Shown here: positions 1 through 64,000 of the stretch, piece by piece
Position numbering within the stretch: position 1 is the stretch's first letter
How the letters are laid out: the number at the start of each line of letters is the position of its first letter
Source: Anaerolineae bacterium
GTDB taxonomy: Bacteria > Chloroflexota > Anaerolineae > Epilineales > JAHCIE01
Direction: 5' to 3'
Length of the DNA: 64,000 bases
NCBI GenBank assembly: GCA_046328525.1
Contig: JAXLWK010000004.1
Coordinates: forward strand, 212,221-276,220
Made by a program: the position numbers and the translations under genes
The notes under the pieces: generated by a model
What the model was told of the DNA's origin: nothing
The model's database searches: none
Seen by the model: the letters and a program-made list of their open reading frames with translations, nothing else

Positions 1-866
1 GTCTTTAGCTCATCCTCGCTCAGAGCGGCGGTGAGCGTGCGGCGGAGCGCGGACAGGTCAATGCCCTCGGTGCCGGGCAGCTTCGGGGCCTCCGCCAGCG
101 CCGCCGCGTCCCCCGCCGCCGGCGGATCGGGGCGTTGGAGGGCCGCGGCGCGCGCCTGGATCGAGCGCAGGCTGGCTCTGAGCGCCTCGATGTCGTGCTT
201 CAGCGCTTCCAGGTTCTGCGCCAGCGGGCCGTCCAGCGACGCCGCTTGCAGGTCGTCCAGCAGGTCGTAGAACTGCCGCTCCTGGGAGCGTTGCGCCGCC
301 ACCGCGACGGCGCGGCTGTAGAACTCACCGGGCGTCGGCCCGTCAGCGTACTCTACCAGTGTCACGTGCGTCAGGCCCGTATCCCCAGCCACATAGTCGG
401 CCACGGCGTGCACCATCACCTCGGCGGCGCTCGCCGGCGGCATGCGGGCAAAGCCGGTGGCGAGGGCGGGCAGGGCGAGGGTGCGCGCAGACAGGGCATC
501 GGCCAGCTTCAAGCACCGCAGCATCGCCTCGCGCAGCTGCGCCTCGCCGGCGTACACCCCTCGGTCGAAGTCAACGACGACGACGAATAGGATGTACTGC
601 GCCTGAAGCGCGCCGGCGGTCGTCGCCACCACATCGCCCAGCTGCAGGGCGGTGTGCTTGCGCGCATCCTCCCACACCGCCGCACCGCCGGCCTTCAGGA
701 GCGCCAGCGACGCCCCGCCGCCCATCGTCAGGTAGTTGTCGTCGGAACAGACGAGGGCGTCCGCCTCGACCGCCGCGATGTCGCCCCGCGTGACGCTGAC
801 GGTCGTGTGGCGAAACTGAAAGTCCGAAATGCTCTGCCCCGTTGGGACGCTCGGAGATGCGCCCAT
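1..866 (-). CDS. Macro (ADP-ribose binding/processing) domain protein with a C-terminal extension carrying an effector-associated-domain-like helix; 3' end runs off the window start
   Basis: My own translation of the minus strand from ATG at 864-866 gives MGASPSVPTGQSISDFQFRHTTVSVTRGDIAAVEADALVCSDDNYLTMGGGASLALLKAGG... These are classic macro-domain motifs (GDI..ADA.V...N..L..GGG....AGG). After the macro domain comes a helical region ending ...GIDLSALRRTLTAALSEDELK at the window edge. It is absent from the ORF track because no stop lies inside the window. Confidence 0.6.
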   Translation of the reverse strand, partial: MGASPSVPTGQSISDFQFRHTTVSVTRGDIAAVEADALVCSDDNYLTMGGGASLALLKAGGAAVWEDARKHTALQLGDVVATTAGALQAQYILFVVVVDFDRGVYAGEAQLREAMLRCLKLADALSARTLALPALATGFARMPPASAAEVMVHAVADYVAGDTGLTHVTLVEYADGPTPGEFYSRAVAVAAQRSQERQFYDLLDDLQAASLDGPLAQNLEALKHDIEALRASLRSIQARAAALQRPDPPAAGDAAALAEAPKLPGTEGIDLSALRRTLTAALSEDELK

Positions 867-1035
867 ATTGCCCTCCCTTGAGAATGGGCCTGGGCCGCCG
901 CAGTCCAGACCCTTCGCTTCGTTGCTCAGAACACAAGTTGCGGTGTCGCTGCGAGGAGGGCGACAGCCCGACGAAGCAGCCTCCCGGTCGGCGACAGACC
1001 CGCCGTCGCCGCTTAGGCGCACTCTAGCAAGGCCG

Positions 1036-1068
1036 GGAGATTGCTTCGCTACGCTCGCAATGACGCCA
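1036..1068. repeat. Half-copy of a MITE-like family with GTCATTGCGAG / CTCGCAATGAC terminal inverted repeats (family C)
   Basis: gagattgcttcgctacgctcgcaatgacgcc matches the 3' half of the elements at 11495-11625, 14578-14835, 39718-39800 and 61588-61702. Confidence 0.6.
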
Positions 1069-1137
1069 CTGGTCTCTGTTACCGTACCGCGGCGCGCTGT
1101 CACACGGCACAGGGTTCTCGGGGTGACGCCTGCACCT

Positions 1138-1941
1138 CTAGAGCGCGAAGACGGCGCGCGCGTTCTGGTGGAGGAACATCGCGCTGGTGTCTTCGTCCAG
1201 CCCAAGCAGGCTTAGCTCCGCCAGACAGGCCGCCGGCGTGAGCATCGGGTAATTCGTGCCAAACATCACCTTGCGCTTGCCGTTCGTCTTGATGTACGCG
1301 ACCAACTCGGCCGGATAGCGCTTCGGCTTGTAGGCTGACGTATCTATGTAGACGTTCGGGAACTTGGTCGCGAACGCAATCATCTCGACGTGCCACGGGT
1401 AGCCGATGTGGCCGCACACGATCGTCAGGTCCGGGAAGTCCAGCGCAACACGCTCGATGTGCAGCGGGCGGCCGGCCTCCGAGCTGCGCAGGGGGCCGGT
1501 CAGCCCCACCTGCAAGCACACCGGGACATTGAGCTCGACGCAGGCGGCGTATAGTGGGTAGTAGAGCGCGTGCGTGCACGGCAGCTCCCACAGCCACGGC
1601 ACGACGCGCAGGCCCTTGAACCCGTGGACGGTCACGTACTCGCGCAAGGTCCGCACGGCGGCGACGGGGTCGCGCAGGTCAACCGATGCGATGCCGACGA
1701 ACAGGTCGGGGTAACGCCGCGTAACCTCCAGCACCTCCTCGTTGGTGATGAGCGGGCCGTTGGGGCCATACCAGGCGCAGATGAGCGCCTTCTCGACGCC
1801 CGCCGACTGCATGGCCTCGACGGTGAGCTCCAGCGGAATCTCGTCGCTCGTCAGCCCGGTCCACCGCCTCAGCGACTCGAAGTACGGCTCGGCGAGGAAG
1901 CGCTGGGTTGGATGCTGCGCCCAAACATCAATGACGTTCAT
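1138..1941 (-). CDS. Amidohydrolase family 2 (ACMSD/2-pyrone-4,6-dicarboxylate hydrolase-like, PF04909) protein
   Basis: 267-aa ORF MNVIDVWAQHPTQRF... ending ...FLHQNARAVFAL, the typical TIM-barrel metal-dependent hydrolase signature. Confidence 0.75.
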   Translation of the reverse strand: MNVIDVWAQHPTQRFLAEPYFESLRRWTGLTSDEIPLELTVEAMQSAGVEKALICAWYGPNGPLITNEEVLEVTRRYPDLFVGIASVDLRDPVAAVRTLREYVTVHGFKGLRVVPWLWELPCTHALYYPLYAACVELNVPVCLQVGLTGPLRSSEAGRPLHIERVALDFPDLTIVCGHIGYPWHVEMIAFATKFPNVYIDTSAYKPKRYPAELVAYIKTNGKRKVMFGTNYPMLTPAACLAELSLLGLDEDTSAMFLHQNARAVFAL

Positions 1942-2064
1942 GCTGCGACCGCCTTGTTGTGCTCAAGCTGTCGTGTGCCGCGAAGCCGCCGGACCACGAC
2001 CGCCGCGAAAGGATGTCCTCGCCTGCTATCAACGGATAGGTAACGGATAAACAGATAGACTATC

Positions 2065-2338
2065 GTAGGCTGAAGCCTACGGCTAGGAATGCAAGCCCAA
2101 GGGGCTGCCGACGCCACAAGCCTCTCAGGCTTCCATTTTGTAGCCCGCTGCTTCAGCGGCGGGCGGCCCGACCCCGGAGCATCGCTTTGCGGCAGACCAC
2201 CGTAGGCTGAAGCCTACGGCTAGGAATGCAAGCCCAAGGGGCTGCCGACGCCACAAGCCTCTCAGGCTTCCATTTTGTAGCCCGCTGCTTCAGCGGCGGG
2301 CGGCCCGACCCCGGAGCATCGTTTTGCGGCAGCAGGAT
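2065..2338. repeat. Tandem duplication (2 x 137 bp) of a dispersed intergenic repeat (family A) bounded by the hairpin GTAGGCTGAAGCCTAC
   Basis: gtaggctgaagcctacggctaggaatgcaagcccaaggggctgccgacgccacaagcctctcaggcttccattttgtagcccgctgcttcagcggcgggcggcccgaccccggagcatcg occurs twice back to back. Related copies are at 7879-7987 (reverse), 35097-35207 (reverse) and 44965-45075, with a fragment at 23150-23200. Confidence 0.85.
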
Positions 2339-2358
2339 GGCTATCCGTCCGTATCCGT

Positions 2359-5195
2359 TTACCCGTTCTTATCCGTTGACAGCCCCTCCCCCATCGGCAG
2401 CGCGGCCTGGCCCTGGGCGGCGGCGCGCTGGAGGTTGAGCGCCAGCAGCCGCGCCAGGATGTCCTCGTCGCCGAGGTCGCGCGGCCAGCCGTAGGCGTCC
2501 AGGACGGCGGCGTCGAGCTTCTTGTGGGCCAGGTCGAGCCAGGCCGGGCGCGCGTTGTAGAGGTTCGTGAGGGTGCGCTTCTTAAGCTCGGCGTCTGAGG
2601 CGTCGGGCGGGTTGAGCCAGGCGTCGCGCTTCTCGACAAGCTCCCGCGCCGCCTGCGCGATGGCCCCGACGCGCGCGTCGTCCGGCGGCTCCTGGCCCGG
2701 CGGCCACGGGAACGGGAACGTCTCGAAAGTGGTCGTGGGCGTGTAGCGGAAGCCGCTTTCCGCTTCTCGAAGCTGCGTTCCCATGCGACGCGCCCATAGC
2801 TCGTGCAGCCTTGAGTGCAGGACGCCGAAGAAATAGTCATCGTCGCGCACGATAGCAATTGTTGCTGAATCTGCTAGGGTCTCACGGCTAACCCATGTGA
2901 AAATGCGGTGCTTGGAGACTCGGGGCGTAACTATGTACCGCTGCAATGAAAGAACGGCAGCTCGAAACGCCGGGCGTGGTTCCATATGAATCCACCACCG
3001 CTCCCGATACGCTGCCCGATTGTTTTTCAAGCGTTCGGGATAGACGTTAGATTGCACATGGGTAAAAGGCTGCTCGTAGAGCGCTGCGTCCTCTTCAGGC
3101 ATATCCACGCCAAAATCAACAATCCACATATAGCGAGGACGGCGCGTAATGTCAAGGCCGTTCGCCCACGGTCGAACCACGTCGCTGTTGGGGCGACCAT
3201 TCGGGTTGCCGACAGCCGCAAGCATCTGCTGCGCAACATCGTGCGGTATGTCGAACGCCCCCCCTTGGTGTCGCCCATGTACGCATGGTTGAAGTTCTCA
3301 GCCAGCCGTTGCGCTAACGTCAGATTGAGAGTACCGGTGAGATTCGGGTTGATAGCTTGCACAGTGTTATCATCAAGCGTGCGTTCAACCTCACTGCCCT
3401 TGTCGAAGCCAACCATCGAGACCTGAACGGCTGCTCCGCCCTGAATCCAGCGGCGGTCGCTCCAGGCCATGAAGACATCACCCGTTTCCTTGATTCTCTC
3501 AAGCACGCGGCGGTTGGCACCGCCGCGAATGGCTTGCGTCGCCAATAGGCCGGCGCGTTTGGCTGTGTCCGCCGCGATCATGGCGCGGGCCTTCTCGAAC
3601 CAGTAGGTCACCAGGTCGGCCTCACGCGGCACGCGGCCATCATAGAGCGTGAACAGGTCGTCAACATACTTGTCGCCCAACTCGGCGCGCAGGCGCTTGC
3701 CGCCGAGGAAGGGCGGGTTGCCGATGATGACGTCGGCGGCGGGCCAGGCCGGCTCGGCGGGGCGACCGGCGTCGTCGAAGGCCAGGATGGCGTCCATCTC
3801 GCGGATGTTGTCCAGCGGTTTTAGGATTGGCTCGCCCGGGAAACCGTAGCCGTTGTCGTGCAGCCACTGGAGGTAGCCGATCCACACCGTCGCCTGGGCC
3901 AGCTGCTGCGCGTACTCGTTGATCTCGATGCCGTAGAGCTGCTCGGGCGAGACGCGGGGGAAGAACGTGTTCAGCCCGACCTCGCCGGCGAAGGTGCTGA
4001 CCGTCTTTTCGAGGTCCAGCAGCTCCTTGAGGGCGACGTAGAGGAAGTTGCCGCTGCCGCACGCCGGGTCCAGCACCGTGATCGCCGTCAGCCGCTCCGC
4101 AAAGCCCATCACCAGCGCCGTTAGCTCGTTCTGGAGGCGCGTCCGCGCGGCGCCCGCCGCCCCGTCGCGCCGCCCGGCCAGCTCCCGCGCCCGCGCCTGC
4201 ACCTCCGCCCACTCGCGGCGCAGCGGGGTCATCAGCACCGGCTCGACAATCAAGAGGATGTCCTGGCGGCTGGTGTAGTGGGCGCCGAGCTGGGCGCGCT
4301 TGTCCGGGTCCAGGCTGCGCTCGAACAGCGTCCCGAACACCGACGGCTCGATGCTGGACCAGTCCAGCGCTGTGAGGCGGTCCAGGATGGCGAGGCCCTC
4401 GGAGCCCAGGTCGAGCGCGGCGGCGTCGTCGAACAGCCCGCCGTCGAAGTGGCGGATGGCGTCGTAGCCAAAGACACCGCCGCTGGACATGGCCTCGAAG
4501 AGCTGGCGCAGAGCGCCGCTGAACTGCGCCGGCCGCCCGCGGAGGTTGTGCACCAGGCGCGTGAACGCCTCGCGGGGGAGGAGGTCAATGTCCTCGGCGA
4601 ACAGGCAGAACAGCAGGCGGATGAGGAAGTGGGCGGCGGCGTGGGCGTCTGCGCCCTGCCCGCGCAGCAGGTCGGCCAGGTGGGCGAACTGGCGCGCGGC
4701 CTCCTGGGTGACGCTCTCCGGCGTCTGAGGCGTCTTGAAGGCGTCGGGATTGGTGAAGACGTCGCGCAGCCGCCGCAGGCCGTCCGGTGTGAGCAGGTCG
4801 TCCAGGGTGAGGATCACCTGCTGCTTGACGGTGTTGGTGAAGTTGGTGTGGACGACGATGCGCTCCATGTCGGAGACGACGAGGAGGGGCGGGTTCTCCA
4901 GCGCCTCGCGGTACTGGAGCAACTGCTGGTACGCCTTATCGAGGTTGGCGTGCCGCCCCTTGTACTCCCAGGCGAAGAAGCCGCGCTTGTACACGTCGGC
5001 CCAGCCCTGGCCGCCCTTCTGCTTGCTCGCGCCGGCCTCGAAGGTAAAGCGCGTGCCGGTCGGGTCGTCCTCGACCGGCGTGGGGTGGCCGACGAGGCGG
5101 CACAGGTCAATGAAGTGCTCCTGGTAGCCGGAGCGTTCCTTGACGGCGGTCTGCCGCCACTTGGCGACGAAGTCCTGGGGTGAGAGGTCGGGCAT
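2359..5195 (-). pseudogene. MmeI-family Type IIL restriction-modification enzyme (N-terminal PD-ExK nuclease, gamma-class N6-adenine methyltransferase, C-terminal target-recognition domain), split by a -1 frameshift in a G7 homopolymer at 3258-3264
   Basis: ORF 3027..5195 has an MmeI-like N-terminus (HFIDLCRLVG..., GWADVYKRGFFAWEYKGRHANLDKAYQQLLQY, LLVVSDMERIVV) and MTase motifs I (VLDPACGSGNFL) and IV (IIGNPPFLGG). Its frame degenerates after ...NHAYMGDTKGG. The downstream ORF 2359..3225 (MLAAVGNPNGRPNSDVVRPWANGLD...) continues the protein in the +1 frame. Inserting one G into the G7 run (C7 on the plus strand, 3258-3264) restores a continuous reading frame of about 946 aa (...GDTKGGAFDIPHDVAQQMLAAVGNPNG...). 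Confidence 0.75.
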
Positions 5196-5214
5196 GGCAA
5201 GAGGATAGCAGAGG

Positions 5215-5500
5215 CACGACCTGGGGTCAAGCGCCCGGCCCTCACCCCCCTACCCCCCTCGCCCGCTTTGGGCGAGGGGGAACGGCGCGTTCTGCCCCCC
5301 CTCTCCCAAAATGGGAGAGGGGCAGGGGTGAGGGACGCTCCACAGTATAGCGTGGAAGAGCCGAATTCACCCCCCCATCCCCCCGCCGGCGGGGGGAGCA
5401 GAGGGGGGTCTCCACGCTATTGTGTAGAGCTACCGGGGTGAGGGACGGCCGAGGGAAATTCACGCCCCCGTCACAAATCGCGTCCCGCGCCGTTATATGT
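5215..5500. repeat. Cluster of GC-rich REP-like palindromic elements (family D: ccctctccca-NNNN-gggagagggg...gggtgaggg)
   Basis: Hairpins ctcgcccgctttgggcgaggggg, ctctcccaaaatgggagaggggcaggggtgagggac and ggggggagcagagggggg. The same family occurs at 15985-16095 and, in-frame, inside the CDS at 29855-29965. Confidence 0.7.
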
Positions 5501-5652
5501 AGCAGGGGTCGCCCCACCTTACGAATACACCTTCTAGCCGGTTCCGGCTAGACTCATGGGTTGGCGAAACGTGCTGCAGAGACGCGCCGTGGCGCGTCTC
5601 TACATGAACACATACATGTGCGTCTGGTCTTCGCGCTAGGAGGAGTCGGAGC

Positions 5653-7839
5653 ATGAGGCGAGGTATTGTGGCGCTGGCTGCGCTGCTGCTGGCGGTCGTC
5701 GCGGCGGCGGGGGGGCCGCGCCCGGCGGGGGCCGAGCTGCCCCAGCCCGACAAAGTCTTGTTTACGATCGGGTCGCAAGCACCCGTGGGTCAGTTCGATT
5801 ATCCGGGCGGCGTGGCCGTCGGGCGCGACGGCACGATCTACGTCGCCGACGCCATCAACAACCGCGTCCAACGCTTCGCCCCGAATGGGACGTTTGTGGG
5901 CGCGTGGGGCGAGCAGGGCGCGGGCGACGGCCAGTTCCAGCGCATCGGGGGCATCGCCGCTGCGCCCGACGGCTCGCTGGTCGTCACCGACATCGTCAAC
6001 GGCCGCGTGCAGCATTTCTCCGCCGCCGGCCTGTACCTCGGCCAGTTGGGGAGCGCAGGCAGCGGTGACGGGCAGCTCAACAAGCCGCGTGGCGTGGCCG
6101 TCGGACCCGACGGCACGGTCTACATCGCCGACACGTTCAACAACCGCATCCAGCGCTTCACGGCCGCCGGGGCCTACCTGGGCCAGTGGGGGACGCGGGG
6201 CGCCGGCGACATGCAGTTCAACCTGCCGCGCGGGGTCGCCGTGGCGGCCGACGGCACGGTGTATGTCGCCGATACGGCCAACGGGCGCATCCAGGTCTTC
6301 GACGCCGCCGGGACCTTCCGCGGGAAATGGGGCGCTGCCGGCGCCGATGATGGGCAGTTCATCTCGCCGACCGGTGTGGCCGTCGCCGCCGACGATACGC
6401 TGTACGTCGTGGACAGTAGCAACCACCGCGTGCAGCATTTCTCGACGTTCGGCGTGTTCCTGGACAAGTTCGGCGTCTACGGCCACACCATCGGCCAGCT
6501 TGCCGCGCCGGAGGGCGTCACCGTCGCCGGCGACGGAGCGATCATCGTCGCCGACACGTACAATCACCGCGTCCAGCGCTTCTGGAAGGACGGCAGCGTG
6601 CTGGGCGTCTGGGGCAGCCAGGGGATGTCGAGCACGCAGTTCGACCACCCGCAGGGCCTCTCAGTCGCGCCGGACGGGACGGTGTACGTCGCCGACACCA
6701 CCAATCACCGCATCCAGCGCTTCACCGGCGAGGGCCTTTTCTTCAGCAAGTTCGGCGGCGTCGGGAGCAAGCCGGGCCAGTTCCAGGGGCCGCAGGGCGT
6801 CGCCGTCGCCGCCGACGGCACGGTGTACGTGATTGACACCAACAACTACCGCATCCAGCGCTTCACTGCCGATGGCGCGCTCCTCGCCACCATCGGCGGC
6901 TTCGGGCACGGCGACGGGCAGTTCATGGTGCCGAACGGCATCAGCGTGGCGCCGGACGGCACGGTCTACGTCGCCGACGACAGCAACAACCGCATCCAGC
7001 ATTTCGCCGCCGATGGGACGTTCCTGGGCAAGTGGGGCAGCTTCGGGCGCGGCGACGGCCAGTTCCAGTACCCCCACGGCCCGGCCGCTGCGCCGGACGG
7101 CACGGTGTATGTCGCCGACACGGGCAACAACCGCATCCAGCATTTCGCGGCGGACGGGACGTTCCTGGGCAAGTGGGGCAAGGGCGGCGCCGGCGACGGC
7201 CAGTTCAACACCCCGCAGGGCCTGTCGGTCGCGGCGGACGGGACGGTGTTCGTGGCCGACTCGGGCAACAACCGCATCCAGCGCTTCGCCGCCGACGGGA
7301 CGTTCCTGGGCAAGTGGACCGGCGGCGACACGCCGCTGACCACGCCGCGCGGCATCGCTCTGACGCCCAACGGCCTGGCGTGGGTGACCGACACGGACAA
7401 CAGCCGCATCGTCGTGTTCGGGCCGGAGGCGCTCGACACGTGGCGCGGGGAGTACTACGCCAACCGCTGGCTCGCCGACGCCGCCGTCTTCATCCACAGC
7501 GACGACAACCTCGACCTGCTGTGGGTCGAAGGGTCGCCGGGCGGCGATGTGCCGTCGTCGAACTGGTCGGCCCGCTGGGAGCGCGTTGTGACGCTGGATG
7601 CGGGGCTGGGGGTGTTTACGGTGGAGGCGGACGGCGCGGTGCGCGTCTGGGTGGACGGCCGGCTCATCGCCCAGCGCAGCGCCGGGGCGGGGGCCATCAG
7701 CGGCTTCCTGCCCCTGGCGGCCGGCCCGCACCGGGTGCGGGTGGAGTACGCCCACGAGAGCGGCGCGGCGTCCGTCGCGGTGCGCTGGCAGACGACCACC
7801 GTCAATAGCTTCCTGTTCCTGCCCCACATCACGCGGTAG
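5653..7839 (+). CDS. Secreted NHL-repeat (six-bladed beta-propeller, ~12 repeats) protein with a C-terminal PA14 domain
   Basis: SD AGGAGGAG upstream. Signal peptide MRRGIVALAALLLAVVAAAG. Repeated units ...GVAVG.DGTVYVADT.NNRIQRF.... C-terminus WRGEYYANRWL...SARWERVVTLDAGLGVFTVEADGAVRVWVDGRLIA...AGPHRVRVEYAHESGAASVAVRW matches the PA14 pattern. Confidence 0.8.
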   Translation: MRRGIVALAALLLAVVAAAGGPRPAGAELPQPDKVLFTIGSQAPVGQFDYPGGVAVGRDGTIYVADAINNRVQRFAPNGTFVGAWGEQGAGDGQFQRIGGIAAAPDGSLVVTDIVNGRVQHFSAAGLYLGQLGSAGSGDGQLNKPRGVAVGPDGTVYIADTFNNRIQRFTAAGAYLGQWGTRGAGDMQFNLPRGVAVAADGTVYVADTANGRIQVFDAAGTFRGKWGAAGADDGQFISPTGVAVAADDTLYVVDSSNHRVQHFSTFGVFLDKFGVYGHTIGQLAAPEGVTVAGDGAIIVADTYNHRVQRFWKDGSVLGVWGSQGMSSTQFDHPQGLSVAPDGTVYVADTTNHRIQRFTGEGLFFSKFGGVGSKPGQFQGPQGVAVAADGTVYVIDTNNYRIQRFTADGALLATIGGFGHGDGQFMVPNGISVAPDGTVYVADDSNNRIQHFAADGTFLGKWGSFGRGDGQFQYPHGPAAAPDGTVYVADTGNNRIQHFAADGTFLGKWGKGGAGDGQFNTPQGLSVAADGTVFVADSGNNRIQRFAADGTFLGKWTGGDTPLTTPRGIALTPNGLAWVTDTDNSRIVVFGPEALDTWRGEYYANRWLADAAVFIHSDDNLDLLWVEGSPGGDVPSSNWSARWERVVTLDAGLGVFTVEADGAVRVWVDGRLIAQRSAGAGAISGFLPLAAGPHRVRVEYAHESGAASVAVRWQTTTVNSFLFLPHITR

Positions 7840-7878
7840 CCAGAGCATTTTGTGGTAGCGTTTTGTAGCGCCAGCAGG

Positions 7879-7987
7879 TCCGCCCGCCGCTGAAGCAGCG
7901 GGCTACGAATGGAAGCCTGAGAGGCTGAGGTTCCGGCTCCCCAGCCCCTTGGGCTTGCATCCTTAGCCGTAGGCTTGAGCCTACGGC
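7879..7987. repeat. Family A dispersed repeat, reverse orientation
   Basis: gtccgcccgccgctgaagcagcgggctacgaatggaagcctgagaggct...cttgggcttgcatccttagccgtaggcttgagcctacggc is the reverse complement of the 2065-2338 unit. Confidence 0.8.
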
Positions 7988-8034
7988 GGCCGGCGGCGAC
8001 GCGGCCCAGGGTTATTTACATGGGCGCGGCAGGC

Positions 8035-9918
8035 TCAATAGACATGGTAGAACACGGGGATCACCTGGCCGCTGTTCAGGCTGATGAACAGGCTGTAGCA
8101 GCCGCGCCCCGGCAGGCTCCAGGTGTACGCCCACGCCCGCTGCCCGGCGTTGTACCTCGGGTTCGTGCCGCTGATGCTCGCCGCCGTCGCCCCGGCCGGG
8201 TCCGTCGTGAAGCTGCTGCACGCCGCGCTCGACGAGTTGAGCTTGTAGCTGATCCCCGTCACCGTCCCCGCCGCTGAGATGGCCTGCCCGGCCGCGTCCG
8301 TCACCTTCCACTTCACCGAGGTATGCCCCAGCCCGATGCCCAGAGCGATGATGTTGTTGACGGCGGGCGGCGCGACCGTCGGTGAGGCGTAGCTGATGGC
8401 GTAGCCGACGGTGTAGCGGACGGCCTTGCCCGACTGGTTGTTGGCGTTGTCGCTCGCCGCGACTTTGAAGGTCCGCGGGCCGACCGCCGCCGTGCTGATC
8501 GAGCCGCCGCTGTTGACAACCCCGCCGCCCTGCTGCGTCCCCACGCAGGTCTTGACGCCGGTTCCGCCTGGATCGCTGCATGTGTAGCTCGCCGTGAGCG
8601 CCGCGCCGGTCACGTAGAACGCGCCGTCGGCCGGGCTTGTGATACTGATCGTCGGCGGGGTCGTGTCACTGCTCACCGTCAGCGTGGCCGCGTTGGTCAG
8701 CGACGTCCCGCAGCCGAAGGTGGAGGTGAAGACGGCGCGGTACTGCTTGCCGCTGTCGCCGGCCTGGGCGGTGAAGCTCAGCGTAGGCAATGTCGCGCCG
8801 GGGATGTCGGTGAAGGTCGCGCCGTTGTCGGCGCTCACCTGCCACTGCGCGGTCGGGTTGCCGGCCGCCGCCGCCGTGAACGTCGCCTGGCTGCCCAACG
8901 CGACCGTCTGGTTGGTCGGGTTCGTCGTCACGGTCGGGTTAAGGTGGACGACGAGGGGCGCCGCGTTCGACGTGGCCGTCCCCACGATGTTCGTGAACAC
9001 CGTCCGGAATAGTTTGCCGTTGTCCGCCACGTGGGCGGTAAAGGTGAATGTGGTGGAGGTCGCGCCGGCGATGTTGGTGAAGGTCGCGCCGTTGTCGGCG
9101 CTCACCTGCCACTGGGCCGACGGCGCCGGGCTGCCGGTCGCGGTCGCGGTGAACGTCCCCCCGCGGTTCTCGCACAGATCCTCCAACGGCGGGTTGGGGC
9201 CGTCAATGCCCTGCGGCGCAACGCCGACGGTCAGCGTCGCGGCGCTCGTCGGCGTCCGGCAGCCGAAGTCGGAGATGAACACGGCGCGGTACTGCTTGCC
9301 GCCGTCGCCGAACTGGGCGGTGAAGCTGAGAGTCGTGCCTGTCGCTCCCGGAACGTCGTTGAAGCTCACACCATTGTCCGTGCTGACCTGCCACTGCACG
9401 CTCTGGTAGGCAGTTCCCGCCGCCGTGAACGTCGCCTGGCTGCCGACCGCCGCCACCCCGTTCGTCGGGTTGGTCGTCACGGCCGCTGCCGTGTGGACGA
9501 TGAGCGTCGCCGCGCCGGAGGTCGCCGTGCCGGCCGGGTTCGTGAACACGGCACGGTACTGCTTGTGGTCGTCGGCGAGGTGGGCCGTGAACGTCAGGGT
9601 CGTGGACGTCGCGCCGGGAATGTTGGTGAAGGTCGCGCCGTTGTCCGCGCTGACCTGCCACTGCGCCGTAGGCGCCGGGCTGCCGCCCGCCGTCACGGTG
9701 AACGTCACCCCGCGGTCCTGGCAAATCTCCAGCACCGGCGGGTTGGGGCCGTCAATGCCGCCCGGCGCCTGATCGGCGGGGTTGGCGGTAGACGGGGCAG
9801 CGACGGAGGGCGGACCGCCGGCGGCGAGCGTCGGGCGGCCAGCGGCCAGAACGGCGGCGAGGGCGAGGAGAACGAGAAGGGTGCGAACAAACGCGCGCGA
9901 CCGGATGAGTGGCAGCAT
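8035..9918 (-). CDS. Secreted Ig-like repeat protein (multiple ~90-aa Ig/HYR-like modules) ending in a ~120-aa conserved C-terminal domain shared with the protein at 19364..23101
   Basis: Start MLPLIRSRAFVRTLLVLLALAAVLAAG with SD AGGAGGAAGT. Repeated modules ...QWQVSADNGATFTNIPGATSTTLTFTA...YRAVFTN.... C-terminus VGYAISYASPTVAPPAVNN...[25 protein letters not shown] parallels ...[19 protein letters not shown]...[25 protein letters not shown] of the other protein. Confidence 0.7.
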   Translation of the reverse strand: MLPLIRSRAFVRTLLVLLALAAVLAAGRPTLAAGGPPSVAAPSTANPADQAPGGIDGPNPPVLEICQDRGVTFTVTAGGSPAPTAQWQVSADNGATFTNIPGATSTTLTFTAHLADDHKQYRAVFTNPAGTATSGAATLIVHTAAAVTTNPTNGVAAVGSQATFTAAGTAYQSVQWQVSTDNGVSFNDVPGATGTTLSFTAQFGDGGKQYRAVFISDFGCRTPTSAATLTVGVAPQGIDGPNPPLEDLCENRGGTFTATATGSPAPSAQWQVSADNGATFTNIAGATSTTFTFTAHVADNGKLFRTVFTNIVGTATSNAAPLVVHLNPTVTTNPTNQTVALGSQATFTAAAAGNPTAQWQVSADNGATFTDIPGATLPTLSFTAQAGDSGKQYRAVFTSTFGCGTSLTNAATLTVSSDTTPPTISITSPADGAFYVTGAALTASYTCSDPGGTGVKTCVGTQQGGGVVNSGGSISTAAVGPRTFKVAASDNANNQSGKAVRYTVGYAISYASPTVAPPAVNNIIALGIGLGHTSVKWKVTDAAGQAISAAGTVTGISYKLNSSSAACSSFTTDPAGATAASISGTNPRYNAGQRAWAYTWSLPGRGCYSLFISLNSGQVIPVFYHVY

Positions 9919-9998
9919 ACTTCCTCCTGGATACGTCTTCGGAATATGCTTCACTCTACGGGGCCACCGTCCGGGGAACGTCCGGGCAGCGTCCGGTA

Positions 9999-11117
9999 TC
10001 AGACAATCAGCATGGCGTCGCCGAAGCTGAAGAAGCGGTAGCCCTCGGCGACCGCCTCGTCGTAGGCGGCGAGCATCGCCTCGCGCCCGGCGAAGGCGCT
10101 GACGAGCATCAGCAGCGTCGAGCGCGGCAGGTGGAAGTTGGTGATGAGGGCGTCCACGGCGCGCACCTGGTAGCCCGGCGTGATGAACAGCCGTGTCCAG
10201 CCGCTGTAGGGGGCGAGGGGTGGCGGCGCGGCCGGCCGAGGCAGCGCGGCGAAGTCCTGGGAATGGCCGGGGTCAATGCCCGCGCTCGCCAGCGCCGCCG
10301 ACTCCAGGACGCGCACCGCCGTCGTGCCCACGGCGACGACGCGCCCGCCGGCCGCCCGCACCGCGGCGATGGCCGCCGCTGTGTCCGCCGATAGCTCCGC
10401 CCACTCGCTGTGCATGACGTGGCTGCGGGCGTCCTCGACCTCGACCGGGCGGAACGTGTCCAGGCCGACGTGGAGGGTGACGAACGCCATGCCGATGCCC
10501 AGCGTGTCCAGCCGCTCGATGAGCGCCCCTGTGAAGTGCAGGCCGGCGGTGGGCGCGGCGGCCGAGCCGACGACGCGGCTGTAGACCGTCTGGTAGCGCT
10601 CCGGGTCGTCGAGATGTTCGTGGATGTACGGCGGCAGGGGGACGTGGCCGAGGTCGGGCAGCAGCGGCTCGACCGGCGCGTCGAAGCGCACCAGCCGCCC
10701 GCCGGCGCCGGTGACACCGACAATCTGGGCGTTCACCTGGCCGTCGCCGAACACCAGGCGTGCGCCGGGCGCGAGGCGGTGGCCGCGCGCCAGCGTCTCC
10801 CACGTCGTCGCATCCACGGGCTTGAGCAGCAGTAGCTCGACCCGGCCGCCGCTGGCCTTGCGGCCCAGGAGACGCGCCGGGCGGACGCGGCTGTCGTTGG
10901 CGACGAGCAGGTCGCCGGGCCGCAGGAGGTCGGGCAGGTCGCGGAAGCGGCGGTGACTACGGCGGCCGGAGGCGCGGTCGAGGACGAGGAGGCGCGAGGA
11001 GTCGCGCGGCTCGGCCGGCGTCTGGGCGATGCGGTCGGGCGGAAGGTGATAGTCGAAATCGCTGGTGCGCAAGGGTTGGGTCACGGCGTGGTCAACCGGG
11101 CGGTCAGGGCGTATCAT
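9999..11117 (-). CDS. queA: S-adenosylmethionine:tRNA ribosyltransferase-isomerase
   Basis: 372 aa; MIRPDRPVDHAVTQPLRTSDFDYHLPPDRIAQTPAEPRDSSRLLVLDR...GYRFFSFGDAMLIV is full-length QueA-like. Confidence 0.9.
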   Translation of the reverse strand: MIRPDRPVDHAVTQPLRTSDFDYHLPPDRIAQTPAEPRDSSRLLVLDRASGRRSHRRFRDLPDLLRPGDLLVANDSRVRPARLLGRKASGGRVELLLLKPVDATTWETLARGHRLAPGARLVFGDGQVNAQIVGVTGAGGRLVRFDAPVEPLLPDLGHVPLPPYIHEHLDDPERYQTVYSRVVGSAAAPTAGLHFTGALIERLDTLGIGMAFVTLHVGLDTFRPVEVEDARSHVMHSEWAELSADTAAAIAAVRAAGGRVVAVGTTAVRVLESAALASAGIDPGHSQDFAALPRPAAPPPLAPYSGWTRLFITPGYQVRAVDALITNFHLPRSTLLMLVSAFAGREAMLAAYDEAVAEGYRFFSFGDAMLIV

Positions 11118-11192
11118 CCAGATGGCTGATAGGCGTGTCGGCTTTCAGGGGGAAAGCATAGCACAGGGCCGTGTTTATGGTCAACTTAGTAT

Positions 11193-11220
11193 TGACAGTG
11201 CTTAAGGCGTGTGTTAGAAT
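11193..11220 (+). promoter_or_regulatory. Near-consensus sigma70-type promoter (TTGACA, 16 nt spacer, TAGAAT) in an AT-rich island
   Basis: attgacagtgcttaaggcgtgtgttagaat lies ~30 nt upstream of the SD AAGGAGGTG and the small ORF at 11251. Confidence 0.55.
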
Positions 11221-11250
11221 GGGGTTAAGAAATTCTAAGGAGGTGAACAA

Positions 11251-11349
11251 ATGGCGCGCATTCGACTCGCAGGTCTGACCATCACCGCCGCTGTGCGCGG
11301 CGCCGGTCTCGCCGTTGTCCATAGCCGTAGTGCGCCTGTTCACCGCTAG
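11251..11349 (+). CDS. Small ORF (32 aa, MARIRLAGLTITAAVRGAGLAVVHSRSAPVHR) forming a free-standing transcription unit; function unknown (leader peptide, small membrane peptide or toxin-like?)
   Basis: Perfect SD AAGGAGGTG 5 nt before the ATG. Its own promoter is at 11193 and an intrinsic terminator follows directly at 11363. Confidence 0.35.
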   Translation: MARIRLAGLTITAAVRGAGLAVVHSRSAPVHR

Positions 11350-11362
11350 GGATTGATCCCTC

Positions 11363-11397
11363 AGGCCGTGGGTGCGCTACACGCCCACGGCCTTTTT
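11363..11397 (+). terminator. Rho-independent terminator
   Basis: aggccgtgggtgcgctacacgcccacggcc followed by tttttcg. Confidence 0.65.
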
Positions 11398-11487
11398 CGT
11401 CTACACGCCCGTACCTGCCGTGGGCCGCCTGTCCGCCCGCGGCTTTTTGTGTGTCAAGTCGGAGTCGTTGCGAGGAGCGCGCCTTTC

Positions 11488-11625
11488 GGGGGCGTGGGGG
11501 GCGAAGCTCCCCACTGGCGAAGCAATCTCGCGGTAGGTGTATGTAGGGGCAGGTTTGAAACCTGCCCCTACGGAGACGGGGGATTGCTTCGCTCCACTCG
11601 CAATGACGGTCTTATACTCAGGAGG
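11488..11625. repeat. Composite repeat: family C element (..gcgaagcaatctcgcgg...ggattgcttcgctccactcgcaatgacgg) enclosing the hairpin gtaggggcaggtttgaaacctgcccctac (family F)
   Basis: The same hairpin recurs at 49516-49546. The family C termini match 14714-14835 and 61588-61702. Confidence 0.7.
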
Positions 11626-11634
11626 TTTCCGCCC

Positions 11635-12513
11635 ATGGAAGTCGCATATCGAACGGCCGCCGCGCCCGCCCGCGTCGCTGCCACAACGAGCGTCGCGCTC
11701 GGCGTCAGCGACGTAGTCAAGGGGTTCGATGGGGGCAAGGCCGGGAGCTGGTGGCAGCGGGTACGCGGCCAGGCGCCGGCGGTGAGCCGCGTGATGGCCG
11801 TGGACCACGTGAGCTTCGAGGTACGCCGCAACGAGGTGTTCGGCATCCTCGGCCCCAACGGCTCCGGCAAGTCAACACTCATCCGGCTCATCTCGACCCT
11901 GCTCATCCCGGATAGCGGCCAGATTAGCGTGTTCGGGTACGATGTTCAGCGCGATGAGCGCATTGTCAAGCGCATGATTAACCGCGTCTCCGTAGACGCC
12001 GCGTTCTTTAAGAAGCTCAGTCCGATGGAGAACCTGCTCTACGCCGGCCGCCTGTACGGCCTCGATGGGCGCAGCATCCGCGACCAGTCCACGGCGATCC
12101 TCAACCGCTTCGGGCTGGAGACCAAGGCGCTCTACGAGCCAATGGAGGACATGTCGCGGGGCATGCAGCAGAAGGTGGCGATTGCCCGCGCCTTCCTGAG
12201 CGCCCCGATGATGCTCCTGCTGGACGAGCCAACGACCGGCCTCGACCCGCGCTCCAAGCGCGAGGTGCAGGCCTTCGTCCAGGAGATCCGCCAGACCCAC
12301 GACGCGACCGTCCTGCTGACGACTCACGACATGGACGAGGCCGAGGCCCTGTGCGACCGCATCGCCGTCATCGAAGGCGGCAAGCTCGTCGCCCTGGACA
12401 CGCCGGCCGGCCTGAAGCGGCTGGTGGCCCGCGACGGCCACGAGCCGACCCTCGAAGACGTGTTCATGACCCTCACGGGCAAGCGTCTCGTCGAGGATGA
12501 CCAGGCCGCTTAA
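11635..12513 (+). CDS. ABC transporter ATP-binding protein
   Basis: SD AGGAGG then ATG. Walker A GPNGSGKST, ABC signature LSRGMQQKVAIARAF, Walker B LLLDEPTTGLD. The track ORF starting at 11353 over-extends through the repeat element. Confidence 0.85.
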   Translation: MEVAYRTAAAPARVAATTSVALGVSDVVKGFDGGKAGSWWQRVRGQAPAVSRVMAVDHVSFEVRRNEVFGILGPNGSGKSTLIRLISTLLIPDSGQISVFGYDVQRDERIVKRMINRVSVDAAFFKKLSPMENLLYAGRLYGLDGRSIRDQSTAILNRFGLETKALYEPMEDMSRGMQQKVAIARAFLSAPMMLLLDEPTTGLDPRSKREVQAFVQEIRQTHDATVLLTTHDMDEAEALCDRIAVIEGGKLVALDTPAGLKRLVARDGHEPTLEDVFMTLTGKRLVEDDQAA

Positions 12514-12581
12514 CGCGCGTACCGCTGACCCGTTGCTCATCGGTGCGTCGCCCAGCTACGACACGGAAGGAGGTCAAGGAA

Positions 12582-12656
12582 ATGAACACAGTAGACACCT
12601 CCCACACCTTGAGCCACGGAATGATCACGATTCGCAACCTGGGGGATATGCCATGA
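12582..12656 (+). CDS. 24-codon upstream ORF (MNTVDTSHTLSHGMITIRNLGDMP) translationally coupled (ATGA overlap) to the permease gene
   Basis: Strong SD GGAAGGAGGT 6 nt upstream of the ATG at 12582. Its stop TGA at 12654-12656 overlaps the permease ATG at 12653-12655. Confidence 0.25.
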   Translation: MNTVDTSHTLSHGMITIRNLGDMP

Positions 12657-13483
12657 CGCCAAGCACACTCATGAACGAGGTTCGATCCTCGTATGCGTTT
12701 GTCGAGCGCAACTTCAACCTGGTGCGCCGCTACTGGGGCTGGGAAGCCGTCTGGATCATGTACGGCGTCGCCAACGCCCTGGCCGTCACCTACATCGGCG
12801 CGGGCATGGGCGCTCTGACCGGCCAGCAGGTAGACACGAACTTCCTCATCCTCTACCTGCTGATCGGCACGGTCATTTGGCGCTACCTGTCCATCGTCTT
12901 CGACTCGCTTAGCGAGGTCATTATGTGGGAGCGGTGGGAAGGCACCATCGAGTATACCTTCATGGCGCCGGTCAACCGCCTCACCCATCTGGTCGGGCAG
13001 ACGATCTTCTCGATCATCTACGGCATCTTGCAGGCGGGCCTGATCCTGGTGGTGGTGGCGCTGTTCTTCCACCTGGACATGAGCCAGGCCAACTACCCCG
13101 CGGCGCTGGCCGTCATGCTGGCCGGGAGCCTGTCGTTCATCGGCGTCGGCATCATCGCCGCCGTCCTGCCGATGCTCTACCCGGAGCGCGGCGCCCAGAT
13201 GACGAACTTCGCCCAGGCGCTGTTCCTGCTGGCATCGGGCGTCTACTACCCGGTGAGCGTCCTGCCGAACTGGCTGCAAACCATCTCCCGCGTCTCCCCG
13301 GCGACCTACACGCTGGAGGGCGTGCGGGCGGCGCTGCTCGACGGCGCGTCGGTGCAGAGTCTCACGCCCATCATCGGGCTATTGATTGTCATCGGTCTGG
13401 TCACGATCCCAGTCGGGGTCGTGGTCTTTCAGTGGGGCGAGCGGTACGCGAAGCGCACCGGCAAGCTGAAGCGCAACGGATAA
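12653..13483 (+). CDS. ABC-2 type transporter permease
   Basis: 6-TM hydrophobic profile; ...NRLTHLVGQTIFSIIYGILQAGLILVV.... The ATG at 12653 is the first in-frame Met after the ATPase stop. Confidence 0.75.
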   Translation: MTPSTLMNEVRSSYAFVERNFNLVRRYWGWEAVWIMYGVANALAVTYIGAGMGALTGQQVDTNFLILYLLIGTVIWRYLSIVFDSLSEVIMWERWEGTIEYTFMAPVNRLTHLVGQTIFSIIYGILQAGLILVVVALFFHLDMSQANYPAALAVMLAGSLSFIGVGIIAAVLPMLYPERGAQMTNFAQALFLLASGVYYPVSVLPNWLQTISRVSPATYTLEGVRAALLDGASVQSLTPIIGLLIVIGLVTIPVGVVVFQWGERYAKRTGKLKRNG

Positions 13484-13493
13484 AGGAGACCTT

Positions 13494-14573
13494 ATGCTTA
13501 TCGAAACGTTTGACCCGAAGACGGCCGGCGATGCCGAGTGGCTCGCCCTGAACCGCTTCGCCAACCGCCGCCGCCAGGAAGAGTGGCCCCACGACCTGCC
13601 GGCGCCCGTCGAGAAGACGCGGATTGACATGACCGCCTTCAAGCAGAACACGCGGCGCTACCTGTGGGTCGTGTGGCAGAGCGAGGATATCGTTGGGACG
13701 GCGGGCCTGTATGTCGAGGACGCGCAGAGCAACACACACCTCGCCTGGCTCGACATGTGGGTGCTGCCGCACGCGCGCGGCCACGGCCTCGGCCGGCAGC
13801 TGCTCGCGCTGGCCGCCGAAGCCGCCCGGTCCGAGGGCCGCCGCCTGATCATGGGCGAGACGGACAGCTATGTCCCGGCGGGTGACACCTTCGCGGGGCG
13901 CCTCGGCGCGAGCAAGGGGCTTGTCGCCTACACCAACGAGTTGACCATCGCCGACGTGGACCGCGCCATGATCCGCCGCTGGATCGAGCGCGCGCCCGAG
14001 CGGGCGGGCGGCTTCAGCCTGGAGTTCTGGGGGAACGGTGTGCCGGAAGAAGACGTTGACCGCTGGATCCGCATGTTCGAAACGTCCATCAACGACGAGC
14101 CGCGCGGTAATCTGGAACTGGAAGACGAGAAGCTCACGCCTGACGAAGTCCGCGAGTGGGAACGTGTCCTGAGCCATCGCCGCGTCGAGGCCTGGACGGC
14201 GGTTGTGCGCGAGGACGCGACCGGCGAACTGGCCGGCTTCAGCCAGGTGCGCTGGAACCCCTACGAGCCGGACAGTATGTGGCAGGGCGGCACGGGCACG
14301 AGCCGCGCCTACCGCAACCGCGGCCTCGGCCGCTGGATGAAGGCCGCGATGATGGAGCGCATCCTGCGCGAGCGGCCGGATGTGAAGCGCATCCGCACCG
14401 GCAACGCCGAAGTCAACGCGCCGATGCTGAAGATCAACTGGGAGATGGGCTACCGTCCCACGAAGACGTGGACCACCTGGCAGATCGAGGTCGAGAAGGC
14501 GCTGGCGTGGACGGCGCAGGGGGCGGCCGTGGATAGCGCGGCCGACGACGCGCTGGAGAGCGCCGCCGCGTAG
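13494..14573 (+). CDS. Tandem-GNAT (two acetyltransferase domains; MshD/Eis-like architecture) protein, paralog 1
   Basis: SD AAGGAGAC. Acetyl-CoA motif A twice (HARGHGLGRQLLA; YRNRGLGRWMKAAMMERI). 359 aa. Confidence 0.7.
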   Translation: MLIETFDPKTAGDAEWLALNRFANRRRQEEWPHDLPAPVEKTRIDMTAFKQNTRRYLWVVWQSEDIVGTAGLYVEDAQSNTHLAWLDMWVLPHARGHGLGRQLLALAAEAARSEGRRLIMGETDSYVPAGDTFAGRLGASKGLVAYTNELTIADVDRAMIRRWIERAPERAGGFSLEFWGNGVPEEDVDRWIRMFETSINDEPRGNLELEDEKLTPDEVREWERVLSHRRVEAWTAVVREDATGELAGFSQVRWNPYEPDSMWQGGTGTSRAYRNRGLGRWMKAAMMERILRERPDVKRIRTGNAEVNAPMLKINWEMGYRPTKTWTTWQIEVEKALAWTAQGAAVDSAADDALESAAA

Positions 14574-14577
14574 ACCT

Positions 14578-14835
14578 GTCATTGCGAGACGGGCGATAGC
14601 CCGAAGAAGCAATCTCCCGATGCGGCGACGCCCAAGCTAGCCCGCTACGGAGCGCCGCTCACAAGAGCGGGAGGTTGCTTCGCTCCGCTGCTCAGAACAC
14701 ACACGACCGGCTGTCATTGCGAGGCGACCTTGCCGCCGAAGCAATCTCTCGCCAGGTGAAAGACACGCCGGCGCCGCTCAGACCGCCTATCGCAAGGGTG
14801 CGGGATTGCTTCGCTGACGCTCGCAATGACGGCTT
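14578..14835. repeat. Two adjacent family C MITE-like elements (each ~120 bp, TIR GTCATTGCGAG...CTCGCAATGAC)
   Basis: gtcattgcgagacgggcgatagcccgaagaagcaatctcc... and ctgtcattgcgaggcgaccttgccgccgaagcaatctctcgcc...ggattgcttcgctgacgctcgcaatgacgg. Confidence 0.75.
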
Positions 14836-14929
14836 GGCAGTGTTCTTGTGTCGGCGCATGCCACGCCAGGGCTTGGCGGTCTCGCAACGACAGCGCGAAC
14901 ACACGAAGGACATAGTTAAGGAGACTCGA

Positions 14930-15979
14930 ATGCGTATCGTCCGTTTTGACCCGTCGAGCGCGAGCCACAATGAGTGGACCGCTCTTAACCGTTTCTGGAA
15001 CAGCATCAATACGGAATACTGGCCGGAGGACCCGCCAGTCCCGGTCGAGAAGACGATCCTCGACTACACCAGCCAGCCGTCGTTCACGACCCGCTACCTC
15101 TTCGCCGCGTGGGACGCCGACGGCCACATCGTCGGCGCGTCCGAGGCGTATGTCCCCCACACCGAGGACAACCAGCACCTTGCCTACTGCGACCTGGCGG
15201 TCCTGCCGGCGTGGCGCGGCCAAGGCCTCGGCGCGCAGCTCCTGGCGTGCCTGGTCGAGCCGGCCCGCGCCGAGGAGCGCCGCCTGCTCCAGTTCTTCGT
15301 GGACGGCGAGCACAACACGACAGACATCGCGTTGGAGCGCGTCGGCAAGATGGGCATGGAGATGCGTCAGAACCAGCTCGACATCGCCAAAGTGGACAAG
15401 CCCATGCTGGACACGTGGATCGAGCGGGCCAGCGAACGCGCCGCCGACTTCAGCATCGGTTCCTGGGACGGCGTGTATCCTGAAGCGGAGATGCCGGGCA
15501 TCGTCCGCCTGTTCGAGGCGATGAACGACGCGCCACGCGGCGAGCTGGACTGGGAAGATGAGGTGGTCACGCCGGAGATCCTGCGCGAGTGGGAGCAGAG
15601 CGCGATGAAGCGCGGCGAGGAGCGCTGGACGGTCTTCACCCGCGACACCGCGACCGGCGAGCTGGCGGGCTACAGCCAGATCTTCATGCACCCGCTCCAG
15701 CCGACGGTCGCCTGGCAGGGCGCGACGGCGACGCTGCCGAAGTACCGCAACCGCGGCCTGGGCCGCTGGATGAAGGCGGTCATGCTGGAGAAGGTTATGC
15801 GCGAGCGGCGGCTGATCCAGTGCATCCGCACGGGCAACGCCGACAGCAACGCGCCGATGCTGAAGATCAACTACGAGCTAGGCTTCTACCACCGCAAGAC
15901 GTGGCAGATCTGGCAGATCGAGGTCGAGCGCGCGGCGGAGGTCGCCGCGGAGAGCGAGCCGATGGCGCAGGTAGCGTAG
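14930..15979 (+). CDS. Tandem-GNAT acetyltransferase, paralog 2
   Basis: SD AAGGAGAC then ATG (MRIVRFDPSSASHNEWTALNRF...). Parallel to paralog 1 throughout (AWRGQGLGAQLLA; YRNRGLGRWMKAVMLEKV). The track ORF from 14675 over-extends into the repeats. Confidence 0.7.
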   Translation: MRIVRFDPSSASHNEWTALNRFWNSINTEYWPEDPPVPVEKTILDYTSQPSFTTRYLFAAWDADGHIVGASEAYVPHTEDNQHLAYCDLAVLPAWRGQGLGAQLLACLVEPARAEERRLLQFFVDGEHNTTDIALERVGKMGMEMRQNQLDIAKVDKPMLDTWIERASERAADFSIGSWDGVYPEAEMPGIVRLFEAMNDAPRGELDWEDEVVTPEILREWEQSAMKRGEERWTVFTRDTATGELAGYSQIFMHPLQPTVAWQGATATLPKYRNRGLGRWMKAVMLEKVMRERRLIQCIRTGNADSNAPMLKINYELGFYHRKTWQIWQIEVERAAEVAAESEPMAQVA

Positions 15980-15984
15980 GCTAA

Positions 15985-16095
15985 ACCCGTCCCTCCATCC
16001 CCCACCCCCTTCCTCCCGCTCTGGGAGGAAGGGGAGCCAGACCGTCTCGCACCCCTCTCCCACAAGGGGAGAGGGGACGGGGGTGAGGGCCGAGG
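15985..16095. repeat. Family D GC-rich REP-like element cluster
   Basis: cccctctcccacaaggggagaggggacgggggtgagggcc plus ctcccgctctgggaggaagggga. Confidence 0.7.
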
Positions 16096-16099
16096 CTCC

Positions 16100-16380
16100 C
16101 CCCGCGCCGTCCGCCAGCGCCCGGCCCGCCGCTCCAGCCACAGCAGCGCCTGGTTGAGGCCGATGGCGACGACGGCGATGACCAGGACGCCGGCCTGTAT
16201 CTTGTCCGGGTTGTCCTGGGCAATCCCCTCGTTGAACAGCACCCCCAGCCCGCCCGCCGCGATTCACGCGCCGATGGTCGCCAGGCCCACGATGCTGACC
16301 ATCGCCAGGCGCACCCCTACCAGGATGATGGGCGCTATTCACTTGAAGGTACTGGACCGCCGCTAACCACGCATCCATAG
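16100..16380 (-). pseudogene. Remnant of the C-terminal end of an ABC transporter permease (NitT/TauT-like), with an in-frame stop
   Basis: The minus-strand translation reads ...APIILVGVRLAMVSIVGLATIGA*IAAGGLGVLFNEGIAQDNPDKIQAGVLVIAVVAIGLNQALLWLERRAGRW, a typical permease C-terminus. There is no N-terminal body or ATPase partner nearby. Confidence 0.35.
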
Positions 16381-16458
16381 AACCACTAACTTCCTGGCCT
16401 CAAGTTTCCTCAACGACACCCTCTTTCAGAGAGCGCCACGCCTGCAAACATTACCTGG

Positions 16459-17586
16459 TCACTCTTGCAGCGGCTGGAAACCGCGGCCATGCACCTCTTG
16501 GGCCGGCGAGACGATCACGAACGCTTTCGGGTCCGCCGCATTGACCAGGGCCTTGAGCCGGTTGATCTCCGTCACCGTGAGCGCCACCATCAGCACGTCG
16601 CGCTCCTGACCGGAGTACATGCCCTTGCCGTGGAGGGCCGTCACCCCGCGCTTCAACTCCTTCATGATGGCGTCGGCGACGGCCTGGGGCTGCTCCGTCA
16701 CGACCAGGGTCAGCACCTGCTGGCGGTGGCGCGTCAGGCGCGGGATGATCTGGCCCACGTCCCAGATCCGGCCCGGCTTGCCCCCCTTCGGGAACAGGTC
16801 GCCGACGACGGGGATGTTCTCGTACTTTGGCAAAATCTCGCCCGGTGACTCGTGCAGGCCAATCGTGCCGAAGCCCACCGCAAAAATGATGGCATAGAAG
16901 ATCAGGAGCGCCGTCAGCACCACCCCGCCAGACGTGTCGCCGATCGCGGCCCGCTGAACGATGCCATCCCACGATGAGATCGGGATGGGGTGCAGATAGA
17001 GCTTGAAGATGAGGGCGATAGCCACCAGGATGTATAGCCAAACGTAGTTGCGGCGGAAGCGGCGGCCAAATGCTTCCGCTGTCGTAATCGGGAAACCAGG
17101 GACAAGCAAGGAGTGAGCCAGGCTTTCGGCCCACTCGGCGTGGGGGGTGAACGGCGGCACGAGCATCGCTGCGAAGAAGTCGGTCTCGATGAGCCGGGCG
17201 CGGTAGCTCCACAGCTCGTAGTAGCGGTAGCGGCGGGCTTCGATCCACAGGAACAAGGTGAGCAGCACCATGTTCATGACGAGAATCGCGTAGTGGTTGG
17301 AGATACTGGAGAAGCAGAAGGTGACAGCGGCGCTGGTGGTGATGACGGCCCAGTTGGTGGTGGTGTCGAGGCGCTGCCGCCAGGCGTTGCTGCGCTGGAT
17401 CTCGGCGCGGTAGTAGTGCACCATCGCCGTCGTGAACTCCGAGGCGCGCAGGTTGTAGCCTCGATACGACCAGACGGCCTCCGGCGTCGGCCCGGCGCCC
17501 GGTGGCGGTGACGCGCCGGCGGCGGGCGGCGCACCGGGAACGCCGTCCGAGGCAAACGGCGGCGCGTTCGGGTTGACGCTCGGCAT
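16459..17586 (-). CDS. Membrane protein: N-terminal DUF2270-like TM domain plus C-terminal YitT/DUF2179-like domain
   Basis: SD GGGGAGGG before the ATG (MPSVNPNAPP...). C-terminal ...TALHGKGMYSGQERDVLMVALTVTEINRLKALVNAADPKAFVIVSPAQEVHGRGF resembles DUF2179. Confidence 0.55.
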   Translation of the reverse strand: MPSVNPNAPPFASDGVPGAPPAAGASPPPGAGPTPEAVWSYRGYNLRASEFTTAMVHYYRAEIQRSNAWRQRLDTTTNWAVITTSAAVTFCFSSISNHYAILVMNMVLLTLFLWIEARRYRYYELWSYRARLIETDFFAAMLVPPFTPHAEWAESLAHSLLVPGFPITTAEAFGRRFRRNYVWLYILVAIALIFKLYLHPIPISSWDGIVQRAAIGDTSGGVVLTALLIFYAIIFAVGFGTIGLHESPGEILPKYENIPVVGDLFPKGGKPGRIWDVGQIIPRLTRHRQQVLTLVVTEQPQAVADAIMKELKRGVTALHGKGMYSGQERDVLMVALTVTEINRLKALVNAADPKAFVIVSPAQEVHGRGFQPLQE

Positions 17587-17671
17587 ATACCCTCCCCTAT
17601 GAACCATGCCCCGACGGACCTATCCCAAGCCCCAATGATAGCCGCACAGGACCCCGCGCGCAACTGGCCCC

Positions 17672-17712
17672 ATCGTCAAATAGAGAAAGACCCTGAAGGT
17701 CGCTAAGACACT
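17672..17712 (-). terminator. Terminator hairpin downstream of tmRNA
   Basis: agaccctgagtgtcttagcgaccttcagggtct followed by a T-rich run on the minus strand. Confidence 0.5.
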
Positions 17713-17728
17713 CAGGGTCTTGTCTGAA

Positions 17729-18075
17729 GGTGGAGATGGCGGGAATTGAACCCGCGTCCCGAAAGCTGCACCGAAGGCGTCTACAAGCTTAGTCGTCTCC
17801 CGAGTTGTCGCGCTGGTCCATCTTAGCCGACCAAGCCGGATCCAGCGCCAGGCGACGGTCTTTCGCTTCCCTCATCGCCGTCGGGGAAGCGGCACTCCGG
17901 CTAAATGGTGCTGCTAACTAGACTGTCGGAGTGAGACTAGCGCAGCATCGCCACCCTTAGGCGGCGAGGGCCAATGGTTGATTGGCAGTTGTTGTTTTGC
18001 CCACTTTTTACGAGGATCAGGCGCCTCGGCTTGCAGCCCGCGATCTTCCCTCCCGGTCGAAACCATGTCATCCCC
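17729..18075 (-). ncRNA. ssrA: tmRNA (ssrA); encoded tag peptide ends ...ANQPLALAA
   Basis: The reverse complement begins GGGGATGACATGGTTTCGACCGGG... and ends ...GGACGCGGGTTCAATTCCCGCCATCTCCACC (tRNA-like T-arm/acceptor). The internal reading frame gcc aat caa cca ttg gcc ctc gcc gcc taa gives the canonical ALAA-ending tag. Confidence 0.85.
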
Positions 18076-18120
18076 ATGCACCGGTAAGACGCCAGGCGGC
18101 GGCAAACCTTACGCCGTCCC

Positions 18121-19203
18121 TCACCCCCACCGCGCCAGCCACTCGTCTGCCGTCAGGGCGTGGGGGTCGGCGCCGGCAGTCTCCAGCTCGGCCAGGATGT
18201 TGCTGAAGCGCTGCGTGAAGCGGTTGTTCGCCTCGCGCAGCGCGCTCTCCCCGTCCACGTTGTCCCACAGCGCTACGTTCGACAGGGCGAACAGCAGGTC
18301 GCCGAACTCGGCGGCGCGCTCCTCCGCCGTCTGCGCCGCCTGCCACTCCGCGAACTCCTCCCGCAGCTTCGCCCACGCTCCGTCCCGCGACGGCCACGCG
18401 AAGCCGTAGCGGGCGGCGCGGCGCTGGATCTCCTGCGCCCGCGACAGGGCCGGCAGGGCCAGGACGATGCCGGCGAAGGGGTTGGCGGCGCGCTCGCCCT
18501 TCTTGGCCCGCTCCTCCGCCTTTAGCCGCTCCCAGTTGCGCGTCACGCCCTCGGCGTCGGCCACCTCGACGTCGCCAAAGACGTGGGGGTGGCGGCGGAT
18601 GAGCTTGCTGGTGATGTGGCCGGCGACGTCGCTGAGCTGGAACTCGCCGTCCCGCGTCGCAATCTGGGCGTGGAACACGACCTGCAACAGCAGGTCGCCC
18701 AGCTCCTCGCTGAGCTTCGCCATGTCGCCGCCGTCCAGGGCGTCCAGGCACTCGTAGGTCTCCTCCAGGAGGTACGGGCGCAGCGACAGGTGCGTCTGCT
18801 CGCGGTCCCACGGGCAGCCGGTCGGGCTGAGCAGCGTCGCCATGACGCCGTCCAGGGACAACACCGAGCCGGGGTGCGGCAGGGCCGGGATGTAGAGATA
18901 CTCGGCGCTCGGCAGGGCGGCCTCGTCCATCTCGGTCAGCGTCGTCGGGTGGAGGGTGGCGCTGCCGTCGGCGAGACTGACGAGCGTGGCCGGGTGGTTG
19001 GCCGGGTAGGCGTTGCGCAGCGTGCGCGCCACGGCGGCAGCGTCCGCGCCGCGCAGGGCGATCAGCGCCGGGCGGTCCACGTCCAGGTGCGGGCTATAGC
19101 GGGCGGCGATGGCCGCGCCGTCGGCAAGCTGCACGCCCGACCCGAACGGGTCCAGCTCCAGGGCGGCCAGCACAGGCTCCAGGTTTGCCAGGGAAAGCAT
19201 CAT
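18121..19203 (-). CDS. mazG: MazG-family nucleoside triphosphate pyrophosphohydrolase with a short N-terminal extension
   Basis: ...CPWDREQTHLSLRPYLLEETYECLDALD... and a second EEAAE MazG repeat (EFGDLLFALSNVA). Confidence 0.8.
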   Translation of the reverse strand: MMLSLANLEPVLAALELDPFGSGVQLADGAAIAARYSPHLDVDRPALIALRGADAAAVARTLRNAYPANHPATLVSLADGSATLHPTTLTEMDEAALPSAEYLYIPALPHPGSVLSLDGVMATLLSPTGCPWDREQTHLSLRPYLLEETYECLDALDGGDMAKLSEELGDLLLQVVFHAQIATRDGEFQLSDVAGHITSKLIRRHPHVFGDVEVADAEGVTRNWERLKAEERAKKGERAANPFAGIVLALPALSRAQEIQRRAARYGFAWPSRDGAWAKLREEFAEWQAAQTAEERAAEFGDLLFALSNVALWDNVDGESALREANNRFTQRFSNILAELETAGADPHALTADEWLARWG

Positions 19204-19363
19204 CGTGAATTCCTCTCATACGGGCATTCGCTCGGGTCAATCCCCTTTATTATAGGCCAGGACGGTGCATGAACCCTGTCTCGACGGCGACGCTGCAATT
19301 GGCCGCTGGCCCCTGGTTCTATATAATAGTACGTCATTGTCGTCGCCAACACCGGGGGGTCAA

Positions 19364-22300
19364 GTGAATACCCGTTCTTGCCCGCGCGCGCTCGTCCGCG
19401 CCCTGCTCGCTCTCCTCGCCTTCGCCACCGTCCTCGCCGCCGGCCGGCCGGCTTACGCGATCGGTTCCACAATCATCTACGTCGTGCCCGGCGGGGCGGG
19501 CGCCAAGACCGGCGCCGACTGGGCTAACGCCAACGACCTCGCGCCGGCGCTGGCCGGCGCCAGCGGCTCCGCTGAAATCTGGGTGGCCGCCGGCACGTAC
19601 AAGCCAACGAGCGGCACGGACAAAAGCGAGACATTCGCTCTCAAGAACGACGTGGCCGTCTACGGCGGGTTCGCCGGGAACGAGACGCAACTCAACCAGC
19701 GTAACTGGCGCACCAACGTCACCATTCTGAGCGGCGACATCGGGACGGCGAACAACAATGGCGACAACAGCTACCACGTCGTGACGGGTAGCGGGACGGA
19801 CGCGACAGCCATCCTCGATGGCTTCACCGTCACGGGCGGCAACGCGAGCGTCGGGGGCGGGGATTGCGCGGGCGCCAGATGCGGCGGCGGGATGCTCAAC
19901 ATCGGCGGCAGCCCGACGGTGACCAACGTCACCTTCAGCGGCAACAATGCCTTCCGCGCCGGCGGCGGAATGTACAACGGTATCAACGTCACCATCCCGA
20001 GCAGCCCGACGCTGACCAACGTCATCTTCAGCGGCAACACCGCCGATACCGGCGGCGGGATCGAGAATGACTACAGCAACCCGATCCTGTTGAACGTCGT
20101 CTTCAGCGGTAATCGCGCGGACAAGGGCGGCGCGCTCTACAATGCTGGGATCTCGCCCAGCAACCCGACAGCGCTCACCAACGCCACCTTCAACGGCAAC
20201 TCTGCCAACCAGGGTGGCGCGGTCTACAACGTCAATAGCAGAGTGGAGATCCGCAACAGCATCCTGTGGGGCGACAGCGCCCCCAACAATAGCGAAATCT
20301 TCACCGACACAAGCTCACGGAACAGCAAAACCTGGGTGTACTATAGCATCGTCCAGGGGTCGGGCAGCAGCGGCTTTTGGACCACGGAAGCTCCGAATAC
20401 CCCAGGTACGTTCGATGGCGGAAACAACCTCGATACCGACCCGATGTTCCAGGGGGCGCCGAGCAACCTGCGCCTGCAGTACGCCTCGTCGGCCATCAAC
20501 AAGGGCAACAACACGTACGTCTCCGGCGTGACGACCGACCTGGACGGGAACCCGCGCATCGTGGGCGGGACGGTGGACATGGGCGCGTACGAGTCGCCCT
20601 GCCCGGCCCAGGGCAGCATCATCTACGTGAACGGTGGCGCTTCGGGCGCCAATACCGGCGCGAGCTGGACGGACGCCTACACGACCTTGACGGCGGCGCT
20701 GGCGGGCGTGCCGACGACGCCGCCCAACGCCTGCGCCGAGATCTGGGTCGCGCAGGGGACGTACACCCCGACGACGCCCAGCGGCCGCGATGCCACATTC
20801 ACCCTCAAGAGCAACGTGGCGATCTACGGCGGGTTCACCAGCGGGCAGACGCTGCTAAGCCAGCGCAACTGGCGCGCCAACGTCACGACGCTGAGCGGCA
20901 ACATTGGGACGTCGAACGACACCAGCGACAACAGCTACCACGTCGTGACGGGCAGCGGGACGAATAGCACCGCCATCCTCGACGGGTTCACCGTGACCGG
21001 CGGCAACGCGAGCGTACAAACTATCCCGACCGACCGTGGCGGTGGGATGTACACCAGCGGCGGCAGCCCCTCCCTGACCAACATCTTGTTCAGCGGCAAC
21101 TCGGCCTGGAACGGCGCCGGGATGTACAGCGAGAGCAATAGCCGCCCGACACTGACCAACGTCTCGTTCATCAGCAACAGCGCGTCTAGCACCGGTGGCG
21201 GGCTGGGCATCGCCGACAGCAGCACGACGCTGACCAACGTCACGTTCAGCGGCAACTCCGCCTTCTCGGGCGGCGCGCTGTACAACGAAAGTGGCAGCGT
21301 GACGGTGACCAACGGCCTTTTCAGCGGCAACTCCGCGACCGGCTACGGCGGCGGCGTGTGGAACAACGGCACAGGGGGCGCGGCCACGATCACCTTCACC
21401 AACGTCACATTTGGCGGCAACTCCGCCCAATTCGGCGGCGCATTGTACAACGCTCAAGGCAGCGCGACGATCCGCAACAGCATCCTGTGGGGCGACGGCG
21501 GCGGCAGCAGCGAGATTCAGGGTACTCCTGCGACTGTGACCAACAGCATCGTTCAGGGCGGCTACGGCTCCCCCACCGATAACAACCTTGACGCCGACCC
21601 GAAGTTCATCACGCCCATCACGGCCTCCGCCCCGACGACCACCGGCAACCTGCGCCTGCTGTCAGGCTCCCCGGCCTTCAACGCCGGTAACAACAGCGTC
21701 ACTAACCCGTCGCTGCCCGCCACCGACCTGGACGGCGCGCCGCGCATCGCGTTCGGCACAGTGGACATGGGCGCGTACGAGACGCAGATCGTCGCCAGCC
21801 CGACTCAGTCGCCGGCCGCGAACTCCGCCGGCTGGAACAACACCGACGTCACGGTGACCTGGAACTGGCGCAACACCGCCGGCGCCGTCCCCGCCAGCGC
21901 CGACTGCCCCGCGACCAGCGCGTCATCGGGCGAGGGCACGCTCACCGTGACCGGCGCGTGCAAGGACGCGAACGGTTCCACCGGCGCCGCGTCGTACACC
22001 GTCAAGGTAGACAAGACCGCACCGACGGTCACTCTCAACTCCGCGGCGAACTCCTGCGATGTGCCCGGTAGCAACGGCTGGTGCCGCGGGACGCAGACGG
22101 CCGGCTTCAGCGCCAGCGACTCGCTCAGCGGCGTCGCCAGCCCCTGCACTGGCGCCACGTGCAACTTCACGCAATCCACGACGACCAACGGGAGCGGCGT
22201 CACCATTAGCTCCGGCCAGGTGTGCGACGTAGCCGGCAACTGCGCCTCCAGCAACGCCGGCCCGTTCAAGATCGACTCCGTCGCCCCGACGAATGTGAGC

Positions 22301-23101
22301 GGCGCGCCGACAACGCCGCCGAACGGGAGCAACGGCTGGTACAAGTCGTCGTTGCAGGTGCAGTTCGCGGGGAGCGACCCCAGCCCAGGCTCGGGCATTG
22401 CCTCGTGCTCCCTGGTCACCTACAGCGGCCCCGACGGCGCCTCGGTGACGGTGAACGGCTCGTGTACCGACTACGCCGGGAACACCAGCAACTCGGTCGC
22501 CTCCAGCGCGTTCAAGTACGATGCCACAGGCCCAACCCTGAACCCGACCATCTCGCCCAATTCGCCGGTGCTGGGCGGGACGGCGACAGCCTCGCCCAAC
22601 GCCGGCGACGCCACGTCCGGCATCGCCAGCCAGAGCTGCGATCCGGTGAACACGTCGAGCGTCGGAGCCAAAACGCTCACCTGCACGGCGACGGACAACG
22701 CCGGCAACACAAATAGCGTTGTGGTCCACTACAGCGTCGGCTACGCCGTCAGCACCGTGTCGCCCATCGTGGCCGCGCCGAGCGTCAACAGCCTCTACCT
22801 CCTGGGGATCGGGACGACGGCGACGCCAATCAAGTGGACGCTGAAGAACGCGGCGGGGACGCCGATCACGGCGGCCGGGACGGTGACGGGGATCGCGTAC
22901 AAGGTGAACCCGGGCTGCGGGACATTCCCGACGGATCCGACGGGGGCGACGGCGGCGAGCGTGACGGGCACGAACCCGAAGTACGACACGTTGCAGAAAG
23001 CGTGGGTGTACAATTGGATCCTGCCTGGGCGCGGCTGCTACAGCCTGTTCATCACCCTGAACAGCGGCCAGACGCTGACCCTGTTCTACCACAGCTATTA
23101 G
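19364..23101 (+). CDS. Giant secreted protein: two right-handed parallel beta-helix (pectate-lyase/Pmp-like) domains, Ig/HYR-like domains and the same conserved C-terminal domain as 8035..9918
   Basis: Probable GTG start ([32 protein letters not shown] signal peptide). The track ORF starts at 19265. Two homologous blocks [20 protein letters not shown]...[13 protein letters not shown] / [20 protein letters not shown]...[13 protein letters not shown], each followed by imperfect GG.xYN repeats (beta-helix rungs). C-terminal ...[25 protein letters not shown]. Confidence 0.7.
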
Positions 23102-23245
23102 CGCCCGCCGTGGCGTTTGCGCCACGGCTACACAGGTAAGCCCGAGGGGCCAGGGATTGCCGTCAGCCCCTCGGGCTTCCATTTTGTAGCGGCAATCTTC
23201 AGGCCGCCGCGGAGCGTGTCCGAGTCACCAGGCTTTCCTACCCCC

Positions 23246-23274
23246 TTGACAAACGCCTCGCTATATCGTATAAT
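23246..23274 (+). promoter_or_regulatory. Consensus sigma70-type promoter (TTGACA, 17 nt spacer, TATAAT) for the ars operon
   Basis: ttgacaaacgcctcgctatatcgtataat lies ~30 nt upstream of arsR. It is preceded by a hairpin (agcccgaggggc...gcccctcgggct) that likely terminates the upstream gene. Confidence 0.6.
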
Positions 23275-23306
23275 GACGATAATCGGAAATTTACGATGGA
23301 AGGCAG

Positions 23307-23654
23307 ATGAAAACTGTGACTCTGCCACCGACGGAGGAGCGCCTGGCGCAGATTTTCCGCGCACTTGGCAACCCGCTGCGCCTCCAGATGGTGCGCTACA
23401 TGGCCGAGCATCCCCAGTGCATCACCGGCGATCTTGTACTGGCGAGCGACCTCGCCCAGTCCACGGTCAGCGAACATCTCAAGGTACTCCGGGAAGCCGG
23501 CGTCGTGGCCGGCGTCGTTGAGGGGCCTTCGCGCTCCTATTGCCTCAACGTAGAGACGCTGCGTTGGCTGCGCGAGCAGGTGTCGTTCCTGACCCAGGAC
23601 CTCGAGGCGTGCTGTGCCGTCGAGCCGTTTATCCCGGCGGGGAGCATCGAATGA
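23307..23654 (+). CDS. arsR: ArsR/SmtB-family metalloregulatory transcriptional repressor
   Basis: 115 aa; HTH ...LRLQMVRYMAEHPQCITGDLVLASDLAQSTVSEHLKVLREAGVV...; C-terminal Cys pair (EACCAVE). Confidence 0.8.
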   Translation: MKTVTLPPTEERLAQIFRALGNPLRLQMVRYMAEHPQCITGDLVLASDLAQSTVSEHLKVLREAGVVAGVVEGPSRSYCLNVETLRWLREQVSFLTQDLEACCAVEPFIPAGSIE

Positions 23655-24085
23655 GTGCGACGATTGGCCCGGCGCGACCGGAAGAATTCTCCAAAGTACT
23701 TGTCCTCCTGGAACAGAACCACCTGCCCTCCGACGGGTTGGCCGACCACCGCGACACGCTGCTCGTCGCCCGCGACGGTGAGGCTGTGGTCGGGAGTGCG
23801 GCGCTGGAGGTGTATGGTGACGCTGCGTTGCTGCGGTCAGTCGCGGTGGATGAGCGCTGGCGCGGGCAGGGACTGGGGCAGCGCCTCACCGACGCTGCGC
23901 TTGAGATGGCGCGAATGCGGCGTATCCACGAGGTGTATCTACTCACTGAAACCGCTACGGACTTTTTCCCACGCTTCGGGTTCCGGCGTGTTGCCCGAAC
24001 CGACGTCGCAGCAGGCGTGCAGCAGTCCATCGAGTTCACCAGCGCCTGCCCCGTCTCGGCGTTGGTCATGGCGCAGGAGGTATAG
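23651..24085 (+). CDS. GNAT N-acetyltransferase of the ars-operon ArsN type (N-acetylglutamate-synthase-like)
   Basis: ATGA overlap with the arsR stop. [26 protein letters not shown]...[38 protein letters not shown]. Confidence 0.65.
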
Positions 24086-24096
24086 CGGGAGGTATA

Positions 24097-24725
24097 ATGG
24101 TCGAGCAGCCACATGGGCGGGTGCTGATTCTGTGCACAGGCAACTCGGCGCGGTCGCAGATGGCCGAGGGCCTGCTACGCGCGCGAGCGGGCCCTCGCTT
24201 CGAGGTTCACAGCGCGGGCACTGAGCCGAAGGGTCTGAATCCACTGGCGGTACAGGTGATGGCGGAGAAGGGGATCGACATTTCGGGGGCGCGCAACGCC
24301 GCCGACCGCATGGGCATCGCCAACGCCGAGTTCCGCGAGGGCTTCATCGAGGCCCTCCCATCGCAGACAACTCGGTGGACCTGGTCATCTCGAACTGCGT
24401 CATCAACCTGTCCACCGACAAGGACGCGGTCTTCCGCGCTGTGCGGCGCGTGCTGAAGCCCGGCGGACGGATGCTCGTGTCGGACCTGGTCACAGCGGGA
24501 CCGCTGCCGGCGGCGGTGCGGCGCGACATCGAGCTGTGGGCCGGCTGCATCGCGGGCGCGTTGCCAGAGGCCGCGTACACCGGCAAGGCGGCGGCGGCCG
24601 GACTGACGCGAGTCGAGGTGCTGGCGCGGGCCGGCTACACTGAGGACACACCGGAGTGGCGCGACCTGGGCGGCCCCAACGGCCCGATCTATAGCGTCAA
24701 GGTGCGAGCTTACAAGCAACTTTGA
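24097..24725 (+). pseudogene. Deletion-fusion remnant: N-terminal ~64 aa of arsenate reductase ArsC (LMW-PTP type) fused in frame to the C-terminal half of arsenite methyltransferase ArsM, with a further frameshift
   Basis: [27 protein letters not shown]...GIDISG (ArsC P-loop CTGNSARS) runs directly into [24 protein letters not shown] (ArsM ...NVEFLKGEIENIP region). After EALP the frame shifts. ArsM continues in ORF 24375..24725 ([44 protein letters not shown]...). The SAM-binding N-terminal part of ArsM is absent. Confidence 0.6.
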
Positions 24726-24801
24726 CAAACACCATCGGCGGTCCTATACTATCCTGCACTTTATACACCGCCGCAGTGTAGATTCTCAGGAGTACCAAAT
24801 T

Positions 24802-25563
24802 ATGTCTCTGCCTCTGATCGGCATCCCGACCCACAACGAACGGTCGAAGGAGGACAAGGTTCCGCCGCGCTACGCCATGAGCCAGAGCTATACGTGGGCT
24901 TTGGAGGAAGTCGGCGGCGCACCGATCCTGCTCCCGCTGCTCCAGAACAAGGCCATTCTGCGCCAGCTTTACGAGGGGCTTGACGGGCTGCTCCTGGCCG
25001 GTGGTGGCGACCTGGACCCGGCGCGGTACGGTGAGGCCCCCAACCCGTACTTGTGGGATGTGGATGTGCTGCGCGATCGGGTCGAGACGATGATGACCCT
25101 GTGGGCGCTGGAGGATGAAAAACCCATCCTCGCCATCTGCCGCGGTGTCCAGATGCTCAACGTGGTCTCGGGCGGCACGCTGTACCAGGATGTGCCGAGC
25201 ATGCGCCCGTCGCCGATTACCCACAACTGGCACCTCAAGCGCCCGCGCCACTACCGCGCCCACGCCGTGGACGTCAAGGCCGGCACGCGGCTGCACGATA
25301 TCCTCGGCCCGCGCGTCCAGGTAAACAGCCTGCACCACCAGGCGGTCAAGGACGTGGCCGCCGGCTTCGTCGCCAACGCCATCGCGCCGGACGGGCTGGT
25401 CGAGGGCATCGAGAAGCCCGGCGCGGCCTTCGTCGTCGGCGTGCAGTGGCACCCCGAAGTCCTCGCCATCGAGGACGCCGGCATGCGCCAGCTCTTCGCC
25501 GCCTTCGTGGACGAGGCCCGGGCGTGGAAGGCGCGCCGCGCCAAGATGGAGCAGGCCGCGTAG
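24802..25563 (+). CDS. Gamma-glutamyl-GABA hydrolase-like class I glutamine amidotransferase (peptidase C26/PuuD family)
   Basis: ...ILAICRGVQMLNVVSGGTLYQDV...NSLHHQAV...GVQWHPE (catalytic Cys/His/Glu triad context). Confidence 0.8.
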   Translation: MSLPLIGIPTHNERSKEDKVPPRYAMSQSYTWALEEVGGAPILLPLLQNKAILRQLYEGLDGLLLAGGGDLDPARYGEAPNPYLWDVDVLRDRVETMMTLWALEDEKPILAICRGVQMLNVVSGGTLYQDVPSMRPSPITHNWHLKRPRHYRAHAVDVKAGTRLHDILGPRVQVNSLHHQAVKDVAAGFVANAIAPDGLVEGIEKPGAAFVVGVQWHPEVLAIEDAGMRQLFAAFVDEARAWKARRAKMEQAA

Positions 25564-25664
25564 CCGCCGCTCCCCTTCACGGCGCTGCGCCATGCTGACT
25601 TGACAGAACTGAGAGGCCCGTTTCCCGCGCTGGGAACGGGCCTTTTCTTGTAAGGATGCGTGCC

Positions 25665-26483
25665 ATGTCGGATACGCGCCCCATCGGGGTGTTCGACTCA
25701 GGAATCGGTGGGGTGTCGGTGCTGCGCGAGATCGCGCGCCAACTTCCCGCCGAAGACCTGGTCTACTTTGCGGACAGCGCCAACGTCCCCTACGGCAACC
25801 GCCCCCAGGCGGACATCGAGCGGCTGAGCCTCGCCGCCGCCGACTTCCTGCTGCGCCAGGGCGCGAAGCTCATCGTGGTCGCCTGCAACACCGCCTCCGC
25901 CGCCGCGCTGGCCGCCCTCCGCGCCGCGTACGCGGTTCCCTTCGTCGGCATGGTGCCCGCCATCAAGCCTGCTGTCGCGCGCAGCCGTACCCACAAGGTC
26001 GGCGTCCTGGCGACGGCGGGGACGTTCCGCGGCCGCCTGTACGCCGACGTCGTGGAGCGCTTCGCCGAGGGCGCGGAGGTGCACACCCAGGTTGGGCAGG
26101 GGCTGGTGGAGCTGGTCGAGGCCGGCGACATCGCCGGTCCAACCGCCGAGGCCGCCGTCGCCTGCTACGTGGCCCCCCTGCTCGACGCCGGCGTGGACAC
26201 CCTCGTCCTTGGCTGCACCCACTACCCGTTCCTCAGCCCGACCATCGAGCGCGTCAGCGGCGGGCGGCTGACCATCATCGAGCCTAGCCCGGCCATCGCC
26301 GCCCAGGTCGAGCGCGTCCTGGCGGAGCGCGGCGGGCTGCATCCGCCCGGCGCGGCGGGAACGCGGCGCTACGTCACGTCCGGCGACCCCGCGCATTTCG
26401 CCGCCGTGCTGGCGCGGCTGTCCGCCGCCGACGGTGAAACACGCGGGGCGCGCTGGGAGAAAGGCGGCTGGCAGGCCAACTAA
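25665..26483 (+). CDS. murI: Glutamate racemase
   Basis: MSDTRPIGVFDSGIGGVSVLREI...VYFADSANVPYGNR...IVVACNTASA...VLGCTHYPFL. Confidence 0.85.
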   Translation: MSDTRPIGVFDSGIGGVSVLREIARQLPAEDLVYFADSANVPYGNRPQADIERLSLAAADFLLRQGAKLIVVACNTASAAALAALRAAYAVPFVGMVPAIKPAVARSRTHKVGVLATAGTFRGRLYADVVERFAEGAEVHTQVGQGLVELVEAGDIAGPTAEAAVACYVAPLLDAGVDTLVLGCTHYPFLSPTIERVSGGRLTIIEPSPAIAAQVERVLAERGGLHPPGAAGTRRYVTSGDPAHFAAVLARLSAADGETRGARWEKGGWQAN

Positions 26484-26582
26484 GCCACCATCTGGCTCCC
26501 CTCCACCTTGCGGACTCAGAAGCGAAGATTATTTTCAAGGAAGCGTCTGTGCCCCGTGTATCTCTGTGGCGGTCTTCTTCCG

Positions 26583-27491
26583 TCACGCGGACCGGACGGC
26601 CAGGGCTGCGGCGACTTCGGCAGCGACGCGGGCGTTGTTTTCCAGCAGCGCCCGGTTCGCCCGCTGGCTCGCCCCCTCCGTCAGCGCCGCGACGCGCTCC
26701 AGCAGGAACGGCGTTACCGCCCGGCCGCGCACGCCCTGTGCGTCGGCCGCGTCCAGCGCCTCGGCGATTGCCTTCTCGACCTCGGCCGACGGCTCGGCAA
26801 ACTCCTCCGGCACGGGCACGGTCAGCAGCGCGCCGCCCAGCCCCAGCCGCCGCTGCGCGCGCCAGAACGCGGCGACCTCGGCGGCGTTGGTGACGCGCTG
26901 GTCCACCGGCAGGCCGCTGTCGCGGCTGTAGAATGCCGGAAACTCGGTTGTTTGCCAGCCTAGCACCGGCACGCCGTGGGTTTCCAGCCACTCCAGCGTC
27001 AACGGCAGGTCCAGGATCGCCTTCGCACCCGCGCATACCACGAGCACCGGCGTCCGCGCCAGCTCCGGCAGGTCGGCGGACACGTCGAACGGGTGGCGGC
27101 GATGCACCCCACCGATGCCGCCGGTGGCGAACACAGCGATGCCGGCGCGGTGCGCCGCCCACATCGTCGCCGCCACGGTCGTCCCGCCGTCCTCGCCCCG
27201 CGCCACGGCCAGCCCCAGGTCGCGGCGGCTGACTTTGCGCGCCGCGCCGCCCTGCCGCGCCAGGCGCTCCAGCTCGGCATCGCTCAGGCCGACGCGGATC
27301 TCGCCGCCGAGCAGGGCGACCGTCGCCGGTGTCGCGCCGGCCTCGCGGACGACGCGCTCCATGGCCTGCGCCGTTTCCAGGTTCGCCGGCCAGGGCAGGC
27401 CGTGGGTGATGACGGTGGATTCGAGGGCGGCGACCGGCTCGCCGCGGCTGAGGGCGGCCGCCACGGCGACGGCGACGGTAATATCGGGCAT
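26583..27491 (-). CDS. psuG: Pseudouridine-5'-phosphate glycosidase (indigoidine synthase A-like)
   Basis: MPDITVAVAVAAALSRGEPVAALESTVITHGLPWPANLETA...VFATGGIGGVHR... Confidence 0.8.
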   Translation of the reverse strand: MPDITVAVAVAAALSRGEPVAALESTVITHGLPWPANLETAQAMERVVREAGATPATVALLGGEIRVGLSDAELERLARQGGAARKVSRRDLGLAVARGEDGGTTVAATMWAAHRAGIAVFATGGIGGVHRRHPFDVSADLPELARTPVLVVCAGAKAILDLPLTLEWLETHGVPVLGWQTTEFPAFYSRDSGLPVDQRVTNAAEVAAFWRAQRRLGLGGALLTVPVPEEFAEPSAEVEKAIAEALDAADAQGVRGRAVTPFLLERVAALTEGASQRANRALLENNARVAAEVAAALAVRSA

Positions 27492-27640
27492 TCCTGGCGC
27501 TCCTGTCACTTTGTGCTTTGGTCGCTTTCAATTATACCATAGGCGATGACGCGGCCCGTCGTATCCGAAAGCGGCGTTGCGCGTCATTGACAGTGACATT
27601 CGATTGCCATGCACCCGCTGTGGAGTTATTTGTGCCACCA

Positions 27641-30034
27641 TTCCGTTGGCTGGCCCTGGCCGGCGCCCTCTTGCTGACCTGTCTCATCGCCGCGCGGGCG
27701 GGGGCGGATGCCCCCATCGTGTGGAGCGTCACGACGAACGCCGACGAGGTGAACGCCCTCGCCGTCCAGGGCAACAGCCTGTGGGCGGCGACCGAGGGCG
27801 GCGTTGTGCGTTGGGACATCCCGACGCGCACCCCGACGGTGTACACCATTGACCACGGCCTGCCCTCGAACCAGGCCCGCTCCATCGCGGTGGATCCGGC
27901 GACGGGCTACGTCTGGGCTGGCACGATGGGCGGCATCGCCCGCTGGGATGGCGGCGCGTGGCGGTCGTGGAACCGCAGCAGCGGGCTGCTGGCAGACTAC
28001 GTGGACGGCGTCGGGATTGACGGCGCAGGCCACGTCTGGGCGACGACGAGCTACGGCGCGAGCGTGTGGGACGGCGCGACCTGGCAGCGGTACAGTACCA
28101 TGCAGGACGCCGTCGCCGCGCGGTACGGCGACGTGCGCGCGGCGACCGTGCCGACAACGATCTGGGCCGTCGAGGGCGGCAGCATCGTGTGGACGACGGT
28201 GGGCGAAGGCGACGGTGTGCATCGCTACGACGGGGCGGCGTGGTCCCAGTACGATAGCGGCACGACGCCAGCCATGCCGGCCAACCTCATAGACGCCGTG
28301 ACCGTGACGAGCGCGGGGGTGCGCTGGTTTGGCACGGCCGGCGGGGCAGCGCGCTGGCGGGCCGACGGCGATCCGCAGGTGCTTGGCGCGGACAAGCTAC
28401 CGGCCAGCCGCGTCCGCGCCGTCAACAGCGACGCCAGTGGCCGCGTCTGGCTGGCGGCGTATAGCTGCGCCGCGACGTGCGCCGGCGGCGTGGCGCGCGT
28501 GGACGACCGGGGTACGGCGGACGTGGGCGACGACCAGTGGCTGACGTTGGCGGCCAGCGCCGGCGGGCTGCCGAGCAGCGATGTGCGCGCCATTCTCAGC
28601 ACAGGCGACGGCGCGACGTGGTTCGCCACGGCCAACGGCGCCGCCCGCCTGAGCAGCGGCGACACGGCGTGGACGGCCTACACCGTCGGCGCGCTACCGT
28701 CCAACAAGGTCACGGCTCTGCTGCGCGTCACGCTGCCGGACAACTCGACGACCCTCTGGGCGGGCACCGATCGCGGTCTGGGGCGGCGGGGGCCGGACGG
28801 CCAGTGGAGCGTGTTCACCGGCCAGTCCGCGGCGCGTTTGCCGTCGGACAACGTCCGCGCCCTCCTGCTGTTGGGCGGCGATGTGTGGGTCGGGACGGGG
28901 GAGAACCGCAATGGGCAGGCGGTCGGTGGGCTGACGCGGCTGTCCTCGGCCGGGACGTGGGAGAACTACGGCGTGGACGGCCAGGGAACGCCGGGCAACG
29001 TGGTCGGCATGGCGGCGGTGTCGCAGACGCGCCTCTGGGCGGCGACCGAGGCGTCGGGGTCTTCGCCATCGCGCCTGGTGAGCCAGCAGAATGGCGGGTG
29101 GCTCGCGTGGGTAGACGGGCAAAACGCGACTCTCGGCAAGGTGCGCGGCGTCGCGGCCTACATTCCGCCGGCCGGCGGCACGCAGGTCTGGCTGGCGACC
29201 GAGTCCGGCGTGCGCATGTTGTACCGCTACGGCACGTCGAGCGATATTCACGAGGACTGGACCACGTTCACCAACGCCTCCACGGGCGGCGGCCTGCCAT
29301 CGGACTACGTCACCGCGATCGGTGTGGACGCCTACGGCAGCGTCTGGGTAGTAACGCCGCAAGGTGTCAGCATGCGGTCGTATGCCGCCCGGCCGACGGA
29401 GAGCCAGCGATGGACAACGTTCACGCCGGCGAACACAGGCGGCGGCCTCGCCAGCAGCGTCGTGCGCGCCATCGTCGTCGAAGGCTGGCAGGTCTGGTTC
29501 CTGCACGACAAGGGCGCGAGCCGCTACGATACCTACGCCCAACAGTGGCGCACCTTCAGCCGCCCGGTGGACAGCGCGACGATGAACACCCTCAGCACGG
29601 CGCGCGAGACGCTGTGCAGCCGCTGGTTTGGGACGAGCAGCGGGCTGCAATACGTGGCGTTCGACGACTGCGCGGTCGTGGAGCCGACCATGACGCCGCA
29701 GCCCAGCCCGACCCTCACCCTGACCCCCAGCCCGACCCTCACCCCGACGCTCACCCCTAGCCCGTCGCCCACGGCGAGTCCGACGGCGACGACGCCGCCC
29801 ACGAAGACACCGACCGCGACCCGAACGCCGACGCTGACCCTCACCCCGACCCTCACCCCCAGCCCCTCTCCCACAGGGGGCGAGGGGGGTACGCCGACGC
29901 CGACGCTCACCCCGACCCTCACCCCCAGCCCCTCTCCCACAAGGGGCGAGGGGGGTACGCCGACGCCGCGCGTCTACCAGGTGTTCCTGCCCTACCTGGA
30001 ACGCCAGGTCAAGCTGCCGCCAGTGCTGCCGTAG
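27641..30034 (+). CDS. Secreted two-component-regulator-propeller (Reg_prop/Y_Y_Y-like) beta-propeller protein with a Pro/Thr-rich C-terminal linker containing two in-frame copies of a REP-like element
   Basis: Probable GTG start with signal peptide VPPFRWLALAGALLLTCLIAARAGA. Repeats of GLPSN.VR.I..D..G.VW.GT..G..RWDG..W. Tail TPSPTLTPTLTPSPSPTGGEGGTPTPTLTPTLTPSPSPTRGEGGTPTPRVYQVF. Confidence 0.7.
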   Translation, partial: FRWLALAGALLLTCLIAARAGADAPIVWSVTTNADEVNALAVQGNSLWAATEGGVVRWDIPTRTPTVYTIDHGLPSNQARSIAVDPATGYVWAGTMGGIARWDGGAWRSWNRSSGLLADYVDGVGIDGAGHVWATTSYGASVWDGATWQRYSTMQDAVAARYGDVRAATVPTTIWAVEGGSIVWTTVGEGDGVHRYDGAAWSQYDSGTTPAMPANLIDAVTVTSAGVRWFGTAGGAARWRADGDPQVLGADKLPASRVRAVNSDASGRVWLAAYSCAATCAGGVARVDDRGTADVGDDQWLTLAASAGGLPSSDVRAILSTGDGATWFATANGAARLSSGDTAWTAYTVGALPSNKVTALLRVTLPDNSTTLWAGTDRGLGRRGPDGQWSVFTGQSAARLPSDNVRALLLLGGDVWVGTGENRNGQAVGGLTRLSSAGTWENYGVDGQGTPGNVVGMAAVSQTRLWAATEASGSSPSRLVSQQNGGWLAWVDGQNATLGKVRGVAAYIPPAGGTQVWLATESGVRMLYRYGTSSDIHEDWTTFTNASTGGGLPSDYVTAIGVDAYGSVWVVTPQGVSMRSYAARPTESQRWTTFTPANTGGGLASSVVRAIVVEGWQVWFLHDKGASRYDTYAQQWRTFSRPVDSATMNTLSTARETLCSRWFGTSSGLQYVAFDDCAVVEPTMTPQPSPTLTLTPSPTLTPTLTPSPSPTASPTATTPPTKTPTATRTPTLTLTPTLTPSPSPTGGEGGTPTPTLTPTLTPSPSPTRGEGGTPTPRVYQVFLPYLERQVKLPPVLP

Positions 30035-30244
30035 GGCTGTTGCACCTATGATGGAAGACATGTAGTGGCGACTTCCAGTCGCTCTTGCGCTCGCAGAACG
30101 ACTAAAGTCGTCACGACAAGACGCACACCGCCTGTGTACCAGACCCGTCGTCTGCGACTTTCATTTGACCGTTGGTGAATCCAAGTGCATGGCGGACTTT
30201 CGCGTTTTTCGCGCGCTTTCGCGGTCCTGGCTCCCAGCAAAAAA

Positions 30245-30280
30245 GCACCGCACCCCGCCGGATCCGGCGGGGTGCGGTGC
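30245..30280. terminator. Perfect palindromic hairpin between convergent genes (bidirectional terminator candidate)
   Basis: gcaccgcaccccgccggatccggcggggtgcggtgc preceded by aaaaaa. Confidence 0.5.
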
Positions 30281-30367
30281 TGTCTATGCCTTGTCTGGCC
30301 CAAGATGCCGACTGAAGTCGGCGCTACAGGGCGGCGCGCCGGGGCGCGTCTCGACTCAGCGCATCCC

Positions 30368-31282
30368 TCAGTCGTGCTCGTGCTCCACGACGATGATGCG
30401 GGCGTTGACCTGCATCTGTGGCGACGCGCTGCTCGGATTGTACGTCCCGACCACGCGCACGCGCAGGTTCTCGGCGAGCTTCGCGTCCTTCGGCAGGATC
30501 ACCGCGCCGTGGTAGTGGACGATGGCCGTCTTAGCGCCGTCGTCGTAGCTCAGCGTGAAGGTCTCGTTCGTCGTATCCACGGCTCCCGCGATTTTGCCGT
30601 CCTCGTTGAAGAGGCGGGTGGTCGGCGGCGGGGGCGGCGGGGGGGCGCGGCGCACAACCTGGACGACATACGCCGGGTTGATCGCGCTGGGCGCCGGGTG
30701 ATCGTTATCCTCGGCCGCCGGCTTGGGCTTGGCCCACACGCTCACCCAGTCGCCCACCTTGATGTCGGCGAACGTCGGCGGGGTGTTGCTCGACTGCGGC
30801 ACGCGGAAGATGGTGCTGTTGTCCGTGGTGACCGCGGCCCCGTGCTCCTCCGAGCGGATCACGAACGTGGTGGTCGTCGGATATACCGCCGTCACCCGGC
30901 CCATCGCCGCCGGAACCGGCGGGACGACGGTCACCATGTCGGCGAGCCAGGTGTCGCTGTCGCTCGCCTTGTGGGCGTCCACCTCGACCCGCATGCCCGT
31001 CTTGAGATCGGTGAACTTGGCGTCGAGGTTGTCGTAGATGAAGTACTTGGTCTTGTCATCCACCGAGAACGTCCGCTCCGGACTTCCGGCGCGCTCCATG
31101 AGCGGCTGGATCGTGAAAGTGTGGGGGGTGGCTGTGCCGTCAATGCTCTTGATCGTGCCGATAGCGTGCATGCCCCGGTTGGGGTGATCGCCGGTGTCGG
31201 CCCACGCGACCGCGCCTAGCGCGGCGACGGCGGCGAAAGCCGCCAGCATGAACGCCACAGTCAGTCGTCGGATGTTGTGCAT
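30368..31282 (-). CDS. Secreted DUF5666-repeat protein
   Basis: Signal peptide MHNIRRLTVAFMLAAFAAVAALGAVAWA. Repeated ~70-aa modules (GTIKSIDGTATPHTFTIQ..., GRVTAVYPTTTTFVIRSEE..., GAVDTTNETFTLSYDDGA...). Confidence 0.55.
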   Translation of the reverse strand: MHNIRRLTVAFMLAAFAAVAALGAVAWADTGDHPNRGMHAIGTIKSIDGTATPHTFTIQPLMERAGSPERTFSVDDKTKYFIYDNLDAKFTDLKTGMRVEVDAHKASDSDTWLADMVTVVPPVPAAMGRVTAVYPTTTTFVIRSEEHGAAVTTDNSTIFRVPQSSNTPPTFADIKVGDWVSVWAKPKPAAEDNDHPAPSAINPAYVVQVVRRAPPPPPPPTTRLFNEDGKIAGAVDTTNETFTLSYDDGAKTAIVHYHGAVILPKDAKLAENLRVRVVGTYNPSSASPQMQVNARIIVVEHEHD

Positions 31283-31560
31283 TGTTCGCCTATCTCCTTG
31301 TCGCAAGTGTGTACTGTCACCAAAAGCGGCTGAGCGTGTCCCCCGTGCGCGTGGCGAGGCATCGGCCGTCTGCCGCGCCGCGCGTACACCTTGAAAGACG
31401 CCGGGGCGTGGGCGGAAGATATGCCCGAAATTGTAAAAAGGTTGTAAACCGGGGACGCCGCCTGGAATTGCTGCTGACGGGAGCCGAGAGTAAAATTTCA
31501 AATACATCCCTGTCGGCTTCCCTCCCTTCCTGGACGAGGGCGAGGGTGAGGGTCTGCTCC

Positions 31561-32655
31561 GTGATCAACTGGAAGTACGCTCGCCGCTTCGACTGGCTCC
31601 TGCTCGTGACGGCCGTGGCGCTAATGGCCTTCGGCATCTTCATGATTCGCGGCGTCGAGATGACCGCCATCTACGAGGCGCGCACCGTGCGCCAGAGCGC
31701 CTATGCCGCGCTAGGGCTGGTCGTGTTCATCGCGGCGGTTTGGATAGACTATCGCATCTGGGCCAGGCTGTGGAAGGTCATCTACATCGGTCTGCTGGGC
31801 CTGCTGGGCGCGGTGCTGGTCGCCGGCAGCGCCTTCGGCGGCGCGCGCAGCTCCTTCGACCTGAAGCTGTTCCGCGTCGAGCCGTCGGAGATGGCGAAGG
31901 TGCTGCTGGTCATCGTCCTGGCGAGCTACATGTCGAGCCACGACATGCGCCAGGTGCGGCATTTGCTGATTACCCTGGGCATGACCGTCGTCGTCATGGG
32001 GCTGATCTTCGTCGAGCCGAACCTGGGCGGCGCCCTGCTCCTCGCGCCCATCTGGCTCGTCATGGCGTTCGTCGCCGGGATGCGCGTCTGGCACGCCGCG
32101 ACCCTCGGCCTCGCCGCCGTCGCCGCCATCCCCATCAGCCTGCGCTTCCTGGAGGGCTACCAGCTCGACCGCATCATCACCTTCCTGGACCCCAGCAGCG
32201 ACGCCTCCGGCAAGGGCTACAACACCATTCAGGCGCTCATCGCCATCGGGTCGGGCGGCTGGACGGGCCAGGGCTACGGCCAGGGCCTCCAGAGCCAGCT
32301 GCACTACCTGCGCCAGCCGTACACCGACTACATGTTCTCGGTGATGGCCGAGGAGCTGGGGTTTGTCGGCGTGAGCCTCTTCATCATCGTCGTCACCCTG
32401 CTCCTGCTCCGGCTCATCCGCGCCAGCAGCATCGCCACGGATGACTTCGGGCGGCTGCTCGCGGTGGGCATCGCGTTCAACATTTTCTTGCAGACCGCGC
32501 TCCACATCGCCGTCAACCTGAACCTGGTGCCGACGACGGGGGAGCCGCTCCCATTCATCTCCTTTGGCGGCAGCTCGCTGGTAACCTTCATGTTCGGTCT
32601 CGGCATTGTCGAGAGCGTCGTGATGCGCCGCAAGATGCTGGAATTCGACTGGTGA
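31561..32655 (+). CDS. FtsW/RodA/SpoVE (SEDS) family peptidoglycan polymerase
   Basis: Likely GTG start (VINWKYARRFDWLLLVTAVALMAFGIF...). ...QPSEMAKVLLVIVLASYM..., ...GGWTGQGYGQGLQ...LPFISFGGSSLV... Confidence 0.75.
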   Translation: MINWKYARRFDWLLLVTAVALMAFGIFMIRGVEMTAIYEARTVRQSAYAALGLVVFIAAVWIDYRIWARLWKVIYIGLLGLLGAVLVAGSAFGGARSSFDLKLFRVEPSEMAKVLLVIVLASYMSSHDMRQVRHLLITLGMTVVVMGLIFVEPNLGGALLLAPIWLVMAFVAGMRVWHAATLGLAAVAAIPISLRFLEGYQLDRIITFLDPSSDASGKGYNTIQALIAIGSGGWTGQGYGQGLQSQLHYLRQPYTDYMFSVMAEELGFVGVSLFIIVVTLLLLRLIRASSIATDDFGRLLAVGIAFNIFLQTALHIAVNLNLVPTTGEPLPFISFGGSSLVTFMFGLGIVESVVMRRKMLEFDW

Positions 32656-32658
32656 CCC

Positions 32659-34140
32659 ATGACCAACCCACCTGTTAGCCCCTTCCGGGGGCGCGTCGCC
32701 CCGAGTCCGACCGGCTTCCTGCACATCGCCGTCGCCCGCGCGGCCTTGTACAACTGGCTGAGCGCCCGCAAGCTCGGCGGCCAGTTCATCCTCCGCATCG
32801 AGGACACCGACCGCACGCGCTACGTCGAGGGCAGCCTGGATAACATCAAGAGCGGCCTGCGCTGGCTCGGGCTGGAGTGGGACGAAGGCCCGGACGTCGG
32901 CGGCCCCTACGGCCCGTATGTCCAGTCGGAGCGCCTGCCCATCTACCACGCCTACATCCAGACGCTGCTCGACAGCGGCCACGCCTACGAGACGTACTAC
33001 TCGAAGGACGAGCTGGACGCCATCCGCGACGCGGTGGGCGAGGCCGACCCGGTCGCGTTCAACCGCCGCGTCCGCTCGATGCCAGAGGAGGAGAAGGCGC
33101 GGCGGCGCGAGGCCGGGGTGCGGCCCGCCGTCCTGTTCAAGATGCCGGAAGAGGGGGAGACGGTCGTCTACGACGAGATTCGCGGCGAGATCCGCTTCCC
33201 CAACAAGTCGCTGCGCGACCCCGTGCTGCTCAAGTCCGACGGCTTCCCGACGTACCACTTCGCGGCGATGGTGGACGATGGGCTGATGCGCATCACCGAC
33301 GTGCTGCGCGGCGTCGAGTGGCTGCCGAGCCTGCCGCTCCACGTCCAGGTCATCCAGGCCCTCGGCTGGGAGACGCCGCGCTTCTACCACCTGTCCCTAT
33401 TCCTCGACCCGTCGGGCAAGGGCAAGATGAGCAAGCGCAAGGGGTCGAACGAGTATCCCATCTTCGTGCATCAGCTCCGCGAGATGGGCTACCTGCCGGA
33501 GGCGCTGCTCAACTGGATCGCGCTCATGGGCTGGGCCGAGACCAGCGGCGACCGCGAGATCTACACCGTGCCGGAGCTGATCGAGGCGTTCGACCTGCGC
33601 CGCGTCCGCGCCGCGCCCGCCGCCGTGGACTACGACAAGGCCGAGTGGCTCAACGGCGTCCACATCCGCATGCTCGCGCCGGACGACCTGGCGCGGCGGA
33701 TCGCGCCGTTCATGGCGGCGGCCGGGTTCGACGTGACCGCCGAGCAGATCGAGCCGATGGTTCCGCTGATCCAGGAGCGCATGGCGAACCTGACCGAGGC
33801 CGTGGAGCTGCTGGACTTCTTCTTCGTGACGCCGCCCGCGCCCGAAGGGGCCGAACTGACGCCGAAGAAGCTCACGCCCGCCGACGCGGCGGGGGAGCTT
33901 GAGGCAGCGCGGGAAGTGCTGGCGGGGCTGGAGCCGTTCGACGCGGCGAGCATCGAGGCGGCGCTGCGGGGGATGGCCGAGGCGCGGGGCATCAAGCCCG
34001 GCGACCTGTTCACGATTCTGCGGGTGGCGCTGAGCAGCAAGCGCGTCGCGCCGCCGCTGTTCGGGACCATCGCGTGCCTGGGCCGCGAGACGACGCTGGC
34101 GCGCATAGACCGCGCCCTGGGCATCCTGCAACCGGCGTAA
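32659..34140 (+). CDS. gltX: Glutamate--tRNA ligase
   Basis: MTNPPVSPFRGRVAPSPTGFLHIAVARAALYNWL...RIEDTDRTR... (HIGH-type motif; the KMSKRK motif is present). Confidence 0.9.
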   Translation: MTNPPVSPFRGRVAPSPTGFLHIAVARAALYNWLSARKLGGQFILRIEDTDRTRYVEGSLDNIKSGLRWLGLEWDEGPDVGGPYGPYVQSERLPIYHAYIQTLLDSGHAYETYYSKDELDAIRDAVGEADPVAFNRRVRSMPEEEKARRREAGVRPAVLFKMPEEGETVVYDEIRGEIRFPNKSLRDPVLLKSDGFPTYHFAAMVDDGLMRITDVLRGVEWLPSLPLHVQVIQALGWETPRFYHLSLFLDPSGKGKMSKRKGSNEYPIFVHQLREMGYLPEALLNWIALMGWAETSGDREIYTVPELIEAFDLRRVRAAPAAVDYDKAEWLNGVHIRMLAPDDLARRIAPFMAAAGFDVTAEQIEPMVPLIQERMANLTEAVELLDFFFVTPPAPEGAELTPKKLTPADAAGELEAAREVLAGLEPFDAASIEAALRGMAEARGIKPGDLFTILRVALSSKRVAPPLFGTIACLGRETTLARIDRALGILQPA

Positions 34141-34169
34141 CACCCATTGGTTGTCAGGAGAGTGCTACA

Positions 34170-34382
34170 ATGATATCCAGAGAGTTACTCGATCAACTTG
34201 GCGAACTGAACCGCGCCGACAAGCTGCACATCATTCAGGTGCTGGTGTCTCAACTGGCGCAGGAAGAGGCCGAACTTCTCAAGCCAGGCGCAGTCTATCC
34301 GATTTGGTCTCCCTATGACTCCTATGGTGCGGCGCGAATACTGTTGGACACGCTGAAAGCCGCCGCTCCCGTCGGCGACTAG
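34170..34382 (+). CDS. Small protein (70 aa) resembling DUF2281/Unstab_antitox-type antitoxin components
   Basis: SD AGGAGAG. MISRELLDQLGELNRADKLHIIQVLVSQLAQEEAELLKPG... fits the M...eLl..L..L.......l...l..L...e pattern of those families. No cognate toxin gene follows. Confidence 0.3.
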   Translation: MISRELLDQLGELNRADKLHIIQVLVSQLAQEEAELLKPGAVYPIWSPYDSYGAARILLDTLKAAAPVGD

Positions 34383-34397
34383 CTGGTAGGGATAGCC

Positions 34398-34506
34398 CAT
34401 GTGGGTACCCAGGCAGACAACCCCACTCAGGGCGACCACAAGGATCGCCCCTATGGGTACCCAGGCAGACAACCCCACTCAGGGCGACCACAAGGATCGC
34501 CCCTAC
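34398..34506. repeat. Perfect tandem duplication, 2 x 54 bp
   Basis: atgtgggtacccaggcagacaaccccactcagggcgaccacaaggatcgcccct repeated twice. Confidence 0.85.
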
Positions 34507-34526
34507 TCACTCACTAGGAGTGTACC

Positions 34527-34949
34527 TCCGTGTCCGCCTCAACTATCCATATTCTCGTCGGCGCGGTGCTCCTGATTCACGGCCTGGGCCACATTGGGGC
34601 GCTCGCGGCGCTCTCCTTCACCGGCCGAGGGCGTGACACAGGCGGCTGGCGGCCGGCGCGCTCGTGGCTGCTCCCGTCGCTCGCGCCCGTCGCGGCGCGC
34701 GCCGTCGCCAGCGTCTTCTGGGTCCTGTCGGCCGTCGGGTTCGTCGCGGCGGCGCTGGCATTCTGGGGCATCCTTCTGCCGACCACGTTGTGGCAGCCGC
34801 TGGCTGTGGTCTTCGCCATCATCTCCACCGTTGGCATCGTGCTGTTCCTCGGCACGTGGCCGGTGTTTAACACCGTCGCCGCACTCGCGGTGAACATCGC
34901 TGTGTTCGTGTGCGTCCTCTGGCTGCACTGGCCGCCGCCGACCTCGTGA
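34527..34949 (+). CDS. Small integral membrane protein (4 predicted TM helices), unknown function
   Basis: GTG start after SD AGGAGTG. VSASTIHILVGAVLLIHGLGHIGALAAL... is hydrophobic throughout. Confidence 0.4.
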   Translation, partial: SVSASTIHILVGAVLLIHGLGHIGALAALSFTGRGRDTGGWRPARSWLLPSLAPVAARAVASVFWVLSAVGFVAAALAFWGILLPTTLWQPLAVVFAIISTVGIVLFLGTWPVFNTVAALAVNIAVFVCVLWLHWPPPTS

Positions 34950-35096
34950 CTCGAGAGTAACTCTCTACCCGCTCTTGGAGCTAACACTTGGCGTCGGGGT
35001 TTTCGGGGAGCGATGCGAAGTACTCCATAAGGGAGTTCCTCATGGACGTGTGTCCACCAGCAGACGGATGAAAATCGCTGTCAGCCCGAACGCCAG

Positions 35097-35207
35097 GTCC
35101 GCCCGCCGCTGAAGCAGCGGGCTACGAATGGAAGCCTGAGAGGCTGCCGCTCCGGCTTCCCCAGCCCCTTGGGCTTCCATCCTTAGCCGTAGGCTTGAGC
35201 CTACGGC
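35097..35207. repeat. Family A dispersed repeat (reverse orientation)
   Basis: gcccgccgctgaagcagcgggctacgaatggaagcctgagaggct...ccttagccgtaggcttgagcctacggcg. Confidence 0.8.
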
Positions 35208-35280
35208 GACCGGCGACGAGGCGGCCCAGGGTTATTTTCAAGGGAGGGCCGGCGGGTAACTCCGCATCCATTTGAGCCTG

Positions 35281-35420
35281 TAGCGCCGACTGAAGTCGGC
35301 TCCGAGGAAATGCCGACTGAAGTCGGCGCTACCGTTCCACGCTGTTGCGTGGAGCTACCAAACGCTCTGCGCCTTTCGCGTTTTTCGTGGGCTTTCGTGA
35401 CCTTCGCGGTCCAAAGTCCG
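35281..35420. repeat. Family B repeat (cgccgactgaagtcggcg ... ttcgcgtttttcg)
   Basis: Shares atgccgactgaagtcggcgctac and ctttcgcgtttttcgtg...ttcgcggtcc blocks with 30170-30360 and 36285-36420. Confidence 0.7.
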
Positions 35421-35421
35421 C

Positions 35422-36216
35422 TCAGTACGGGCCGGTGGGGCCGCCGCCGTTCTTGCCCGTTCCCTTCGTTGCCTCGACGGCGGCCCGGGCGGCGTTCGCC
35501 AGCAATCCCCCGTCACTCAGAATCGTGACGAACTGAAACCCCTTCTCGATCATCTGCCGCGCGTATGAGGGGGCAGCGCAGTGGATGCCGGCGGCGACGT
35601 TGTGGCGCTTGGCGGCGGCAATGATGCGGTCGAGCTTGTCCACCATGAACGGCTCGGTGACATCAATGCGCGGCGGGTAGCCGTAGCTCTGGCTGAGGTC
35701 GGCCGGGCCGACGTACAGCGCGTCCACGCCCTCGACGCTGAGAATCTCGTCAATGTTCTCCACCGCCTGCTCTGTCTCGATCATCGGCATGGTGATGATC
35801 GTGTCGTTGGCGCGGGCGGAGTAGTCGTCGCCCGCGTAGAGGCGCGCGCGCGTCGGGCCGTGGCTGCGGTAGCCGCGCGGGTGGTAGCGGCACGCGCCGA
35901 CGAACGCCTCCGCCTCCGCGCGGCTGTTCACCATGGGGCAGATGATGCCGTAGCACCCGGCGTCGAGCATCTTCATGATGATGCCCGGCTCGTTCCACGG
36001 CACGCGGGCGAACGGGGTGACGTTGGTCGCCGACATGGCCTGGAGCATGGCGACGGCGGCCTGGTAGTCCACTGGGCCGTGCTGGAGGTCAATGGTCAGG
36101 CTGTCCCAGCCGGTCTGGGACATGGTCTCGGCGGCGAAGGTCGAGGGGATGTGGAGCCAGCCGTTGACGACCGCGCCCCCTTGCTGCCAGATAGTGCGAA
36201 CACGATTCTCACGCAT
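35422..36216 (-). CDS. HpcH/HpaI-family aldolase (2-keto-3-deoxy-sugar acid aldolase)
   Basis: MRENRVRTIWQQGGAVVNGWLHIPSTFAAETMSQTGWDSLTIDLQHG...IMPMIETEQAVENIDEI... Confidence 0.8.
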   Translation of the reverse strand: MRENRVRTIWQQGGAVVNGWLHIPSTFAAETMSQTGWDSLTIDLQHGPVDYQAAVAMLQAMSATNVTPFARVPWNEPGIIMKMLDAGCYGIICPMVNSRAEAEAFVGACRYHPRGYRSHGPTRARLYAGDDYSARANDTIITMPMIETEQAVENIDEILSVEGVDALYVGPADLSQSYGYPPRIDVTEPFMVDKLDRIIAAAKRHNVAAGIHCAAPSYARQMIEKGFQFVTILSDGGLLANAARAAVEATKGTGKNGGGPTGPY

Positions 36217-36284
36217 GCGATTGCCTTTCAGTGAATGATGTGGCCCTGACTGATTTGACAAGTGTAGGAGTTACGCAGTTGGGG

Positions 36285-36420
36285 AGGGCATTGGACCACG
36301 AACGGCACGAAACGGGCGCGAACGGCACGAAAAAGAGCCGTGGGGCGCGTCCCTTTCGCGTTTTTCGTGCGATTTCGTGCCCTTCGTGGTCCAATGCCCT
36401 CCCCAACTGCGTAACTCCTA
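36285..36420. repeat. Family B repeat copy
   Basis: ggaccacgaacggcacgaaa...ccctttcgcgtttttcgtgcgatttcgtgcccttcgtggtcc (internal inverted symmetry). Confidence 0.65.
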
Positions 36421-36427
36421 AAGTGTA

Positions 36428-37315
36428 TCACCGCAGCGGGGCGGTGGTGACGACGGCGATTCCCATGACGACGGCGAGGCCGCCCACGAGCTGCTGCAAC
36501 GTGGGCGCGACCCCGAACACGCCCCACGTCCACAGAATGGCGACGACAGGGCTGAGGGTCAGGATGATCGAGAACACGGACATGTTCAGCTGCCGCAGCG
36601 CCATGTAATACAGGGCGCGGCTGATGACGACATCCAGCAGGGCGAAGACCAGGAGCGCCAGCCACGCCTGCGCGCTCGGCCACTGCCACGCCCGGAACGC
36701 CGTCGTCGTCACCGCCATCACACCGGCCATGATGGCGAGACGCCAGAAAAAGAACTCGGTGAACGCGATGTGGCCGCCGTACCGCTTCACCACGCCGGCG
36801 TGGGTGGCGTAGAGCGCCGCGAACGTCAGCACCAATAGCGCCCCGATGCGCAGGTAGTCGCCGGGTTGGAATGTAATCGTCGCCACGCCGACCAGGGCCA
36901 CCGCCACCCCAACGCCCTGGCGCGTCGTCAGCCGGTCCTTCAGCCAGAACACGCCGAGCAAGACGCCGAACAGGATGGACGACTCGCTGAGCAGGGACGC
37001 CGTGCCGGGGTCTATGTACTGCACCGCCACATAGCTGATGGACGTCGCGATCCCCGCCAGTCCGCCCACCGCGAGGAAGAACCGCAGGTGGTGGCGCAAC
37101 GTGCCGGGTCGGAGTTGCCCGGTCGCCCCGGCATAGACGCCCACCTGAACGGCGGCCACGGCGGTGACGAGGCACGACGCCAGCACCGGCGGCATGAACG
37201 AGTTCAGGCTCCGCGCGAAGACGAAGTGCAGGCCGTCGAGCACGATGAGCGCGGCCACCAGGATGGGCGCGCTCCGGGCGAGGCGAACACTCAGCGTGGG
37301 AGAGGCGTCCGACAT
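36428..37315 (-). CDS. EamA/DMT-superfamily transporter
   Basis: 295 aa, 10 TM. Two EamA-like halves (...SISYVAVQYIDPGTASLL... / ...SRALYYMALRQLNMSVFSII...). Confidence 0.8.
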   Translation of the reverse strand: MSDASPTLSVRLARSAPILVAALIVLDGLHFVFARSLNSFMPPVLASCLVTAVAAVQVGVYAGATGQLRPGTLRHHLRFFLAVGGLAGIATSISYVAVQYIDPGTASLLSESSILFGVLLGVFWLKDRLTTRQGVGVAVALVGVATITFQPGDYLRIGALLVLTFAALYATHAGVVKRYGGHIAFTEFFFWRLAIMAGVMAVTTTAFRAWQWPSAQAWLALLVFALLDVVISRALYYMALRQLNMSVFSIILTLSPVVAILWTWGVFGVAPTLQQLVGGLAVVMGIAVVTTAPLR

Positions 37316-37347
37316 GGCTTCCCCTGTGCGCCGTGAATGGGGCCATT

Positions 37348-38694
37348 CTATGGCCTGGACGCGCTTCTGTCAAAACCCGCCTGTCTCAGCCGCTGGCGGA
37401 CGATGTCCTCTAGCGCCGGTCGGCTCAGGCTCTCCAGCTCGTAGCGCACGCGCACCGCCGGCACGCCGATGCGCAGCACGCGCCGCAGGTCAATCGGCGT
37501 GCCGAGGATGACGGCGTCCACGTCGGCGGCGGCGATGGTCGCCTCCAGGTCGCGGATCTGCCCCTCGCTGTAGCCCATCGCCGGCAGGACGCTCTGCGCC
37601 TGGGGGTAGCGCGCGAAGACCTCGCGCATCGAGCCGACGGCGAACGCCACCGGCGAGACGATGGTCGCGCCCAGGCGCTGCGCCGCCACTGTGCCCGCGC
37701 CGAACGGCATCTCGCCGTGGGTAAGCGTCGGCCCATCCTCGACCACCAGGACGCGCTTCCCGGCCAGCGCCACGCTGTCCTCGACCGTGATGCGCGAGGC
37801 GGCGTCCACGATGGTGGCGGCGGGGTTGGCGGCGCGAATGTTGGCGCGCACCGTTTCGATGGCCTCCGGCGCGGCGGTGTCCTCTTTGTTGATGACCACC
37901 ACGTCGGCCATGCGCAGGTTGGTCTCGCCCGGGTGGTAGCGCAGCTCGTGGCCCGGGCGCAGCGGGTCGGCGACGACGATGTGTAGGTCGGGGGCGAAGA
38001 ACGGGATGTCGTTGTTGCCGCCGTCCCACACGATCACGTCCGCCTCGGCCTCCGCCTGGGCCAGGATGCGCCCGTAGTCCACGCCGGCGTAGATGACCGC
38101 GCCGGCGTCGAGGTACGGCTCGTACTCCTCGCGCTCTTCGATGGTGCAGCGCTGGCGGTCGAGGTCGTCGTAAGCGGCGAAGCGCTGGACGGCCTGCTCG
38201 GCGAGCGCGCCGTAGGGCATCGGGTGGCGCACGGCGACGACACGCTGCCCCGCCTCGCGCAGGACGCGCACCACCAGGCGGCTGGTCTGGCTCTTGCCGC
38301 AGCCGGTGCGGACGGCGCACACGGCGATGACGGGGCGCTGCGACGGCAGCGTCGTGCGGCCTGGGCCGAGGAGGCGGAAGTCAGCGCCGGCCGCCAGGAC
38401 GCGGGACGCGCGGTGCATGACGTGCTCGTGGGAGACGTCGCTGTAGGCGAAGACCACGTCGTCTACGGCGTGCTGCGCGATGAGGCGCTCCAGGTCGGCT
38501 TCGGGGTAGATGGGGATGCCGGCGGGGTAGAGCGGGCCGGCCAGGGACGCGGGGTAGACGCGGTTCTCCGCGCCGGGAATCTGGGTCGCGGTGAACGCCA
38601 CGACCTCGGCGTCCGGGTTGTCGCGGTAGACCATGTTGAAGTTGTGGAAGTCGCGGCCGGCGGCGCCCATGATGATGACACGGGTTCGGGACAT
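37348..38694 (-). CDS. Cyclic 2,3-diphosphoglycerate synthetase-family protein (archaeal cPGS-like P-loop protein), putative
   Basis: MSRTRVIIMGAAGRDFHNFNMVYRDNPDAEVVAFTATQIPG...AVCAVRTGCGKSQTS (P-loop-like). The identification is from memory of the cPGS family N-terminus, unverified. Confidence 0.45.
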   Translation of the reverse strand: MSRTRVIIMGAAGRDFHNFNMVYRDNPDAEVVAFTATQIPGAENRVYPASLAGPLYPAGIPIYPEADLERLIAQHAVDDVVFAYSDVSHEHVMHRASRVLAAGADFRLLGPGRTTLPSQRPVIAVCAVRTGCGKSQTSRLVVRVLREAGQRVVAVRHPMPYGALAEQAVQRFAAYDDLDRQRCTIEEREEYEPYLDAGAVIYAGVDYGRILAQAEAEADVIVWDGGNNDIPFFAPDLHIVVADPLRPGHELRYHPGETNLRMADVVVINKEDTAAPEAIETVRANIRAANPAATIVDAASRITVEDSVALAGKRVLVVEDGPTLTHGEMPFGAGTVAAQRLGATIVSPVAFAVGSMREVFARYPQAQSVLPAMGYSEGQIRDLEATIAAADVDAVILGTPIDLRRVLRIGVPAVRVRYELESLSRPALEDIVRQRLRQAGFDRSASRP

Positions 38695-38719
38695 AGGCTC
38701 TCCACTGCGGCGTGAGCGG

Positions 38720-39232
38720 TCAGCCGGCGAGGCGCGCGCGCACCGCGTCCAGGATCGTCGCGGTGGGGGCAAGGCCATGCTCCATCGGCTCCGGCTCCAC
38801 GATGGTGATGCCCCACCCGCGCAGCGTCACCAGGGAGGACGCGGTGCGCGGGTGCTGCCACAGGCCCGGATTGAGCGACGGGGCGACCAGCACCGGCCCG
38901 CCGTGCCCGATGGCTTCACTGGTCAGGGAGAGGGGCAGGCTGTCGGCGATGCCCTGGGCCAGCTTGTTGAGGGTGTTGAAGGTACACGGGGCGACGAGGA
39001 CGAGGCCCGGCTCGGGGCGCGGGAGAAGCGCGGCGTCGAAGTAGCTCTCGACGAGGCGATGCCCCGCCACGCGCACAAGCTCGCGCGGGCTGATGACCTG
39101 GCGCGCGCCCGGCGTGAGCAGGGTCAGGACACGCAGCCCCAGCCCGCTCAGGCCGGCGATTAGCTCAGGCACGCGGAAGGCGTAGACGGAGCCGGTGACG
39201 ACGAGGTAGGCCAACGTTGGCGACTCGCTCAT
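38720..39232 (-). CDS. Flavoprotein (CoaC/UbiX/HFCD-like flavin-binding fold)
   Basis: LAYLVVTGSVYAFRVPELIAGLSGLGLRVLTLLTPGARQVI...APCTFNTLNKLAQGIADSL (typical Flavoprotein PF02441 motifs). Confidence 0.6.
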   Translation of the reverse strand: MSESPTLAYLVVTGSVYAFRVPELIAGLSGLGLRVLTLLTPGARQVISPRELVRVAGHRLVESYFDAALLPRPEPGLVLVAPCTFNTLNKLAQGIADSLPLSLTSEAIGHGGPVLVAPSLNPGLWQHPRTASSLVTLRGWGITIVEPEPMEHGLAPTATILDAVRARLAG

Positions 39233-39306
39233 GAATGACCTCTCAGGGGGGTGAAAAAGACTCCAGCCCTACGGCCTGGGGTGGCGTAGGGCTGGACCTA
39301 TCGAAG

Positions 39307-39397
39307 GCGGAGGGGGAGGGATTTGAACCCTCGACGGGGGGTTAAGCCCCCGTAGGCGCTTAGCAGGCGCCCGCACTAGACCTGGCTATGCGACCCC
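39307..39397 (-). tRNA. tRNA-Ser (anticodon GCU)
   Basis: The reverse complement is GGGGGGGTCGCATAGCCAGGTCTAGTGCGGGCGCCTGCTAAGCGCCTACGGGGGCTTAACCCCCCGTCGAGGGTTCAAATCCCTCCCCCTCCGCC. Long variable arm, anticodon loop CTGCTAA, T-arm GGTTCAAATCC. Confidence 0.8.
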
Positions 39398-39520
39398 CCC
39401 AGGCTGCGGAAGGTATTATAACACACTCCGGCGGCGTGGTCAAGCGATAGTGACGGGGTGACGGAGTGGCAAAGTGGCGTTCACATCGTCACTTCCTCAC
39501 ATCGTCACCCACTCTCACAA

Positions 39521-39610
39521 GGCGGAGGGAGAGGGATTCGAACCCCCGATGAGGACAAGCCCCATAACGGTTTTCAAGACCGCCGCATTCAACCGCTCTG
39601 CCATCCCTCC
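39521..39610 (-). tRNA. tRNA-Ser (anticodon UGA)
   Basis: The reverse complement is GGAGGGATGGCAGAGCGGTTGAATGCGGCGGTCTTGAAAACCGTTATGGGGCTTGTCCTCATCGGGGGTTCGAATCCCTCTCCCTCCGCC. Anticodon loop CTTGAAA, long variable arm. Confidence 0.85.
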
Positions 39611-39717
39611 GAGCGGATTGGGCCGCCTGGCAATCGTTAGATGAGAATGTTGTTCCCGGTCTTACGCGAACCGCAGGCGCGTGTGACGGCATGCGCCGAC
39701 ACAAGAACATGCCGCGC

Positions 39718-39990
39718 CGTCATCGCGAGCGTAGCGAAGCAATCCCGCGCCCTTGCATCACGTGGTCTAGTCGAGAAATAGCGCCGCGTTCGCCTACCGC
39801 GAGATTGCTTCGGCAGTGGGGAGCTTCGCCCCCCACACCCCCGAAAGAAGCCCGCCTGCTATGAAAGTTCGTTCGGGCCGCGTCGTCGCCGGCCCAGGCG
39901 AACTTTCCTGGCAAGAGATGGGAACGCCAAGGCGCAAAGACGCAAAGGGGAACATCGCGTTATCTTTCTTTGCGCCTCTGCGCCTTGGCG
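39718..39990. repeat. Intergenic repeat cluster (family C copy plus family E gcaaagacgcaaag...ctctgcgccttggcg)
   Basis: tcatcgcgagcgtagcgaagcaatcccgcg...cgcgagattgcttcggcagtgggg and ggcgcaaagacgcaaaggggaacatcgcgttatctttctttgcgcctctgcgccttggcg (compare 49790-49870). Confidence 0.6.
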
Positions 39991-40125
39991 TTCCTGTCCT
40001 CTTCGCGCAACCCGAAAGCCTGCTATAGCCTGCCTCTCACCCGGCGGGAGGCTGCTTCGTCCTCCTATCGTCGTCCTCGCAGCGACGCCGTATCTCGCGG
40101 GCGAAGCAGTCACCCCGTCACCCTC

Positions 40126-41397
40126 TCACTTCCCGGCCGGCGTGATGACGTCCACGCGCATGTAGGGGCGCAGCGCCTCCGGCACGACGACCGTCCCATC
40201 CTCCTGCTGGTAGTTCTCCAGAATGGCGATGACCGCGCGCGGCATCCCCACGCCCGAGCCGTTGAGCGTGTGGACGTACTCCGGCTTGCCCCGCGCCTCG
40301 CGGCGGAAGCGGATGTTGGCCCGCCGCGCCTGGAAGTCCTCCACGTTCGAGCACGAGCTGACCTCCAGCCACTCATCCTGGCCCGGCGCCCACACCTCGA
40401 TGTCGTAAGTCTTGGTCGAAGCGAAGCCCAGGTCCCCCGTCGCCAGGAGCTTGGTGCGGTACGGCAGGCCGAGACGAGCGACCGTCTCTTCAGCGTCGGC
40501 GGTCAGGCGCTCCAACTCGGCGTAGCTCGTCTCCGGCAGGACGAACTTGTACATCTCCACCTTGTCGAACTGGTGGCCGCGCTTGATGCCGCGCACGTCG
40601 CGCCCGGCTGCCATCTTCTCGCGGCGGAAGCACGGGGTGTAGGCCGTCCAGTTCATCGGTAGCTGGGCCGCGTCCAGAATTTCGCCAGACGGGATGTTGG
40701 TCAGCGGAACCTCAGCCGTCGGCACCAGCCAGAAGTCCTCCTCCGCGTCGTGGTAGAGGTTGTCGCGGAACTTGGGCAACTGTCCCGCGCCCCACATGCA
40801 CGCCTCGCGCACCATGAACGGCGTGTACATCTCGGTGTAGCCCTGATCGGCGTGCAGGTCGAGCGCCCACTGGATCAGCGAGCGCTGGAGGCGCGCGCCC
40901 AGGCCCTTGAGGACGTAGAAGCGCGAGCCGCTGAGCTTGATGCCCGCCTCGAAGTCTATGATGCCGAGCGCCTCGCCTAGCTCCCAGTGGGGGCGCGGCG
41001 CGAAGTCGAACTGGCGCGGCTCGGCCACCTCGCGGACGATGACGTTGTGGCTCTCGTCGCCGAGGGGCACGTCCGGCGCCGGGACGTTGGGGACCTCACG
41101 CAGCAGGGCGTCGCGCTCCGTCTCCACCGCCGCGACCGTCGGCTCCATGTCCTTGATCCGGTCGCCCAGGGCGCGCATCGCCTCGATGTGAGCGGGGCGC
41201 TCCTCCTTCGGCAGCTTGCCGGTCTGTTTCGAGCCGGCGTTCAGCTCGGCCTTCAGCGTCTCGATCTGGTACAGAAGCGAGCGCCGCTGCTCGTCCAGGG
41301 CCAGGATGCGGTCCACGATGCCCGGATTGTCCTCGCGCTTGACCAGCGCCGCGCGCACGGTGTCGGGATTCTCCCGCATCAGGTTGATGTCTAGCAT
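40126..41397 (-). CDS. serS: Serine--tRNA ligase
   Basis: [21 protein letters not shown]... (coiled-coil tRNA-binding arm) and class II core ...[27 protein letters not shown]...[24 protein letters not shown]. Confidence 0.9.
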
Positions 41398-41404
41398 GCC
41401 TCAC

Positions 41405-41700
41405 CTCCACAAAGGATGACTGACACAAAAAAGGCTCCCCGTCCATACAGGACGAGGAGCGCTCGTGGTGCCACCTGGGTTTGCCCGGCGCCACAGTGGC
41501 GCGGCGGGCCTCAATATCTCCGTAACGGGGAGCGGCCGGCCCCCTTAGTCGGCGGACGCCGTTTCCGGGAGCAGCTCAGGAGGGGAACGTCGGGCCACCG
41601 CTACCGCCTCGCACCACCCGGCGGCTCTCTGAAGTCGGCGCAGCCCGCGCATGTCTCCGTCAACGCGGTCTATGTCTCGTTGGGGCTAGTATACCACAGC
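41405..41700 (-). promoter_or_regulatory. Candidate T-box riboswitch leader of serS
   Basis: The minus-strand leader contains aacCCAGGTGGCACCACGag resembling the T-box consensus AGGGTGGNACCGCG. It is followed by a terminator hairpin (cctcctcgtcctgtatggacggggagcc) and ttttttgt immediately upstream of the serS SD. Confidence 0.35.
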
Positions 41701-41739
41701 CTATGGGGCGGGTCAAAGCCCAAAAGGATGATTTGTTGA

Positions 41740-42339
41740 TTATCCTTTCGACAGATCGGCCAGCACGTCGCTATCGCCGGACGCGCCGGGGCCGCCCTCG
41801 GCGGGCGCTTCGGGGGCGGGTGCGGGCGCAGCGGGCGCCGGCGCGCCACCGAGAGGATCGGCGACGCCGAGCGCCTCGGCGAGCTGAGCCACCGCCGCCT
41901 TCTCCGCGTCCGAGACCTCGACGCCGCCGAAGCCGAAGCTCGTGTTTTCCTTAGCGGCGTGGGCGACGGCGGCGGCGATTCCGATCAGCCACTCCTTGAA
42001 ACCCGGCCCATCCGCGCTGCCCTTCTCGCTCAACATGCCGGACATCTGGCCGAGCAGCGCCGCCGCCTGGCCGACCACCTCGGCCGGGCTTTTGCCCTTG
42101 ATGTCGTCGGGCTTGGCGGCGTTGTGATCCTGCACAAGCTCCTCGGCCACGGCCTGCACCAGCGCGTTCGACGAGCCGGCCTGTTTGACGGCGGCCAGCG
42201 ACTTGGCGATGGCATAGCTCTCTTTGCTGATGCCGATGGGGCCGCTGGGGCTGGCCGCGGACACAGCCAGGCCGACGGTCATCGGACCCTGGAGCAGCAT
42301 TTTCCATTCTTCAGGTGTGAAACTGTCTTTGACTGGCAT
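41740..42339 (-). CDS. Hypothetical protein (199 aa, Ala/Gly-rich, no TM)
   Basis: SD GGAGGT then ATG (MPVKDSFTPEEWKMLLQGPMTVGLAV...). Upstream is a TTGACA-17-ATAATG promoter-like element (42385-42415) following a terminator hairpin. Confidence 0.5.
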   Translation of the reverse strand: MPVKDSFTPEEWKMLLQGPMTVGLAVSAASPSGPIGISKESYAIAKSLAAVKQAGSSNALVQAVAEELVQDHNAAKPDDIKGKSPAEVVGQAAALLGQMSGMLSEKGSADGPGFKEWLIGIAAAVAHAAKENTSFGFGGVEVSDAEKAAVAQLAEALGVADPLGGAPAPAAPAPAPEAPAEGGPGASGDSDVLADLSKG

Positions 42340-42465
42340 TGTACCTCCGGCTGGATTAGAGTAACACCGCGACACGTATCATTATCGTTGAATCGGCGGC
42401 CCTGTCAACGCCGAGGGGCCACCCTGTCGCCGGGTGGCCCCTTCTCTGCCGCCGCAGATGCGTCG

Positions 42466-42681
42466 CTACTCGATGAAGCCCGTCTCAAGGATGCGCGCGA
42501 CTCGCTCCCGCCCCATCCGGCGGCGCGGCGTCGGCGGGGGCGCGGCGGGGTCCGCGCGGCCTAGCCCTTCGATGTCTTGCTGTCGCCGCTCAGCCACGCC
42601 GGTCTCTGGCGGCTTCGCCTTGCCCTTCGTGTGATCCATCTCGATGAGTTTGTCGAGGATGTCATTGATTCGCTTTGCCAT
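42466..42681 (-). CDS. Small basic protein (71 aa), unknown function
   Basis: SD GGGAGGAAAC then ATG (MAKRINDILDKLIEMDHTKGKAKPPE...). A terminator hairpin ggggccacccggcgacagggtggcccc lies downstream. Confidence 0.4.
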   Translation of the reverse strand: MAKRINDILDKLIEMDHTKGKAKPPETGVAERRQQDIEGLGRADPAAPPPTPRRRMGRERVARILETGFIE

Positions 42682-42849
42682 GTTTCCTCCCGATGTTCGC
42701 CATCTGGCGTTTTACAAGGCAAGCCGCGTGCCAACAGTCCTGGGCGTGTTCAAGGGAAGGGCCGCGGATTCGCGGGAGAACGACCAACGCGCGTATAATG
42801 AACGGCCATTGAACCGTGAACCGCGACCGCGCGAAGGGAATAAGCGCTT

Positions 42850-43494
42850 ATGACTATCGCCTCGACATGGCGTTGGGCGACCATCGCCGCCTTGCTCATT
42901 GGAATCGGACTCCTGGCCGGCTGTAGCGGCTGGTCGCTTTTCGGGTCGTCGCAGACGGCCGAAGCGACGGCCGTCCCTGCCGCACCGACGAGCGCGCCCG
43001 TCGCCCTGGCGCCGACGCTCGCCCCGACAAACACCGCCACGCCGCGCCCGACCGCCACACGCACCGTTGAGCCGTCGCCGACCATTCGGCCGACGCGGAC
43101 AGCGACGAAGGCCCCCGAAGCGACGGCGACGACCGGCCCCAAGAAGGTCGTCATTACCGAAGGGGACGTCGCCAAGTTCGTGTCGCAGGGAGCGCTGGGG
43201 CAGTACGGCGCGGACGTGCGCGGGCTGAACGTGCGCTTCGCCAACAATCGGCTGCACCTGACCGCCGACAGCGCCACCTATGGCTTCATGTCGCTGAGCA
43301 ACATTGACCTGGTCGGGCGGCCAGTCGCGCAGAACGGCGTCGTCACCCTGAATATCGAGTCCATGTCGCCGGGCGGCTTCGTGTCCTCGATGGTGCCGAG
43401 CATGGCGAACCAGGCCCTGGCGCAGTACACCTCGCAGTGGTATGTCGAGGACGTGAAGGTCCTCGACGGCCGCGTCGAGCTGACAGTGCGCTGA
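42850..43494 (+). CDS. Lipoprotein (lipobox LLAGC) with Pro/Thr-rich linker and a ~110-aa C-terminal domain of unknown function
   Basis: MTIASTWRWATIAALLIGIGLLAGCSG... Confidence 0.55.
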   Translation: MTIASTWRWATIAALLIGIGLLAGCSGWSLFGSSQTAEATAVPAAPTSAPVALAPTLAPTNTATPRPTATRTVEPSPTIRPTRTATKAPEATATTGPKKVVITEGDVAKFVSQGALGQYGADVRGLNVRFANNRLHLTADSATYGFMSLSNIDLVGRPVAQNGVVTLNIESMSPGGFVSSMVPSMANQALAQYTSQWYVEDVKVLDGRVELTVR

Positions 43495-43917
43495 CGCGCC
43501 GAGCGCCGGCATCTGCGGAAAGGAGAACGAGCCGCCCATCGTCCCCTCGTTGGAGACGGGGCGGCTCGTTCTGGGAGTCGCAGTTGCGCGTGGCGCGCGC
43601 ACGCATAGAATTGAGAGCAGAAGACCCGGCCAACGAGCGATTCCAAAAGCGAATCTAGTAGCGCATCGAGTAGCGAATCTATTAGAACCTGGCTGTATAC
43701 TCGTTCTGTGGGCCTCCCCAGCCGGCGGCTCGTCGTCTACGACGAAGGGCAGCCATTCCAGCCTCCTGCCCAATCGCGGCATCTGCGTCACCCATCCAGT
43801 ACATCGTACGTCTAACTCAGAGCCACGTGCTGGTGATCAAACCCGGTTCTCCATCCGAAGGTTCCGCCGCTCATGGTTCCCGTCCAGGCTGCACGACGGG
43901 AAGAAAGGCTGCTGGTG

Positions 43918-44913
43918 ATGGCTCTCCTACGTATCGCATTGTTGGGTGGCGTCACAGTCGCGCATGATGGCATCTCGGCGCCGTTGAAAATCACCCGCAC
44001 GGGCCAGACGTTGCTGGCCTACATGATGATCAATGGGTATCGTCAGCACCCCCGCGATGTCCTCGCCGATCTCATCTGGGGCGAACAGACGCAGACGCAG
44101 GCGCACCGCTGCCTCAGCACGGCGCTGTGGCGGCTCAGGCGCGAGCTGGAGCCGCCGGGCGTGCCGCGCGGCACGTACCTGATGACCTCCGCCAGCGGCG
44201 ACATCGGCTTCAACTGGGAGAGCGATCACTGGCTGGACGTCGCCGCCTTCGAGAGTCAGCTCGGCGACGCCCTCGCCCGCCCGCTCGAGCAGATGGAGCC
44301 GGCCGACGCCGACCGCATCGAGGCCGGCTTGAGGCTGTACCGTGGCGACTGTCTCGAAGGGTTCTACGATCACTGGGCTTTGGCGCACCGCGAGCACCTG
44401 TTCTGCCTCTACCTGAACGGCCTGACGCGCCTGATGCGGTTCCACGCCCGGAACGGACAGTACGAGGCGGGCTTGAGCTACGGGCTGAAGGCGCTCCAGC
44501 ACGACCCGCTGCGGGAAGAAACGCAGCGCGAGGTCATCCGCCTGTACTGGCTGACCGGGCAGCGCTCCCAGGCGATCCGCCAGTACGAAGCCTGCCGCAC
44601 GCTCCTGGCGAACGAGCTGGGCATCGCGCCCATGGAAGAGACCCAGGCCCTCTACCACCAGATCAGCCAGGAGCCGGCCGAGCCGCACGGTGGGTCGCCC
44701 GCCCTCGCCCAACTCGCCGACAGCCCCGCGCCGCCGGTCGAGCTGCGCGCCGTCGCGCCCCCCACCTCCACCGCCCTCGCCAAGCCGACGGAGCTGTCGG
44801 ACATCGAGTTGCGCCTGGAGGAGGCCATCCGAATGCTCAACCGAGCGAGCGACCACCTTCAGAGTGTCGTTCGCTTGTTGGAGGAACAGACGCTGCACCA
44901 GGGCCAGCGATAG
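43918..44913 (+). CDS. SARP (AfsR/DnrI/EmbR)-family transcriptional activator: OmpR-type winged-helix plus BTAD domain
   Basis: MALLRIALLGGVTVAHDG...LLAYMMINGYRQHPRDVLADLIWGEQTQTQAHRCLSTALWRLRREL... then the TPR-like BTAD (...LYRGDCLEGFYDHWALAHREHL...QYEACRTLLANELGIAPMEETQALY). Confidence 0.75.
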   Translation: MALLRIALLGGVTVAHDGISAPLKITRTGQTLLAYMMINGYRQHPRDVLADLIWGEQTQTQAHRCLSTALWRLRRELEPPGVPRGTYLMTSASGDIGFNWESDHWLDVAAFESQLGDALARPLEQMEPADADRIEAGLRLYRGDCLEGFYDHWALAHREHLFCLYLNGLTRLMRFHARNGQYEAGLSYGLKALQHDPLREETQREVIRLYWLTGQRSQAIRQYEACRTLLANELGIAPMEETQALYHQISQEPAEPHGGSPALAQLADSPAPPVELRAVAPPTSTALAKPTELSDIELRLEEAIRMLNRASDHLQSVVRLLEEQTLHQGQR

Positions 44914-44964
44914 CGCCGGGCGAGTGGTCGTCCGTCAGGATGCGTCGTGAGCGGCCGTCGCCGC

Positions 44965-45075
44965 CGTAGGCTCAAGCCTACGGCTACTCATGCAAGCCCA
45001 AGGGGCTGGCGGAGCCGGAGCGGCAGCCTCTCAGGCTTGCACTCGTAGCCCGCTGCTTCAGCGGCGGGCGGGCCT
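44965..45075. repeat. Family A dispersed repeat
   Basis: gtaggctcaagcctacggctactcatgcaagcccaaggggctggcggagccggagcggcagcctctcaggcttgcactcgtagcccgctgcttcagcggcgggcgggcc. Confidence 0.8.
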
Positions 45076-45185
45076 GGCGTTCGGGGCGAGCATCCGGGGG
45101 TTTCTTGTGTCGGCGCATGCCGTGCCAACGGCATGGGAGTCTTGGCGTGACAGCCCAGGGATTTCAAAAGGAGGAAGATGCGTTA

Positions 45186-48028
45186 TGCCCGATACGACAA
45201 ACACGCCGTTCGATCCGCCCCTGCCAGGCGACTGGGCCAGGGGCATTGACGTGGCGGTCTGGCAGCAGGGGCTGGACTGGGCCGCCATCGCCCAGGCCGG
45301 CTTCGGGTTCGCCTTCGTCAAAGCCACGGAGGGTGACGACTACACCGACCCCGCCTTCGCCGGCCACTGGCAGGCCGCCCGCGACCACGGCCTGCTGCGC
45401 GGCGCGTATCACTTCTTCTGGCCGGAAGACGACCACGAGAAGCAGGCGCGGCTGTTCGTCGAGACGGTCAAGCAGCTCGAAAGCGACGACCTGCCACCGA
45501 TCATAGATGTCGAGGCGCGGCCCAAAGCGCCGCCGTTCCCCAACGAGCAGTGGGTTGACGGCGTGCGCACCTGGCTCGACATCGTGGAGAATGGGCTGGG
45601 CCGCCGCCCCATGATCTACACCAGCCCCGGTGAGTGGGCGCACCTGCGCGATGGCTCCGGCCTGCCGCCGACCTGGACGGCGCGCTATCCGCTGTGGGTC
45701 GCCCACTGGGACACGGCGCAGCCCGCCCTGCCGGACGGCTGGGACAACTGGTTCTTCTGGCAGTACAAGGCCGACAGCGTGCCCGGCTTCAGCCGCGCCG
45801 TGGACTACGATGTCTTTCGCGGCTCGCGGGACGATCTGCGCCGCTGGCTGACCGGATCGGCGAGCGGCCCGGCGCTGACCGCCACAGCCGCCGCCGCCCC
45901 GACGCGCCCGTCCTTCCCGCTGCGGGTCAGCTACATCAATCAGATCGAGTCCGATGGCAGCGGGCACGACAACTGCGGCCCCTGCTGCCTCACCATGGCC
46001 CTCTCGTCCATCGGGCAGGTCGCGGCGGCAGCCGAGTCGTCGCTGCGCGATATCATGCACCGGGTGTCGGCCGAGCTGAAGGGGACCGACTGGAGCACGC
46101 CGGTCTTCACCGACTTCGACGGCATGGGGCGTTACCTGGACGGGCGACGCATCGCCCACCGCGCCCTCCGCACCTGGCAGAGCGTGGAGCAGACGCTCGA
46201 CGCCGGCCAGCCCGTGATCCTGCGGCTGTGGAACGGCGCGCTGGAGCCGTATGCCTACGGCGCGGGGCCTGGCTGGGTGTCCAAACACTTCATCGTCCTG
46301 CTCGGCTACACCGACACCGCCTACTACGCCGCCGACCCGCTGACCTTCCCGCGCCGCGACCTGGTGCAGTACACGCGCGACAGTGTGCGCCGCGCCGTCG
46401 CCCGGGTGCGCAGCGATGCGGGGCTGTCGTTCGAGGTGGACGCCTTCGTCGTCGGCGATCCGCCGTCCGTCGCGCCGACCCCCGGCCCGATGCTGATAGA
46501 CCCCATCGATTCCGCCATCAGCGATGCCCAGCTTCAGGCCTATCTGGAGCAGTACCTCAAGAAGCAGGGGCAGAGCCTCAACATGGACAGCGCCATCATG
46601 CGCGCGGCTGCCCTGGCCTATCGGCGCGGGGAGACGCGCGGCCCGGCCCTGTCGCTGGAATACAACGTCAAGCTCGACAGCGGCCAGATTGTGTCACGCC
46701 AGGATTTCACGGCGAGCGTCGCGCAGCGCGACCCGCAGACGAACCAGGTCACCTGGCTGGAGGTCGTCCTCCACCCGGACGAGCTGAAGCGCGAACACCT
46801 GGCCGAGACCCTGGACGGACGAGCGGCCGAGCCGGAGGTCCCGTTCCCCACGCGGGCGGCGGGCTTTGTTCGCCGCGAGAACGGCGAGCTGCGCCTGGAT
46901 GGGCAGCCGTTCAAGTTCGTCGGCGTCAACACGCGGGAGCTTCTTCACTATGGCAATCACGCCATCGTTCCGCAGAACTGCAACGAGGAACAGATCGGGC
47001 AGCAGCTCGACGCCGCGCGCCTGATGAAGGCCAGCGTCGCCCGCGTTTTCCTGGCCCACCGCGCCTATGACCCCGCCTCCCTGGCGGCCGAGGTGGGCGA
47101 CCGGCTGGCCGCCGCCCTGGACATCGCCTGCGGGCCGGTGGACAACCTGCGGCCGGACGCGGTCCGCCTCCTCGTCGCCTTCACCGACTACAACAGCGGC
47201 CGCGGCTACTACCCGCGCCAGGACGAGCCGTTCTTCAACCCGGCCGGCTTCCTCGAAGGGGCCGACTGGTACAACGGCCAGTGGCGCGCCAACTACTGGC
47301 CGTTGGTCGAGGCCATCGTGGGCCGCTTCAAGAACGACCCGCGCATCTTCGCCTGGGAGGTGGGCAACGAGCTGAAGCTACCGGCCGACCCCGAAACCTT
47401 CCTCGGCTTCATGACTCTCGTCACGTCGGAGATCAAGAAGCTGGACCCGAACCACCTCGTCGGCGCGGGCATCATCAGCACGCTCCACTGCGCCTTCGAC
47501 GACGTGCAGGCGGGCCGCTTCTATGCTAACCCCAACCTCGACTTCGCCACGCTCCACCTGGCCGGGAGCGGCGCAGACTACCCGCATCTTCCCCCGCTGG
47601 CCGAGTTCGCCGACAATCCGGATGAGGGGCGGCGGCGGGCGTATCTCGCCCACGAGCTCGCCCTGGCCGGAGCGACCGCCAAGCCGCTCATCGTCGAGGA
47701 GGCGGGCTACCTGCCGCCGGAGATGCCGCGGCTGGAAGACCTGGCGACGTATGCGTTCACGGCGGGCGCTGTCGGCTTCCTACCGTGGGGCTTCTCCGGC
47801 TTCCCCGACCAGAAAGACCGCGATGTCGGCGACAACAGGTTTGGCCTCGGCAACTTCCCGCCGCACTTCGACGCTGGTCTGTTCGACCAGGTGATCCACG
47901 GGCTGGCCGCCCTCGTGATGGGCCAGTTCGCGCCGGGCGGTGACCGGGGAACCCTGTCGCCCCCGCCGAAGAAGCCCGGGCGGCGGCGCTCCACCCGCAA
48001 GGCCCCGCCCAAGCCCCCCAAAGGCTGA
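45186..48028 (+). CDS. Multi-domain cell-wall hydrolase/lysin: GH25 muramidase, C39-like peptidase domain and GH5-like TIM-barrel glycosidase domain
   Basis: MPDTTNTPFD... GIDVAVWQQGLDWAAIAQAGFGFAFVKATEGDDYTDPAFAGHW...GAYHFF...WFFWQYKADSVPG..VDYDVFRG (GH25 signature). ...SYINQIESDGSGHDNCGPCCLTMALSSIGQ (Peptidase_C39_2-like). ...FKFVGVNTRELLHYG...RIFAWEVGNELK (GH5-like NE motif). The track ORF start 44990 over-extends. Confidence 0.7.
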
Positions 48029-48045
48029 GACAACCCAAGATCGTG

Positions 48046-48077
48046 ATAGCCGTGTGACGTTCGCGTGACACGGCTAT
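48046..48077. promoter_or_regulatory. Perfect 13-bp inverted repeat (operator or terminator candidate) between the lysin and the tail cluster
   Basis: atagccgtgtgacgttcgcgtgacacggctat followed by gttattatgggcac (a -10-like tattat). Confidence 0.4.
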
Positions 48078-48186
48078 GTTATTATGGGCACACGCGTCGC
48101 GGTATGCCGAGTCACCCGGTGATCCCCTCATCGTGATGTCTTTGCAGCAGCCGAAGTAACAGTAGGAGCTGAACGCAAGAGACAGC

Positions 48187-48387
48187 ATGGCAGCCGACGA
48201 CTACGCCCACGTGTTTATCCTGCGCATCTGGCGCGAGCCTCGTGAGATAGCGAACGCTCCCCCAGAGTGGCGCGGCGTGATTGAGCATTTCTCGGATGGG
48301 CATCGGCAGTCTGTCTCCGGGTTGGAGGACATCAACGCCTTCTTGTTGTCATACCTGGAGCGCATGGGTGTAGACCCCACCCCATAG
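48187..48387 (+). CDS. Small protein (66 aa), unknown, first gene of the tail-like cluster
   Basis: MAADDYAHVFILRIWREPREIANAPPEWRGVIEHFSDGHRQSVSGLEDINAFLLSYLERMGVDPTP. Confidence 0.4.
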   Translation: MAADDYAHVFILRIWREPREIANAPPEWRGVIEHFSDGHRQSVSGLEDINAFLLSYLERMGVDPTP

Positions 48388-48395
48388 GTGTGTGC

Positions 48396-49487
48396 ATGAG
48401 CTCTGTGTTTCGCCGCCATCGCCCCGAAAACCCGCCGGAGTCTCAGCCGGCCCTGCCGCCGCCCGAGTCGTCCGCCGTCATGGCGGCGCCGGCGCCGCCA
48501 GCCGTCGCAGCCGAGGCCATCGCCGGCGATTCGGGCGGCTTCACCCCAACCTCGGACATAGACCCATTTCTCGGCCAGATGCTCCTCCTGCTGAGCGACA
48601 TGGCCGGCCTGGCCCGCGCGCCCGGCGACAAGCCCAACGCCGGCGTGCGGCTCCTCGGCCTGACGCCGCGCCCCCTTGGTCTCGGCGGGCGGCGCGGCCT
48701 GCTCAACCAGCCGGCGCTGGCGGTGGCGGAGCTGCGCGGCGGCTGGCTCGAAGCCGTCATCGGCTACACCGTGTCCGGCGCGGACCTCGACAGTGTGAAC
48801 GGCCAGTCCGACGCGATTGTCAGCCGCCTGCTGGCGCGCAGCGTGGACCTGCGCCGCGAGGGCGTCCTCCAGCTCCGGCTCACCGACACGGCGGACGGCG
48901 AGGCAGGCGGGACGCCGCCGACCGTGCGGCGGACGCTGACCTACAGCGTCCTGTACGAATACCGCTACTTCGACACCGACGGCGCGGCCAGCCTGATCGC
49001 CCGCATCCCGGTGGACAGCGAGACGGACCTGGGGCCGCTGACCCACGAGCAGACCGTCGTCACCGATTGGATGGCGCGCTGGGACGGCCAGGGGGCCGCC
49101 GCGCTGGAAGTGAGTCCGCCGCCGCGCGGCGTGCTGCGCGTGGGCGGGCTGAGCATTGTCGCCTATCTACCGGGCGGCGGCCCGACGGGCCAGGTCACGC
49201 AGACGGTCGTCCAGAACGGCAGCACGACGACCACGCCCCTGGGGTCGCTGGTGGACTTCCTCAACCTGTTCCAGCGCGACACGGCCCGCCCGCTGACCCT
49301 GGTGTTCCCGCCGCCGCCGCTCTTGCCGGGCGAGACCCTGGAGCTGCACGACTACCAGGTCGGCGAGCTGCGCTTCAACCCGCCGATTGTGCTGCAAGGG
49401 GCGGGGGACGTGTTCCGGGTGAGCTTCAGCGAGACGTCCTTTCCGCCGAGCAACGCCAGTGTCGTCTATCTGCGTGTGCTGAAATGA
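48396..49487 (+). CDS. Hypothetical protein (364 aa) in the tail-like cluster
   Basis: MSSVFRRHRPENPPESQ... Pro/Ala-rich N-terminus, then a globular part (...RRTLTYSVLYEYRYFDTDGAASLIARIPVDSETDLGPLTHEQTVVTDWMARWDG...). No recognisable family. Confidence 0.45.
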   Translation: MSSVFRRHRPENPPESQPALPPPESSAVMAAPAPPAVAAEAIAGDSGGFTPTSDIDPFLGQMLLLLSDMAGLARAPGDKPNAGVRLLGLTPRPLGLGGRRGLLNQPALAVAELRGGWLEAVIGYTVSGADLDSVNGQSDAIVSRLLARSVDLRREGVLQLRLTDTADGEAGGTPPTVRRTLTYSVLYEYRYFDTDGAASLIARIPVDSETDLGPLTHEQTVVTDWMARWDGQGAAALEVSPPPRGVLRVGGLSIVAYLPGGGPTGQVTQTVVQNGSTTTTPLGSLVDFLNLFQRDTARPLTLVFPPPPLLPGETLELHDYQVGELRFNPPIVLQGAGDVFRVSFSETSFPPSNASVVYLRVLK

Positions 49488-49515
49488 CCGTCACCGTCGC
49501 CGTAGCGACGCGCCC

Positions 49516-49890
49516 TGGTAGGGGCAGGTTTGAAACCTGCCCCTACCACCCATCAGTAGGCAGTTCTCTATCTTTGCACTTCTTGGGTCGGGGAGGTTTG
49601 GAGGGGCATGCCCCTCCAAATTCCCCCTTGTCCCATCCGCCAGCGGAGGTGAAGTGCCACCTCGCGCACGAGGGAATGGGGGAGAATTGTGGGGGCCTGC
49701 GGCCCCCACTGCCCCCGCGAACGCAAAGTGCAAAGATAGAGGCAGTTGAAAATGCCACGCATTGCCGCTCGTAGGTTTCGGAGAGGAAGGAAACGCAAAG
49801 ACGCAAAGACGCAAAGGGGGAAGATCAAGAGCCTCTTCTTTCTCTGCGCCTCTGCGCCTTTGCGTTACTATCCCATTTTCAACGGAGGCC
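49516..49890. repeat. Hairpin-rich intergenic region upstream of the sheath gene: family F hairpin, palindrome gaggtttggaggggcatgcccctccaaa, and a family E element flanked by ttgaaaatgg...ccattttcaa inverted repeats
   Basis: ggtaggggcaggtttgaaacctgcccctacc; ggggaggtttggaggggcatgcccctccaaattcccc; cgcaaagacgcaaagacgcaaaggggg...ctctgcgcctctgcgcctttgcgtt. Confidence 0.6.
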
Positions 49891-49912
49891 ACGCGCCTCA
49901 GGAGGTTTGCCG

Positions 49913-51355
49913 ATGCCTGAGTTAGTCTTGCCGGGAGTGTACATTGACGTCCGCGCCGAGGCCCTCATCGTCCCCGGCCCGATCACCGTGGGCAACATCG
50001 GGATCGTGGGCACCGCGAACCGTGGCCCCGTCGGCGAAGTCCAGGTGCTTAGCTCCTACGCCGACGCCCGCGCCATGTTCGGCGGCTACGACAAGTTCGA
50101 CGCGCCCGACACCGCCAACAACCCGTTGACCCTGGTGCGCGCCCTGGAGATCGCTTACTCCCACGGCGCGGCCACCGTGTTCGCCGTCCGCGTCGCGTCT
50201 AGCTCGGCTGCCGCCGCGAAGCCGGCGAGCAACATCGCCGGCACCAACGTCGGCCTCGAAGCCCTCTCGCCCGGCTCCTGGGGCAACGGCCTGACGGTGA
50301 CGGTCGGCGCCGCCGACACCGGCGGGAACATCCCCCTCACCCTCCGCCTGGGAAGCGCGGAGGAGACGTTCCTGGTCAAGACGGCCCAGGACATCGTGCA
50401 GCGCATCGGCGACGCGCGGAACGGCTCGCTCCTCGTCAAGACGGCGGTGACTGGCTCGCCGACCGGCAATGTCACGGCCGCCAGCGGGACCCCGACGCCC
50501 CTGCCGTTCAGCGGCGGCAAAGACGGGGCGGACGTGGCCGAGACTGACTACAAAGCCGGGCTGGAGCTTCTCCTCAACGAGAACGCCCAGATCATCCTCG
50601 CCGCCGGGCAGGACATCACCCAGGCCGGCGCCGACCTGAAGGCCCACGTCGAGGCGGCGTCCACCGACAAGATCAAGCGCGACCGCATCGCCGTCGTCGG
50701 CAGCGCGCCGGCCGGCAGTAACCCGTCGGCGTTCCTGACGAGCCTGCTCAGCCCGACCGTCACCGGCGACCGCGTCATCTTCGTCGCGCCGGGCATCAAG
50801 ACGGTGGACGCGGCGAAGGCGGCAGACCGCACCATCGCCGACCCGACGGTGACGCTGCCGGGCGCGTACTCGGCGGCGGCCATCGCCGGCATGCTCTCGG
50901 CGCGCGACCCGCACATCAGCCTGACCAACAAGACACTGAACGTGGCGGACCTGGAGGTACACTTCAACGCCGGCCAGCTCGAGCAGCTCGTGCAGAACGG
51001 CGTCCTCGGCCTCGAAGTCCGGCGCGGCGTGCGCGTCGTCAAGGGCATCACCACCGATCTCGGCCCGTTCCAGCAGATTACGACGCGGCGCATCGTGGAC
51101 TTCGCCAAGCTCGGCGTGCGCTCCGCGTGCGATCCCTTCATCGGCCTGCTCAACAACGACCGGGTGCGCCAGGCGCTCAAGGGCGCGATCAACGGCTTCC
51201 TGGCGGGCATGGTGGACGACGAGATGCTGGAGAGCTACGCCCTGGACGTGTCGGCCACGCGCGACCAGGAGATTCGCGGCATCGCCCAGGTCACGATGAC
51301 CCTGCGCCCGACGTTCAGCATTGACTACATCAAGGTAACGATGTTCCTCGGTTAA
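49913..51355 (+). CDS. Contractile tail sheath protein
   Basis: SD AGGAGG. MPELVLPGVYIDVRAEALIVPGPITVGNIGIVGTANRGP... is the canonical sheath N-terminus. ~480 aa. Confidence 0.8.
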   Translation: MPELVLPGVYIDVRAEALIVPGPITVGNIGIVGTANRGPVGEVQVLSSYADARAMFGGYDKFDAPDTANNPLTLVRALEIAYSHGAATVFAVRVASSSAAAAKPASNIAGTNVGLEALSPGSWGNGLTVTVGAADTGGNIPLTLRLGSAEETFLVKTAQDIVQRIGDARNGSLLVKTAVTGSPTGNVTAASGTPTPLPFSGGKDGADVAETDYKAGLELLLNENAQIILAAGQDITQAGADLKAHVEAASTDKIKRDRIAVVGSAPAGSNPSAFLTSLLSPTVTGDRVIFVAPGIKTVDAAKAADRTIADPTVTLPGAYSAAAIAGMLSARDPHISLTNKTLNVADLEVHFNAGQLEQLVQNGVLGLEVRRGVRVVKGITTDLGPFQQITTRRIVDFAKLGVRSACDPFIGLLNNDRVRQALKGAINGFLAGMVDDEMLESYALDVSATRDQEIRGIAQVTMTLRPTFSIDYIKVTMFLG

Positions 51356-51367
51356 GGAGACTGCCCC

Positions 51368-51877
51368 ATGGCGAACACCAATGTGTACACCGGGTCGGAC
51401 GCGACCCTCACCCTCGCCGTCGAGGCCGGCGCAGAGGGTGACGCGGCCAAAGAGATCATCGAGTTCTACGGCCTCAGTCCCGTCGGGCGCGCGACCAACG
51501 TCGAGGTGCTGGTGACGACCTCCGTGCAGCCGTTCCACGAGATCGGCCGCCGCCACCCGGCGTCCCTCAGCGAAGGCAACATTGACGTGACGGGCAAGAT
51601 CGGCCGCGCCTTCATCAACGGCGCTCTCCTGCGCCTAATGCTCGGCAAGGGCGCGCTGGTGGAGCGCAGCAACACCCCGTTCCCGCAGCCGTCCTTCAAC
51701 CTGCAATTGCTGGCGCGCAACCCGGCCCTCCCGGACACCAACAGCACCCTGACCATCCACGGCGTCAAGTTCGATAGCTGGGTGTTCAACCTGCCCGAGG
51801 ACGACTTCCTCATGGAGGGCGTGACGTTCAAGGGCCTGTTCATCACCATCGAGGACAAGGAAGCCACCGGAGGCTGA
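51368..51877 (+). CDS. Tail tube protein (gp19/FII-like)
   Basis: SD AAGGAGAC. 169 aa immediately after the sheath. MANTNVYTGSDATLTLAVEAGAE... Confidence 0.55.
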   Translation: MANTNVYTGSDATLTLAVEAGAEGDAAKEIIEFYGLSPVGRATNVEVLVTTSVQPFHEIGRRHPASLSEGNIDVTGKIGRAFINGALLRLMLGKGALVERSNTPFPQPSFNLQLLARNPALPDTNSTLTIHGVKFDSWVFNLPEDDFLMEGVTFKGLFITIEDKEATGG

Positions 51878-51882
51878 GCCGT

Positions 51883-52350
51883 ATGACCCTCACCGCTGAA
51901 GAGCTTCTGGCCGGTGGCGCGCTGACCCACGTCGTGGACCTACCGGCGGACCTGCTCAACACCCACGGCGGCGGGCCGGGCGGCCAGGTCATCCTGCGCC
52001 CGCTCACCGTGCGCGACCTCCAGCGCATCGGCAAGGCGGCCAGGGACGACGACAGCCTGTCCGCCGCGCTGATGGTGCAGCAGTCCCTCGTCGAGCCGCC
52101 GCTCAAGCTGGAGCAGGTCACGCAGCTGCCGGCCGGCGTGGCGCGCTTCCTCGTCGAGCGTGTCAACGCCATCAGCGGCATAGACACGCCCCGCGACGCC
52201 CTCGAAGAGCTGGTGCAGGCCCCGCTGGCGAAGGCGTGCTTCATCCTGGCCCGCGAGTTTGGCTGGACGCCCGAAGAGGTCAGCGGCATGACCATCGGCC
52301 AGATTCTGCTCTACCTGGAGATGGCCCGCGACGGGAGGGCAGGCGCATGA
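51883..52350 (+). CDS. Small protein in tail-assembly-chaperone position
   Basis: 155 aa between tube and the long Pro/Ala-rich protein. Stop/start ATGA overlap with the next gene. Confidence 0.3.
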   Translation: MTLTAEELLAGGALTHVVDLPADLLNTHGGGPGGQVILRPLTVRDLQRIGKAARDDDSLSAALMVQQSLVEPPLKLEQVTQLPAGVARFLVERVNAISGIDTPRDALEELVQAPLAKACFILAREFGWTPEEVSGMTIGQILLYLEMARDGRAGA

Positions 52351-53585
52351 GGCCGCGCCCACAGCCGCCGTTCCGGGCGGGCCTGGCCCTCGCCGCCTAT
52401 GGGCGGCAGATGGCGCGGCGCACCGCGTGGACCGCGTGTCTGATTCGCGGCAGCCGCTGGCTCGCGCCGCTCCTGGCTCCTCACCACCCGCTGCGCGCCG
52501 GCCCGCTGCTCGGACCGACCCTCGCCGCATTGGCGGCCGACGCCGATGGGCCGCCGGAGGAGCGGGCCGCGCCGCCCCGCCGCCAGGCGCAAGTGACGCC
52601 CACGCGGCCCGACGGGACCCCGCGCGGCCGCCCCGCCCCAATGGACACGGGGGCGGAGACGCCCGCCGCGTCCGGGACGCCAGGCCGCAACGCGGCGCGG
52701 GCCGCCGCTCCCCACCATCCGCCCGATGCTCCGACGCCTTCGCGCCTCGCTGCCCGCGTGGCCGAGCTGCCGCGCCAGGCGTCCCCGGCGCTGCTGGCAG
52801 GGTTCGCGGGCGCGGCGTCGCGGGCGGTGAGCCGCGCCCCACGGACCGACGCCCCCGGCGCGGCGTTGGGGCCGGGGAGCCGACTCCAGGCGGACGGCGT
52901 CGGTGGGGTCAGCCCCAGGCCGAGTGGCGTGGTCTGGCCGGCGGCCGACGGGCCGGCGGGCCGCGACTGGGCAGCGACCCCGATCGAGCGCGTGATAGGC
53001 GCTGTGCAGGCCGCTGGCGGTGGGCGCGACGCGGGACAGCTCCCCGTCTCAGCCGCGTCGTTCGAGGCGGCGTTGTCCACGCGGCTGGACGGCCCAACTG
53101 CGCCGCTGTTCGTTCTGACGCGCTCGATCCAGCTGGCGTCCGATGCGTCCGCGGGCGACGCCGCGCCGAACCGGGCGGAGGCGGCGGCAGCGCCCCCGGT
53201 ATCGGATGCCCCGCGCCCCGCGCCCCTGCCGAGTCCGCCGCCGGCGCGGCCCGCTACCAACCCGCCTCTGCGGACCGACGGCGGCGCGCCCTTCGCGCCC
53301 TCGCTGTGGGGGATGCTGGACTACCCAGTCGCGGCGTCGGCGTTCGCTCCGCCCGGACCGGACCCGGAGACGACGGTGCGCGTCGTCAACCCAACCCTGG
53401 CGCCGCGGCTGCCGTTCCTGACGCCCTCGGAGCCGGGCGGGCCGCCCGACCTGCCGCTGGCGGCGGCGACGGCGCGGCAGGGGGCATGGGCTGAGGCGGC
53501 GGGCGAGGACGACCTGGAGGCGTTGGCCGCGAAGCTCAAGCGCATCCTGAACGAGGAGGCGCGGCGGCATGGGATAGGGGTGTGA
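52347..53585 (+). CDS. Pro/Ala-rich low-complexity protein (412 aa) with a conserved-looking C-terminal helix; occupies the tape-measure position
   Basis: MRPRPQPPFRAGLALAAYGRQMARR... ...DDLEALAAKLKRILNEEARRHGIGV. Functional assignment is by position only. Confidence 0.35.
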   Translation: MRPRPQPPFRAGLALAAYGRQMARRTAWTACLIRGSRWLAPLLAPHHPLRAGPLLGPTLAALAADADGPPEERAAPPRRQAQVTPTRPDGTPRGRPAPMDTGAETPAASGTPGRNAARAAAPHHPPDAPTPSRLAARVAELPRQASPALLAGFAGAASRAVSRAPRTDAPGAALGPGSRLQADGVGGVSPRPSGVVWPAADGPAGRDWAATPIERVIGAVQAAGGGRDAGQLPVSAASFEAALSTRLDGPTAPLFVLTRSIQLASDASAGDAAPNRAEAAAAPPVSDAPRPAPLPSPPPARPATNPPLRTDGGAPFAPSLWGMLDYPVAASAFAPPGPDPETTVRVVNPTLAPRLPFLTPSEPGGPPDLPLAAATARQGAWAEAAGEDDLEALAAKLKRILNEEARRHGIGV

Positions 53586-54133
53586 CGATGCGACCGATGT
53601 TGGATGACCTGGAGCTGCCGCAGGTGCAGGAGATTGCGACCGTCGAGCGCCGTAGCCTGGCCGAGCACAAGCCGCCCGGCATGGACGGCAGCCTGTTGCA
53701 GAACCTGGGGCGGCGGCCGACGCGCCTGGCCCTGTGGGGCGTGGCGACCGGCCCCGACGCGCGGGCGTTTCTCGAAAAGCTCGACGGCAAGCTCCGCGAC
53801 GGCAAGCCCGTGCCGTTCACGGCCGACATCATCGCCGACGCCGCGATTGACCAGGTCGTGATTGACGATATGCAGGTACAGGAGCTGGCAGGAAAGCCGG
53901 ACCGCTTCGCCTACGTCCTCACGTTGCGCGAGTACATCGAGCCGGTCGAGCCGCAGGACACGTCGGCGCTGGACACGGACATCCTGGGCGCCGCGACGAA
54001 GCTCATCGAAGACATGGTGCCCGGCCTGGACCTGGGCCTGAACCTGACGACGGGCCTGGAACAGTTCATCGCCCCGTTGAGCGACCTGCTCGGACGCTTG
54101 CAGGCGGCCAACCGCAGCATGGGACGCAGTTAG
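53582..54133 (+). CDS. Tail-cluster protein, paralog A (unknown function)
   Basis: (V)TMRPMLDDLELPQVQEIATVERRSLAEHKPPGMDGSLLQNLGRRPTRLALWGVATGPDA... is homologous to 54594..55220. Confidence 0.45.
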   Translation: MTMRPMLDDLELPQVQEIATVERRSLAEHKPPGMDGSLLQNLGRRPTRLALWGVATGPDARAFLEKLDGKLRDGKPVPFTADIIADAAIDQVVIDDMQVQELAGKPDRFAYVLTLREYIEPVEPQDTSALDTDILGAATKLIEDMVPGLDLGLNLTTGLEQFIAPLSDLLGRLQAANRSMGRS

Positions 54134-54151
54134 AGAGAAGGAGCACGAGAC

Positions 54152-54574
54152 ATGGCAACGACACCGACCAACCTGTTCGAGGACCTGAAGTCGGCGCTCA
54201 CGACCTTCAAGACCTTCCTGGACCAGAACGTTCCGACCATCAAGCCCGCCATCCAGGCCCTGCGCTCGCTGATCCCGCAGATCACTGACCTGCTCAACAA
54301 GCTGGTGGACCTGATGAACAGCATCAAGACGGAAGTGGATCGCCTGGCGAGCCAGCCGATTCCGGGCGTGGACAAGGTGAGCCAGTTCACCCAGGGCATC
54401 ACGTCCCTGCTGACCACGGCCAAGAATCTGCTGCCCGACCAGGCCGGCACGATTGACGACGTGCTGTCGGTGGCCCAGGTCGTCGGCAGCCTGCCGTCGG
54501 TCGGCCAGATCAAGGCCGAGATTGACAGCCTGATTGACGCCGTCGTGACCCACCTGCGCAACCTGAACTCGTAG
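54152..54574 (+). CDS. Small alpha-helical protein (140 aa) in the tail cluster
   Basis: SD AAGGAG. MATTPTNLFEDLKSALTTFKTFLDQNVPTIKPAIQALRSLIPQITDLLNKLVDLMNSIKTEVDRL... Confidence 0.4.
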   Translation: MATTPTNLFEDLKSALTTFKTFLDQNVPTIKPAIQALRSLIPQITDLLNKLVDLMNSIKTEVDRLASQPIPGVDKVSQFTQGITSLLTTAKNLLPDQAGTIDDVLSVAQVVGSLPSVGQIKAEIDSLIDAVVTHLRNLNS

Positions 54575-54593
54575 TCTCGCGGCGAGGACTTCC

Positions 54594-62567: not shown

Positions 62568-64000
62568 ACGGCGCAACCCTGAACCTCATCGAGCGGCCCT
62601 ACGCCGAGGTCGTGGACGACATCCTGACGGCCATCGTCGGCGGCGTGGTCAACGAGCCGATCTTCTTCGACCTCAAAGAGGACAGCTACCGCCTGTCTCA
62701 ACCGGCCAGCGACGTGCGCTCCATCACCGGCGCGCGCACCCCGCCCGGCGCGGCGGACGCGCAGCACGTCGCGTTCCAGAAGGGGCAGGACTTCGACTTC
62801 GACAGCGTCGCCAACACGGTCATCTGGCGGCCGAAGGGCGCGCACCCCGACGACGAGACGACGTTCTACGTGGACTACTTCCTGCGCGACGCCAACCCGC
62901 CGCTGACCGACATCAACGTCGGCAGCGTGACGCGCACCCTCAGCGAGGCCATCAGCGTCGAGATCGCCACGGTCTACCAGCAGATTAACCAGGCCTACCT
63001 GGCCGGGTTCATTGACACCGCGGCCGGCAAGTCCCTGGACCTGGTCGTGTCCATCCTCGGTGTGACGCGCAAGACGGCCGAGTACGCCCAGGGCCTGGCG
63101 ACGTTCTACCGCGACCCGGCGGTGCAGGGCGTCGTCACCATCGCCGAGGGCCTGAGCCTGAGCACCGACAAGGGCGTGACCTTCGTCACCAGCGAGCTGC
63201 GCACCATGCAGCGCGGCCAGGTGCGCATTGACGTGCCCATCCGCGCGACGGACGCCTCGAAGGGGCCGCTCGGCCAGGTCGGGCCGAACACCATCACCAC
63301 CCTGGCGCAGCCGCTGGCCGGCATCGGCCGCGTGACCAACCTCGAAGCGACCCAACTCGGCGCGGAGGCCGAAACCGACGAGCAACTGCGCGCCCGCGCC
63401 CGCGCCGTCCTGCGCGGCCTGGGCAAGGCGACCCTGGCGGCGCTCATCCAGGCGCTGTTCGATGCCCGCGCCAACCTGCTCGAAGTCTGGGACCCCAACG
63501 GTCCACCCGGCAAGACCCCGCCCGCCGCCGGCATGGTGACGCTGCTCATTGACACGCCGCCGGAGCGGTTCGCCGACGCCCAGGGCCGTGTCGAGGAGAC
63601 GCGGGCGGCCGGCGTCCAGGCGACCCTCGTCGCCAAGTACATTTTCTTCCGGCCGCGCCTCGTCATCCGCGCCACCCGCGACCTGACGCCCGACGGCAAG
63701 CTCAAGCTGGTCGGCCAGGTGGTCGAGGCGCTGGGCGGCGTGGCCGACACGCTGACGGCCGGCCAGCCAGCGAAGGGCAAGGAGCTGCTCGACGCGGTCA
63801 AGAAAGTACCGGACGTGGCGGGCGACGGCGCGAACGCCCCGCGCTTCGTGGACGTGATGGCCTGGCAGTCCGACATCGGCCAGCCGGCCGCCGCAACGCT
63901 CGTCAATGCCCTCGTGGACGCCGTCGCCGCGACGCCCACCGACGCGGACGCCCTGCGCGCCGCCTTCACCCGCATCGTGAACGACAGCGGGCCGGTCGCC
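62564..64000 (+). CDS. Baseplate J-like (gpJ/gp6) protein, 3' end beyond the window
   Basis: GTG start overlapping the gp25 stop (GTGA). VNGATLNLIERPYAEVVDDILTAIVGGVVNEPIFFD... ...GPNTITTLAQPLAGIGRVTNLEATQLGAEAETDEQLRARARAVL are typical Baseplate_J motifs. Confidence 0.7.
   Translation, partial: MNGATLNLIERPYAEVVDDILTAIVGGVVNEPIFFDLKEDSYRLSQPASDVRSITGARTPPGAADAQHVAFQKGQDFDFDSVANTVIWRPKGAHPDDETTFYVDYFLRDANPPLTDINVGSVTRTLSEAISVEIATVYQQINQAYLAGFIDTAAGKSLDLVVSILGVTRKTAEYAQGLATFYRDPAVQGVVTIAEGLSLSTDKGVTFVTSELRTMQRGQVRIDVPIRATDASKGPLGQVGPNTITTLAQPLAGIGRVTNLEATQLGAEAETDEQLRARARAVLRGLGKATLAALIQALFDARANLLEVWDPNGPPGKTPPAAGMVTLLIDTPPERFADAQGRVEETRAAGVQATLVAKYIFFRPRLVIRATRDLTPDGKLKLVGQVVEALGGVADTLTAGQPAKGKELLDAVKKVPDVAGDGANAPRFVDVMAWQSDIGQPAAATLVNALVDAVAATPTDADALRAAFTRIVNDSGPVA

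What the first reader, a model, noticed from the sequence alone, without database searches (positions are those of the whole stretch)
1..866. Macro domain protein with effector-associated-domain-like C-terminal region, truncated by the window edge
Seen in sequence (own translation; absent from the ORF track): a minus-strand gene starts at 866 and encodes a canonical macro domain (VTRGDIAAVEADALVCSDDNYLTMGGGASLALLKAGG...). It continues with a helical segment ending GIDLSALRRTLTAALSEDELK at the window boundary. Established knowledge: macro domains bind or hydrolyse ADP-ribose and are recurrent in anti-phage and conflict systems (Thoeris-like, NADase-linked, NLR-like). Short L..LL...FS..EL..L helical EADs couple effectors to NTPase-based conflict systems. 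Inference: the remainder of the gene and its neighbours, outside this window, may form a defence system.
Basis: partly seen in the sequence, partly recalled or inferred. Interest (0 to 1): 0.5.

Follow-up and report, generated by a model that had tools for sequence, protein, structure and literature searches.

The report
Macro protein with CARD-like adaptor tail
The window edge cuts a real gene for an ADP-ribose-binding (macro) protein whose tail is a small CARD/Death-like adaptor (EAD7), so it probably plugs into a bacterial cell-death/immunity network, but its neighbours are ordinary genes, not a local defence system.

Summary
A minus-strand gene starts at ATG 866 and runs off the window at base 1, giving 288 codons, and it carries a macro domain (Pfam E 6e-17). 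A 99%-identical full-length orthologue (339 aa) shows that only about 51 residues are missing. The last 18 residues in the window begin a Pfam EAD7 domain (PF19960).

Three orthologous loci and the 64-kb window hold no STAND, TIR or SIR2 gene and no second EAD7.

Context from relatives supports a conflict-system role:
- The same macro clade is joined to trypsin, CHAT, TIR or membrane proteins through a shared, unnamed adaptor motif.
- It is fused as Macro–AAA_16–CHAT.
- It is translationally coupled to a caspase–EAD7 gene.

This is a new member of the known EAD-coupled systems of multicellular bacteria. The partner was not identified.

The parts
1..866 (-). Partial CDS, 288 of ~340 codons, for the Macro - helical hairpin - linker - EAD7 protein. 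The 3' end lies beyond the window edge.
   Evidence: Translation. Full-length orthologues P0001-P0004 of 339-341 aa. About 99% DNA identity to L003.
871..879 (-). Shine-Dalgarno-like AAGGGAGGG, 4 nt upstream of ATG 866
   Evidence: Read directly from the sequence. The N-terminus is conserved with P0002.
351..830 (-). Macro domain, window residues ~13-172
   Evidence: Pfam PF01661 E 6e-17. AF2 model with pLDDT >90 over this region. Foldseek hits to macroH2A1.1, YmdB, TTHA0132 and PARP14/15, with target-normalised TM ~0.85.
714..746 (-). Clade-invariant motif S41-D-D-N-Y-L-T-M-G-G-G51, the Gly-rich phosphate loop. D43 sits where MacroD enzymes have the catalytic Asn. S53, just downstream, sits where they have the catalytic Asp.
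   Evidence: Family alignment. HMMER alignment to YmdB. Motif table in PMC8120803.
135..326 (-). Antiparallel helical hairpin, window residues ~181-244
   Evidence: AF2 helices 180-208 and 213-243 in P0001 numbering, pLDDT 80-97. Conserved at 47-70% among orthologues and 23-30% in distant relatives.
57..134 (-). Pro/Ala-rich flexible linker, window residues ~245-270
   Evidence: pLDDT 52-61 in the AF2 model.
1..56 (-). First ~18 residues (helix 1 and the start of helix 2) of the EAD7 domain. The remaining ~50 residues lie outside the window.
867..1137 (.). Upstream intergenic region, the presumed promoter region. It contains a copy (~912-1065) of a short dispersed repeat. The segment 828-1132 is replaced relative to the otherwise 99%-identical contig L003.
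   Evidence: blastn comparisons and pattern search.

Best explanation
SHOWN. The gene encodes a ~340-aa protein built from four parts: an N-terminal macro domain, an antiparallel helical hairpin, a flexible Pro/Ala linker and a C-terminal EAD7 domain. No transmembrane predictor was run.

INFERRED FROM A PREDICTED STRUCTURE. EAD7 has a CARD/Death-like helical-bundle fold.

INFERRED MECHANISM.
1. The macro domain binds an ADP-ribose-type ligand. This could be a free NAD+-derived nucleotide or an ADP-ribosylated macromolecule. Because the domain lacks the MacroD catalytic Asn, Asp, His and Tyr, it most likely acts as a reader or sensor and not as a MacroD-type hydrolase.
2. The tethered EAD7 makes homotypic EAD7-EAD7 contacts, CARD-style, with other EAD7 proteins encoded elsewhere in the genome. 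Candidates are STAND NTPases, caspase/CHAT proteases and TIR proteins. This couples ADP-ribose recognition to a regulated cell-death or immunity network typical of filamentous Chloroflexota.
3. The gene is a dispersed 'solo' component, not part of a local operon.
For: - Architecture: Pfam Macro plus EAD7 in four orthologues. AF2 mean pLDDT is 89, with macro at residues 12-171, hairpin at 180-243, a low-confidence linker and a helical EAD7 at 270-332.
- What EAD7 sits on: among 79 EAD7 proteins, AAA_16 occurs 11 times, nSTAND1 8, CHAT 6, NPHP3_N 4, Roc-COR 2, TIR 2 and kinase 2. Chloroflexota examples are EAD7-NACHT-HEAT, EAD7-NB-ARC, CHAT-EAD7-AAA_16, caspase-EAD7 and kinase-EAD7.
- Solo EAD7 genes are the rule. 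In 72 of 78 Chloroflexota loci only one EAD7 ORF lies within +-6 kb. [quoted passage not shown]
- The same macro clade (motif SDDNYL.MGGG) is repeatedly wired to conflict effectors:
  - as single polypeptides Macro-AAA_16-CHAT (L119, L136);
  - as a macro gene overlapping (ATGA) a caspase-EAD7 gene (L022);
  - through a shared C-terminal adaptor motif with the adjacent Trypsin_2 (with Trypco1 upstream), CHAT, TIR_2 or small membrane protein.
  The macro-hairpin unit is the constant partner and the other gene varies.
- Reader rather than hydrolase: YmdB N22, N25, D35, H39 and Y126 correspond to C40, D43, S53, L57 and Ala here. Only the Gly loop and the adenine-binding Asp (D29) are kept. The best structural matches include the non-catalytic readers macroH2A1.1 and PARP14/15 macro domains.
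- Precedents: the macro domain acts as signal receptor in type II Thoeris (PMC11204291). Bacterial CARD-like domains activate proteases (PMC10312443).
Against: - No cognate EAD7 partner was found. There is none in the 64-kb window or in +-10 kb of three orthologous loci. The one related genome present in the genome collection (STL-CHL22 MAG) gave only the macro gene itself in a motif-restricted scan.
- The EAD7 of this gene lies almost wholly outside the window and is inferred from a 99%-identical orthologue.
- Ligand binding, lack of hydrolysis and EAD7-EAD7 pairing are all untested.
- The clade-invariant Asp-Asp-Asn could provide a non-canonical catalytic site.
- In the window's sub-clade loop 2 has drifted (GTGxGxFP -> ATGFARMP), which could mean altered or weakened ligand binding.
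- The family has no PADLOC match.
- The flanking genes are housekeeping.
Confidence: 0.5

Rival explanations
1. Adaptor-tethered ADP-ribosylhydrolase effector or regulator, the classical reading of Kaur et al. The macro domain is catalytically active through a non-MacroD mechanism. Once recruited by EAD7, it removes ADP-ribose marks or degrades ADP-ribose-derived signals made by invader or host ARTs, TIRs or SIR2s.
For: - Kaur et al. list Macro and Nudix among domains acting on ADPr or NAD+ in these systems, and state that EAD7 mainly recruits effectors (PMC7159879).
- The Gly-rich loop and adenine-binding Asp are intact, and the invariant SDDN motif could be catalytic.
- The best sequence match in the PDB is TTHA0132, of unknown activity, and YmdB is also matched.
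- TIR partners occur in the wider clade, so signal turnover is plausible.
Against: - All five MacroD-type catalytic positions are substituted.
- Within the wider family the macro unit is the constant component while recognised effectors (protease, TIR, membrane protein) vary. That pattern fits a sensor or regulator better than one effector among many.
Confidence: 0.28
2. Orphan or decaying remnant. The Macro-EAD7 gene has lost its partner, and EAD7 and the hairpin now serve at most for self-association. There is no current conflict function.
For: - No partner was found.
- Loop 2 and a conserved His have drifted in this sub-clade.
- The family is tiny: four or five 90% clusters, with no orthologue in JGI metagenomes.
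- The adjacent MmeI gene is frameshifted and the gene's 5' region has been rearranged.
Against: - The ORF is intact in four lineages that have diverged to 59% identity.
- The macro domain (65-82%) and EAD7 (48-83%) are conserved at least as well as the hairpin and linker, which indicates purifying selection on both ends.
- The gene is kept at the same chromosomal site while its neighbours vary.
Confidence: 0.12
3. Housekeeping stand-alone macro protein, YmdB/Af1521/MacroD-like (O-acetyl-ADP-ribose deacetylase or RNase III regulator).
For: NCBIfam's best hits are PRK00431-type 'ADP-ribose-binding protein / O-acetyl-ADP-ribose deacetylase' models. One source names a relative that way. The surrounding genes are housekeeping.
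Against: - All NCBIfam scores are far below the equivalog cut-offs (86 bits against 278).
- The catalytic motif is absent.
- An extra hairpin and a CARD-like adaptor are present.
- Distribution is narrow and patchy.
Confidence: 0.05
4. Local operonic defence system. The gene works with the genes just beyond the window edge or with the adjacent MmeI-type restriction-modification gene.
For: An MmeI-family RM gene lies two genes away in the window and in L001. The site between the NHL-repeat gene and the GT4/GlmS genes is variable.
Against: - The downstream genes in L001 and L003 are a small membrane protein, a 99-aa ORF, a luciferase-like enzyme and DoxX. In L004 the gene is flanked directly by the NHL gene and a convergent 169-aa gene.
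- MmeI and the amidohydrolase are absent from L004, so no neighbour is conserved.
- No STAND, TIR or SIR2 gene or second EAD7 is present.
Confidence: 0.05

Closest known systems
EAD-coupled components of NTP-dependent conflict systems (Kaur, Burroughs, Iyer, Aravind, eLife 2020 PMC7159879; eLife 2021 PMC8195603), specifically EAD7 (Pfam PF19960)
   Same: - A small, terminal, all-helical non-catalytic EAD7 is fused to a nucleotide-processing or -binding domain.
- It occurs in Chloroflexota (multicellular, filamentous bacteria).
- EAD7 is also found on STAND NTPases, TIR, caspase/CHAT, Roc-COR and kinases.
- Copies may be encoded away from the core system.
   Different: - No cognate EAD7 core is adjacent or in the window.
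- A Macro+EAD7 architecture was not seen in the supplementary tables I could search.
- The macro unit looks like a constant, possibly sensing, component and not one of many effectors.
CARD/Death-fold adaptors: animal CARDs (NOD1, NLRC4, caspase-1, Apaf-1) and bacterial CARD-like domains of gasdermin and other defence systems (Wein et al., PMC10312443; PDB 8ss1, 9frr)
   Different: - The fold is predicted, not solved, and sequence identity is only 9-24% across the listed hits.
- Filament or pair formation is untested.
- The cargo is a macro domain, not a protease.
- It is not in an operon with an NLR-like ATPase.
Type II Thoeris ThsA (TM-macro effector sensing TIR-made ADPR conjugates; PMC11204291; bioRxiv 10.1101/2024.01.03.573942)
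   Same: The macro domain is used as a ligand receptor, not as a hydrolase. Relatives of the window's macro clade sit directly downstream of TIR_2 genes (L123, L127).
   Different: No transmembrane domain is apparent. There is no adjacent TIR here. There is no PADLOC match to Thoeris models. Output would go through a CARD-like adaptor, not through membrane clustering.
MacroD-type hydrolases (E. coli YmdB, human MacroD1/2, Af1521, viral Mac1) and Thermus TTHA0132
   Same: The macro fold is shared. The best PDB sequence matches are TTHA0132 at E 1.5e-15 and YmdB at 2.5e-13. The Gly-rich loop and adenine-binding Asp are conserved.
   Different: The N-GGVD-GVYG catalytic motif is not conserved; the equivalent residues are C40, D43, S53, L57 and GFAR. 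The protein has an extra hairpin and adaptor, and NCBIfam scores are below cut-off.

Membership tests
Macro domain superfamily (PF01661) | Profile score above Pfam's gathering threshold | tested here: met
   62.1 bits against a cut-off of 22, E 6.3e-17, window residues 44-151.
Macro domain superfamily (PF01661) | Three-layer alpha/beta/alpha macro fold | tested here: met
   The AF2 model has pLDDT >90 over residues 12-171. Foldseek gives target-normalised TM 0.80-0.87 to macroH2A1.1, YmdB, TTHA0132 and PARP14/15.
Macro domain superfamily (PF01661) | ADP-ribose pocket elements: adenine-contacting Asp (GD motif) and Gly-rich phosphate loop | tested here: met
   G28-D29 and G49-G50-G51 align with YmdB G10-D11 and G30-G33. 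Actual ligand binding cannot be tested with these tools.
MacroD-type ADP-ribosylhydrolases (YmdB/MacroD1/Af1521-like) | Catalytic motif N-x6-GG[VLI]D ... G[VIA][YF]G (YmdB N22, N25, D35, H39, Y126) | tested here: not met
   The equivalent residues are C40, D43, S53, L57 and G-F-A-R (HMMER alignment; motif list from PMC8120803 Table 2; clade alignment).
MacroD-type ADP-ribosylhydrolases (YmdB/MacroD1/Af1521-like) | NCBIfam equivalog score above the curated cut-off | tested here: not met
   The best score is 85.9 bits against a cut-off of 278 (NF001668). All 11 macro-type models among the 13 hits score below their cut-offs.
EAD7 (PF19960), effector-associated domain | Profile score above Pfam's gathering threshold | tested here: met
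   Met in the full-length orthologues: P0001 (99% identical) scores 49.5 bits against 32, E 3.6e-13, and P0002-P0004 score 46-51 bits. Inside the window only ~18 residues are present, giving E 0.016 against the broad profile.
EAD7 (PF19960), effector-associated domain | Small, non-enzymatic, all-alpha domain at a protein terminus, fused to an effector or signalling domain | tested here: met
   It is C-terminal, covers residues 270-332 and forms five helices. It is fused to a macro domain.
EAD7 (PF19960), effector-associated domain | [quoted passage not shown] | tested here: not met
   No other EAD7 was found in the six-frame translation of the window or of L001, L003 and L004. This feature is described as frequent but not obligatory (PMC7159879, section 30).
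EAD7 (PF19960), effector-associated domain | A cognate EAD7 on a core component somewhere in the same genome | not testable with these tools
   The rest of the genome is not available. A motif-restricted scan found only the macro gene in the related STL-CHL22 MAG. Caps on collection and protein searches were reached.
Death-fold superfamily (CARD/DD/DED/PYD) | Death-fold helical bundle | tested here: met
Death-fold superfamily (CARD/DD/DED/PYD) | Homotypic oligomerisation or filament formation | not testable with these tools
   No multimer prediction or experiment was available.
Thoeris type II (ThsB TIR + ThsA TM-macro) | Adjacent TIR gene, transmembrane helices on the macro protein, and a match to Thoeris models | tested here: not met
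   There is no TIR in the neighbourhood and no PADLOC hit. No hydrophobic transmembrane segment is apparent in the sequence or model; no dedicated TM predictor was run.
DarTG and other catalogued macro-containing defence systems (PADLOC-DB v2) | Match to any PADLOC protein model | tested here: not met
   Zero families at E<=1 for the window protein and at E<=1e-3 for P0001, P0005, P0008 and P0012.

The most novel reading that the evidence does not exclude
The macro-hairpin unit may be a ligand sensor and not an effector. On this reading it is a constant component that detects an ADP-ribose-derived signal, for example one made by TIR proteins or by invader ADP-ribosyltransferases. Ligand-induced oligomerisation would then nucleate CARD-like EAD7 assemblies that recruit and activate EAD7-tagged caspase/CHAT proteases. 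That would be an inflammasome-like 'ADP-ribose sensor -> CARD -> caspase' pathway in filamentous bacteria. In sister lineages the same logic would be wired through a second, still unnamed adaptor motif, or through direct Macro-NTPase-CHAT fusion.
Probability: 0.2. Interest if true: 0.75.

Novelty: new member of a known kind. Interest (0 to 1): 0.4.

Why it matters
If the model holds, this protein links two themes of bacterial immunity that are usually studied separately. One is NAD+/ADP-ribose signalling, the logic of TIR and macro domains in Thoeris. The other is Death-fold (CARD-like) adaptor signalling to caspase-like proteases and NLR-like NTPases.

It also shows that EAD-tagged genes can sit alone among housekeeping genes. 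Neighbourhood-based defence finders such as PADLOC miss them for that reason.

The practical value is modest. The result gives a defined, small, soluble candidate for testing what a non-MacroD macro clade binds. It also allows a test of whether EAD7 pairs homotypically like a CARD.

Tried and rejected
- **Partner in the window or at orthologous loci.** I scanned the six-frame translations of the window and of L001, L003 and L004 with a narrow and a broad EAD7 HMM (323 domains). The only hit was the gene itself. Pfam scans of 30 large window ORFs found no STAND, TIR or SIR2 gene.
- **Partner in the same genome.**
  - The genome-contig scan used one 10-residue pattern and kept the best 80 loci. 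Only the macro gene of the STL-CHL22 MAG was recovered, which is inconclusive.
  - The last protein search, with the EAD7 alignment, returned only short (<=129 aa) stand-alone EAD7 proteins.
  - Two of these, from un-annotated NCBI MAGs, came from unrelated assemblies.
- **The EAD7 fragment alone in the word-indexed search.** This returned one fragment only.
- **Is the helical hairpin a divergent EACC1?** I rejected this. Pfam gives no EACC1 hit. The EACC1-EAD7 protein of L012 aligns with our protein only over EAD7.
- **Supplementary tables of PMC7159879 and PMC8195603.** I searched for a listed Macro+EAD7 architecture and found none. The files are partly truncated.
- **PADLOC.** There were no hits for the family.
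- **Closer orthologues with longer context in JGI metagenomes.** None were found. The scan returned only the wider clade, which turned out to be informative.
- **Rfam on the window.** It found no RNA element near the gene.

Full report
**1. Observation**

On the minus strand an ATG at 866-864 opens a frame that stays open for 288 codons to the window edge. A Shine-Dalgarno-like AAGGGAGGG at 879-871 precedes it. The ORF tool omits this frame only because it runs off the window.

The frame is a real gene:
- Pfam Macro scores E 6.3e-17, 62 bits against a cut-off of 22.
- Homologues of 99, 76, 74 and 59% identity exist in Anaerolineae-type MAGs.
- The DNA is about 99% identical to an independent contig, L003.

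**2. The missing end**

The full-length orthologues are 339-341 aa, so only ~51 residues lie beyond the window. All four score above threshold for Pfam EAD7 (PF19960) at their C-terminus, with E 1e-12 to 1e-13. The window's last ~18 residues (LSALRRTLTAALSEDELK) are the start of that domain.

**3. Anatomy**

An AlphaFold2 model of the 99%-identical orthologue has mean pLDDT 89. It shows four parts:

| Part | Residues (P0001 numbering) |
|---|---|
| Macro domain | 12-171 |
| Antiparallel helical hairpin | 180-208 and 213-243 |
| Low-confidence Pro/Ala linker | 244-269 |
| Helical EAD7 | 270-332 |

Foldseek confirms the macro fold, with matches to macroH2A1.1, YmdB, TTHA0132 and PARP14/15.

**4. 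The macro pocket**

I used the HMMER alignment to YmdB and the published motif list N22, N25, G32, D35, H39, Y126 (PMC8120803 Table 2). The window protein has C40, D43, G50, S53, L57 and G-F-A-R at those positions. It keeps the adenine-binding Asp (D29) and the GGG loop.

The motif SDDNYL[TS]MGGG is invariant across the clade. NCBIfam equivalog scores are far below their cut-offs. This is therefore a distinct, non-MacroD macro clade. It is more likely a reader, but a non-canonical hydrolase cannot be excluded.

In the window's own sub-clade loop 2 has drifted from GTGxGxFP to ATGFARMP.

**5. Neighbourhood**

In the window the gene is followed upstream by these genes:
- an Amidohydro_2 gene;
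- an MmeI-family restriction-modification gene, frameshifted here;
- an NHL/PA14 protein and an Ig/BNR protein;
- QueA, an ABC transporter, GNAT acetyltransferases, MazG and other housekeeping genes.

Beyond the window edge, orthologous loci show a 126-aa Phage_holin_4_2-type membrane protein, a 99-aa ORF, a luciferase-like enzyme, DoxX, a GT4 glycosyltransferase and GlmS. In L004 the macro gene sits directly between the NHL gene and a convergent 169-aa gene.

No neighbour is conserved. None is a STAND, TIR or SIR2 gene. A broad EAD7 profile built from 323 domains finds no second EAD7 in the window or in these loci. The 'local defence system' inference is not supported.

**6. What EAD7 does elsewhere**

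A full HMMER search found 966 representative proteins with EAD7, many carrying tandem copies.

Pfam scans of 79 of them gave these counts:

| Domain | Proteins |
|---|---|
| AAA_16 | 11 |
| nSTAND1 | 8 |
| CHAT | 6 |
| ATPase_2 | 4 |
| NPHP3_N | 4 |
| Roc-COR | 2 |
| TIR | 2 |
| Protein kinase | 2 |

A genome scan returned 79 distinct loci, almost all from Chloroflexota. They include EAD7-NACHT-HEAT, EAD7-NB-ARC, CHAT-EAD7-AAA_16, caspase-EAD7, kinase-EAD7, EAD7-PQQ-CHAT and EACC1-EAD7. In 72 of the 78 loci other than the macro gene's own, only one EAD7 ORF lies within +-6 kb. Dispersed solo EAD7 genes are therefore normal in this phylum.

This matches the published 'EAD principle'. [quoted passage not shown]

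**7. What the macro clade does elsewhere**

This gave the most informative evidence. More distant homologues (38-43% identity over macro plus hairpin) replace EAD7 with a conserved ~60-80-aa helical motif that has no Pfam match.

In every locus examined the same motif occurs on the directly adjacent, often overlapping, gene:

| Locus | Gene carrying the motif | Support |
|---|---|---|
| L087 | N-terminus of a CHAT protease | E 8e-14 |
| L088, L097, L100, L104 | C-terminus of Trypsin_2 (Trypco1 upstream in L088) | HMM hits |
| L123, L127 | C-terminus of TIR_2 proteins | HMM hits |
| L084 | Small membrane protein | BLASTP 7e-6 |
| L089, L090, L092, L096 | Small proteins with no Pfam match | HMM hits |

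Two more links connect the clade to proteases and NTPases:
- The macro clade also occurs as single polypeptides Macro-AAA_16-CHAT (L119, L136).
- In L022 a degenerate member overlaps (ATGA) a caspase-EAD7 gene.

The macro-hairpin unit is thus a constant component, joined by interchangeable adaptors or by fusion to variable effectors and to a STAND-type ATPase. In the window's lineage the adaptor is EAD7.

**8. Mechanism**

Shown:
- the domain architecture;
- the Death-like predicted fold of EAD7;
- the loss of the MacroD catalytic residues;
- the absence of local partners;
- the repeated association of the clade with proteases, TIR proteins and NTPases.

Inferred:
- The macro domain binds an ADP-ribose-type ligand.
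- EAD7 pairs with EAD7 proteins encoded elsewhere, coupling that recognition to a STAND/caspase-type network.

I favour a reader or sensor role (confidence about 0.5 for the overall model). A hydrolase-effector role is the main rival (0.28). Precedents exist for both halves of the model. Macro acts as signal receptor in type II Thoeris (PMC11204291). Bacterial CARD-like domains activate proteases (PMC10312443).

**9. Novelty and limits**

Both domains and the EAD framework are published, and Pfam's precomputed annotation already labels these proteins Macro+EAD7. This is therefore a new member of a known kind.

I did not see the Macro+EAD7 architecture in the searchable supplementary tables. 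It is rare: four or five 90% clusters, and none in JGI metagenomes. It is absent from PADLOC.

There are three main gaps:
- The cognate partner was not identified, and the tools could not reach the rest of the genome.
- The EAD7 of this particular gene is inferred from an orthologue.
- All biochemical steps are untested.

Noticed in passing
L084 7579-9038; L087 3165-5880; L088 773-2992; L089 818-2339; L090-L106, L123, L127 (macro ORF plus the ORF just upstream): Distant homologues of the macro protein end in a conserved ~60-80-aa helical motif (..N..LE.q.a.YG...vP..l.N.i..) with no Pfam match. The same motif sits on the adjacent gene, which encodes a CHAT, Trypsin_2 (with Trypco1 upstream), TIR_2 or small membrane protein. 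It behaves like an unnamed homotypic adaptor that follows the 'EAD principle'. Weak hits also occur C-terminal to EAD7 in two small proteins (L064 5872-6420, L010 1560-2147).
   Followed up: partly
L119 2722-5640; L136 389-3397: Single polypeptides of ~1000 aa combine an N-terminal macro domain of the same SDDNYL clade, an AAA_16 (STAND-like) ATPase and a C-terminal CHAT protease.
   Followed up: partly
L022 1587-3697: A degenerate macro-hairpin gene (31% identity to the window protein, with the GGG loop lost) ends in an ATGA overlap with a caspase(Peptidase_C14)-EAD7 gene.
   Followed up: partly
window 2359-5195 (-): The MmeI-family (type IIL) restriction-modification gene is split into two overlapping ORFs (3027-5195 and 2359-3225). 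Compared with the intact 960-aa orthologue in L001, the frame changes near 3183-3285. This is either a pseudogene or a sequencing error.
   Followed up: partly
window ~912-1065, 11577-11608, 14577-14831, 39718-39756, 40045-40090, 61594-61689: A short dispersed repeat of ~100-155 bp has the core CATTGCGAGCGTAGCGAAGCAATC. The core occurs 4 times against 0 expected, and related copies occur in L001. One copy lies in the intergenic region just upstream of the macro gene. It looks like a MITE- or REP-type element.
   Followed up: partly
window 828-1132 compared with L003 1063-1296: The window and contig L003 are ~99% identical across the amidohydrolase and macro genes. The exception is the intergenic region plus the first ~12 codons of the macro gene, which are replaced. 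The window's N-terminus resembles that of P0002, so L003 probably carries the derived version.
   Followed up: partly
window 16459-17607 (-): This gene encodes a DUF2270 (PF10028) + DUF2179 membrane protein. A 2025 preprint (10.64898/2025.12.03.692087) reports DUF2270 proteins next to TIR genes as candidate Thoeris-type effectors. No TIR was seen among the ORFs scanned here.
   Followed up: no
window 17728-18075 (-); 39308-39400 (-); 39523-39610 (-): A tmRNA gene (169 bits) and two tRNA genes are present.
   Followed up: no
window 19265-23101 (+); 44990-48028 (+); 55213-59211 (+): Three very large ORFs have unusual domain mixes: 1278 aa with Chlam_PMP repeats; 1012 aa with GH25 lysozyme plus a C39-like peptidase; and 1332 aa with OmpA, PG_binding_1 and a weak Peptidase_M78 hit.
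   Followed up: no
proteins P0017-P0165 and P0166-P0227 (not in the window): EAD7 occurs as tandem arrays of 3-7 copies inside large proteins. It also occurs as many stand-alone 65-130-aa proteins. Both forms could act as scaffolds or decoys in a CARD-like network.
   Followed up: no

What the first reader, a model, noticed from the sequence alone, without database searches (positions are those of the whole stretch)
2359..5195. MmeI-family Type IIL restriction-modification enzyme inactivated only by a frameshift in a G7 tract (possible phase variation)
Seen in sequence: N-terminal MmeI-like nuclease motifs (D...EYK), MTase motifs VLDPACGSGNFL and IIGNPPFLGG, and a C-terminal TRD, in two overlapping ORFs. 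Adding one G to the GGGGGGG run (plus-strand C7 at 3258-3264) yields an uninterrupted ~946-aa protein. The surrounding sequence shows no other lesions. Established knowledge: MmeI-family enzymes are single-chain RM systems; homopolymeric-tract slippage is a classic ON/OFF switch for RM and methyltransferase genes (phasevarions). Inference: the gene may be phase-variable, a sequencing or assembly indel, or a very recent pseudogene. The gene is flanked upstream by a tandemly duplicated repeat element (2065-2338), suggesting an accessory island.
Basis: partly seen in the sequence, partly recalled or inferred. Interest (0 to 1): 0.55.

Follow-up and report, generated by a model that had tools for sequence, protein, structure and literature searches.

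The report
Frameshifted MmeI-type restriction-modification gene
A single-protein restriction-modification gene of the MmeI family in an uncultured Anaerolineae genome is broken by one missing G in a run of Gs, which is an ordinary kind of lesion that the sequence alone cannot tell apart from a recent mutation, an ON/OFF switch, or an assembly error.

Summary
Two overlapping minus-strand ORFs (3027-5195 and 2359-3225) become one 945-aa MmeI-family Type IIL/IIG enzyme when one G is added to the G7 run (plus-strand C7, 3258-3264). This is the only lesion found. All 64 family-conserved positions after the break are retained, and about 40 other genes in the window look intact.

The source is an NCBI Anaerolineae MAG. 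The gene sits among housekeeping genes and is syntenic with an intact ortholog in a related MAG, so it is not in an accessory island. The cited "island" repeat is a dispersed intergenic repeat with five copies in the window, and it lies 3' of the gene.

About 68 homologs with the same K-G-G motif were checked, and none has a G-run longer than 5 there, so the tract is an accident of codon choice. Even so, G8/G7 is the documented phase-variation switch of the MmeI-like pglX gene of Streptomyces coelicolor.

Most likely this is a recent G8-to-G7 slippage that may be reversible (about 0.55). A consensus error (about 0.3) cannot be excluded without reads. A selected switch is unproven.

Side observation: the TRD segment differs from the ortholog's, and synonymous GC is low across this segment in the whole family.

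The parts
2359..5195 (-). Complete MmeI-family Type IIL/IIG restriction-modification gene, interrupted by a -1 frameshift. The repaired product is 945 aa.
3027..5195 (-). ORF1, 722 aa: nuclease, helical spacer, methyltransferase and the first residues of the TRD (646 in-frame residues), followed by a 76-aa out-of-frame tail. Identical to NCBI protein MFN8483098.1.
2359..3225 (-). ORF2, 288 aa: the rest of the TRD plus the C-terminal helical domain. It starts at an internal Met, and no obvious ribosome-binding site was seen by eye.
3258..3264 (-). G7 run on the coding strand (C7 on the plus strand) inside AAG GGG GGG (G)CG, which encodes the conserved K-G-G-A. G8 would restore the frame. It ties for the longest homopolymer in the window, which has no run of 8 or more.
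4959..4997 (-). Nuclease catalytic motif D-X9-E-X-K, aligned with D70/E80/K82 of MmeI.
4041..4076 (-). Methyltransferase motif I (VLDPACGSGNFL).
3699..3728 (-). Methyltransferase motif IV (IIGNPPFLGG). The divergent, low-GC3 segment begins right after it.
2797..3698 (-). Divergent specificity segment (aa about 500-800). It is 50-70% nucleotide-identical to the syntenic ortholog, against 88-98% in the flanks, and its GC3 is 0.5-0.7 against about 0.95. It contains the frameshift.
2057..2330 (+). Tandem pair of a 137-nt three-hairpin intergenic repeat, 98-99% identical, lying 3' of the gene. Further copies are at 7880-7985(-), 35099-35205(-) and 44965-45071(+).
2370..2383 (.). Right arm of an inverted repeat (left arm 2025-2038) that brackets the tandem repeats. 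It overlaps the gene's last codons; the stop codon at 2359-2361 lies just outside the arm.

Best explanation
This is a chromosomal, stand-alone MmeI-family (Type IIL/IIG) gene in which nuclease, methyltransferase and specificity domain form one polypeptide. In the sequence as given it is switched off by loss of one G from a G8 run (AAG GGG GGG GCG, encoding K-G-G-A) at the start of the target-recognition domain. The result is a 722-aa product without a specificity domain. The run is an accidental product of GGG-GGG codon choice at a conserved Gly-Gly motif. It is slippage-prone, so the lesion is most likely a very recent replication-slippage mutation. In principle it can revert, but nothing shows that it is a selected switch. 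Shown: the gene's identity, the single lesion, the lack of further decay, the chromosomal synteny, and the uniqueness of the tract. Inferred: that G7 is in the cells rather than only in the consensus, and that slippage caused it.
For: - **Identity.** Pfam gives the four MmeI domains above cut-off. phmmer to MmeI structure 5HR4 gives E = 8e-53 with the D/E/K motif aligned. PADLOC REase_MTase_IIG gives E = 1.5e-276.
- **Repair.** One added G gives a 945-aa ORF.
- **No decay.** 214/216 conserved columns are kept, 64/64 after the break. The 140 nt upstream of the start still aligns with the ortholog.
- **Intact ortholog.** A syntenic intact ortholog, P0001 (80% identity), exists in L001.
- **Assembly quality.** About 40 other genes in the window give full-length Pfam matches and no second frameshift. 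Two other coding G7 runs (5709-5715 and 30639-30645) are in frame. The assembly is therefore not riddled with homopolymer indels.
- **Precedent.** In S. coelicolor pglX, G8 to G7 contraction switches the system off at 1e-2 to 1e-3, and it reverts at 1e-3 to 1e-4 (PMC4365076).
- **Real lesions in the family.** Natural lesions occur in relatives. The same frameshift is present in contigs from two independent samples (L149 from JGI, L150 from Logan), and L148 has two nonsense codons.
Against: - The source is a MAG, with a 634-kb contig. The relative's contig naming hints at a highly contiguous, possibly long-read assembly, but this is unverified.
- The putative true G8 would be the longest homopolymer in the window, which has no run of 8 or more. 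That is exactly where a residual consensus error would fall.
- No reads and no independent assembly of this lineage could be found.
- Complete absence of decay is equally expected if the gene is really intact.
Confidence: 0.55

Rival explanations
1. Consensus or assembly indel: the cells carry G8 and an intact, active enzyme, and the MAG consensus dropped one G in its longest homopolymer.
For: - The source is a MAG with very long contigs.
- No run of 8 or more survives anywhere in the 64 kb.
- The gene shows no decay at all.
- The lesion lies exactly in a homopolymer.
Against: - No other frameshift was seen in about 40 genes, although the window has 20 six-base and 6 seven-base G/C runs. The per-tract error rate must therefore be low.
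- Real frameshifted MmeI-family genes do exist in independent samples.
Confidence: 0.3
2. Evolved contingency locus: the G tract is maintained by selection as a reversible ON/OFF switch, and G7 is the OFF phase. The switch trades phage defence and methylation state against cost or DNA uptake.
For: - The tract lies in-frame in a gene class with proven SSR switches: cj0031 with G9 (PMC4889913), H. pylori JHP1272 and HP1353-54 (PMC3936762), and S. coelicolor pglX with G8/G7 (PMC4365076).
- It is the only lesion.
- Because restriction and modification are in one chain, switching OFF is not suicidal (this rests on knowledge of the family).
Against: - The tract is absent from all 80 species-representative homologs, where the longest G run at the site is 5. 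The 25 or so with the same KGG peptide use GGC/GGT/GGA codons.
- It is also absent from about 43 metagenomic homologs that have identical flanks.
- Long homopolymers are depleted in this genome window, with none of 8 or more, so there is no sign of a general contingency-locus strategy.
- No population data exist.
Confidence: 0.12
3. Recoding: the full-length enzyme is made from the G7 allele, either by -1 ribosomal frameshifting on G GGG GGG (formally an X XXY YYZ heptamer in the zero frame, which would yield K-G-G-A-F-D) or by transcriptional slippage.
For: The heptamer is in the right frame, and a -1 shift reproduces the conserved peptide exactly.
Against: - The downstream 58-118 nt fold no better than shuffled sequence, with z from -0.15 to +0.70.
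- No homolog has this arrangement.
- From general knowledge, all-G heptamers are not known as efficient bacterial slippery sites.
Confidence: 0.03

Closest known systems
MmeI (Methylophilus methylotrophus), Type IIL restriction-modification enzyme, PDB 5HR4
   Same: Same single-chain architecture: N-terminal D-X9-E-X-K nuclease, helical spacer, gamma-class N6-adenine methyltransferase (motifs I and IV), TRD and C-terminal domain.
   Different: It is only a distant relative. phmmer aligns aa 56-598 and 754-905, while the TRD core (about aa 600-750) is not alignable, so the specificity is unknown and presumably different. The gene is frameshifted here.
PglX of the Streptomyces coelicolor Pgl (BREX-type) system, with its G8/G7 phase-variable tract
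   Same: An MmeI-like methyltransferase gene in a high-GC organism, with an in-frame G8 run whose contraction to G7 switches the system off (PMC4365076).
   Different: PglX has no nuclease domain and works with PglW, PglY and PglZ. The window protein scores 27 bits against a 900-bit cut-off for NCBIfam PglX and has no BREX neighbours. Switching has not been demonstrated here.
Phase-variable Type IIG enzymes: C. jejuni Cj0031 (G9), H. pylori JHP1272 and HP1353-HP1354 (C tracts)
   Same: Fused restriction-modification-specificity enzymes that a homopolymer slip splits into two ORFs. In cj0031 the tract is also missing from other alleles (PMC4889913, PMC3936762).
   Different: Those are host-adapted pathogens with many contingency loci, longer tracts and experimental proof. 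This is an environmental Anaerolineae MAG with one G7 tract and no population data.
Intact syntenic ortholog P0001 (MFN8476027.1) in Anaerolineae MAG STL-CHL22 (L001)
   Same: Same locus (NHL-repeat gene, MmeI gene, Amidohydro_2 gene). Nucleotide identity is 88-98% over aa 1-490 and 800-945.
   Different: The aa 500-790 segment is a different allele (50-70% nt, 42-60% aa identity). It reads MGASPKGPFDI where the window has MGDTKGGAFDI, so it has no G tract, and it is uninterrupted.

Membership tests
MmeI-family Type IIL/IIG restriction-modification enzymes | N-terminal PD-(D/E)XK nuclease with D-X9-E-X-K | tested here: met
   DVYKRGFFAWEYK (aa 67-79) aligns to D70/E80/K82 of 5HR4. Pfam MmeI_N scores 49.9 bits against a 27-bit cut-off.
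MmeI-family Type IIL/IIG restriction-modification enzymes | Helical spacer plus gamma-class N6-adenine methyltransferase with motif I and NPPF motif IV | tested here: met
   Pfam MmeI_hel 52.9 bits and MmeI_Mtase 92.6 bits. The motifs are at aa 374-385 and 490-499.
MmeI-family Type IIL/IIG restriction-modification enzymes | Fused TRD and C-terminal domain | tested here: inconclusive
   MmeI_TRD scores 35.3 bits, above the 27-bit cut-off. MmeI_C scores 22.7 bits, below 27. PADLOC REase_MTase_IIG model PDLC03599 aligns over aa 7-939.
MmeI-family Type IIL/IIG restriction-modification enzymes | One uninterrupted polypeptide carrying R, M and S functions | tested here: not met
   As sequenced, the frame breaks after aa 646. 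The feature is met only after adding one G.
MmeI-family Type IIL/IIG restriction-modification enzymes | Stand-alone: no separate methyltransferase and no BREX or DISARM partners | tested here: met
   The neighbours are Macro-domain, Amidohydro_2, NHL-repeat, Ig-like, QueA and ABC-transporter genes. The only PADLOC hit among the three neighbours tested is a weak, partial PD-T4-6 match in the NHL-repeat protein.
MmeI-family Type IIL/IIG restriction-modification enzymes | Cleavage about 20/18 nt from an asymmetric site, with one-strand m6A modification | not testable with these tools
   Needs enzyme assays or a methylome.
Phase-variable (contingency) restriction-modification locus | Hypermutable simple-sequence repeat inside the reading frame | tested here: met
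   A G7 run at 3258-3264. The G8/G7 length matches the proven pglX switch (PMC4365076).
Phase-variable (contingency) restriction-modification locus | Repeat-length polymorphism within or between populations, with reversible ON/OFF states | not testable with these tools
   There are no reads. No second assembly of this lineage was found.
Phase-variable (contingency) restriction-modification locus | Tract retained in related alleles | tested here: not met
   No G-run above 5 in any of 80 genomic homologs or about 43 metagenomic homologs. This is a weak criterion, because cj0031 fails it too (PMC4889913).
BREX PglX methyltransferase | Match to PglX models and a BREX gene neighbourhood | tested here: not met
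   NCBIfam BREX_6_MTaseX scores 27 bits against a 900-bit cut-off. There are no brx or pglZ genes nearby. The protein also has a nuclease domain.
Programmed -1 ribosomal frameshift site | Slippery heptamer plus a downstream stimulatory structure, conserved in relatives | tested here: not met
   The heptamer G GGG GGG is present, but the downstream fold has a z-score near 0 and the arrangement is absent from homologs.

The most novel reading that the evidence does not exclude
The G8/G7 run is a working ON/OFF switch of a stand-alone MmeI-type enzyme in a free-living, high-GC Chloroflexota (Anaerolineae) population. That would mirror the G8/G7 switch of Streptomyces pglX and would extend SSR-based phase variation of fused restriction-modification enzymes beyond host-associated pathogens. 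It may be tied to the allelic turnover of the specificity segment in which the tract sits.
Probability: 0.12. Interest if true: 0.4.

Novelty: new member of a known kind. Interest (0 to 1): 0.2.

Why it matters
The finding matters little by itself. Frameshifted restriction-modification genes at homopolymers are common, and phase variation of fused Type IIG enzymes and of PglX is already documented. If reads showed mixed G7/G8, it would be a clean example of a contingency locus in an environmental Chloroflexota, and it would come with a new, testable specificity because the TRD is at most 71% identical to anything in the databases. The more general point lies outside the finding. MmeI-family genes across phyla show a sharply bounded drop in synonymous GC over the specificity segment. 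That pattern bears on how specificity modules are exchanged or kept divergent.

Tried and rejected
- **Independent assemblies of the same lineage.** Exact look-ups of the 722-aa ORF, the 288-aa ORF and the neighbouring 267-aa amidohydrolase found nothing on record. The protein cluster has a single member.
- **Metagenome scan for tract-length variants.** A scan with both flanks and a 5-11 nt gap found 66 matches. None belongs to this lineage, none has G7 or G8, and all family matches have an 8-nt in-frame gap.
- **Sequencing technology of the source MAG.** Literature searches on isolate and accession names found nothing.
- **Programmed frameshifting.** The downstream RNA folds no better than shuffles.
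- **Accessory-island reading.** Rejected. The locus is syntenic with L001, the neighbours are housekeeping genes, and the 137-nt repeat is dispersed, with five copies in the window.
- **BREX or DISARM membership.** Rejected.
- **Silent TRD cassettes.** I considered that the short C-terminal MmeI fragments returned by the TRD-only search might be silent cassettes. The three I checked on long contigs are ordinary broken genes: a frameshift, nonsense codons, and a repeat insertion.
- **'Internal stops' in ten homologs.** These turned out to be the natural stop codons overrun by tblastn.
- **Rfam.** Only a tmRNA and two tRNAs were found elsewhere in the window.

Full report
**Observation**

The window has two overlapping minus-strand ORFs, 3027..5195 (722 aa) and 2359..3225 (288 aa). 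The plus strand reads C7 at 3258-3264. On the coding strand the context is AAG GGG GGG CGT TCG. Inserting one G gives AAG GGG GGG GCG TTC (K-G-G-A-F) and a single 945-aa ORF.

The repaired protein hits Pfam MmeI_N, MmeI_hel, MmeI_Mtase and MmeI_TRD above their gathering scores. MmeI_C falls just below its score. The protein matches the solved MmeI structure 5HR4 at E = 8e-53, with its D-X9-E-X-K aligned to MmeI D70/E80/K82. It also hits PADLOC's Type IIG REase-MTase models at E = 1.5e-276. It is not a BREX PglX, scoring 27 bits against a 900-bit cut-off.

**Source and context**

The 722-aa product is identical to NCBI protein MFN8483098.1, 'MAG: type IIL restriction-modification enzyme MmeI [Anaerolineae bacterium]', on a 634,618-bp contig.

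The best full-length relative is P0001 (MFN8476027.1), 80% identical, 960 aa and intact. It comes from what looks like the same submission batch (MAG STL-CHL22) and sits in the same gene order: NHL-repeat protein, MmeI, Amidohydro_2.

Pfam scans of about 40 other ORFs in the window give housekeeping functions, including QueA, an ABC transporter, GluRS, FtsW, SerRS and MazG. From about 49.9 kb onward there is a contractile-tail-like cluster. Rfam finds a tmRNA and two tRNAs. So the gene is a stand-alone chromosomal gene at a locus conserved in a relative, and it is not in a defence or accessory island.

It lies 3' of the gene. Further copies are at 7880-7985, 35099-35205 and 44965-45071, which makes it a dispersed intergenic repeat family.

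**Is the frameshift the only lesion?**

I aligned the repaired protein with 69 intact homologs taken from one genome per species. It keeps 214 of the 216 columns that are at least 95% conserved, including 64 of 64 after the break. Other family members miss 3.1 such columns on average. The 140 nt upstream of the start still aligns with the ortholog. The lesion is therefore very recent, reversible, or not real.

**Is it a consensus error?**

- Every other gene tested gives full-length domain matches, and I saw no second frameshift.
- The window holds 20 six-base and 6 seven-base G/C runs. Two of the seven-base runs lie in coding sequence and are in frame. Homopolymer errors are therefore not frequent in this assembly.
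- On the other hand, the window has no run of 8 or more. The inferred true G8 would be its longest homopolymer, which is exactly where a rare residual error would sit.
- I could not learn the sequencing technology.
- I could not find any independent assembly of this lineage.

This question stays open. I put the artefact at about 0.3.

**Is the tract conserved?**

The peptide around the site, (F/Y)MGDTKGG(A/P/S)FD, is a conserved family motif. Across 80 species-representative loci, no homolog has a G-run above 5 at this position. The 25 or so that share the K-G-G peptide use AAG GGC GGx or AAA GGT GGT codons.

A metagenome scan with both flanks fixed and a free gap of 5-11 nt returned about 43 family genes. 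All have an 8-nt in-frame gap and none has G7 or G8. The run is thus an accident of GGG-GGG codon choice in this allele, not an inherited feature.

This weakens the 'selected switch' reading but does not exclude it. The polyG of the phase-variable Type IIG gene cj0031 is also absent from its homologs (PMC4889913). In Streptomyces coelicolor, the MmeI-like pglX gene switches between G8 (ON) and G7 (OFF) at 1e-2 to 1e-4 (PMC4365076). H. pylori Type IIG genes also switch by homopolymer slippage (PMC3936762). Phase variation of this enzyme class is therefore known, and a G8/G7 tract is long enough to behave this way.

**Recoding**

G GGG GGG is formally a -1 slippery heptamer in the zero frame, and a -1 shift would reproduce K-G-G-A-F-D. 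However, the downstream RNA folds no better than shuffled sequence, with z from -0.15 to +0.70, and no homolog shares the arrangement. I give recoding about 0.03.

**Base rate of real lesions in the family**

Among the 80 species representatives, 79 are uninterrupted. L052 has a frameshift in an A/G run near aa 70. Three short C-terminal fragments on long contigs proved to be ordinary broken genes:

- L149 and L150 carry the same 1-nt frameshift in contigs from two independent samples, so that lesion is real.
- L148 has two nonsense codons.
- L151 has a tandem-repeat insertion.

Natural inactivation of these genes is common.

**Mosaic structure**

Against the syntenic ortholog, nucleotide identity is 88-98% and GC3 about 0.95 over aa 1-490 and aa 800-945. 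Over aa 500-790 identity is only 50-70% and GC3 is 0.5-0.7. This divergent stretch begins right after the NPPF motif and ends at the DDYFFGVLHS block. In this segment the window's allele is closer to those of Chloroflexales genomes (64-69% aa identity) than to its own ortholog (57%). The best TRD match anywhere is 71%. The two related genomes therefore carry different specificity alleles in the same framework, and the frameshift lies inside this variable segment.

The GC trough is not special to this gene. In 50 of 80 homologs, GC3 of the segment is more than 0.15 below that of the N-terminal part. A meta-profile of four-fold sites shows about 0.90 falling to 0.60 and back to 0.90 in high-GC hosts, 0.72 to 0.47 to 0.72 in mid-GC hosts, and 0.5 to 0.33 to 0.55 in low-GC hosts. 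The pattern is never reversed. For this reason I do not take low GC3 alone as proof of a recent import.

**Verdict**

The gene is a new, uncharacterised member of a known enzyme family. It carries a known kind of lesion at a slippage-prone run.

- My best reading is a recent G8-to-G7 slippage that leaves the enzyme off and may revert (0.55).
- A consensus error is the main rival (0.3).
- A selected phase-variation switch is possible but unsupported (0.12).

Read pile-ups at 3258-3264 would settle the matter. Interest is low.

Noticed in passing
Window 2797-3698, and loci L003-L081 (the MmeI-family gene in each): A family-wide, sharply bounded trough in synonymous GC over the specificity segment (query aa about 500-810, from just after NPPF to the DDYFFGVLHS block). 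Four-fold-site GC goes 0.90 to 0.60 to 0.90 in 35 high-GC hosts, 0.72 to 0.47 to 0.72 in 29 mid-GC hosts and 0.5 to 0.33 to 0.55 in 4 low-GC hosts, and is never reversed. It could reflect cassette exchange through an AT-richer mobile pool, or divergent alleles escaping GC-biased gene conversion.
   Followed up: partly
L031 8018-8191 and 9499-9707; L040 7395-7532 and 8400-8564; L042 7611-7898; L047 7616-7781; L050 7691-7870: Short duplicates of the 3' end of the MmeI-family gene (query aa about 855-930; near-identical to the resident gene's own 3' end where compared, in L040) lie 0.6-2.9 kb downstream on the same strand. Small inserted genes separate them; in L040 these are a 153-aa ORF and a pair that looks like an antitoxin plus PIN-type toxin (by eye). 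This looks like repeated integration into the gene's 3' end with target duplication.
   Followed up: partly
Window 2057-2330, 7880-7985, 35099-35205, 44965-45071: A dispersed intergenic repeat with a core of about 105 nt (137-nt unit) and three stable hairpins (z = -2.7 on the plus strand), once duplicated in tandem. It is absent from Rfam and from the related locus L001. A different small repeat family (window about 912-1089 and 11456-11607) has many copies in L001.
   Followed up: partly
Window 2025-2038 / 2370-2383 and 2359-2383: An inverted repeat rich in ACGGATA/TATCCGT heptamers brackets the tandem repeats. Its right arm encodes four of the last seven residues of the MmeI gene (LSTD of ...LSTDKNG; the remaining three codons and the stop lie just beyond the arm), which differ from the ortholog's C-terminus. 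An inserted element seems to have replaced the original 3' end.
   Followed up: no
Window about 49900-64000: A contractile-injection-system or phage-tail-like gene cluster that runs off the window end: tail sheath, a probable tube protein, a tail assembly chaperone, DNA_circ_N, a 1332-aa OmpA/PG-binding protein, baseplate hub and Baseplate_J.
   Followed up: no
L149 5860-5880 = L150 3990-4010; L148 4579-7299; L151 630-760: Other MmeI-family genes are inactivated by various lesions. One has an identical 1-nt frameshift in contigs from two independent samples (JGI and Logan), next to a phage integrase gene. One has two nonsense codons. One has a tandem insertion with a unit of about 22 nt in the variable loop before NPPF.
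   Followed up: partly
Window 17728-18075 (-), 39308-39400 (-), 39523-39610 (-): A tmRNA gene and two long-arm tRNA genes. One of the window's six 7-base homopolymers (39394-39400) lies at the end of a tRNA match.
   Followed up: no

Follow-up and report, generated by a model that had tools for sequence, protein, structure and literature searches.

Between the divergently transcribed queA gene and an operon encoding an ABC exporter and two acetyltransferases, the window (the whole stretch of 64,000 nucleotides that was analysed) holds a 32-codon open reading frame flanked by strong expression signals. Such a frame may be a small gene in its own right or part of the control region of the genes that follow it. 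We favour the second answer and give it a probability of roughly 0.6: the unit would be the 5' leader of the DrrAB-like exporter/GNAT operon and would act as a ribosome-mediated transcription attenuator that senses the translation of its own upstream open reading frame (uORF). The genes that frame it are the following.

9999-11117, minus strand: queA, the divergent neighbour used as synteny anchor, with its start at 11117 or 11084.
11635-12513, plus strand: DrrA-like ABC ATPase, the first operon gene, with a Shine-Dalgarno (SD) sequence AGGAGG at 11620-11625 (drrA subfamily, 1.1e-74; PF00005).
12497-13483, plus strand: ABC-2/DrrB-like permease, start codon uncertain, homologues of 276 aa.
13494-14573, plus strand: tandem-GNAT acetyltransferase 1 (PF00583; closest solved relative Orf14, 2WPW, 1.4e-23).
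14675-15979, plus strand: tandem-GNAT acetyltransferase 2, start codon uncertain (closest solved relative 2WPW, 3.3e-16).

The product of queA is 100% identical to a protein named QueA in an Anaerolineae MAG. Orf14 (2WPW), the best structural relative of both GNATs, is an uncharacterised tandem-GNAT protein and gives no clue to the substrate.

Relatives of the locus were found by a QueA protein search (72-89% identity listed), after which their contigs were fetched. The earlier note on this DNA had suggested looking for the promoter-terminator unit in related genomes, and it does recur, with order and orientation unchanged, in eight more distinct sequences (QueA 74-89% identical). Together with the window these make nine distinct sequences from five lineages of one narrow clade of Anaerolineae: lineage A (the window and L081), B (L082, L083, L085 and L087), C (L086), D (L088) and E (L094). 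The synteny of queA, unit, ABC ATPase, permease and GNATs is the same in all nine sequences recovered through QueA, and the unit is conserved across them with nhmmer E-values down to 1e-60. L093, with a QueA of 62% identity, has other neighbours and no unit, and in a contig scan with QueA the matches listed were all at most 59% identical, none of them with the unit. No exact match to the peptide, QueA or the ABC ATPase was present in the contig index. The DNA pattern GCNGTAGTGCGCNTGTTCACC, searched in metagenomes, returned only a duplicate of the L086 lineage and two chance coding matches. Gene callers annotated the uORF in none of the relatives.

The intergenic region of the window contains these elements.

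11155-11184, minus strand: divergent promoter-like site on the queA side (TTGACC, 18 nt, TATGCT), back to back with the leader promoter.
11192-11220, plus strand: leader promoter, with TTGACA at 11192-11197, a 17-nt spacer and TG-n-TAGAAT at 11215-11220 (11 of 12 consensus positions matched).
11237-11246, plus strand: extended SD of 10 nt, AAGGAGGTGA, that is AAGGAGGTG(A), with AAGGAGGTG invariant in all nine sequences.
11251-11349, plus strand: uORF (leader peptide), 32 codons plus TAG, frame 0 open in 9 of 9 sequences.
11348-11361, plus strand: Hs, a small hairpin AGGGA-TTGA-TCCCT obtained by folding, which takes in part of the stop codon.
11363-11397, plus strand: terminator 1 (H1), with a 12-bp GC-rich stem, a 7-nt loop and a T-run at 11393-11397.
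11417-11448, plus strand: terminator 2 (H2), with a 9-bp stem, a 9-nt loop and T5 at 11444-11448.
11453-11619, plus strand: spacer from terminator 2 to the ABC ribosome-binding site, with a REP-like palindrome at 11543-11571; not conserved.

The earlier note had described an AT-rich island in a genome of about 70% GC, and G+C at 11150-11249 is indeed as low as 0.44, the flanks having about 0.70-0.78. The SD, an ATG 5 nt further on (at 11251) and a 32-codon ORF are all present at 11237-11349 as it had said; the product is MARIRLAGLTITAAVRGAGLAVVHSRSAPVHR and the stop codon TAG lies at 11347-11349. Both promoter boxes are there too, separated by 17 nt and not by the 16 nt given, and the GC-rich hairpin with its T-run starts 13 nt past the uORF stop. 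The second hairpin with T5 (11417-11448) had escaped it.

In the window, H1 folds with -24 kcal/mol (z = -5.8) and H2 with -18.9 kcal/mol (z = -3.8). Both terminators are kept in all relatives, among which the stems of terminator 1 are invariant. The U-tract is weak after terminator 1 in lineages B-E and strong after terminator 2 in all nine sequences. The invariant part of the SD corresponds to alignment columns A13-G21.

A promoter scan of the window found three promoter-like sites in 3 kb versus 0.4 expected. An equivalent site with 11 of 12 matches was detected at the same place in L081, L082, L088 and L094, and is visible in all nine sequences. No other site on the operon strand of the intergenic region looks like a promoter in the window or in these four relatives, and the same scans revealed none within the stretch that separates terminator 2 from the ABC gene. 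In L081 the ABC start codon follows the U-tract of terminator 2 after 29 nt; the separation is 58 nt in L088 and 186 nt in the window. With the sole promoter-like site of the operon strand ahead of the uORF and so little room before the ABC gene in some relatives, the operon is expected to be transcribed through both terminators; the promoter at 11192-11220 presumably drives the leader and the whole downstream operon, from a transcription start that would lie near 11227.

The ORF is therefore hardly the free-standing one of the earlier note, which had also seen the terminator and a repeat element as separating it from the operon. That repeat, the REP-like palindrome, is on comparative sequence evidence a lineage-specific insertion and not a boundary: it has a second copy at 49518-49546 in the window, and in other relatives this position is taken by different palindromic inserts. 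A regulatory link to the ABC-exporter/GNAT operon by attenuation, raised in the note as a possibility, is the reading that the comparative data favour.

The uORF is very probably translated: although it occurs in four lengths, neither its frame nor its SD, ATG spacing or stop has been lost. These lengths are 99, 105, 87 and 90 nt in the nine sequences, every one a multiple of 3. The ATG lies 6-8 nt past GGAGG in all nine, the TAG is invariant, and indels inside the uORF that distinguish L086 from L088 and are not multiples of 3 cancel each other. Frame +2 holds two to four stops in each of the nine sequences; frame 0 alone is always open. Two elements expected of an attenuator are present at the sequence level, namely a leader ORF with a ribosome-binding site on the presumed operon transcript and predicted intrinsic termination between this ORF and the first structural gene, at two hairpin and U-tract sites.

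Some segments of the leader can also pair with alternative partners.

11242-11259, plus strand: b0, running from the 3' end of the SD through the spacer and the AUG into the first codons; it is the 5' strand of H0, the proposed anti-antiterminator helix.
11321-11344, plus strand: a0, the switch block ATAGCCGTAGTGCGCCTGTTCACC in the last uORF codons, with 22 of 24 columns invariant.
11327-11380, plus strand: AT, the predicted antiterminator hairpin (-29.1 kcal/mol, z = -3.1 and 0 of 200 shuffles as good in the window).
11383-11425, plus strand: AT2, the pairing of the H1 3' arm (11383-11391) with the H2 5' arm (11417-11425), which excludes H1 and H2.

In every lineage, a0 has two partners that exclude each other: it can form H0 with b0, or AT with the loop and 5' arm of terminator 1. 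The b0:a0 duplex reaches -24 to -35 kcal/mol in all nine sequences, and H0, which encloses the uORF, extends by weaker pairs from b0 to about 11273. AT pairs GUAGUGCGCC (11327-11336) with GGUGCGCUAC (11371-11380), CAC (11341-11343) with GUG (11368-11370) and GCU (11345-11347) with GGC (11364-11366). Folding predicts it for each of the nine sequences at -21 to -33 kcal/mol, a stability equal to that of terminator 1; this includes lineage B, where the loop sequence of terminator 1 differs yet pairs with a0 in a shifted register. Hs sits nested inside the AT loop, and an equivalent lineage-specific hairpin is predicted in most relatives. Pairing of b0 with the 5' arm of terminator 1 was considered as an antiterminator (-12 to -18 kcal/mol) and dropped, the hairpin of a0 and terminator 1 being stronger and local.

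With -19 to -29 kcal/mol in the relatives, AT2 is about as stable as H1 and H2, and its helix (helix 4) is paired to 98.8%. In all lineages loops and spacers drift, yet the H1 and H2 arms have remained identical to one another, as would be expected if these segments must cross-pair with two partners each. The main role of H1 is, in most lineages, probably to keep AT2 from forming. Standard pairs make up 94% of the AT and AT2 alignment cells, against 27-47% when the strands are slid. Double compensatory substitutions in AT, AT2, H1 or H2 do not occur among the nine sequences, whose stems are almost invariant, and the support for these helices would come from conserved complementarity, not covariation.

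The way in which the uORF has changed bears directly on what is selected. The earlier note had proposed comparing synonymous with non-synonymous change, and the result is divided: the frame stays open in nine of nine, and the variable part (the first 18-24 codons) has a pN/pS of 0.5-1.25 with changes spread evenly over the codon positions. In QueA and the ABC ATPase of the same genome pairs, pN/pS is 0.08-0.30 with mostly third-position change (pS 0.22-0.36). GC3 of the variable part is 0.62-0.70 versus about 0.9 in these two genes. The peptide body is only 59% identical between genomes whose QueA is 89% identical, and peptide length ranges from 28 to 34 aa. The peptide body thus appears to evolve neutrally, and the peptide would not be the selected product. 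The last nine codons show synonymous change of about 0 in most pairs and retain T-ending rare codons, and the replacements that do occur there (R to C, P to L) keep pairing, with G:C becoming G.U and C:G becoming U:A in H0. Frozen synonymous sites combined with replacements that preserve base pairs point to a constraint on these codons as RNA.

These patterns make it unlikely that the unit is a stand-alone small-protein gene, whether for a micro-protein or for a RiPP- or bacteriocin-like precursor modified or exported by its neighbours, with leaky terminators setting a high peptide-to-enzyme ratio. Such a gene would account for the strong promoter, the perfect SD, the conserved frame and stop, the conserved C-terminal motif [HD]S[RC]SA[PL]VH[RH] and the exporter and modifying enzymes directly downstream, and terminators after precursor genes are common in RiPP- and bacteriocin-type clusters. 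It fits poorly with first 18-24 codons that are neutral (pN/pS about 1) in a peptide of varying length, and the C-terminus, being frozen at synonymous sites as well and accepting replacements that follow base pairing, has its conservation explained by constraint on the RNA. Purifying selection on amino acids was not seen. No hydrophobic stretch of some 18 residues occurs in the peptides of L086, L088 or L094 (L086 and L088 have no hydrophobic segment), the peptides have no core rich in Cys, Ser or Thr, there is no recognisable maturation enzyme, and tblastn against the window and the fetched loci found no relative of the peptide elsewhere. Of the two roles that the earlier note had left side by side, small protein or leader, the comparative data favour the leader, and its suggestion of a type I toxin or membrane peptide does not agree with a neutral peptide body that is not hydrophobic in several relatives.

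The RNA could also be a structured element that is not translated (a riboswitch, a protein-binding leader or an independent sRNA with tandem terminators), the ORF being incidental. Structure is strong over 11227-11400 (z = -4.1), a0 and the hairpin stems are conserved at the nucleotide level, and a terminated leader of about 170-220 nt would accumulate and could act in trans. We nevertheless find this explanation rather improbable. The interior of H0 varies freely in sequence and length (84-105 nt), unlike an aptamer, and AAGGAGG is invariant though mostly unpaired in H0; an incidental ORF would also leave unexplained the ATG spacing, TAG and single open frame that are kept over four ORF lengths. 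Rfam 15, searched at gathering thresholds and with E up to 10, gave no family over 11225-11362, and an sX11 match on the terminators is at chance level (16 bits versus a gathering score of 70). Elsewhere in the window, there are no copies or paralogues of the unit and no target-like complement.

The attenuator reading suggests the following course of events, whose direction, inducing signal and kinetics we infer; direction and signal are held with less confidence than the leader and attenuator roles themselves. Transcription would begin at the strong promoter (11192-11220), and a ribosome would load on the very strong SD and translate the uORF, the act of translation mattering and the peptide sequence not. 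When b0 is free, because the ribosome is absent or has gone on, b0 would capture a0, terminators 1 and 2 would form and transcription would stop after about 170-220 nt. Termination would also result when a ribosome occupies a0 or the stop codon, since a0 is then covered. When the ribosome instead sits on the SD, the start codon or the early codons, or lags behind the polymerase, a0 would be free and b0 masked, and AT would form first. AT would hold the 5' arm of terminator 1, and the freed 3' arm would join the 5' arm of terminator 2 in AT2. With AT and AT2 in place, neither terminator would form and the polymerase would enter the operon. The 3' part of a0 (UGUUCACC), largely unpaired in AT, could serve as a toehold for free b0 that resets the switch.

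Equilibrium folding agrees with this scheme in part. With a ribosome footprint on codon 1, the fold of L088 switches to AT plus AT2, and the other lineages are inconsistent. In lineage B the minimum-energy fold of the full-length leader already has AT2, and in the window lineage the terminators win in every footprint state. At intermediate transcript length, AT is more stable than H0 in the window lineage even without a ribosome. As equilibrium footprint folding agrees only in L088, the switch model depends on co-transcriptional kinetics. Locating the inducing stall site by footprint folding was given up because the lineages disagree.

The likely signal, by analogy with bmrB-bmrCD, vmlR, msrD and the whiB7 uORF, is impaired translation, caused by ribosome-targeting compounds or starvation, which would induce the exporter and the acetyltransferases. 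The first layer of the relay is the uORF's own SD and start region, and the a0 segment UUCACC resembles the 16S anti-SD (AUCACC). One more specific proposal is possible but doubtful: H0 would block AT, AT would block H1, H1 would block AT2 and AT2 would block terminator 2, in a five-layer device that reads the occupancy of the initiation site directly and not codon-specific stalling, as a hitherto unrecognised Chloroflexota sensor of translation stress or antibiotics placed on an exporter/acetyltransferase resistance operon.

A related possibility is that the leader responds to something more specific, either as an amino-acid attenuator or through an arrest peptide that senses a small molecule via its C-terminus and stalls at the stop codon, in the style of TnaC, SpeFL or MsrDL. 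The nine conserved C-terminal residues end at the invariant TAG, and the distance from stop codon to terminator 1 is kept at 13-17 nt, as an arrest peptide might require. We consider both versions very unlikely. The peptides contain no single-codon runs of a regulatory kind, and the genes downstream encode an exporter and acetyltransferases and are not biosynthetic. Of the nine C-terminal residues, four can be replaced as long as base pairing holds, and a ribosome at the stop codon would cover a0, favouring termination over read-through in the pairing scheme found.

Coincidence, an ordinary promoter region with chance ORFs such as the antisense ORF at 11104-11343, has next to no probability: high-GC DNA holds many long spurious ORFs and the uORF goes uncalled in the relatives, but the conservation of all elements and of the frame in nine sequences excludes chance, and the antisense ORF, rejected as a gene for not being conserved, runs across both promoters and is interrupted in L088 and L094.

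If the attenuator reading is true, the unit places a DrrAB-like exporter and two acetyltransferases under the control of translation status; such a pairing of functions is typical of self-protection or resistance. Its confirmation would mark the operon as inducible by translation stress, give a handle on what uncultured Anaerolineae defend themselves against and add a tandem-terminator relay design to the known repertoire. The locus also illustrates how synteny and substitution patterns can put right a 'free-standing small gene' that was called on one sequence alone.

Much is known about leader-peptide attenuators in Proteobacteria, Firmicutes and Actinobacteria; our literature search found none described for Chloroflexota. 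The unit, though narrowly distributed, probably belongs to a known class, the ribosome-mediated transcription attenuators. Its tandem terminators and the anti-antiterminator built from its own initiation region appear to be its unusual features.

The bmrB-bmrCD system of Bacillus subtilis, which has been studied by experiment, controls an ABC exporter by ribosome-mediated transcriptional attenuation; BmrB has 53 codons with the terminator within the ORF, slow translation favours read-through, and control requires translation of the small ORF (PMC4191407), as we propose for the Anaerolineae unit. Both have one promoter, a small translated ORF (translation being predicted here) and then an ABC exporter operon, and in both an intrinsic terminator is accompanied by a predicted antiterminator and anti-antiterminator and by rare leader codons. 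Unlike bmrB, to which it has no sequence relationship, the Anaerolineae uORF is 28-34 codons long and its end precedes the first of two terminators by 13-17 nt; its initiation region, with SD and start codon, takes part in the proposed anti-antiterminator. Downstream lies an ABC-2/DrrAB exporter coupled to two GNATs, and the host belongs to the Chloroflexota, not to Bacillus.

The leaders of vmlR and msrD, two ABCF resistance genes, are induced by antibiotic-stalled ribosomes on short uORFs (PMC9226507, PMC10314930). They share with the Anaerolineae unit a short uORF followed by an intrinsic terminator and a stall early in the uORF that promotes read-through, the latter only proposed here. Unlike our unit, vmlR and msrD encode ABCF ribosome-protection factors, their uORFs are much shorter, and their stalling peptides are defined.

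The whiB7 regulon includes efflux and a GNAT (Eis). The experimentally studied uORF attenuator of whiB7 in mycobacteria and other actinobacteria senses general translation stress, with a uORF whose sequence and length vary between species and for which alanine enrichment has been described (PMC10274678). A high-GC host and a variable uORF with the terminator/antiterminator logic kept are common to both systems. The whiB7 uORF differs in controlling a transcription factor and not effector genes directly and in having a single terminator, and no homology to it was detected.

The trp-type attenuators of E. coli reportedly follow the scheme of 1:2, 2:3 and 3:4 pairing set out by Kolter and Yanofsky in 1982 (cited in PMC10274678). 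H1, AT2 and H2 match this classical topology, as alternately pairing segments that come after a leader peptide. Unlike the trp type, the Anaerolineae unit has no regulatory codon runs, its downstream genes are not biosynthetic and segment 1 is not part of the ORF, to which it is connected by H0 and AT as an additional layer upstream. On the far side of the leader promoter, the divergent promoter-like site facing queA is also present in L081, L088 and L094.

Back to back with the promoter of the leader unit (promoter, uORF and two terminators) we detected a promoter-like site on the queA side:

11155-11184 (-), queA-side promoter-like site (TTGACC, 18 nt, TATGCT)

Because this site is kept in three of the relatives' loci (L081, L088 and L094), the AT-rich island is a predicted bidirectional promoter region.

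An antisense ORF overlaps the uORF and both promoters:

11104-11343 (-), antisense ORF of 79 codons with a GTG start

L088 and L094 both break this frame, which is open in the other seven of the nine sequences (the window included), and the ORF was judged spurious as a gene.

Downstream of terminator 2, ahead of the ABC ATPase start codon, the window carries an inserted perfect 29-nt palindrome, GTAGGGGCAGGTTTGAAACCTGCCCCTAC (11543-11571), with a second, identical copy at 49518-49546. It looks like a dispersed REP-like element. At the same insertion site in relatives the palindromes differ from that of the window, with two copies of a GTAGGGGCAACC-type palindrome in L082 and a CCCTCTCCCCCTGGGAGAGGG palindrome in L083, and L081 lacks a palindromic insert at this position. 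A weak FMN-riboswitch-like match (11486-11593; E = 1.1; 16.3 bits, where the gathering score is 66.2) coincides with the REP-like insert and was taken as chance.

In one relative, the ABC ATPase and permease genes of this operon are separated by an inserted metallo-beta-lactamase-fold gene (L082 1704-2585). The called ABC ATPase gene of L085 is truncated by an assembly gap in that contig, a run of ~100 N just 3' of terminator 2 (~3430-3530).

The best solved relative of both tandem-GNAT proteins of the operon (13494-14573 and 14675-15979) is Orf14 (2WPW), a tandem GNAT from the clavulanic-acid gene cluster; weaker matches are to tabtoxin, nourseothricin and phosphinothricin acetyltransferases.

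The window also carries these RNA genes:

17728-18075 (-), tmRNA gene, tag peptide ANQPLALAA
39306-39400 (-), tRNA-Ser gene, anticodon GCT
39521-39610 (-), tRNA-Ser gene, anticodon TGA

Follow-up and report, generated by a model that had tools for sequence, protein, structure and literature searches.

A leaderless multi-domain wall hydrolase encoded between a SARP-type activator gene and a contractile tail cluster in an Anaerolineae bacterium

Actinobacteriophage LysA-type endolysins are composed of an N-terminal peptidase, a central GH25, GH19 or amidase domain and a C-terminal wall-binding domain, and Peptidase_C39_2 is a recognised endolysin domain in the literature. Holin-lysin cassettes are familiar from R-type tailocin loci (pyocin R, Pseudomonas Rp tailocins, diffocin), whose particles are set free by lysis of the producer (PMC4684702, PMC7815802). 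Lysozyme and papain-like peptidoglycan peptidase effectors occur in NTP-dependent conflict and apoptosis-like systems of multicellular bacteria (Kaur, Burroughs, Iyer, Aravind 2020, PMC7159879). Contractile injection system (CIS) studies in multicellular bacteria (Streptomyces, Anabaena, Roseiflexus) report stress-induced lysis: CIS-linked cell death with proposed envelope-targeting effectors in Streptomyces (PMC10066040), peptidoglycan-free ghost cells in Anabaena (PMC8894136), and the making of intracellular CIS by Chloroflexota (PMC12998442). No wall-removing enzyme is named in the parts searched; these passages, from all three papers, do not mention a peptidoglycan hydrolase, and the word 'hydrolase' has no occurrence in the searched text of PMC10066040 and PMC8894136.

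Here we describe a lysin gene in a 64-kb stretch of DNA from an Anaerolineae bacterium (the window). Like LysA-type endolysins, the protein is leaderless and combines a cysteine peptidase, a GH25 muramidase and a binding module of C-terminal type. Unlike them, it lies in no phage or lysis cassette, has no holin or LysB partner, belongs to a chromosomal operon with a SARP gene and carries an extra GH5 barrel past the binding module, and its matches in phage records are to the GH25 part only. As in the tailocin cassettes, a wall hydrolase sits beside a head-less contractile cluster; however, no holin or spanin accompanies it, it adjoins 2 of at least 11 such clusters, and it would be transcribed with a regulator, a conserved hairpin preceding the tail genes. 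The conflict systems resemble it through its GH5 relatives, which lie beside caspase, CHAT and nSTAND genes, but here the regulator is a SARP, Pfam searches detected no effector-associated domain (EAD) in the lysin, and the ORFs scanned (39-64 kb) yielded no STAND NTPase. A text search of PMC7159879 and its 2021 sequel found no mention of a GH5-like wall glycosidase. Like the Streptomyces CIS, the thylakoid-anchored CIS of Anabaena and the cytoplasmic CIS of Roseiflexus, the locus belongs to a filamentous host and pairs a contractile cluster with what would be regulated lysis; the tail cluster differs from theirs in its Mu-like order and in the lack of an Afp-type cap or ATPase in the part inside the window. 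We propose, with a probability of about 0.55, that the lysin is an effector of self-lysis (autolysis or programmed death) under SARP control; it would be regulated together with the tail cluster and yet form a module of its own.

A leaderless lysin with three intact catalytic domains

The lysin is encoded by a single plus-strand ORF with AAAGGAGG 8 nt 5' of its ATG (Table 1), and its GC content by codon position is 0.70/0.48/0.91. The original prediction had described a three-domain lysin starting at 45186, within a span to 48077 that takes in the inverted repeat after it; the ORF proved real, with its start corrected to ATG 45185 and its stop at 48028, and the GH25, C39-like and GH5-like domains were all confirmed, while a fourth module at aa ~440-540 had been overlooked. 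An in-frame ATG at 44990, which would add a twin-arginine-like leader, was rejected as the start. The GC3 of the added stretch is 0.60, versus 0.91 in the gene, and it lies inside a repeat element, so it is not coding. As predicted, the lysin has no signal peptide, and neither a signal peptide nor a TM segment was found in any orthologue. The orthologues are 70-84% identical and conserve all catalytic residues, which suggests purifying selection.

Table 1. Coordinates of the features at the locus, counted from the first nucleotide of the window
Feature	Position	Strand	Basis
Four tandem 12-nt repeats of AGCGAWTC	43636..43683	+	upstream part of the conserved SARP-lysin operon promoter region
Promoter-like core TAGCGAATCT-N15-TATACT, TG before	43671..43701	+	alignment of four promoters
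SARP-type activator gene (OmpR-type winged helix + BTAD)	43873..44913	+	Pfam
Insertion between SARP and lysin with ~120-nt structured dispersed repeat	44914..45170	.	comparison with L002
Lysin gene, 947 aa, leaderless	45185..48028	+	ORF, Pfam, PDB, orthologue comparison
GH25 muramidase domain, aa 21-197	45245..45775	+	PF01183 E=4.4e-41
Peptidase_C39_2 papain-like cysteine peptidase domain, aa 247-385	45923..46339	+	PF13529 E=6.4e-10
Unnamed ~100-aa module, aa ~440-540	46502..46804	+	exhaustive HMMER search
GH5 (clan GH-A) mannanase-like (beta/alpha)8 domain, aa 557-897	46853..47875	+	PDB phmmer, PF26410, AlphaFold/Foldseek
Basic, proline-rich C-terminal tail (GGDRGTLSPPPKKPGRRRSTRKAPPKPPKG) of the lysin	47936..48025	+	read from sequence
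Three direct YGTGAY repeats, exact 11-nt phasing (CGTGATAGCCG / TGTGACGTTCG / CGTGACACGGC)	48042..48074	+	SARP-box-like
Imperfect palindrome / RNA hairpin: 10 bp, G.G mismatch, 3 bp, UUCG loop	48046..48077	+	sequence, folding
-10-like TATTAT	48080..48085	+	8-9 nt past third YGTGAY repeat; TAATAT in L002
p66, 66-aa ORF, first gene after palindrome	48187..48387	+	comparison with L002
Contractile tail cluster, Mu-like order; runs off window	48390..64000	+	family searches

Domain searches placed GH25 (141.6 bits, cut-off 27) and Peptidase_C39_2 (40.2 bits, cut-off 24) above their Pfam thresholds, in line with the original prediction. The closest solved homologue of the GH25 domain is Cellosyl (1JFX, E=1e-31), to whose GIDVS and LDIE motifs D22, D108 and E110 of the lysin align; the corresponding Cellosyl residues we take to be the proposed catalytic Asp/Asp/Glu (Asp9, Asp98, Glu100). 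All three are invariant in four lysin orthologues. Cellosyl, from Streptomyces coelicolor, is a secreted single-domain enzyme, whereas the GH25 domain here heads a 947-aa leaderless fusion. In the C39_2 domain, C264 (NCGPCC), H368 (KHFIVLLGY) and D384 are likewise invariant in the four orthologues. Judging by context, since other lysins combine such a domain with SLT and GH25 domains, it presumably cuts the peptide stem or cross-link of peptidoglycan rather than processing itself or a leader peptide.

The middle module itself has no Pfam or PDB match. An exhaustive HMMER search revealed 40 cluster representatives at E<=1e-3, with the module at or near the C-terminus in most. In nine of ten scanned proteins it comes after SLT, Amidase_2, C39_2, GH25+LysM+C39_2 or M23 domains, the tenth being without any Pfam hit, and one protein (P0109, GH25-LysM-C39_2-middle module) has essentially the endolysin-like combination of cysteine peptidase, GH25 muramidase and C-terminal-type binding module. 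The module is probably a wall-binding domain. At the far end of the protein, the composition of the C-terminal tail is kept in the four orthologues.

The GH5 assignment draws on several lines of evidence. PDB phmmer matches are GH5 mannanases, down to 1e-7; a precomputed match to PF26410 (GH5_mannosidase) was found; and the AlphaFold model is a (beta/alpha)8 barrel with a pLDDT of 92.5. Foldseek returned GH5 mannanases and mannosidases as best matches (TM 0.65-0.70), nearly all of the top 30 being GH5 enzymes (TM 0.55-0.70). The catalytic residues are N728/E729 (domain N176/E177, in WEVGNE) and E839 (domain E287, in IVEEAG); among 34 family members E177 and E287 are invariant and N176 almost so. 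The fold and the Asn-Glu ... Glu pair are those of beta-mannanases and mannosidases (1QNO, 4AWE, 1UUQ, 1RH9), but identity to these is only 16-20%, and the nearer relatives form a leaderless clade with fusions to M23, VanY/M15, PG_binding_1/3, SH3_3 and SLH modules. These peptidoglycan-module fusions indicate a wall-directed rather than a plant-mannan enzyme, and together with the missing leader make a wall polymer the likelier substrate; the domain presumably cuts a non-peptidoglycan wall polysaccharide.

Members of the leaderless clade lie beside caspase-like C14 proteases (L018, L021, L060, L061), patatin or LCAT lipases (L001, L018, L021, L061) and BTAD regulators (window, L002, L059, L060). 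GH5-domain relatives share operons with caspase, CHAT, patatin/LCAT, SIR2, nSTAND and EAD genes. The GH5-domain relatives that have caspase, lipase and STAND genes around them are 31-50% identical; searches with the relatives' LCAT-CHAT, C14 and patatin proteins (tblastn) revealed no caspase, lipase or STAND genes in the window.

The SARP gene, its promoter block and the palindrome after the lysin

A SARP activator gene had been predicted about 300 bp upstream of the lysin, and a gene encoding BTAD (aa 121-264, 83.4 bits, 2.7e-23) and OmpR-type winged-helix domains was found there, separated from the lysin by 271 bp. The winged-helix match (Trans_reg_C, aa 37-95, 24.4 bits, 3e-5) is slightly below the cut-off of 26.2, and the real start of the gene may be an ATG at about 43918. 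In a related locus (L002) the SARP orthologue, 80% identical, lies 20 nt 5' of the lysin, and the comparison suggests that the lysin was ancestrally the second gene in a two-gene operon with the activator.

The 271-bp gap of the window is a repeat-element insertion, overlooked earlier and missing from L002. Its dispersed repeat has four further copies in the window (83-93% identity), folds at -143.9 kcal/mol (z = -3.6) and matches no Rfam family.

The promoter of the SARP-lysin operon carries tandem AGCGAATC repeats. AGCGAWTC has three overlapping matches here and five in the whole window, against 1.5 expected, and the repeat region is conserved in L002, L001 and L005. An alignment revealed AAGCGA-N6-TAGCGAATCT-N15/16-TAnAnT to be invariant in four promoters from three genomes, namely those of SARP-lysin (window and L002), of lysin-LCAT/CHAT (L001) and of a response regulator by an unlinked tail cluster (L005). 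The exact 10-mer is found a single time in the window and a single time in each of L001, L002/L006 and L005, always in intergenic DNA. A promoter motif common to lysin and tail-cluster regulators would support their co-regulation, although the case consists of a single motif of 10-30 nt, shared by four promoters in three MAGs that are close relatives. BTAD genes in L015 and L059 likewise have tandem repeats of 11-12 nt next to them.

Beyond the lysin, the original prediction described a perfect palindrome (13-bp inverted repeat, 32 bp in all), which does not hold. Two 14-nt arms (48046-48059 and 48064-48077), 93% complementary, enclose a 4-nt loop; G faces G at 48056/48067, and the longest perfect run is 10 bp. 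As RNA, the sequence would form a hairpin of -20.4 kcal/mol that begins 18 nt past the lysin stop. The element is 100% identical in L002, loop and mismatch included, and its flanks are 72-76% identical; this conservation is that of two sequences, the window and one syntenic relative. The hairpin tail GUUAUUAU contains 5/8 U in the window and its L002 counterpart GCUAAUAU 3/8 U, a weak U-tract, and a consensus scan did not call a terminator.

Three YGTGAY repeats (starting at 48042, 48053 and 48064) overlap the palindrome, whose lone mismatch falls in each arm on the G of GTGA, the repeat core. This array is the single such site in the window (0.11-0.23 expected), and among the loci compared it recurs only in L002/L006. 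Its core is just 4-6 nt, it failed a stricter 6-mer repeat test, and the 12-nt array upstream of the SARP gene is the stronger repeat array. The -10-like TATTAT that had been predicted after the palindrome was located; for want of a -35 match, a sigma-70 consensus scan did not call it. The sites bound by SARPs are direct repeats of a heptamer, arranged in 11-bp units that overlap the -35 region, and not palindromes (PMC10972967).

Most likely, the 32-nt element would have two roles: at the 3' end of the SARP-lysin transcript, as a terminator or stabiliser hairpin, and in the tail operon, as part of the activator site or promoter. The original prediction had suggested an operator that couples lysin and tail-gene expression; such a protein operator, bound by a dimeric repressor, would explain the complete conservation of the element between diverged flanks and its place exactly between two transcription units, overlapping a promoter-like region. 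We consider it unlikely. The palindrome has no second copy in the 64 kb or in related loci, its half-site matches 15 times in the window (14.6 expected by chance), it is not present upstream of the L005 tail cluster, and no HTH repressor gene lies nearby; in addition, SARPs bind direct repeats, and a stable UUCG-looped hairpin right after a stop is equally well explained as a 3'-end structure.

Tail cluster, distribution of the lysin and competing explanations

A real contractile-tail cluster lies directly downstream of the lysin and p66, as predicted. It begins with a 365-aa conserved first gene, sheath, tube, assembly chaperone and a 355-aa ORF, which has no family hit and, by position only, is a possible tape measure; there follow two small ORFs, DNA_circ_N, a 1332-aa OmpA/PG_binding_1/HExxH protein, hub, spike, gp25-like and baseplate J genes. 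The same cluster was found in 13 loci from 6 phyla. The p66 product has no family hit; it is 89% identical in L002, is missing from L005 and all other tail loci, and travels only with SARP and lysin. The left flanks of the promoter-SARP-lysin-p66-tail block differ between the window and L002, so the block occurs as a single unit in two different genomic settings.

Since a multi-catalytic leaderless wall hydrolase lies directly upstream of a tail-only contractile cluster, cell lysis is its obvious activity, and the original prediction took it for the release lysin of the particle locus. A dedicated lysin of tailocin-cassette style, with the sole role of bursting the producer and freeing particles, would fit this position, the block kept intact in two genomes, and the 1332-aa tail protein, whose domains suggest that the particle acts on walls from outside and so needs release. 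The leaderless multi-catalytic hydrolase, the promoter motif shared with tail-cluster regulators and the block kept as a unit uphold part of that view. The lysin is not, however, integral to the tail locus across relatives. Of about five full-length homologues, two adjoin the cluster (window and STL-CHL22), those in L001, L003 and L062 have no tail genes nearby, and in the sister genome STL-CHL20 lysin and cluster are both present on different contigs. Nine more distant copies of the cluster (in five other phyla and one Chloroflexia MAG, with upstream flanks covered) have no lysin homologue within about 9 kb upstream, and there is no peptidoglycan-hydrolase family among the 25 of 72 Pfam families listed for these flanks. 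The original prediction had named a lysin kept in relatives without the tail cluster as a refuting sign of an ordinary autolysin, and such relatives were found; the neighbours there, though, are not housekeeping or division genes, one being an LCAT-CHAT gene with its own RBS 29 nt after the L001 lysin. The absence of an obvious holin was confirmed, with no holin-like gene, small multi-TM ORF or other export route within 39-64 kb, a point against the release and self-lysis readings alike. Moreover, the lysin would share a transcript with its regulator rather than with the tail genes, and a conserved hairpin lies between the two units. We therefore hold an exclusive release function to be fairly unlikely; the lysin appears to be a separable module, not a core tail gene.

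If the enzyme were an ordinary autolysin or one that degrades polysaccharides, serving to remodel the wall, fragment filaments or feed, and lay near the tail cluster by coincidence, this would account for the metabolic genes around the L003 and L062 homologues, for the Amidase_2 proteins with the same middle module that sit among housekeeping genes (L063), and for the signal peptides of more distant GH5 relatives, which are classical secreted enzymes. Such a role is distinctly improbable for a protein that has no signal peptide and so cannot reach the wall of an intact cell, that shares an operon with a SARP-type activator and a promoter motif with a regulator beside a tail cluster, and whose nearer GH5 relatives neighbour caspase, lipase and BTAD genes. 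Cargo genes usually lie at the distal end of an injection-system cluster. The lysin is encoded upstream beside a regulator, has 947 aa with folded TIM barrels and no evident cognate immunity gene, fails to accompany the cluster through the family and persists without it nearby. All this makes it very improbable that the protein is an antibacterial effector loaded in or on the particle for a target wall, like T6SS peptidoglycan-hydrolase effectors, as its leaderless wall-degrading domains beside a contractile injection cluster and its unusual basic C-terminal tail might suggest. Descent from a decayed Mu-like prophage, of which endolysin and tail genes were left, is still harder to credit: the GH25 part matches PHROG endolysin families and is 33-37% identical to actinophage GH25 endolysins, and the tail genes are in Mu-like order, but beyond GH25 neither 50,697 phage genomes nor IMG/VR gave a match, no virus has a closely related sheath, there are no head, integrase or holin genes, and all catalytic residues are conserved among the orthologues.

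Proposed role and implications

According to the self-lysis reading, a leaderless four-module wall-demolition enzyme would be made in the cytoplasm; its substrates, the timing of its expression, the pairing of repeats with protein and the route across the membrane are those we infer. GH25 would cut the glycan strand, C39_2 the peptide stem or cross-link and the GH5-like domain a non-peptidoglycan polysaccharide, with the binding module as wall anchor. When an upstream signal fires, SARP and lysin would be produced together, and SARP would then switch on the adjacent tail operon, possibly via the 11-bp-phased YGTGAY repeats overlapping the palindrome. Once the membrane is breached, the wall would be degraded, and in the window genome its loss would free or expose tail particles.

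A broader and speculative extension, with the odds well against it, is that leaderless GH5-like wall glycosidases form an undescribed holin-independent class of wall-demolition enzymes for programmed death in filamentous bacteria. They would wait in the cytoplasm under BTAD/SARP control until a partner breaches the membrane, be it a patatin/LCAT phospholipase, a caspase-triggered event or, here, a contractile tail firing from inside. The tail machine would then replace the holin and the lysin strip the wall, the same step as in the Anabaena ghost cells, and the four-module lysin would be the most elaborate member.

The locus offers a concrete candidate for a wall-removing enzyme, apparently SARP-controlled, leaderless and with three intact catalytic domains. 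The GH5 'mannanase-like' clade emerges as a probable wall-directed leaderless family, for whose pairing with caspase-like proteases, phospholipases and BTAD regulators we found no description in the literature. The tri-catalytic lysin with its new binding module may also interest enzybiotic engineering. If the promoter motif is a true regulon mark, it would provide a handle on the trigger for particles and lysis in uncultured Anaerolineae.

Architecture of the leaderless lysin

The lysin is encoded by a single plus-strand ORF, with AAAGGAGG located 8 nt 5' of its start ATG. Its codon-position GC of 0.70/0.48/0.91 matches the local coding signature (window G+C 68%), and an identical protein is annotated in the database as "MAG: GH25 family lysozyme [Anaerolineae bacterium]". 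The gene of the original prediction is real, with its start placed one base off the true ATG. An upstream in-frame ATG would extend the protein by 65 residues, including a twin-arginine-like motif. This Tat-like leader was rejected because the extension has non-coding codon statistics (GC3 0.60) and falls within a repeat element missing from all orthologues; the ATG itself is part of the repeat consensus. Neither a signal peptide nor a transmembrane segment was found in any of the four lysin orthologues, in agreement with the leaderless protein first described.

The GH25 domain matches Cellosyl (1JFX, 1e-31), with D22, D108 and E110 aligning with the GIDVS and LDIE motifs, and C264 and H368 of the Peptidase_C39_2 domain are invariant in the orthologue alignment. 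For the GH5-like barrel, the local Pfam copy gave a weak GH2_C match only. AlphaFold modelling of this domain from 34 sequences gave a pLDDT of 92.5, and the top Foldseek matches of the model were GH5 beta-mannanases and mannosidases (TM 0.65-0.70, identity 16-20%); the Asn-Glu acid/base and the Glu nucleophile are kept across the family. A model of the full-length lysin from a four-sequence alignment was unusable (pLDDT 34); the GH5 domain alone gave a good one. Pfam, PDB phmmer and Foldseek bear out the predicted combination of GH25, C39-like and GH5-like domains, a count that missed a fourth module.

The fourth module lies at or near the C-terminus in most of the cluster representatives recovered by HMMER. 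In nine of the ten representatives scanned it follows SLT+C39_2, Amidase_2, C39_2, GH25+LysM+C39_2 or M23, the remaining one having no Pfam match. Searches with the module returned nothing significant in Pfam and the PDB and no match in phage databases; a metagenome scan yielded only nine loci, mostly short, with one further full-length lysin, and also an amidase in a housekeeping context. Judged from these architectures, the module occupies the position of a wall-binding domain.

Features of the window and of related loci (window positions unless a locus or aa is given)
Feature	Position	Details
AGCGAWTC repeats	43636-43683	four tandem 12-nt units
SARP gene	43873-44913
Insertion	44914-45170	in SARP-lysin gap
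Rejected leader start	44990	ATG
Lysin gene	45185 (ATG) to 48028 (stop) (+)	947 aa
GH25 muramidase	aa 21-197	Pfam 4e-41
Peptidase_C39_2	aa 247-385	6e-10, above gathering score
Fourth module	aa ~440-540	exhaustive HMMER search, 40 cluster representatives
GH5-like barrel	aa ~557-897	PDB phmmer to GH5 mannanases, best 1e-7; precomputed PF26410 GH5_mannosidase
Basic, proline-rich tail	C-terminal end of lysin
Palindrome arms	48046-48059 / 48064-48077	G.G mismatch 48056/48067
YGTGAY words	starts 48042, 48053, 48064
p66	48187-48387 (+)	66 aa
Tail cluster	48390 onward
Gap, 365-aa gene to sheath	49488-49906
Palindromes in gap	49516-49548; 49785-49873	perfect 16-nt arms; 40-nt arms
Repeated gap pieces	39917-39999; 11543-11571
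Tail-cluster protein	55213-59211 (+)	1332 aa
~120-nt repeat copies	44962-45085; 35085-35208 (-); 7875-7990 (-); 2197-2306 (+); 2064-2169 (+)
tmRNA gene	17729-18075 (-)	tag ANQPLALAA
Large ORF	19256-23101 (+)	1282 aa
tRNA-Ser genes	39306-39400 (-); 39521-39610 (-)
Seryl-tRNA synthetase	40126-41397 (-)
L015 tandem repeat	L015 9640-9680	triple, 12-nt period (CAAGAGNCGC)
L059 tandem repeat	L059 5552-5580	triple, 11-nt period (TTCCWCAC)
Patatin-M23 fusion	L061 3958-6246 (+)	762 aa

Linkage of the lysin to the SARP gene and the tail cluster

The gene directly upstream of the lysin encodes the SARP activator that had been predicted, with a BTAD domain (2.7e-23) and an OmpR-type winged helix. In L002, the STL-CHL22 locus, 20 nt separate the SARP stop from the lysin start; the 271-nt gap in the window is an insertion in which one copy of a ~120-nt structured repeat splits the SARP-lysin operon. 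This GC-rich, multi-hairpin dispersed repeat (CCGTAGGCTCAAGCCTACGG ... GCCCGCTGCTTCAGCGGCGGGC) has five copies, 83-93% identical, across the 64 kb; it has no match in Rfam and looks REP- or MITE-like.

Upstream of the SARP gene, the tandem AGCGAWTC repeats are followed by TAGCGAATCT-N15-TGTATACT, and alignment A4 revealed a block, AAGCGA-N6-TAGCGAATCT-N15/16-TAnAnT, that is invariant in four promoters. It precedes SARP-lysin in both the window and L002, lies directly 5' of the lysin in L001, an STL-CHL20 locus with no SARP gene, and in L005, the tail-cluster locus of STL-CHL20, faces a LuxR-type response-regulator gene abutting the first tail gene. The window and each of the other promoter-block loci contain a single copy of the exact 10-mer TAGCGAATCT.

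A search of 5.8 billion proteins returned only four full-length lysin homologues, and the metagenome scan provided a fifth (L062). Gene order in L002 is that of the window: SARP, lysin, p66, 365-aa gene, sheath and onward. Since the left flanks of the two loci differ and homology begins at ~43500, promoter, SARP, lysin, p66 and tail genes form one block in two contexts. In L001, the lysin occupies the orthologous site, beside a left neighbour that shares 90% identity with its L002 counterpart, with an LCAT-CHAT gene 29 nt 3' of it and no tail genes within 10 kb; the STL-CHL20 tail cluster, with an 89% identical sheath, is on a different contig and lacks SARP, lysin and p66. The lysins of L003 and L062 are found among methyltransferase, phosphatase, DinB/RadC and MGS genes.

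A sheath-based scan, restricted to one genome per species, located the tail cluster also in Chloroflexota, Cyanobacteria, Gemmatimonadota (Longimicrobium), Actinomycetota (Blastococcus), Acidobacteriota and a Methanotrichaceae archaeon MAG (L005-L017). The shared order is 365-aa gene, sheath, tube, chaperone and further genes including DNA_circ_N, an OmpA/PG_binding protein, hub and spike; in the archaeal MAG (L009), the DNA_circ_N and big-protein pair is duplicated. Genes upstream of the nine more distant clusters are heterogeneous, with no lysin homologue within ~9 kb and no peptidoglycan-hydrolase family among the 25 listed of 72 Pfam families. The linkage of lysin and tail is real in this small lineage but does not extend to the tail-cluster family as a whole.

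The conserved ORF p66 (MAADDYAHVFILRIWREPRE...), the first past the palindrome, was seen only at loci in which the tail cluster borders SARP and lysin, and it had no match in family databases. A correspondence to the small ORFs beside two BTAD-GH5 loci (L059, L060) was considered and rejected, as comparison gave no match.

The tail cluster is almost without relatives in phage databases, where the sheath has no close viral relative and a single 22% match. A phage origin of the lysin was likewise considered and rejected, IMG/VR and 50,697 phage genomes matching its GH25 domain only. A nearby holin, which the original prediction had named as a check, was not found by a hydrophobicity search of 39-64 kb.

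Other features of the window were recorded alongside. The 1332-aa tail-cluster protein carries OmpA-like and PG_binding_1 domains at its N-terminus, two HExxH motifs (aa 598, 1236) and weak Peptidase_M78 and eCIS_core matches; its N-terminal ~400 aa are kept in the cluster across phyla while the middle is variable, and its possible roles are that of a toxin or of a tail-associated component that binds or degrades the wall. Compared with L002, the gap separating the 365-aa gene from the sheath gene has ~180 extra nt; it contains several palindromes and has pieces repeated elsewhere in the window; Rfam returned only miRNA models for it, which are meaningless. The two tRNA-Ser genes adjoin the seryl-tRNA synthetase gene ~4 kb upstream of the SARP-lysin-tail block, with no integrase seen. 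A tmRNA gene is also present, as is a 1282-aa ORF of unusual codon-position GC (0.51/0.59/0.89), whose product has a signal peptide, a Gly/Thr/Ser/Asn-rich composition and GGxxYN-type repeats and resembles proteins of the parallel beta-helix or polymorphic-membrane-protein type.

The palindrome and YGTGAY array after the stop codon

The palindrome begins 18 nt past the lysin stop codon and consists of 14-nt arms, 93% complementary, around a 4-nt UUCG loop. Described at first as perfect, it contains one G.G mismatch, and its longest uninterrupted pairing spans 10 bp. L002, the sole syntenic relative (82% protein identity), shares all 37 nt around the palindrome, while adjacent 50-nt windows are 72-76% identical, so the element is under constraint. 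The operator originally proposed is not supported as stated: recurrence, the check named for it, was at chance level, with 15 half-site matches (<=3 mismatches) in the window against 14.6 expected and no second site.

Three YGTGAY words overlap the palindrome at a spacing of exactly 11 nt, an array unique within the window and, among all fetched loci, present only in L002/L006. The predicted -10-like TATTAT is present 8-9 nt past the third word (TAATAT in L002). The sole mismatch of the palindrome is the G of the GTGA core in both arms, so a perfect palindrome would break one direct repeat. The sites bound by SARPs are heptameric direct repeats, arranged in 11-bp units and overlapping the -35 region (PMC10972967); the layout of the array fits this rule, making it a candidate SARP site with a short core. 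This reading is weakened by a strict 6-mer tandem-repeat scan, which did not recover the array. Alternatively, and equally, the hairpin could form the 3' end of the lysin mRNA; as RNA it folds with an energy of -20.4 kcal/mol, and its U-tract is moderate only. Consensus scans for sigma-70 promoters and terminators called neither at the palindrome, and an Rfam search of the region gave no match. With only two sequences, the two readings are not separable.

Triple tandem repeats in L015, a tail-cluster locus, and L059, the context of a GH5 relative, are intergenic beside BTAD genes and are candidate SARP boxes; in a related tail cluster, one of them lies between the sheath gene and a SARP gene.

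GH5 relatives and a predicted autolysis effector

The nearest non-orthologous GH5 relatives (P0065-67, 49-50% identical) share an operon with genes for a stand-alone Peptidase_C39_2, a C14 caspase, a LysM protein and an LCAT/PGAP1 lipase; the operon is flanked by EAD7-SIR2 and nSTAND-WD40 genes. A further relative, P0068, neighbours C14 caspase, patatin, CHAT-FGE and SIR2-nSTAND genes. GH5 relatives also lie beside a BTAD-AAA regulator (L059) and beside a BTAD gene and a C14 caspase (L060), while a GH5-like gene in L061 is accompanied by a patatin-M23 fusion, a Muramidase gene and a C14 caspase. This leaderless-looking fusion of a patatin phospholipase and an M23 peptidoglycan peptidase is predicted to combine membrane-attacking and wall-attacking activity in one polypeptide.

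A profile search with the GH5 domain recovered a leaderless clade fused to M23, VanY/M15, PG_binding_1/3, SH3_3 or SLH; more distant family members carry signal peptides. Being leaderless and fused to wall modules, the nearer clade is a wall-directed cytoplasmic enzyme family, tied by gene neighbourhood to caspase-like proteases, phospholipases and BTAD regulators. For such systems, Kaur et al. (PMC7159879) had already recorded effectors that are lysozymes or papain-like peptidoglycan peptidases; no mention of a GH5-like glycosidase was found in that paper or its 2021 sequel.

The best-supported reading of these sequence data is that the lysin is a SARP-co-expressed, leaderless autolysis effector, probably co-regulated in this genome with the tail cluster that it heads. 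Partner lipases would be the obvious candidates for membrane crossing in relatives; none is present in the window, where the tail machine itself might, speculatively, serve. Streptomyces CIS mediate stress-induced death, with envelope-targeting effectors proposed (PMC10066040); peptidoglycan and outer membrane are invariably missing from Anabaena ghost cells, which form even without the CIS (PMC8894136); and Chloroflexota make intracellular CIS (PMC12998442). Particle release, the role originally assigned to the lysin, would be a consequence of autolysis but alone does not describe the gene. Overall, the original observation is borne out in part, and its interpretation likewise has partial support. 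As a modular wall hydrolase, the lysin has an unprecedented GH5 fusion, set in a regulatory and cell-death context.
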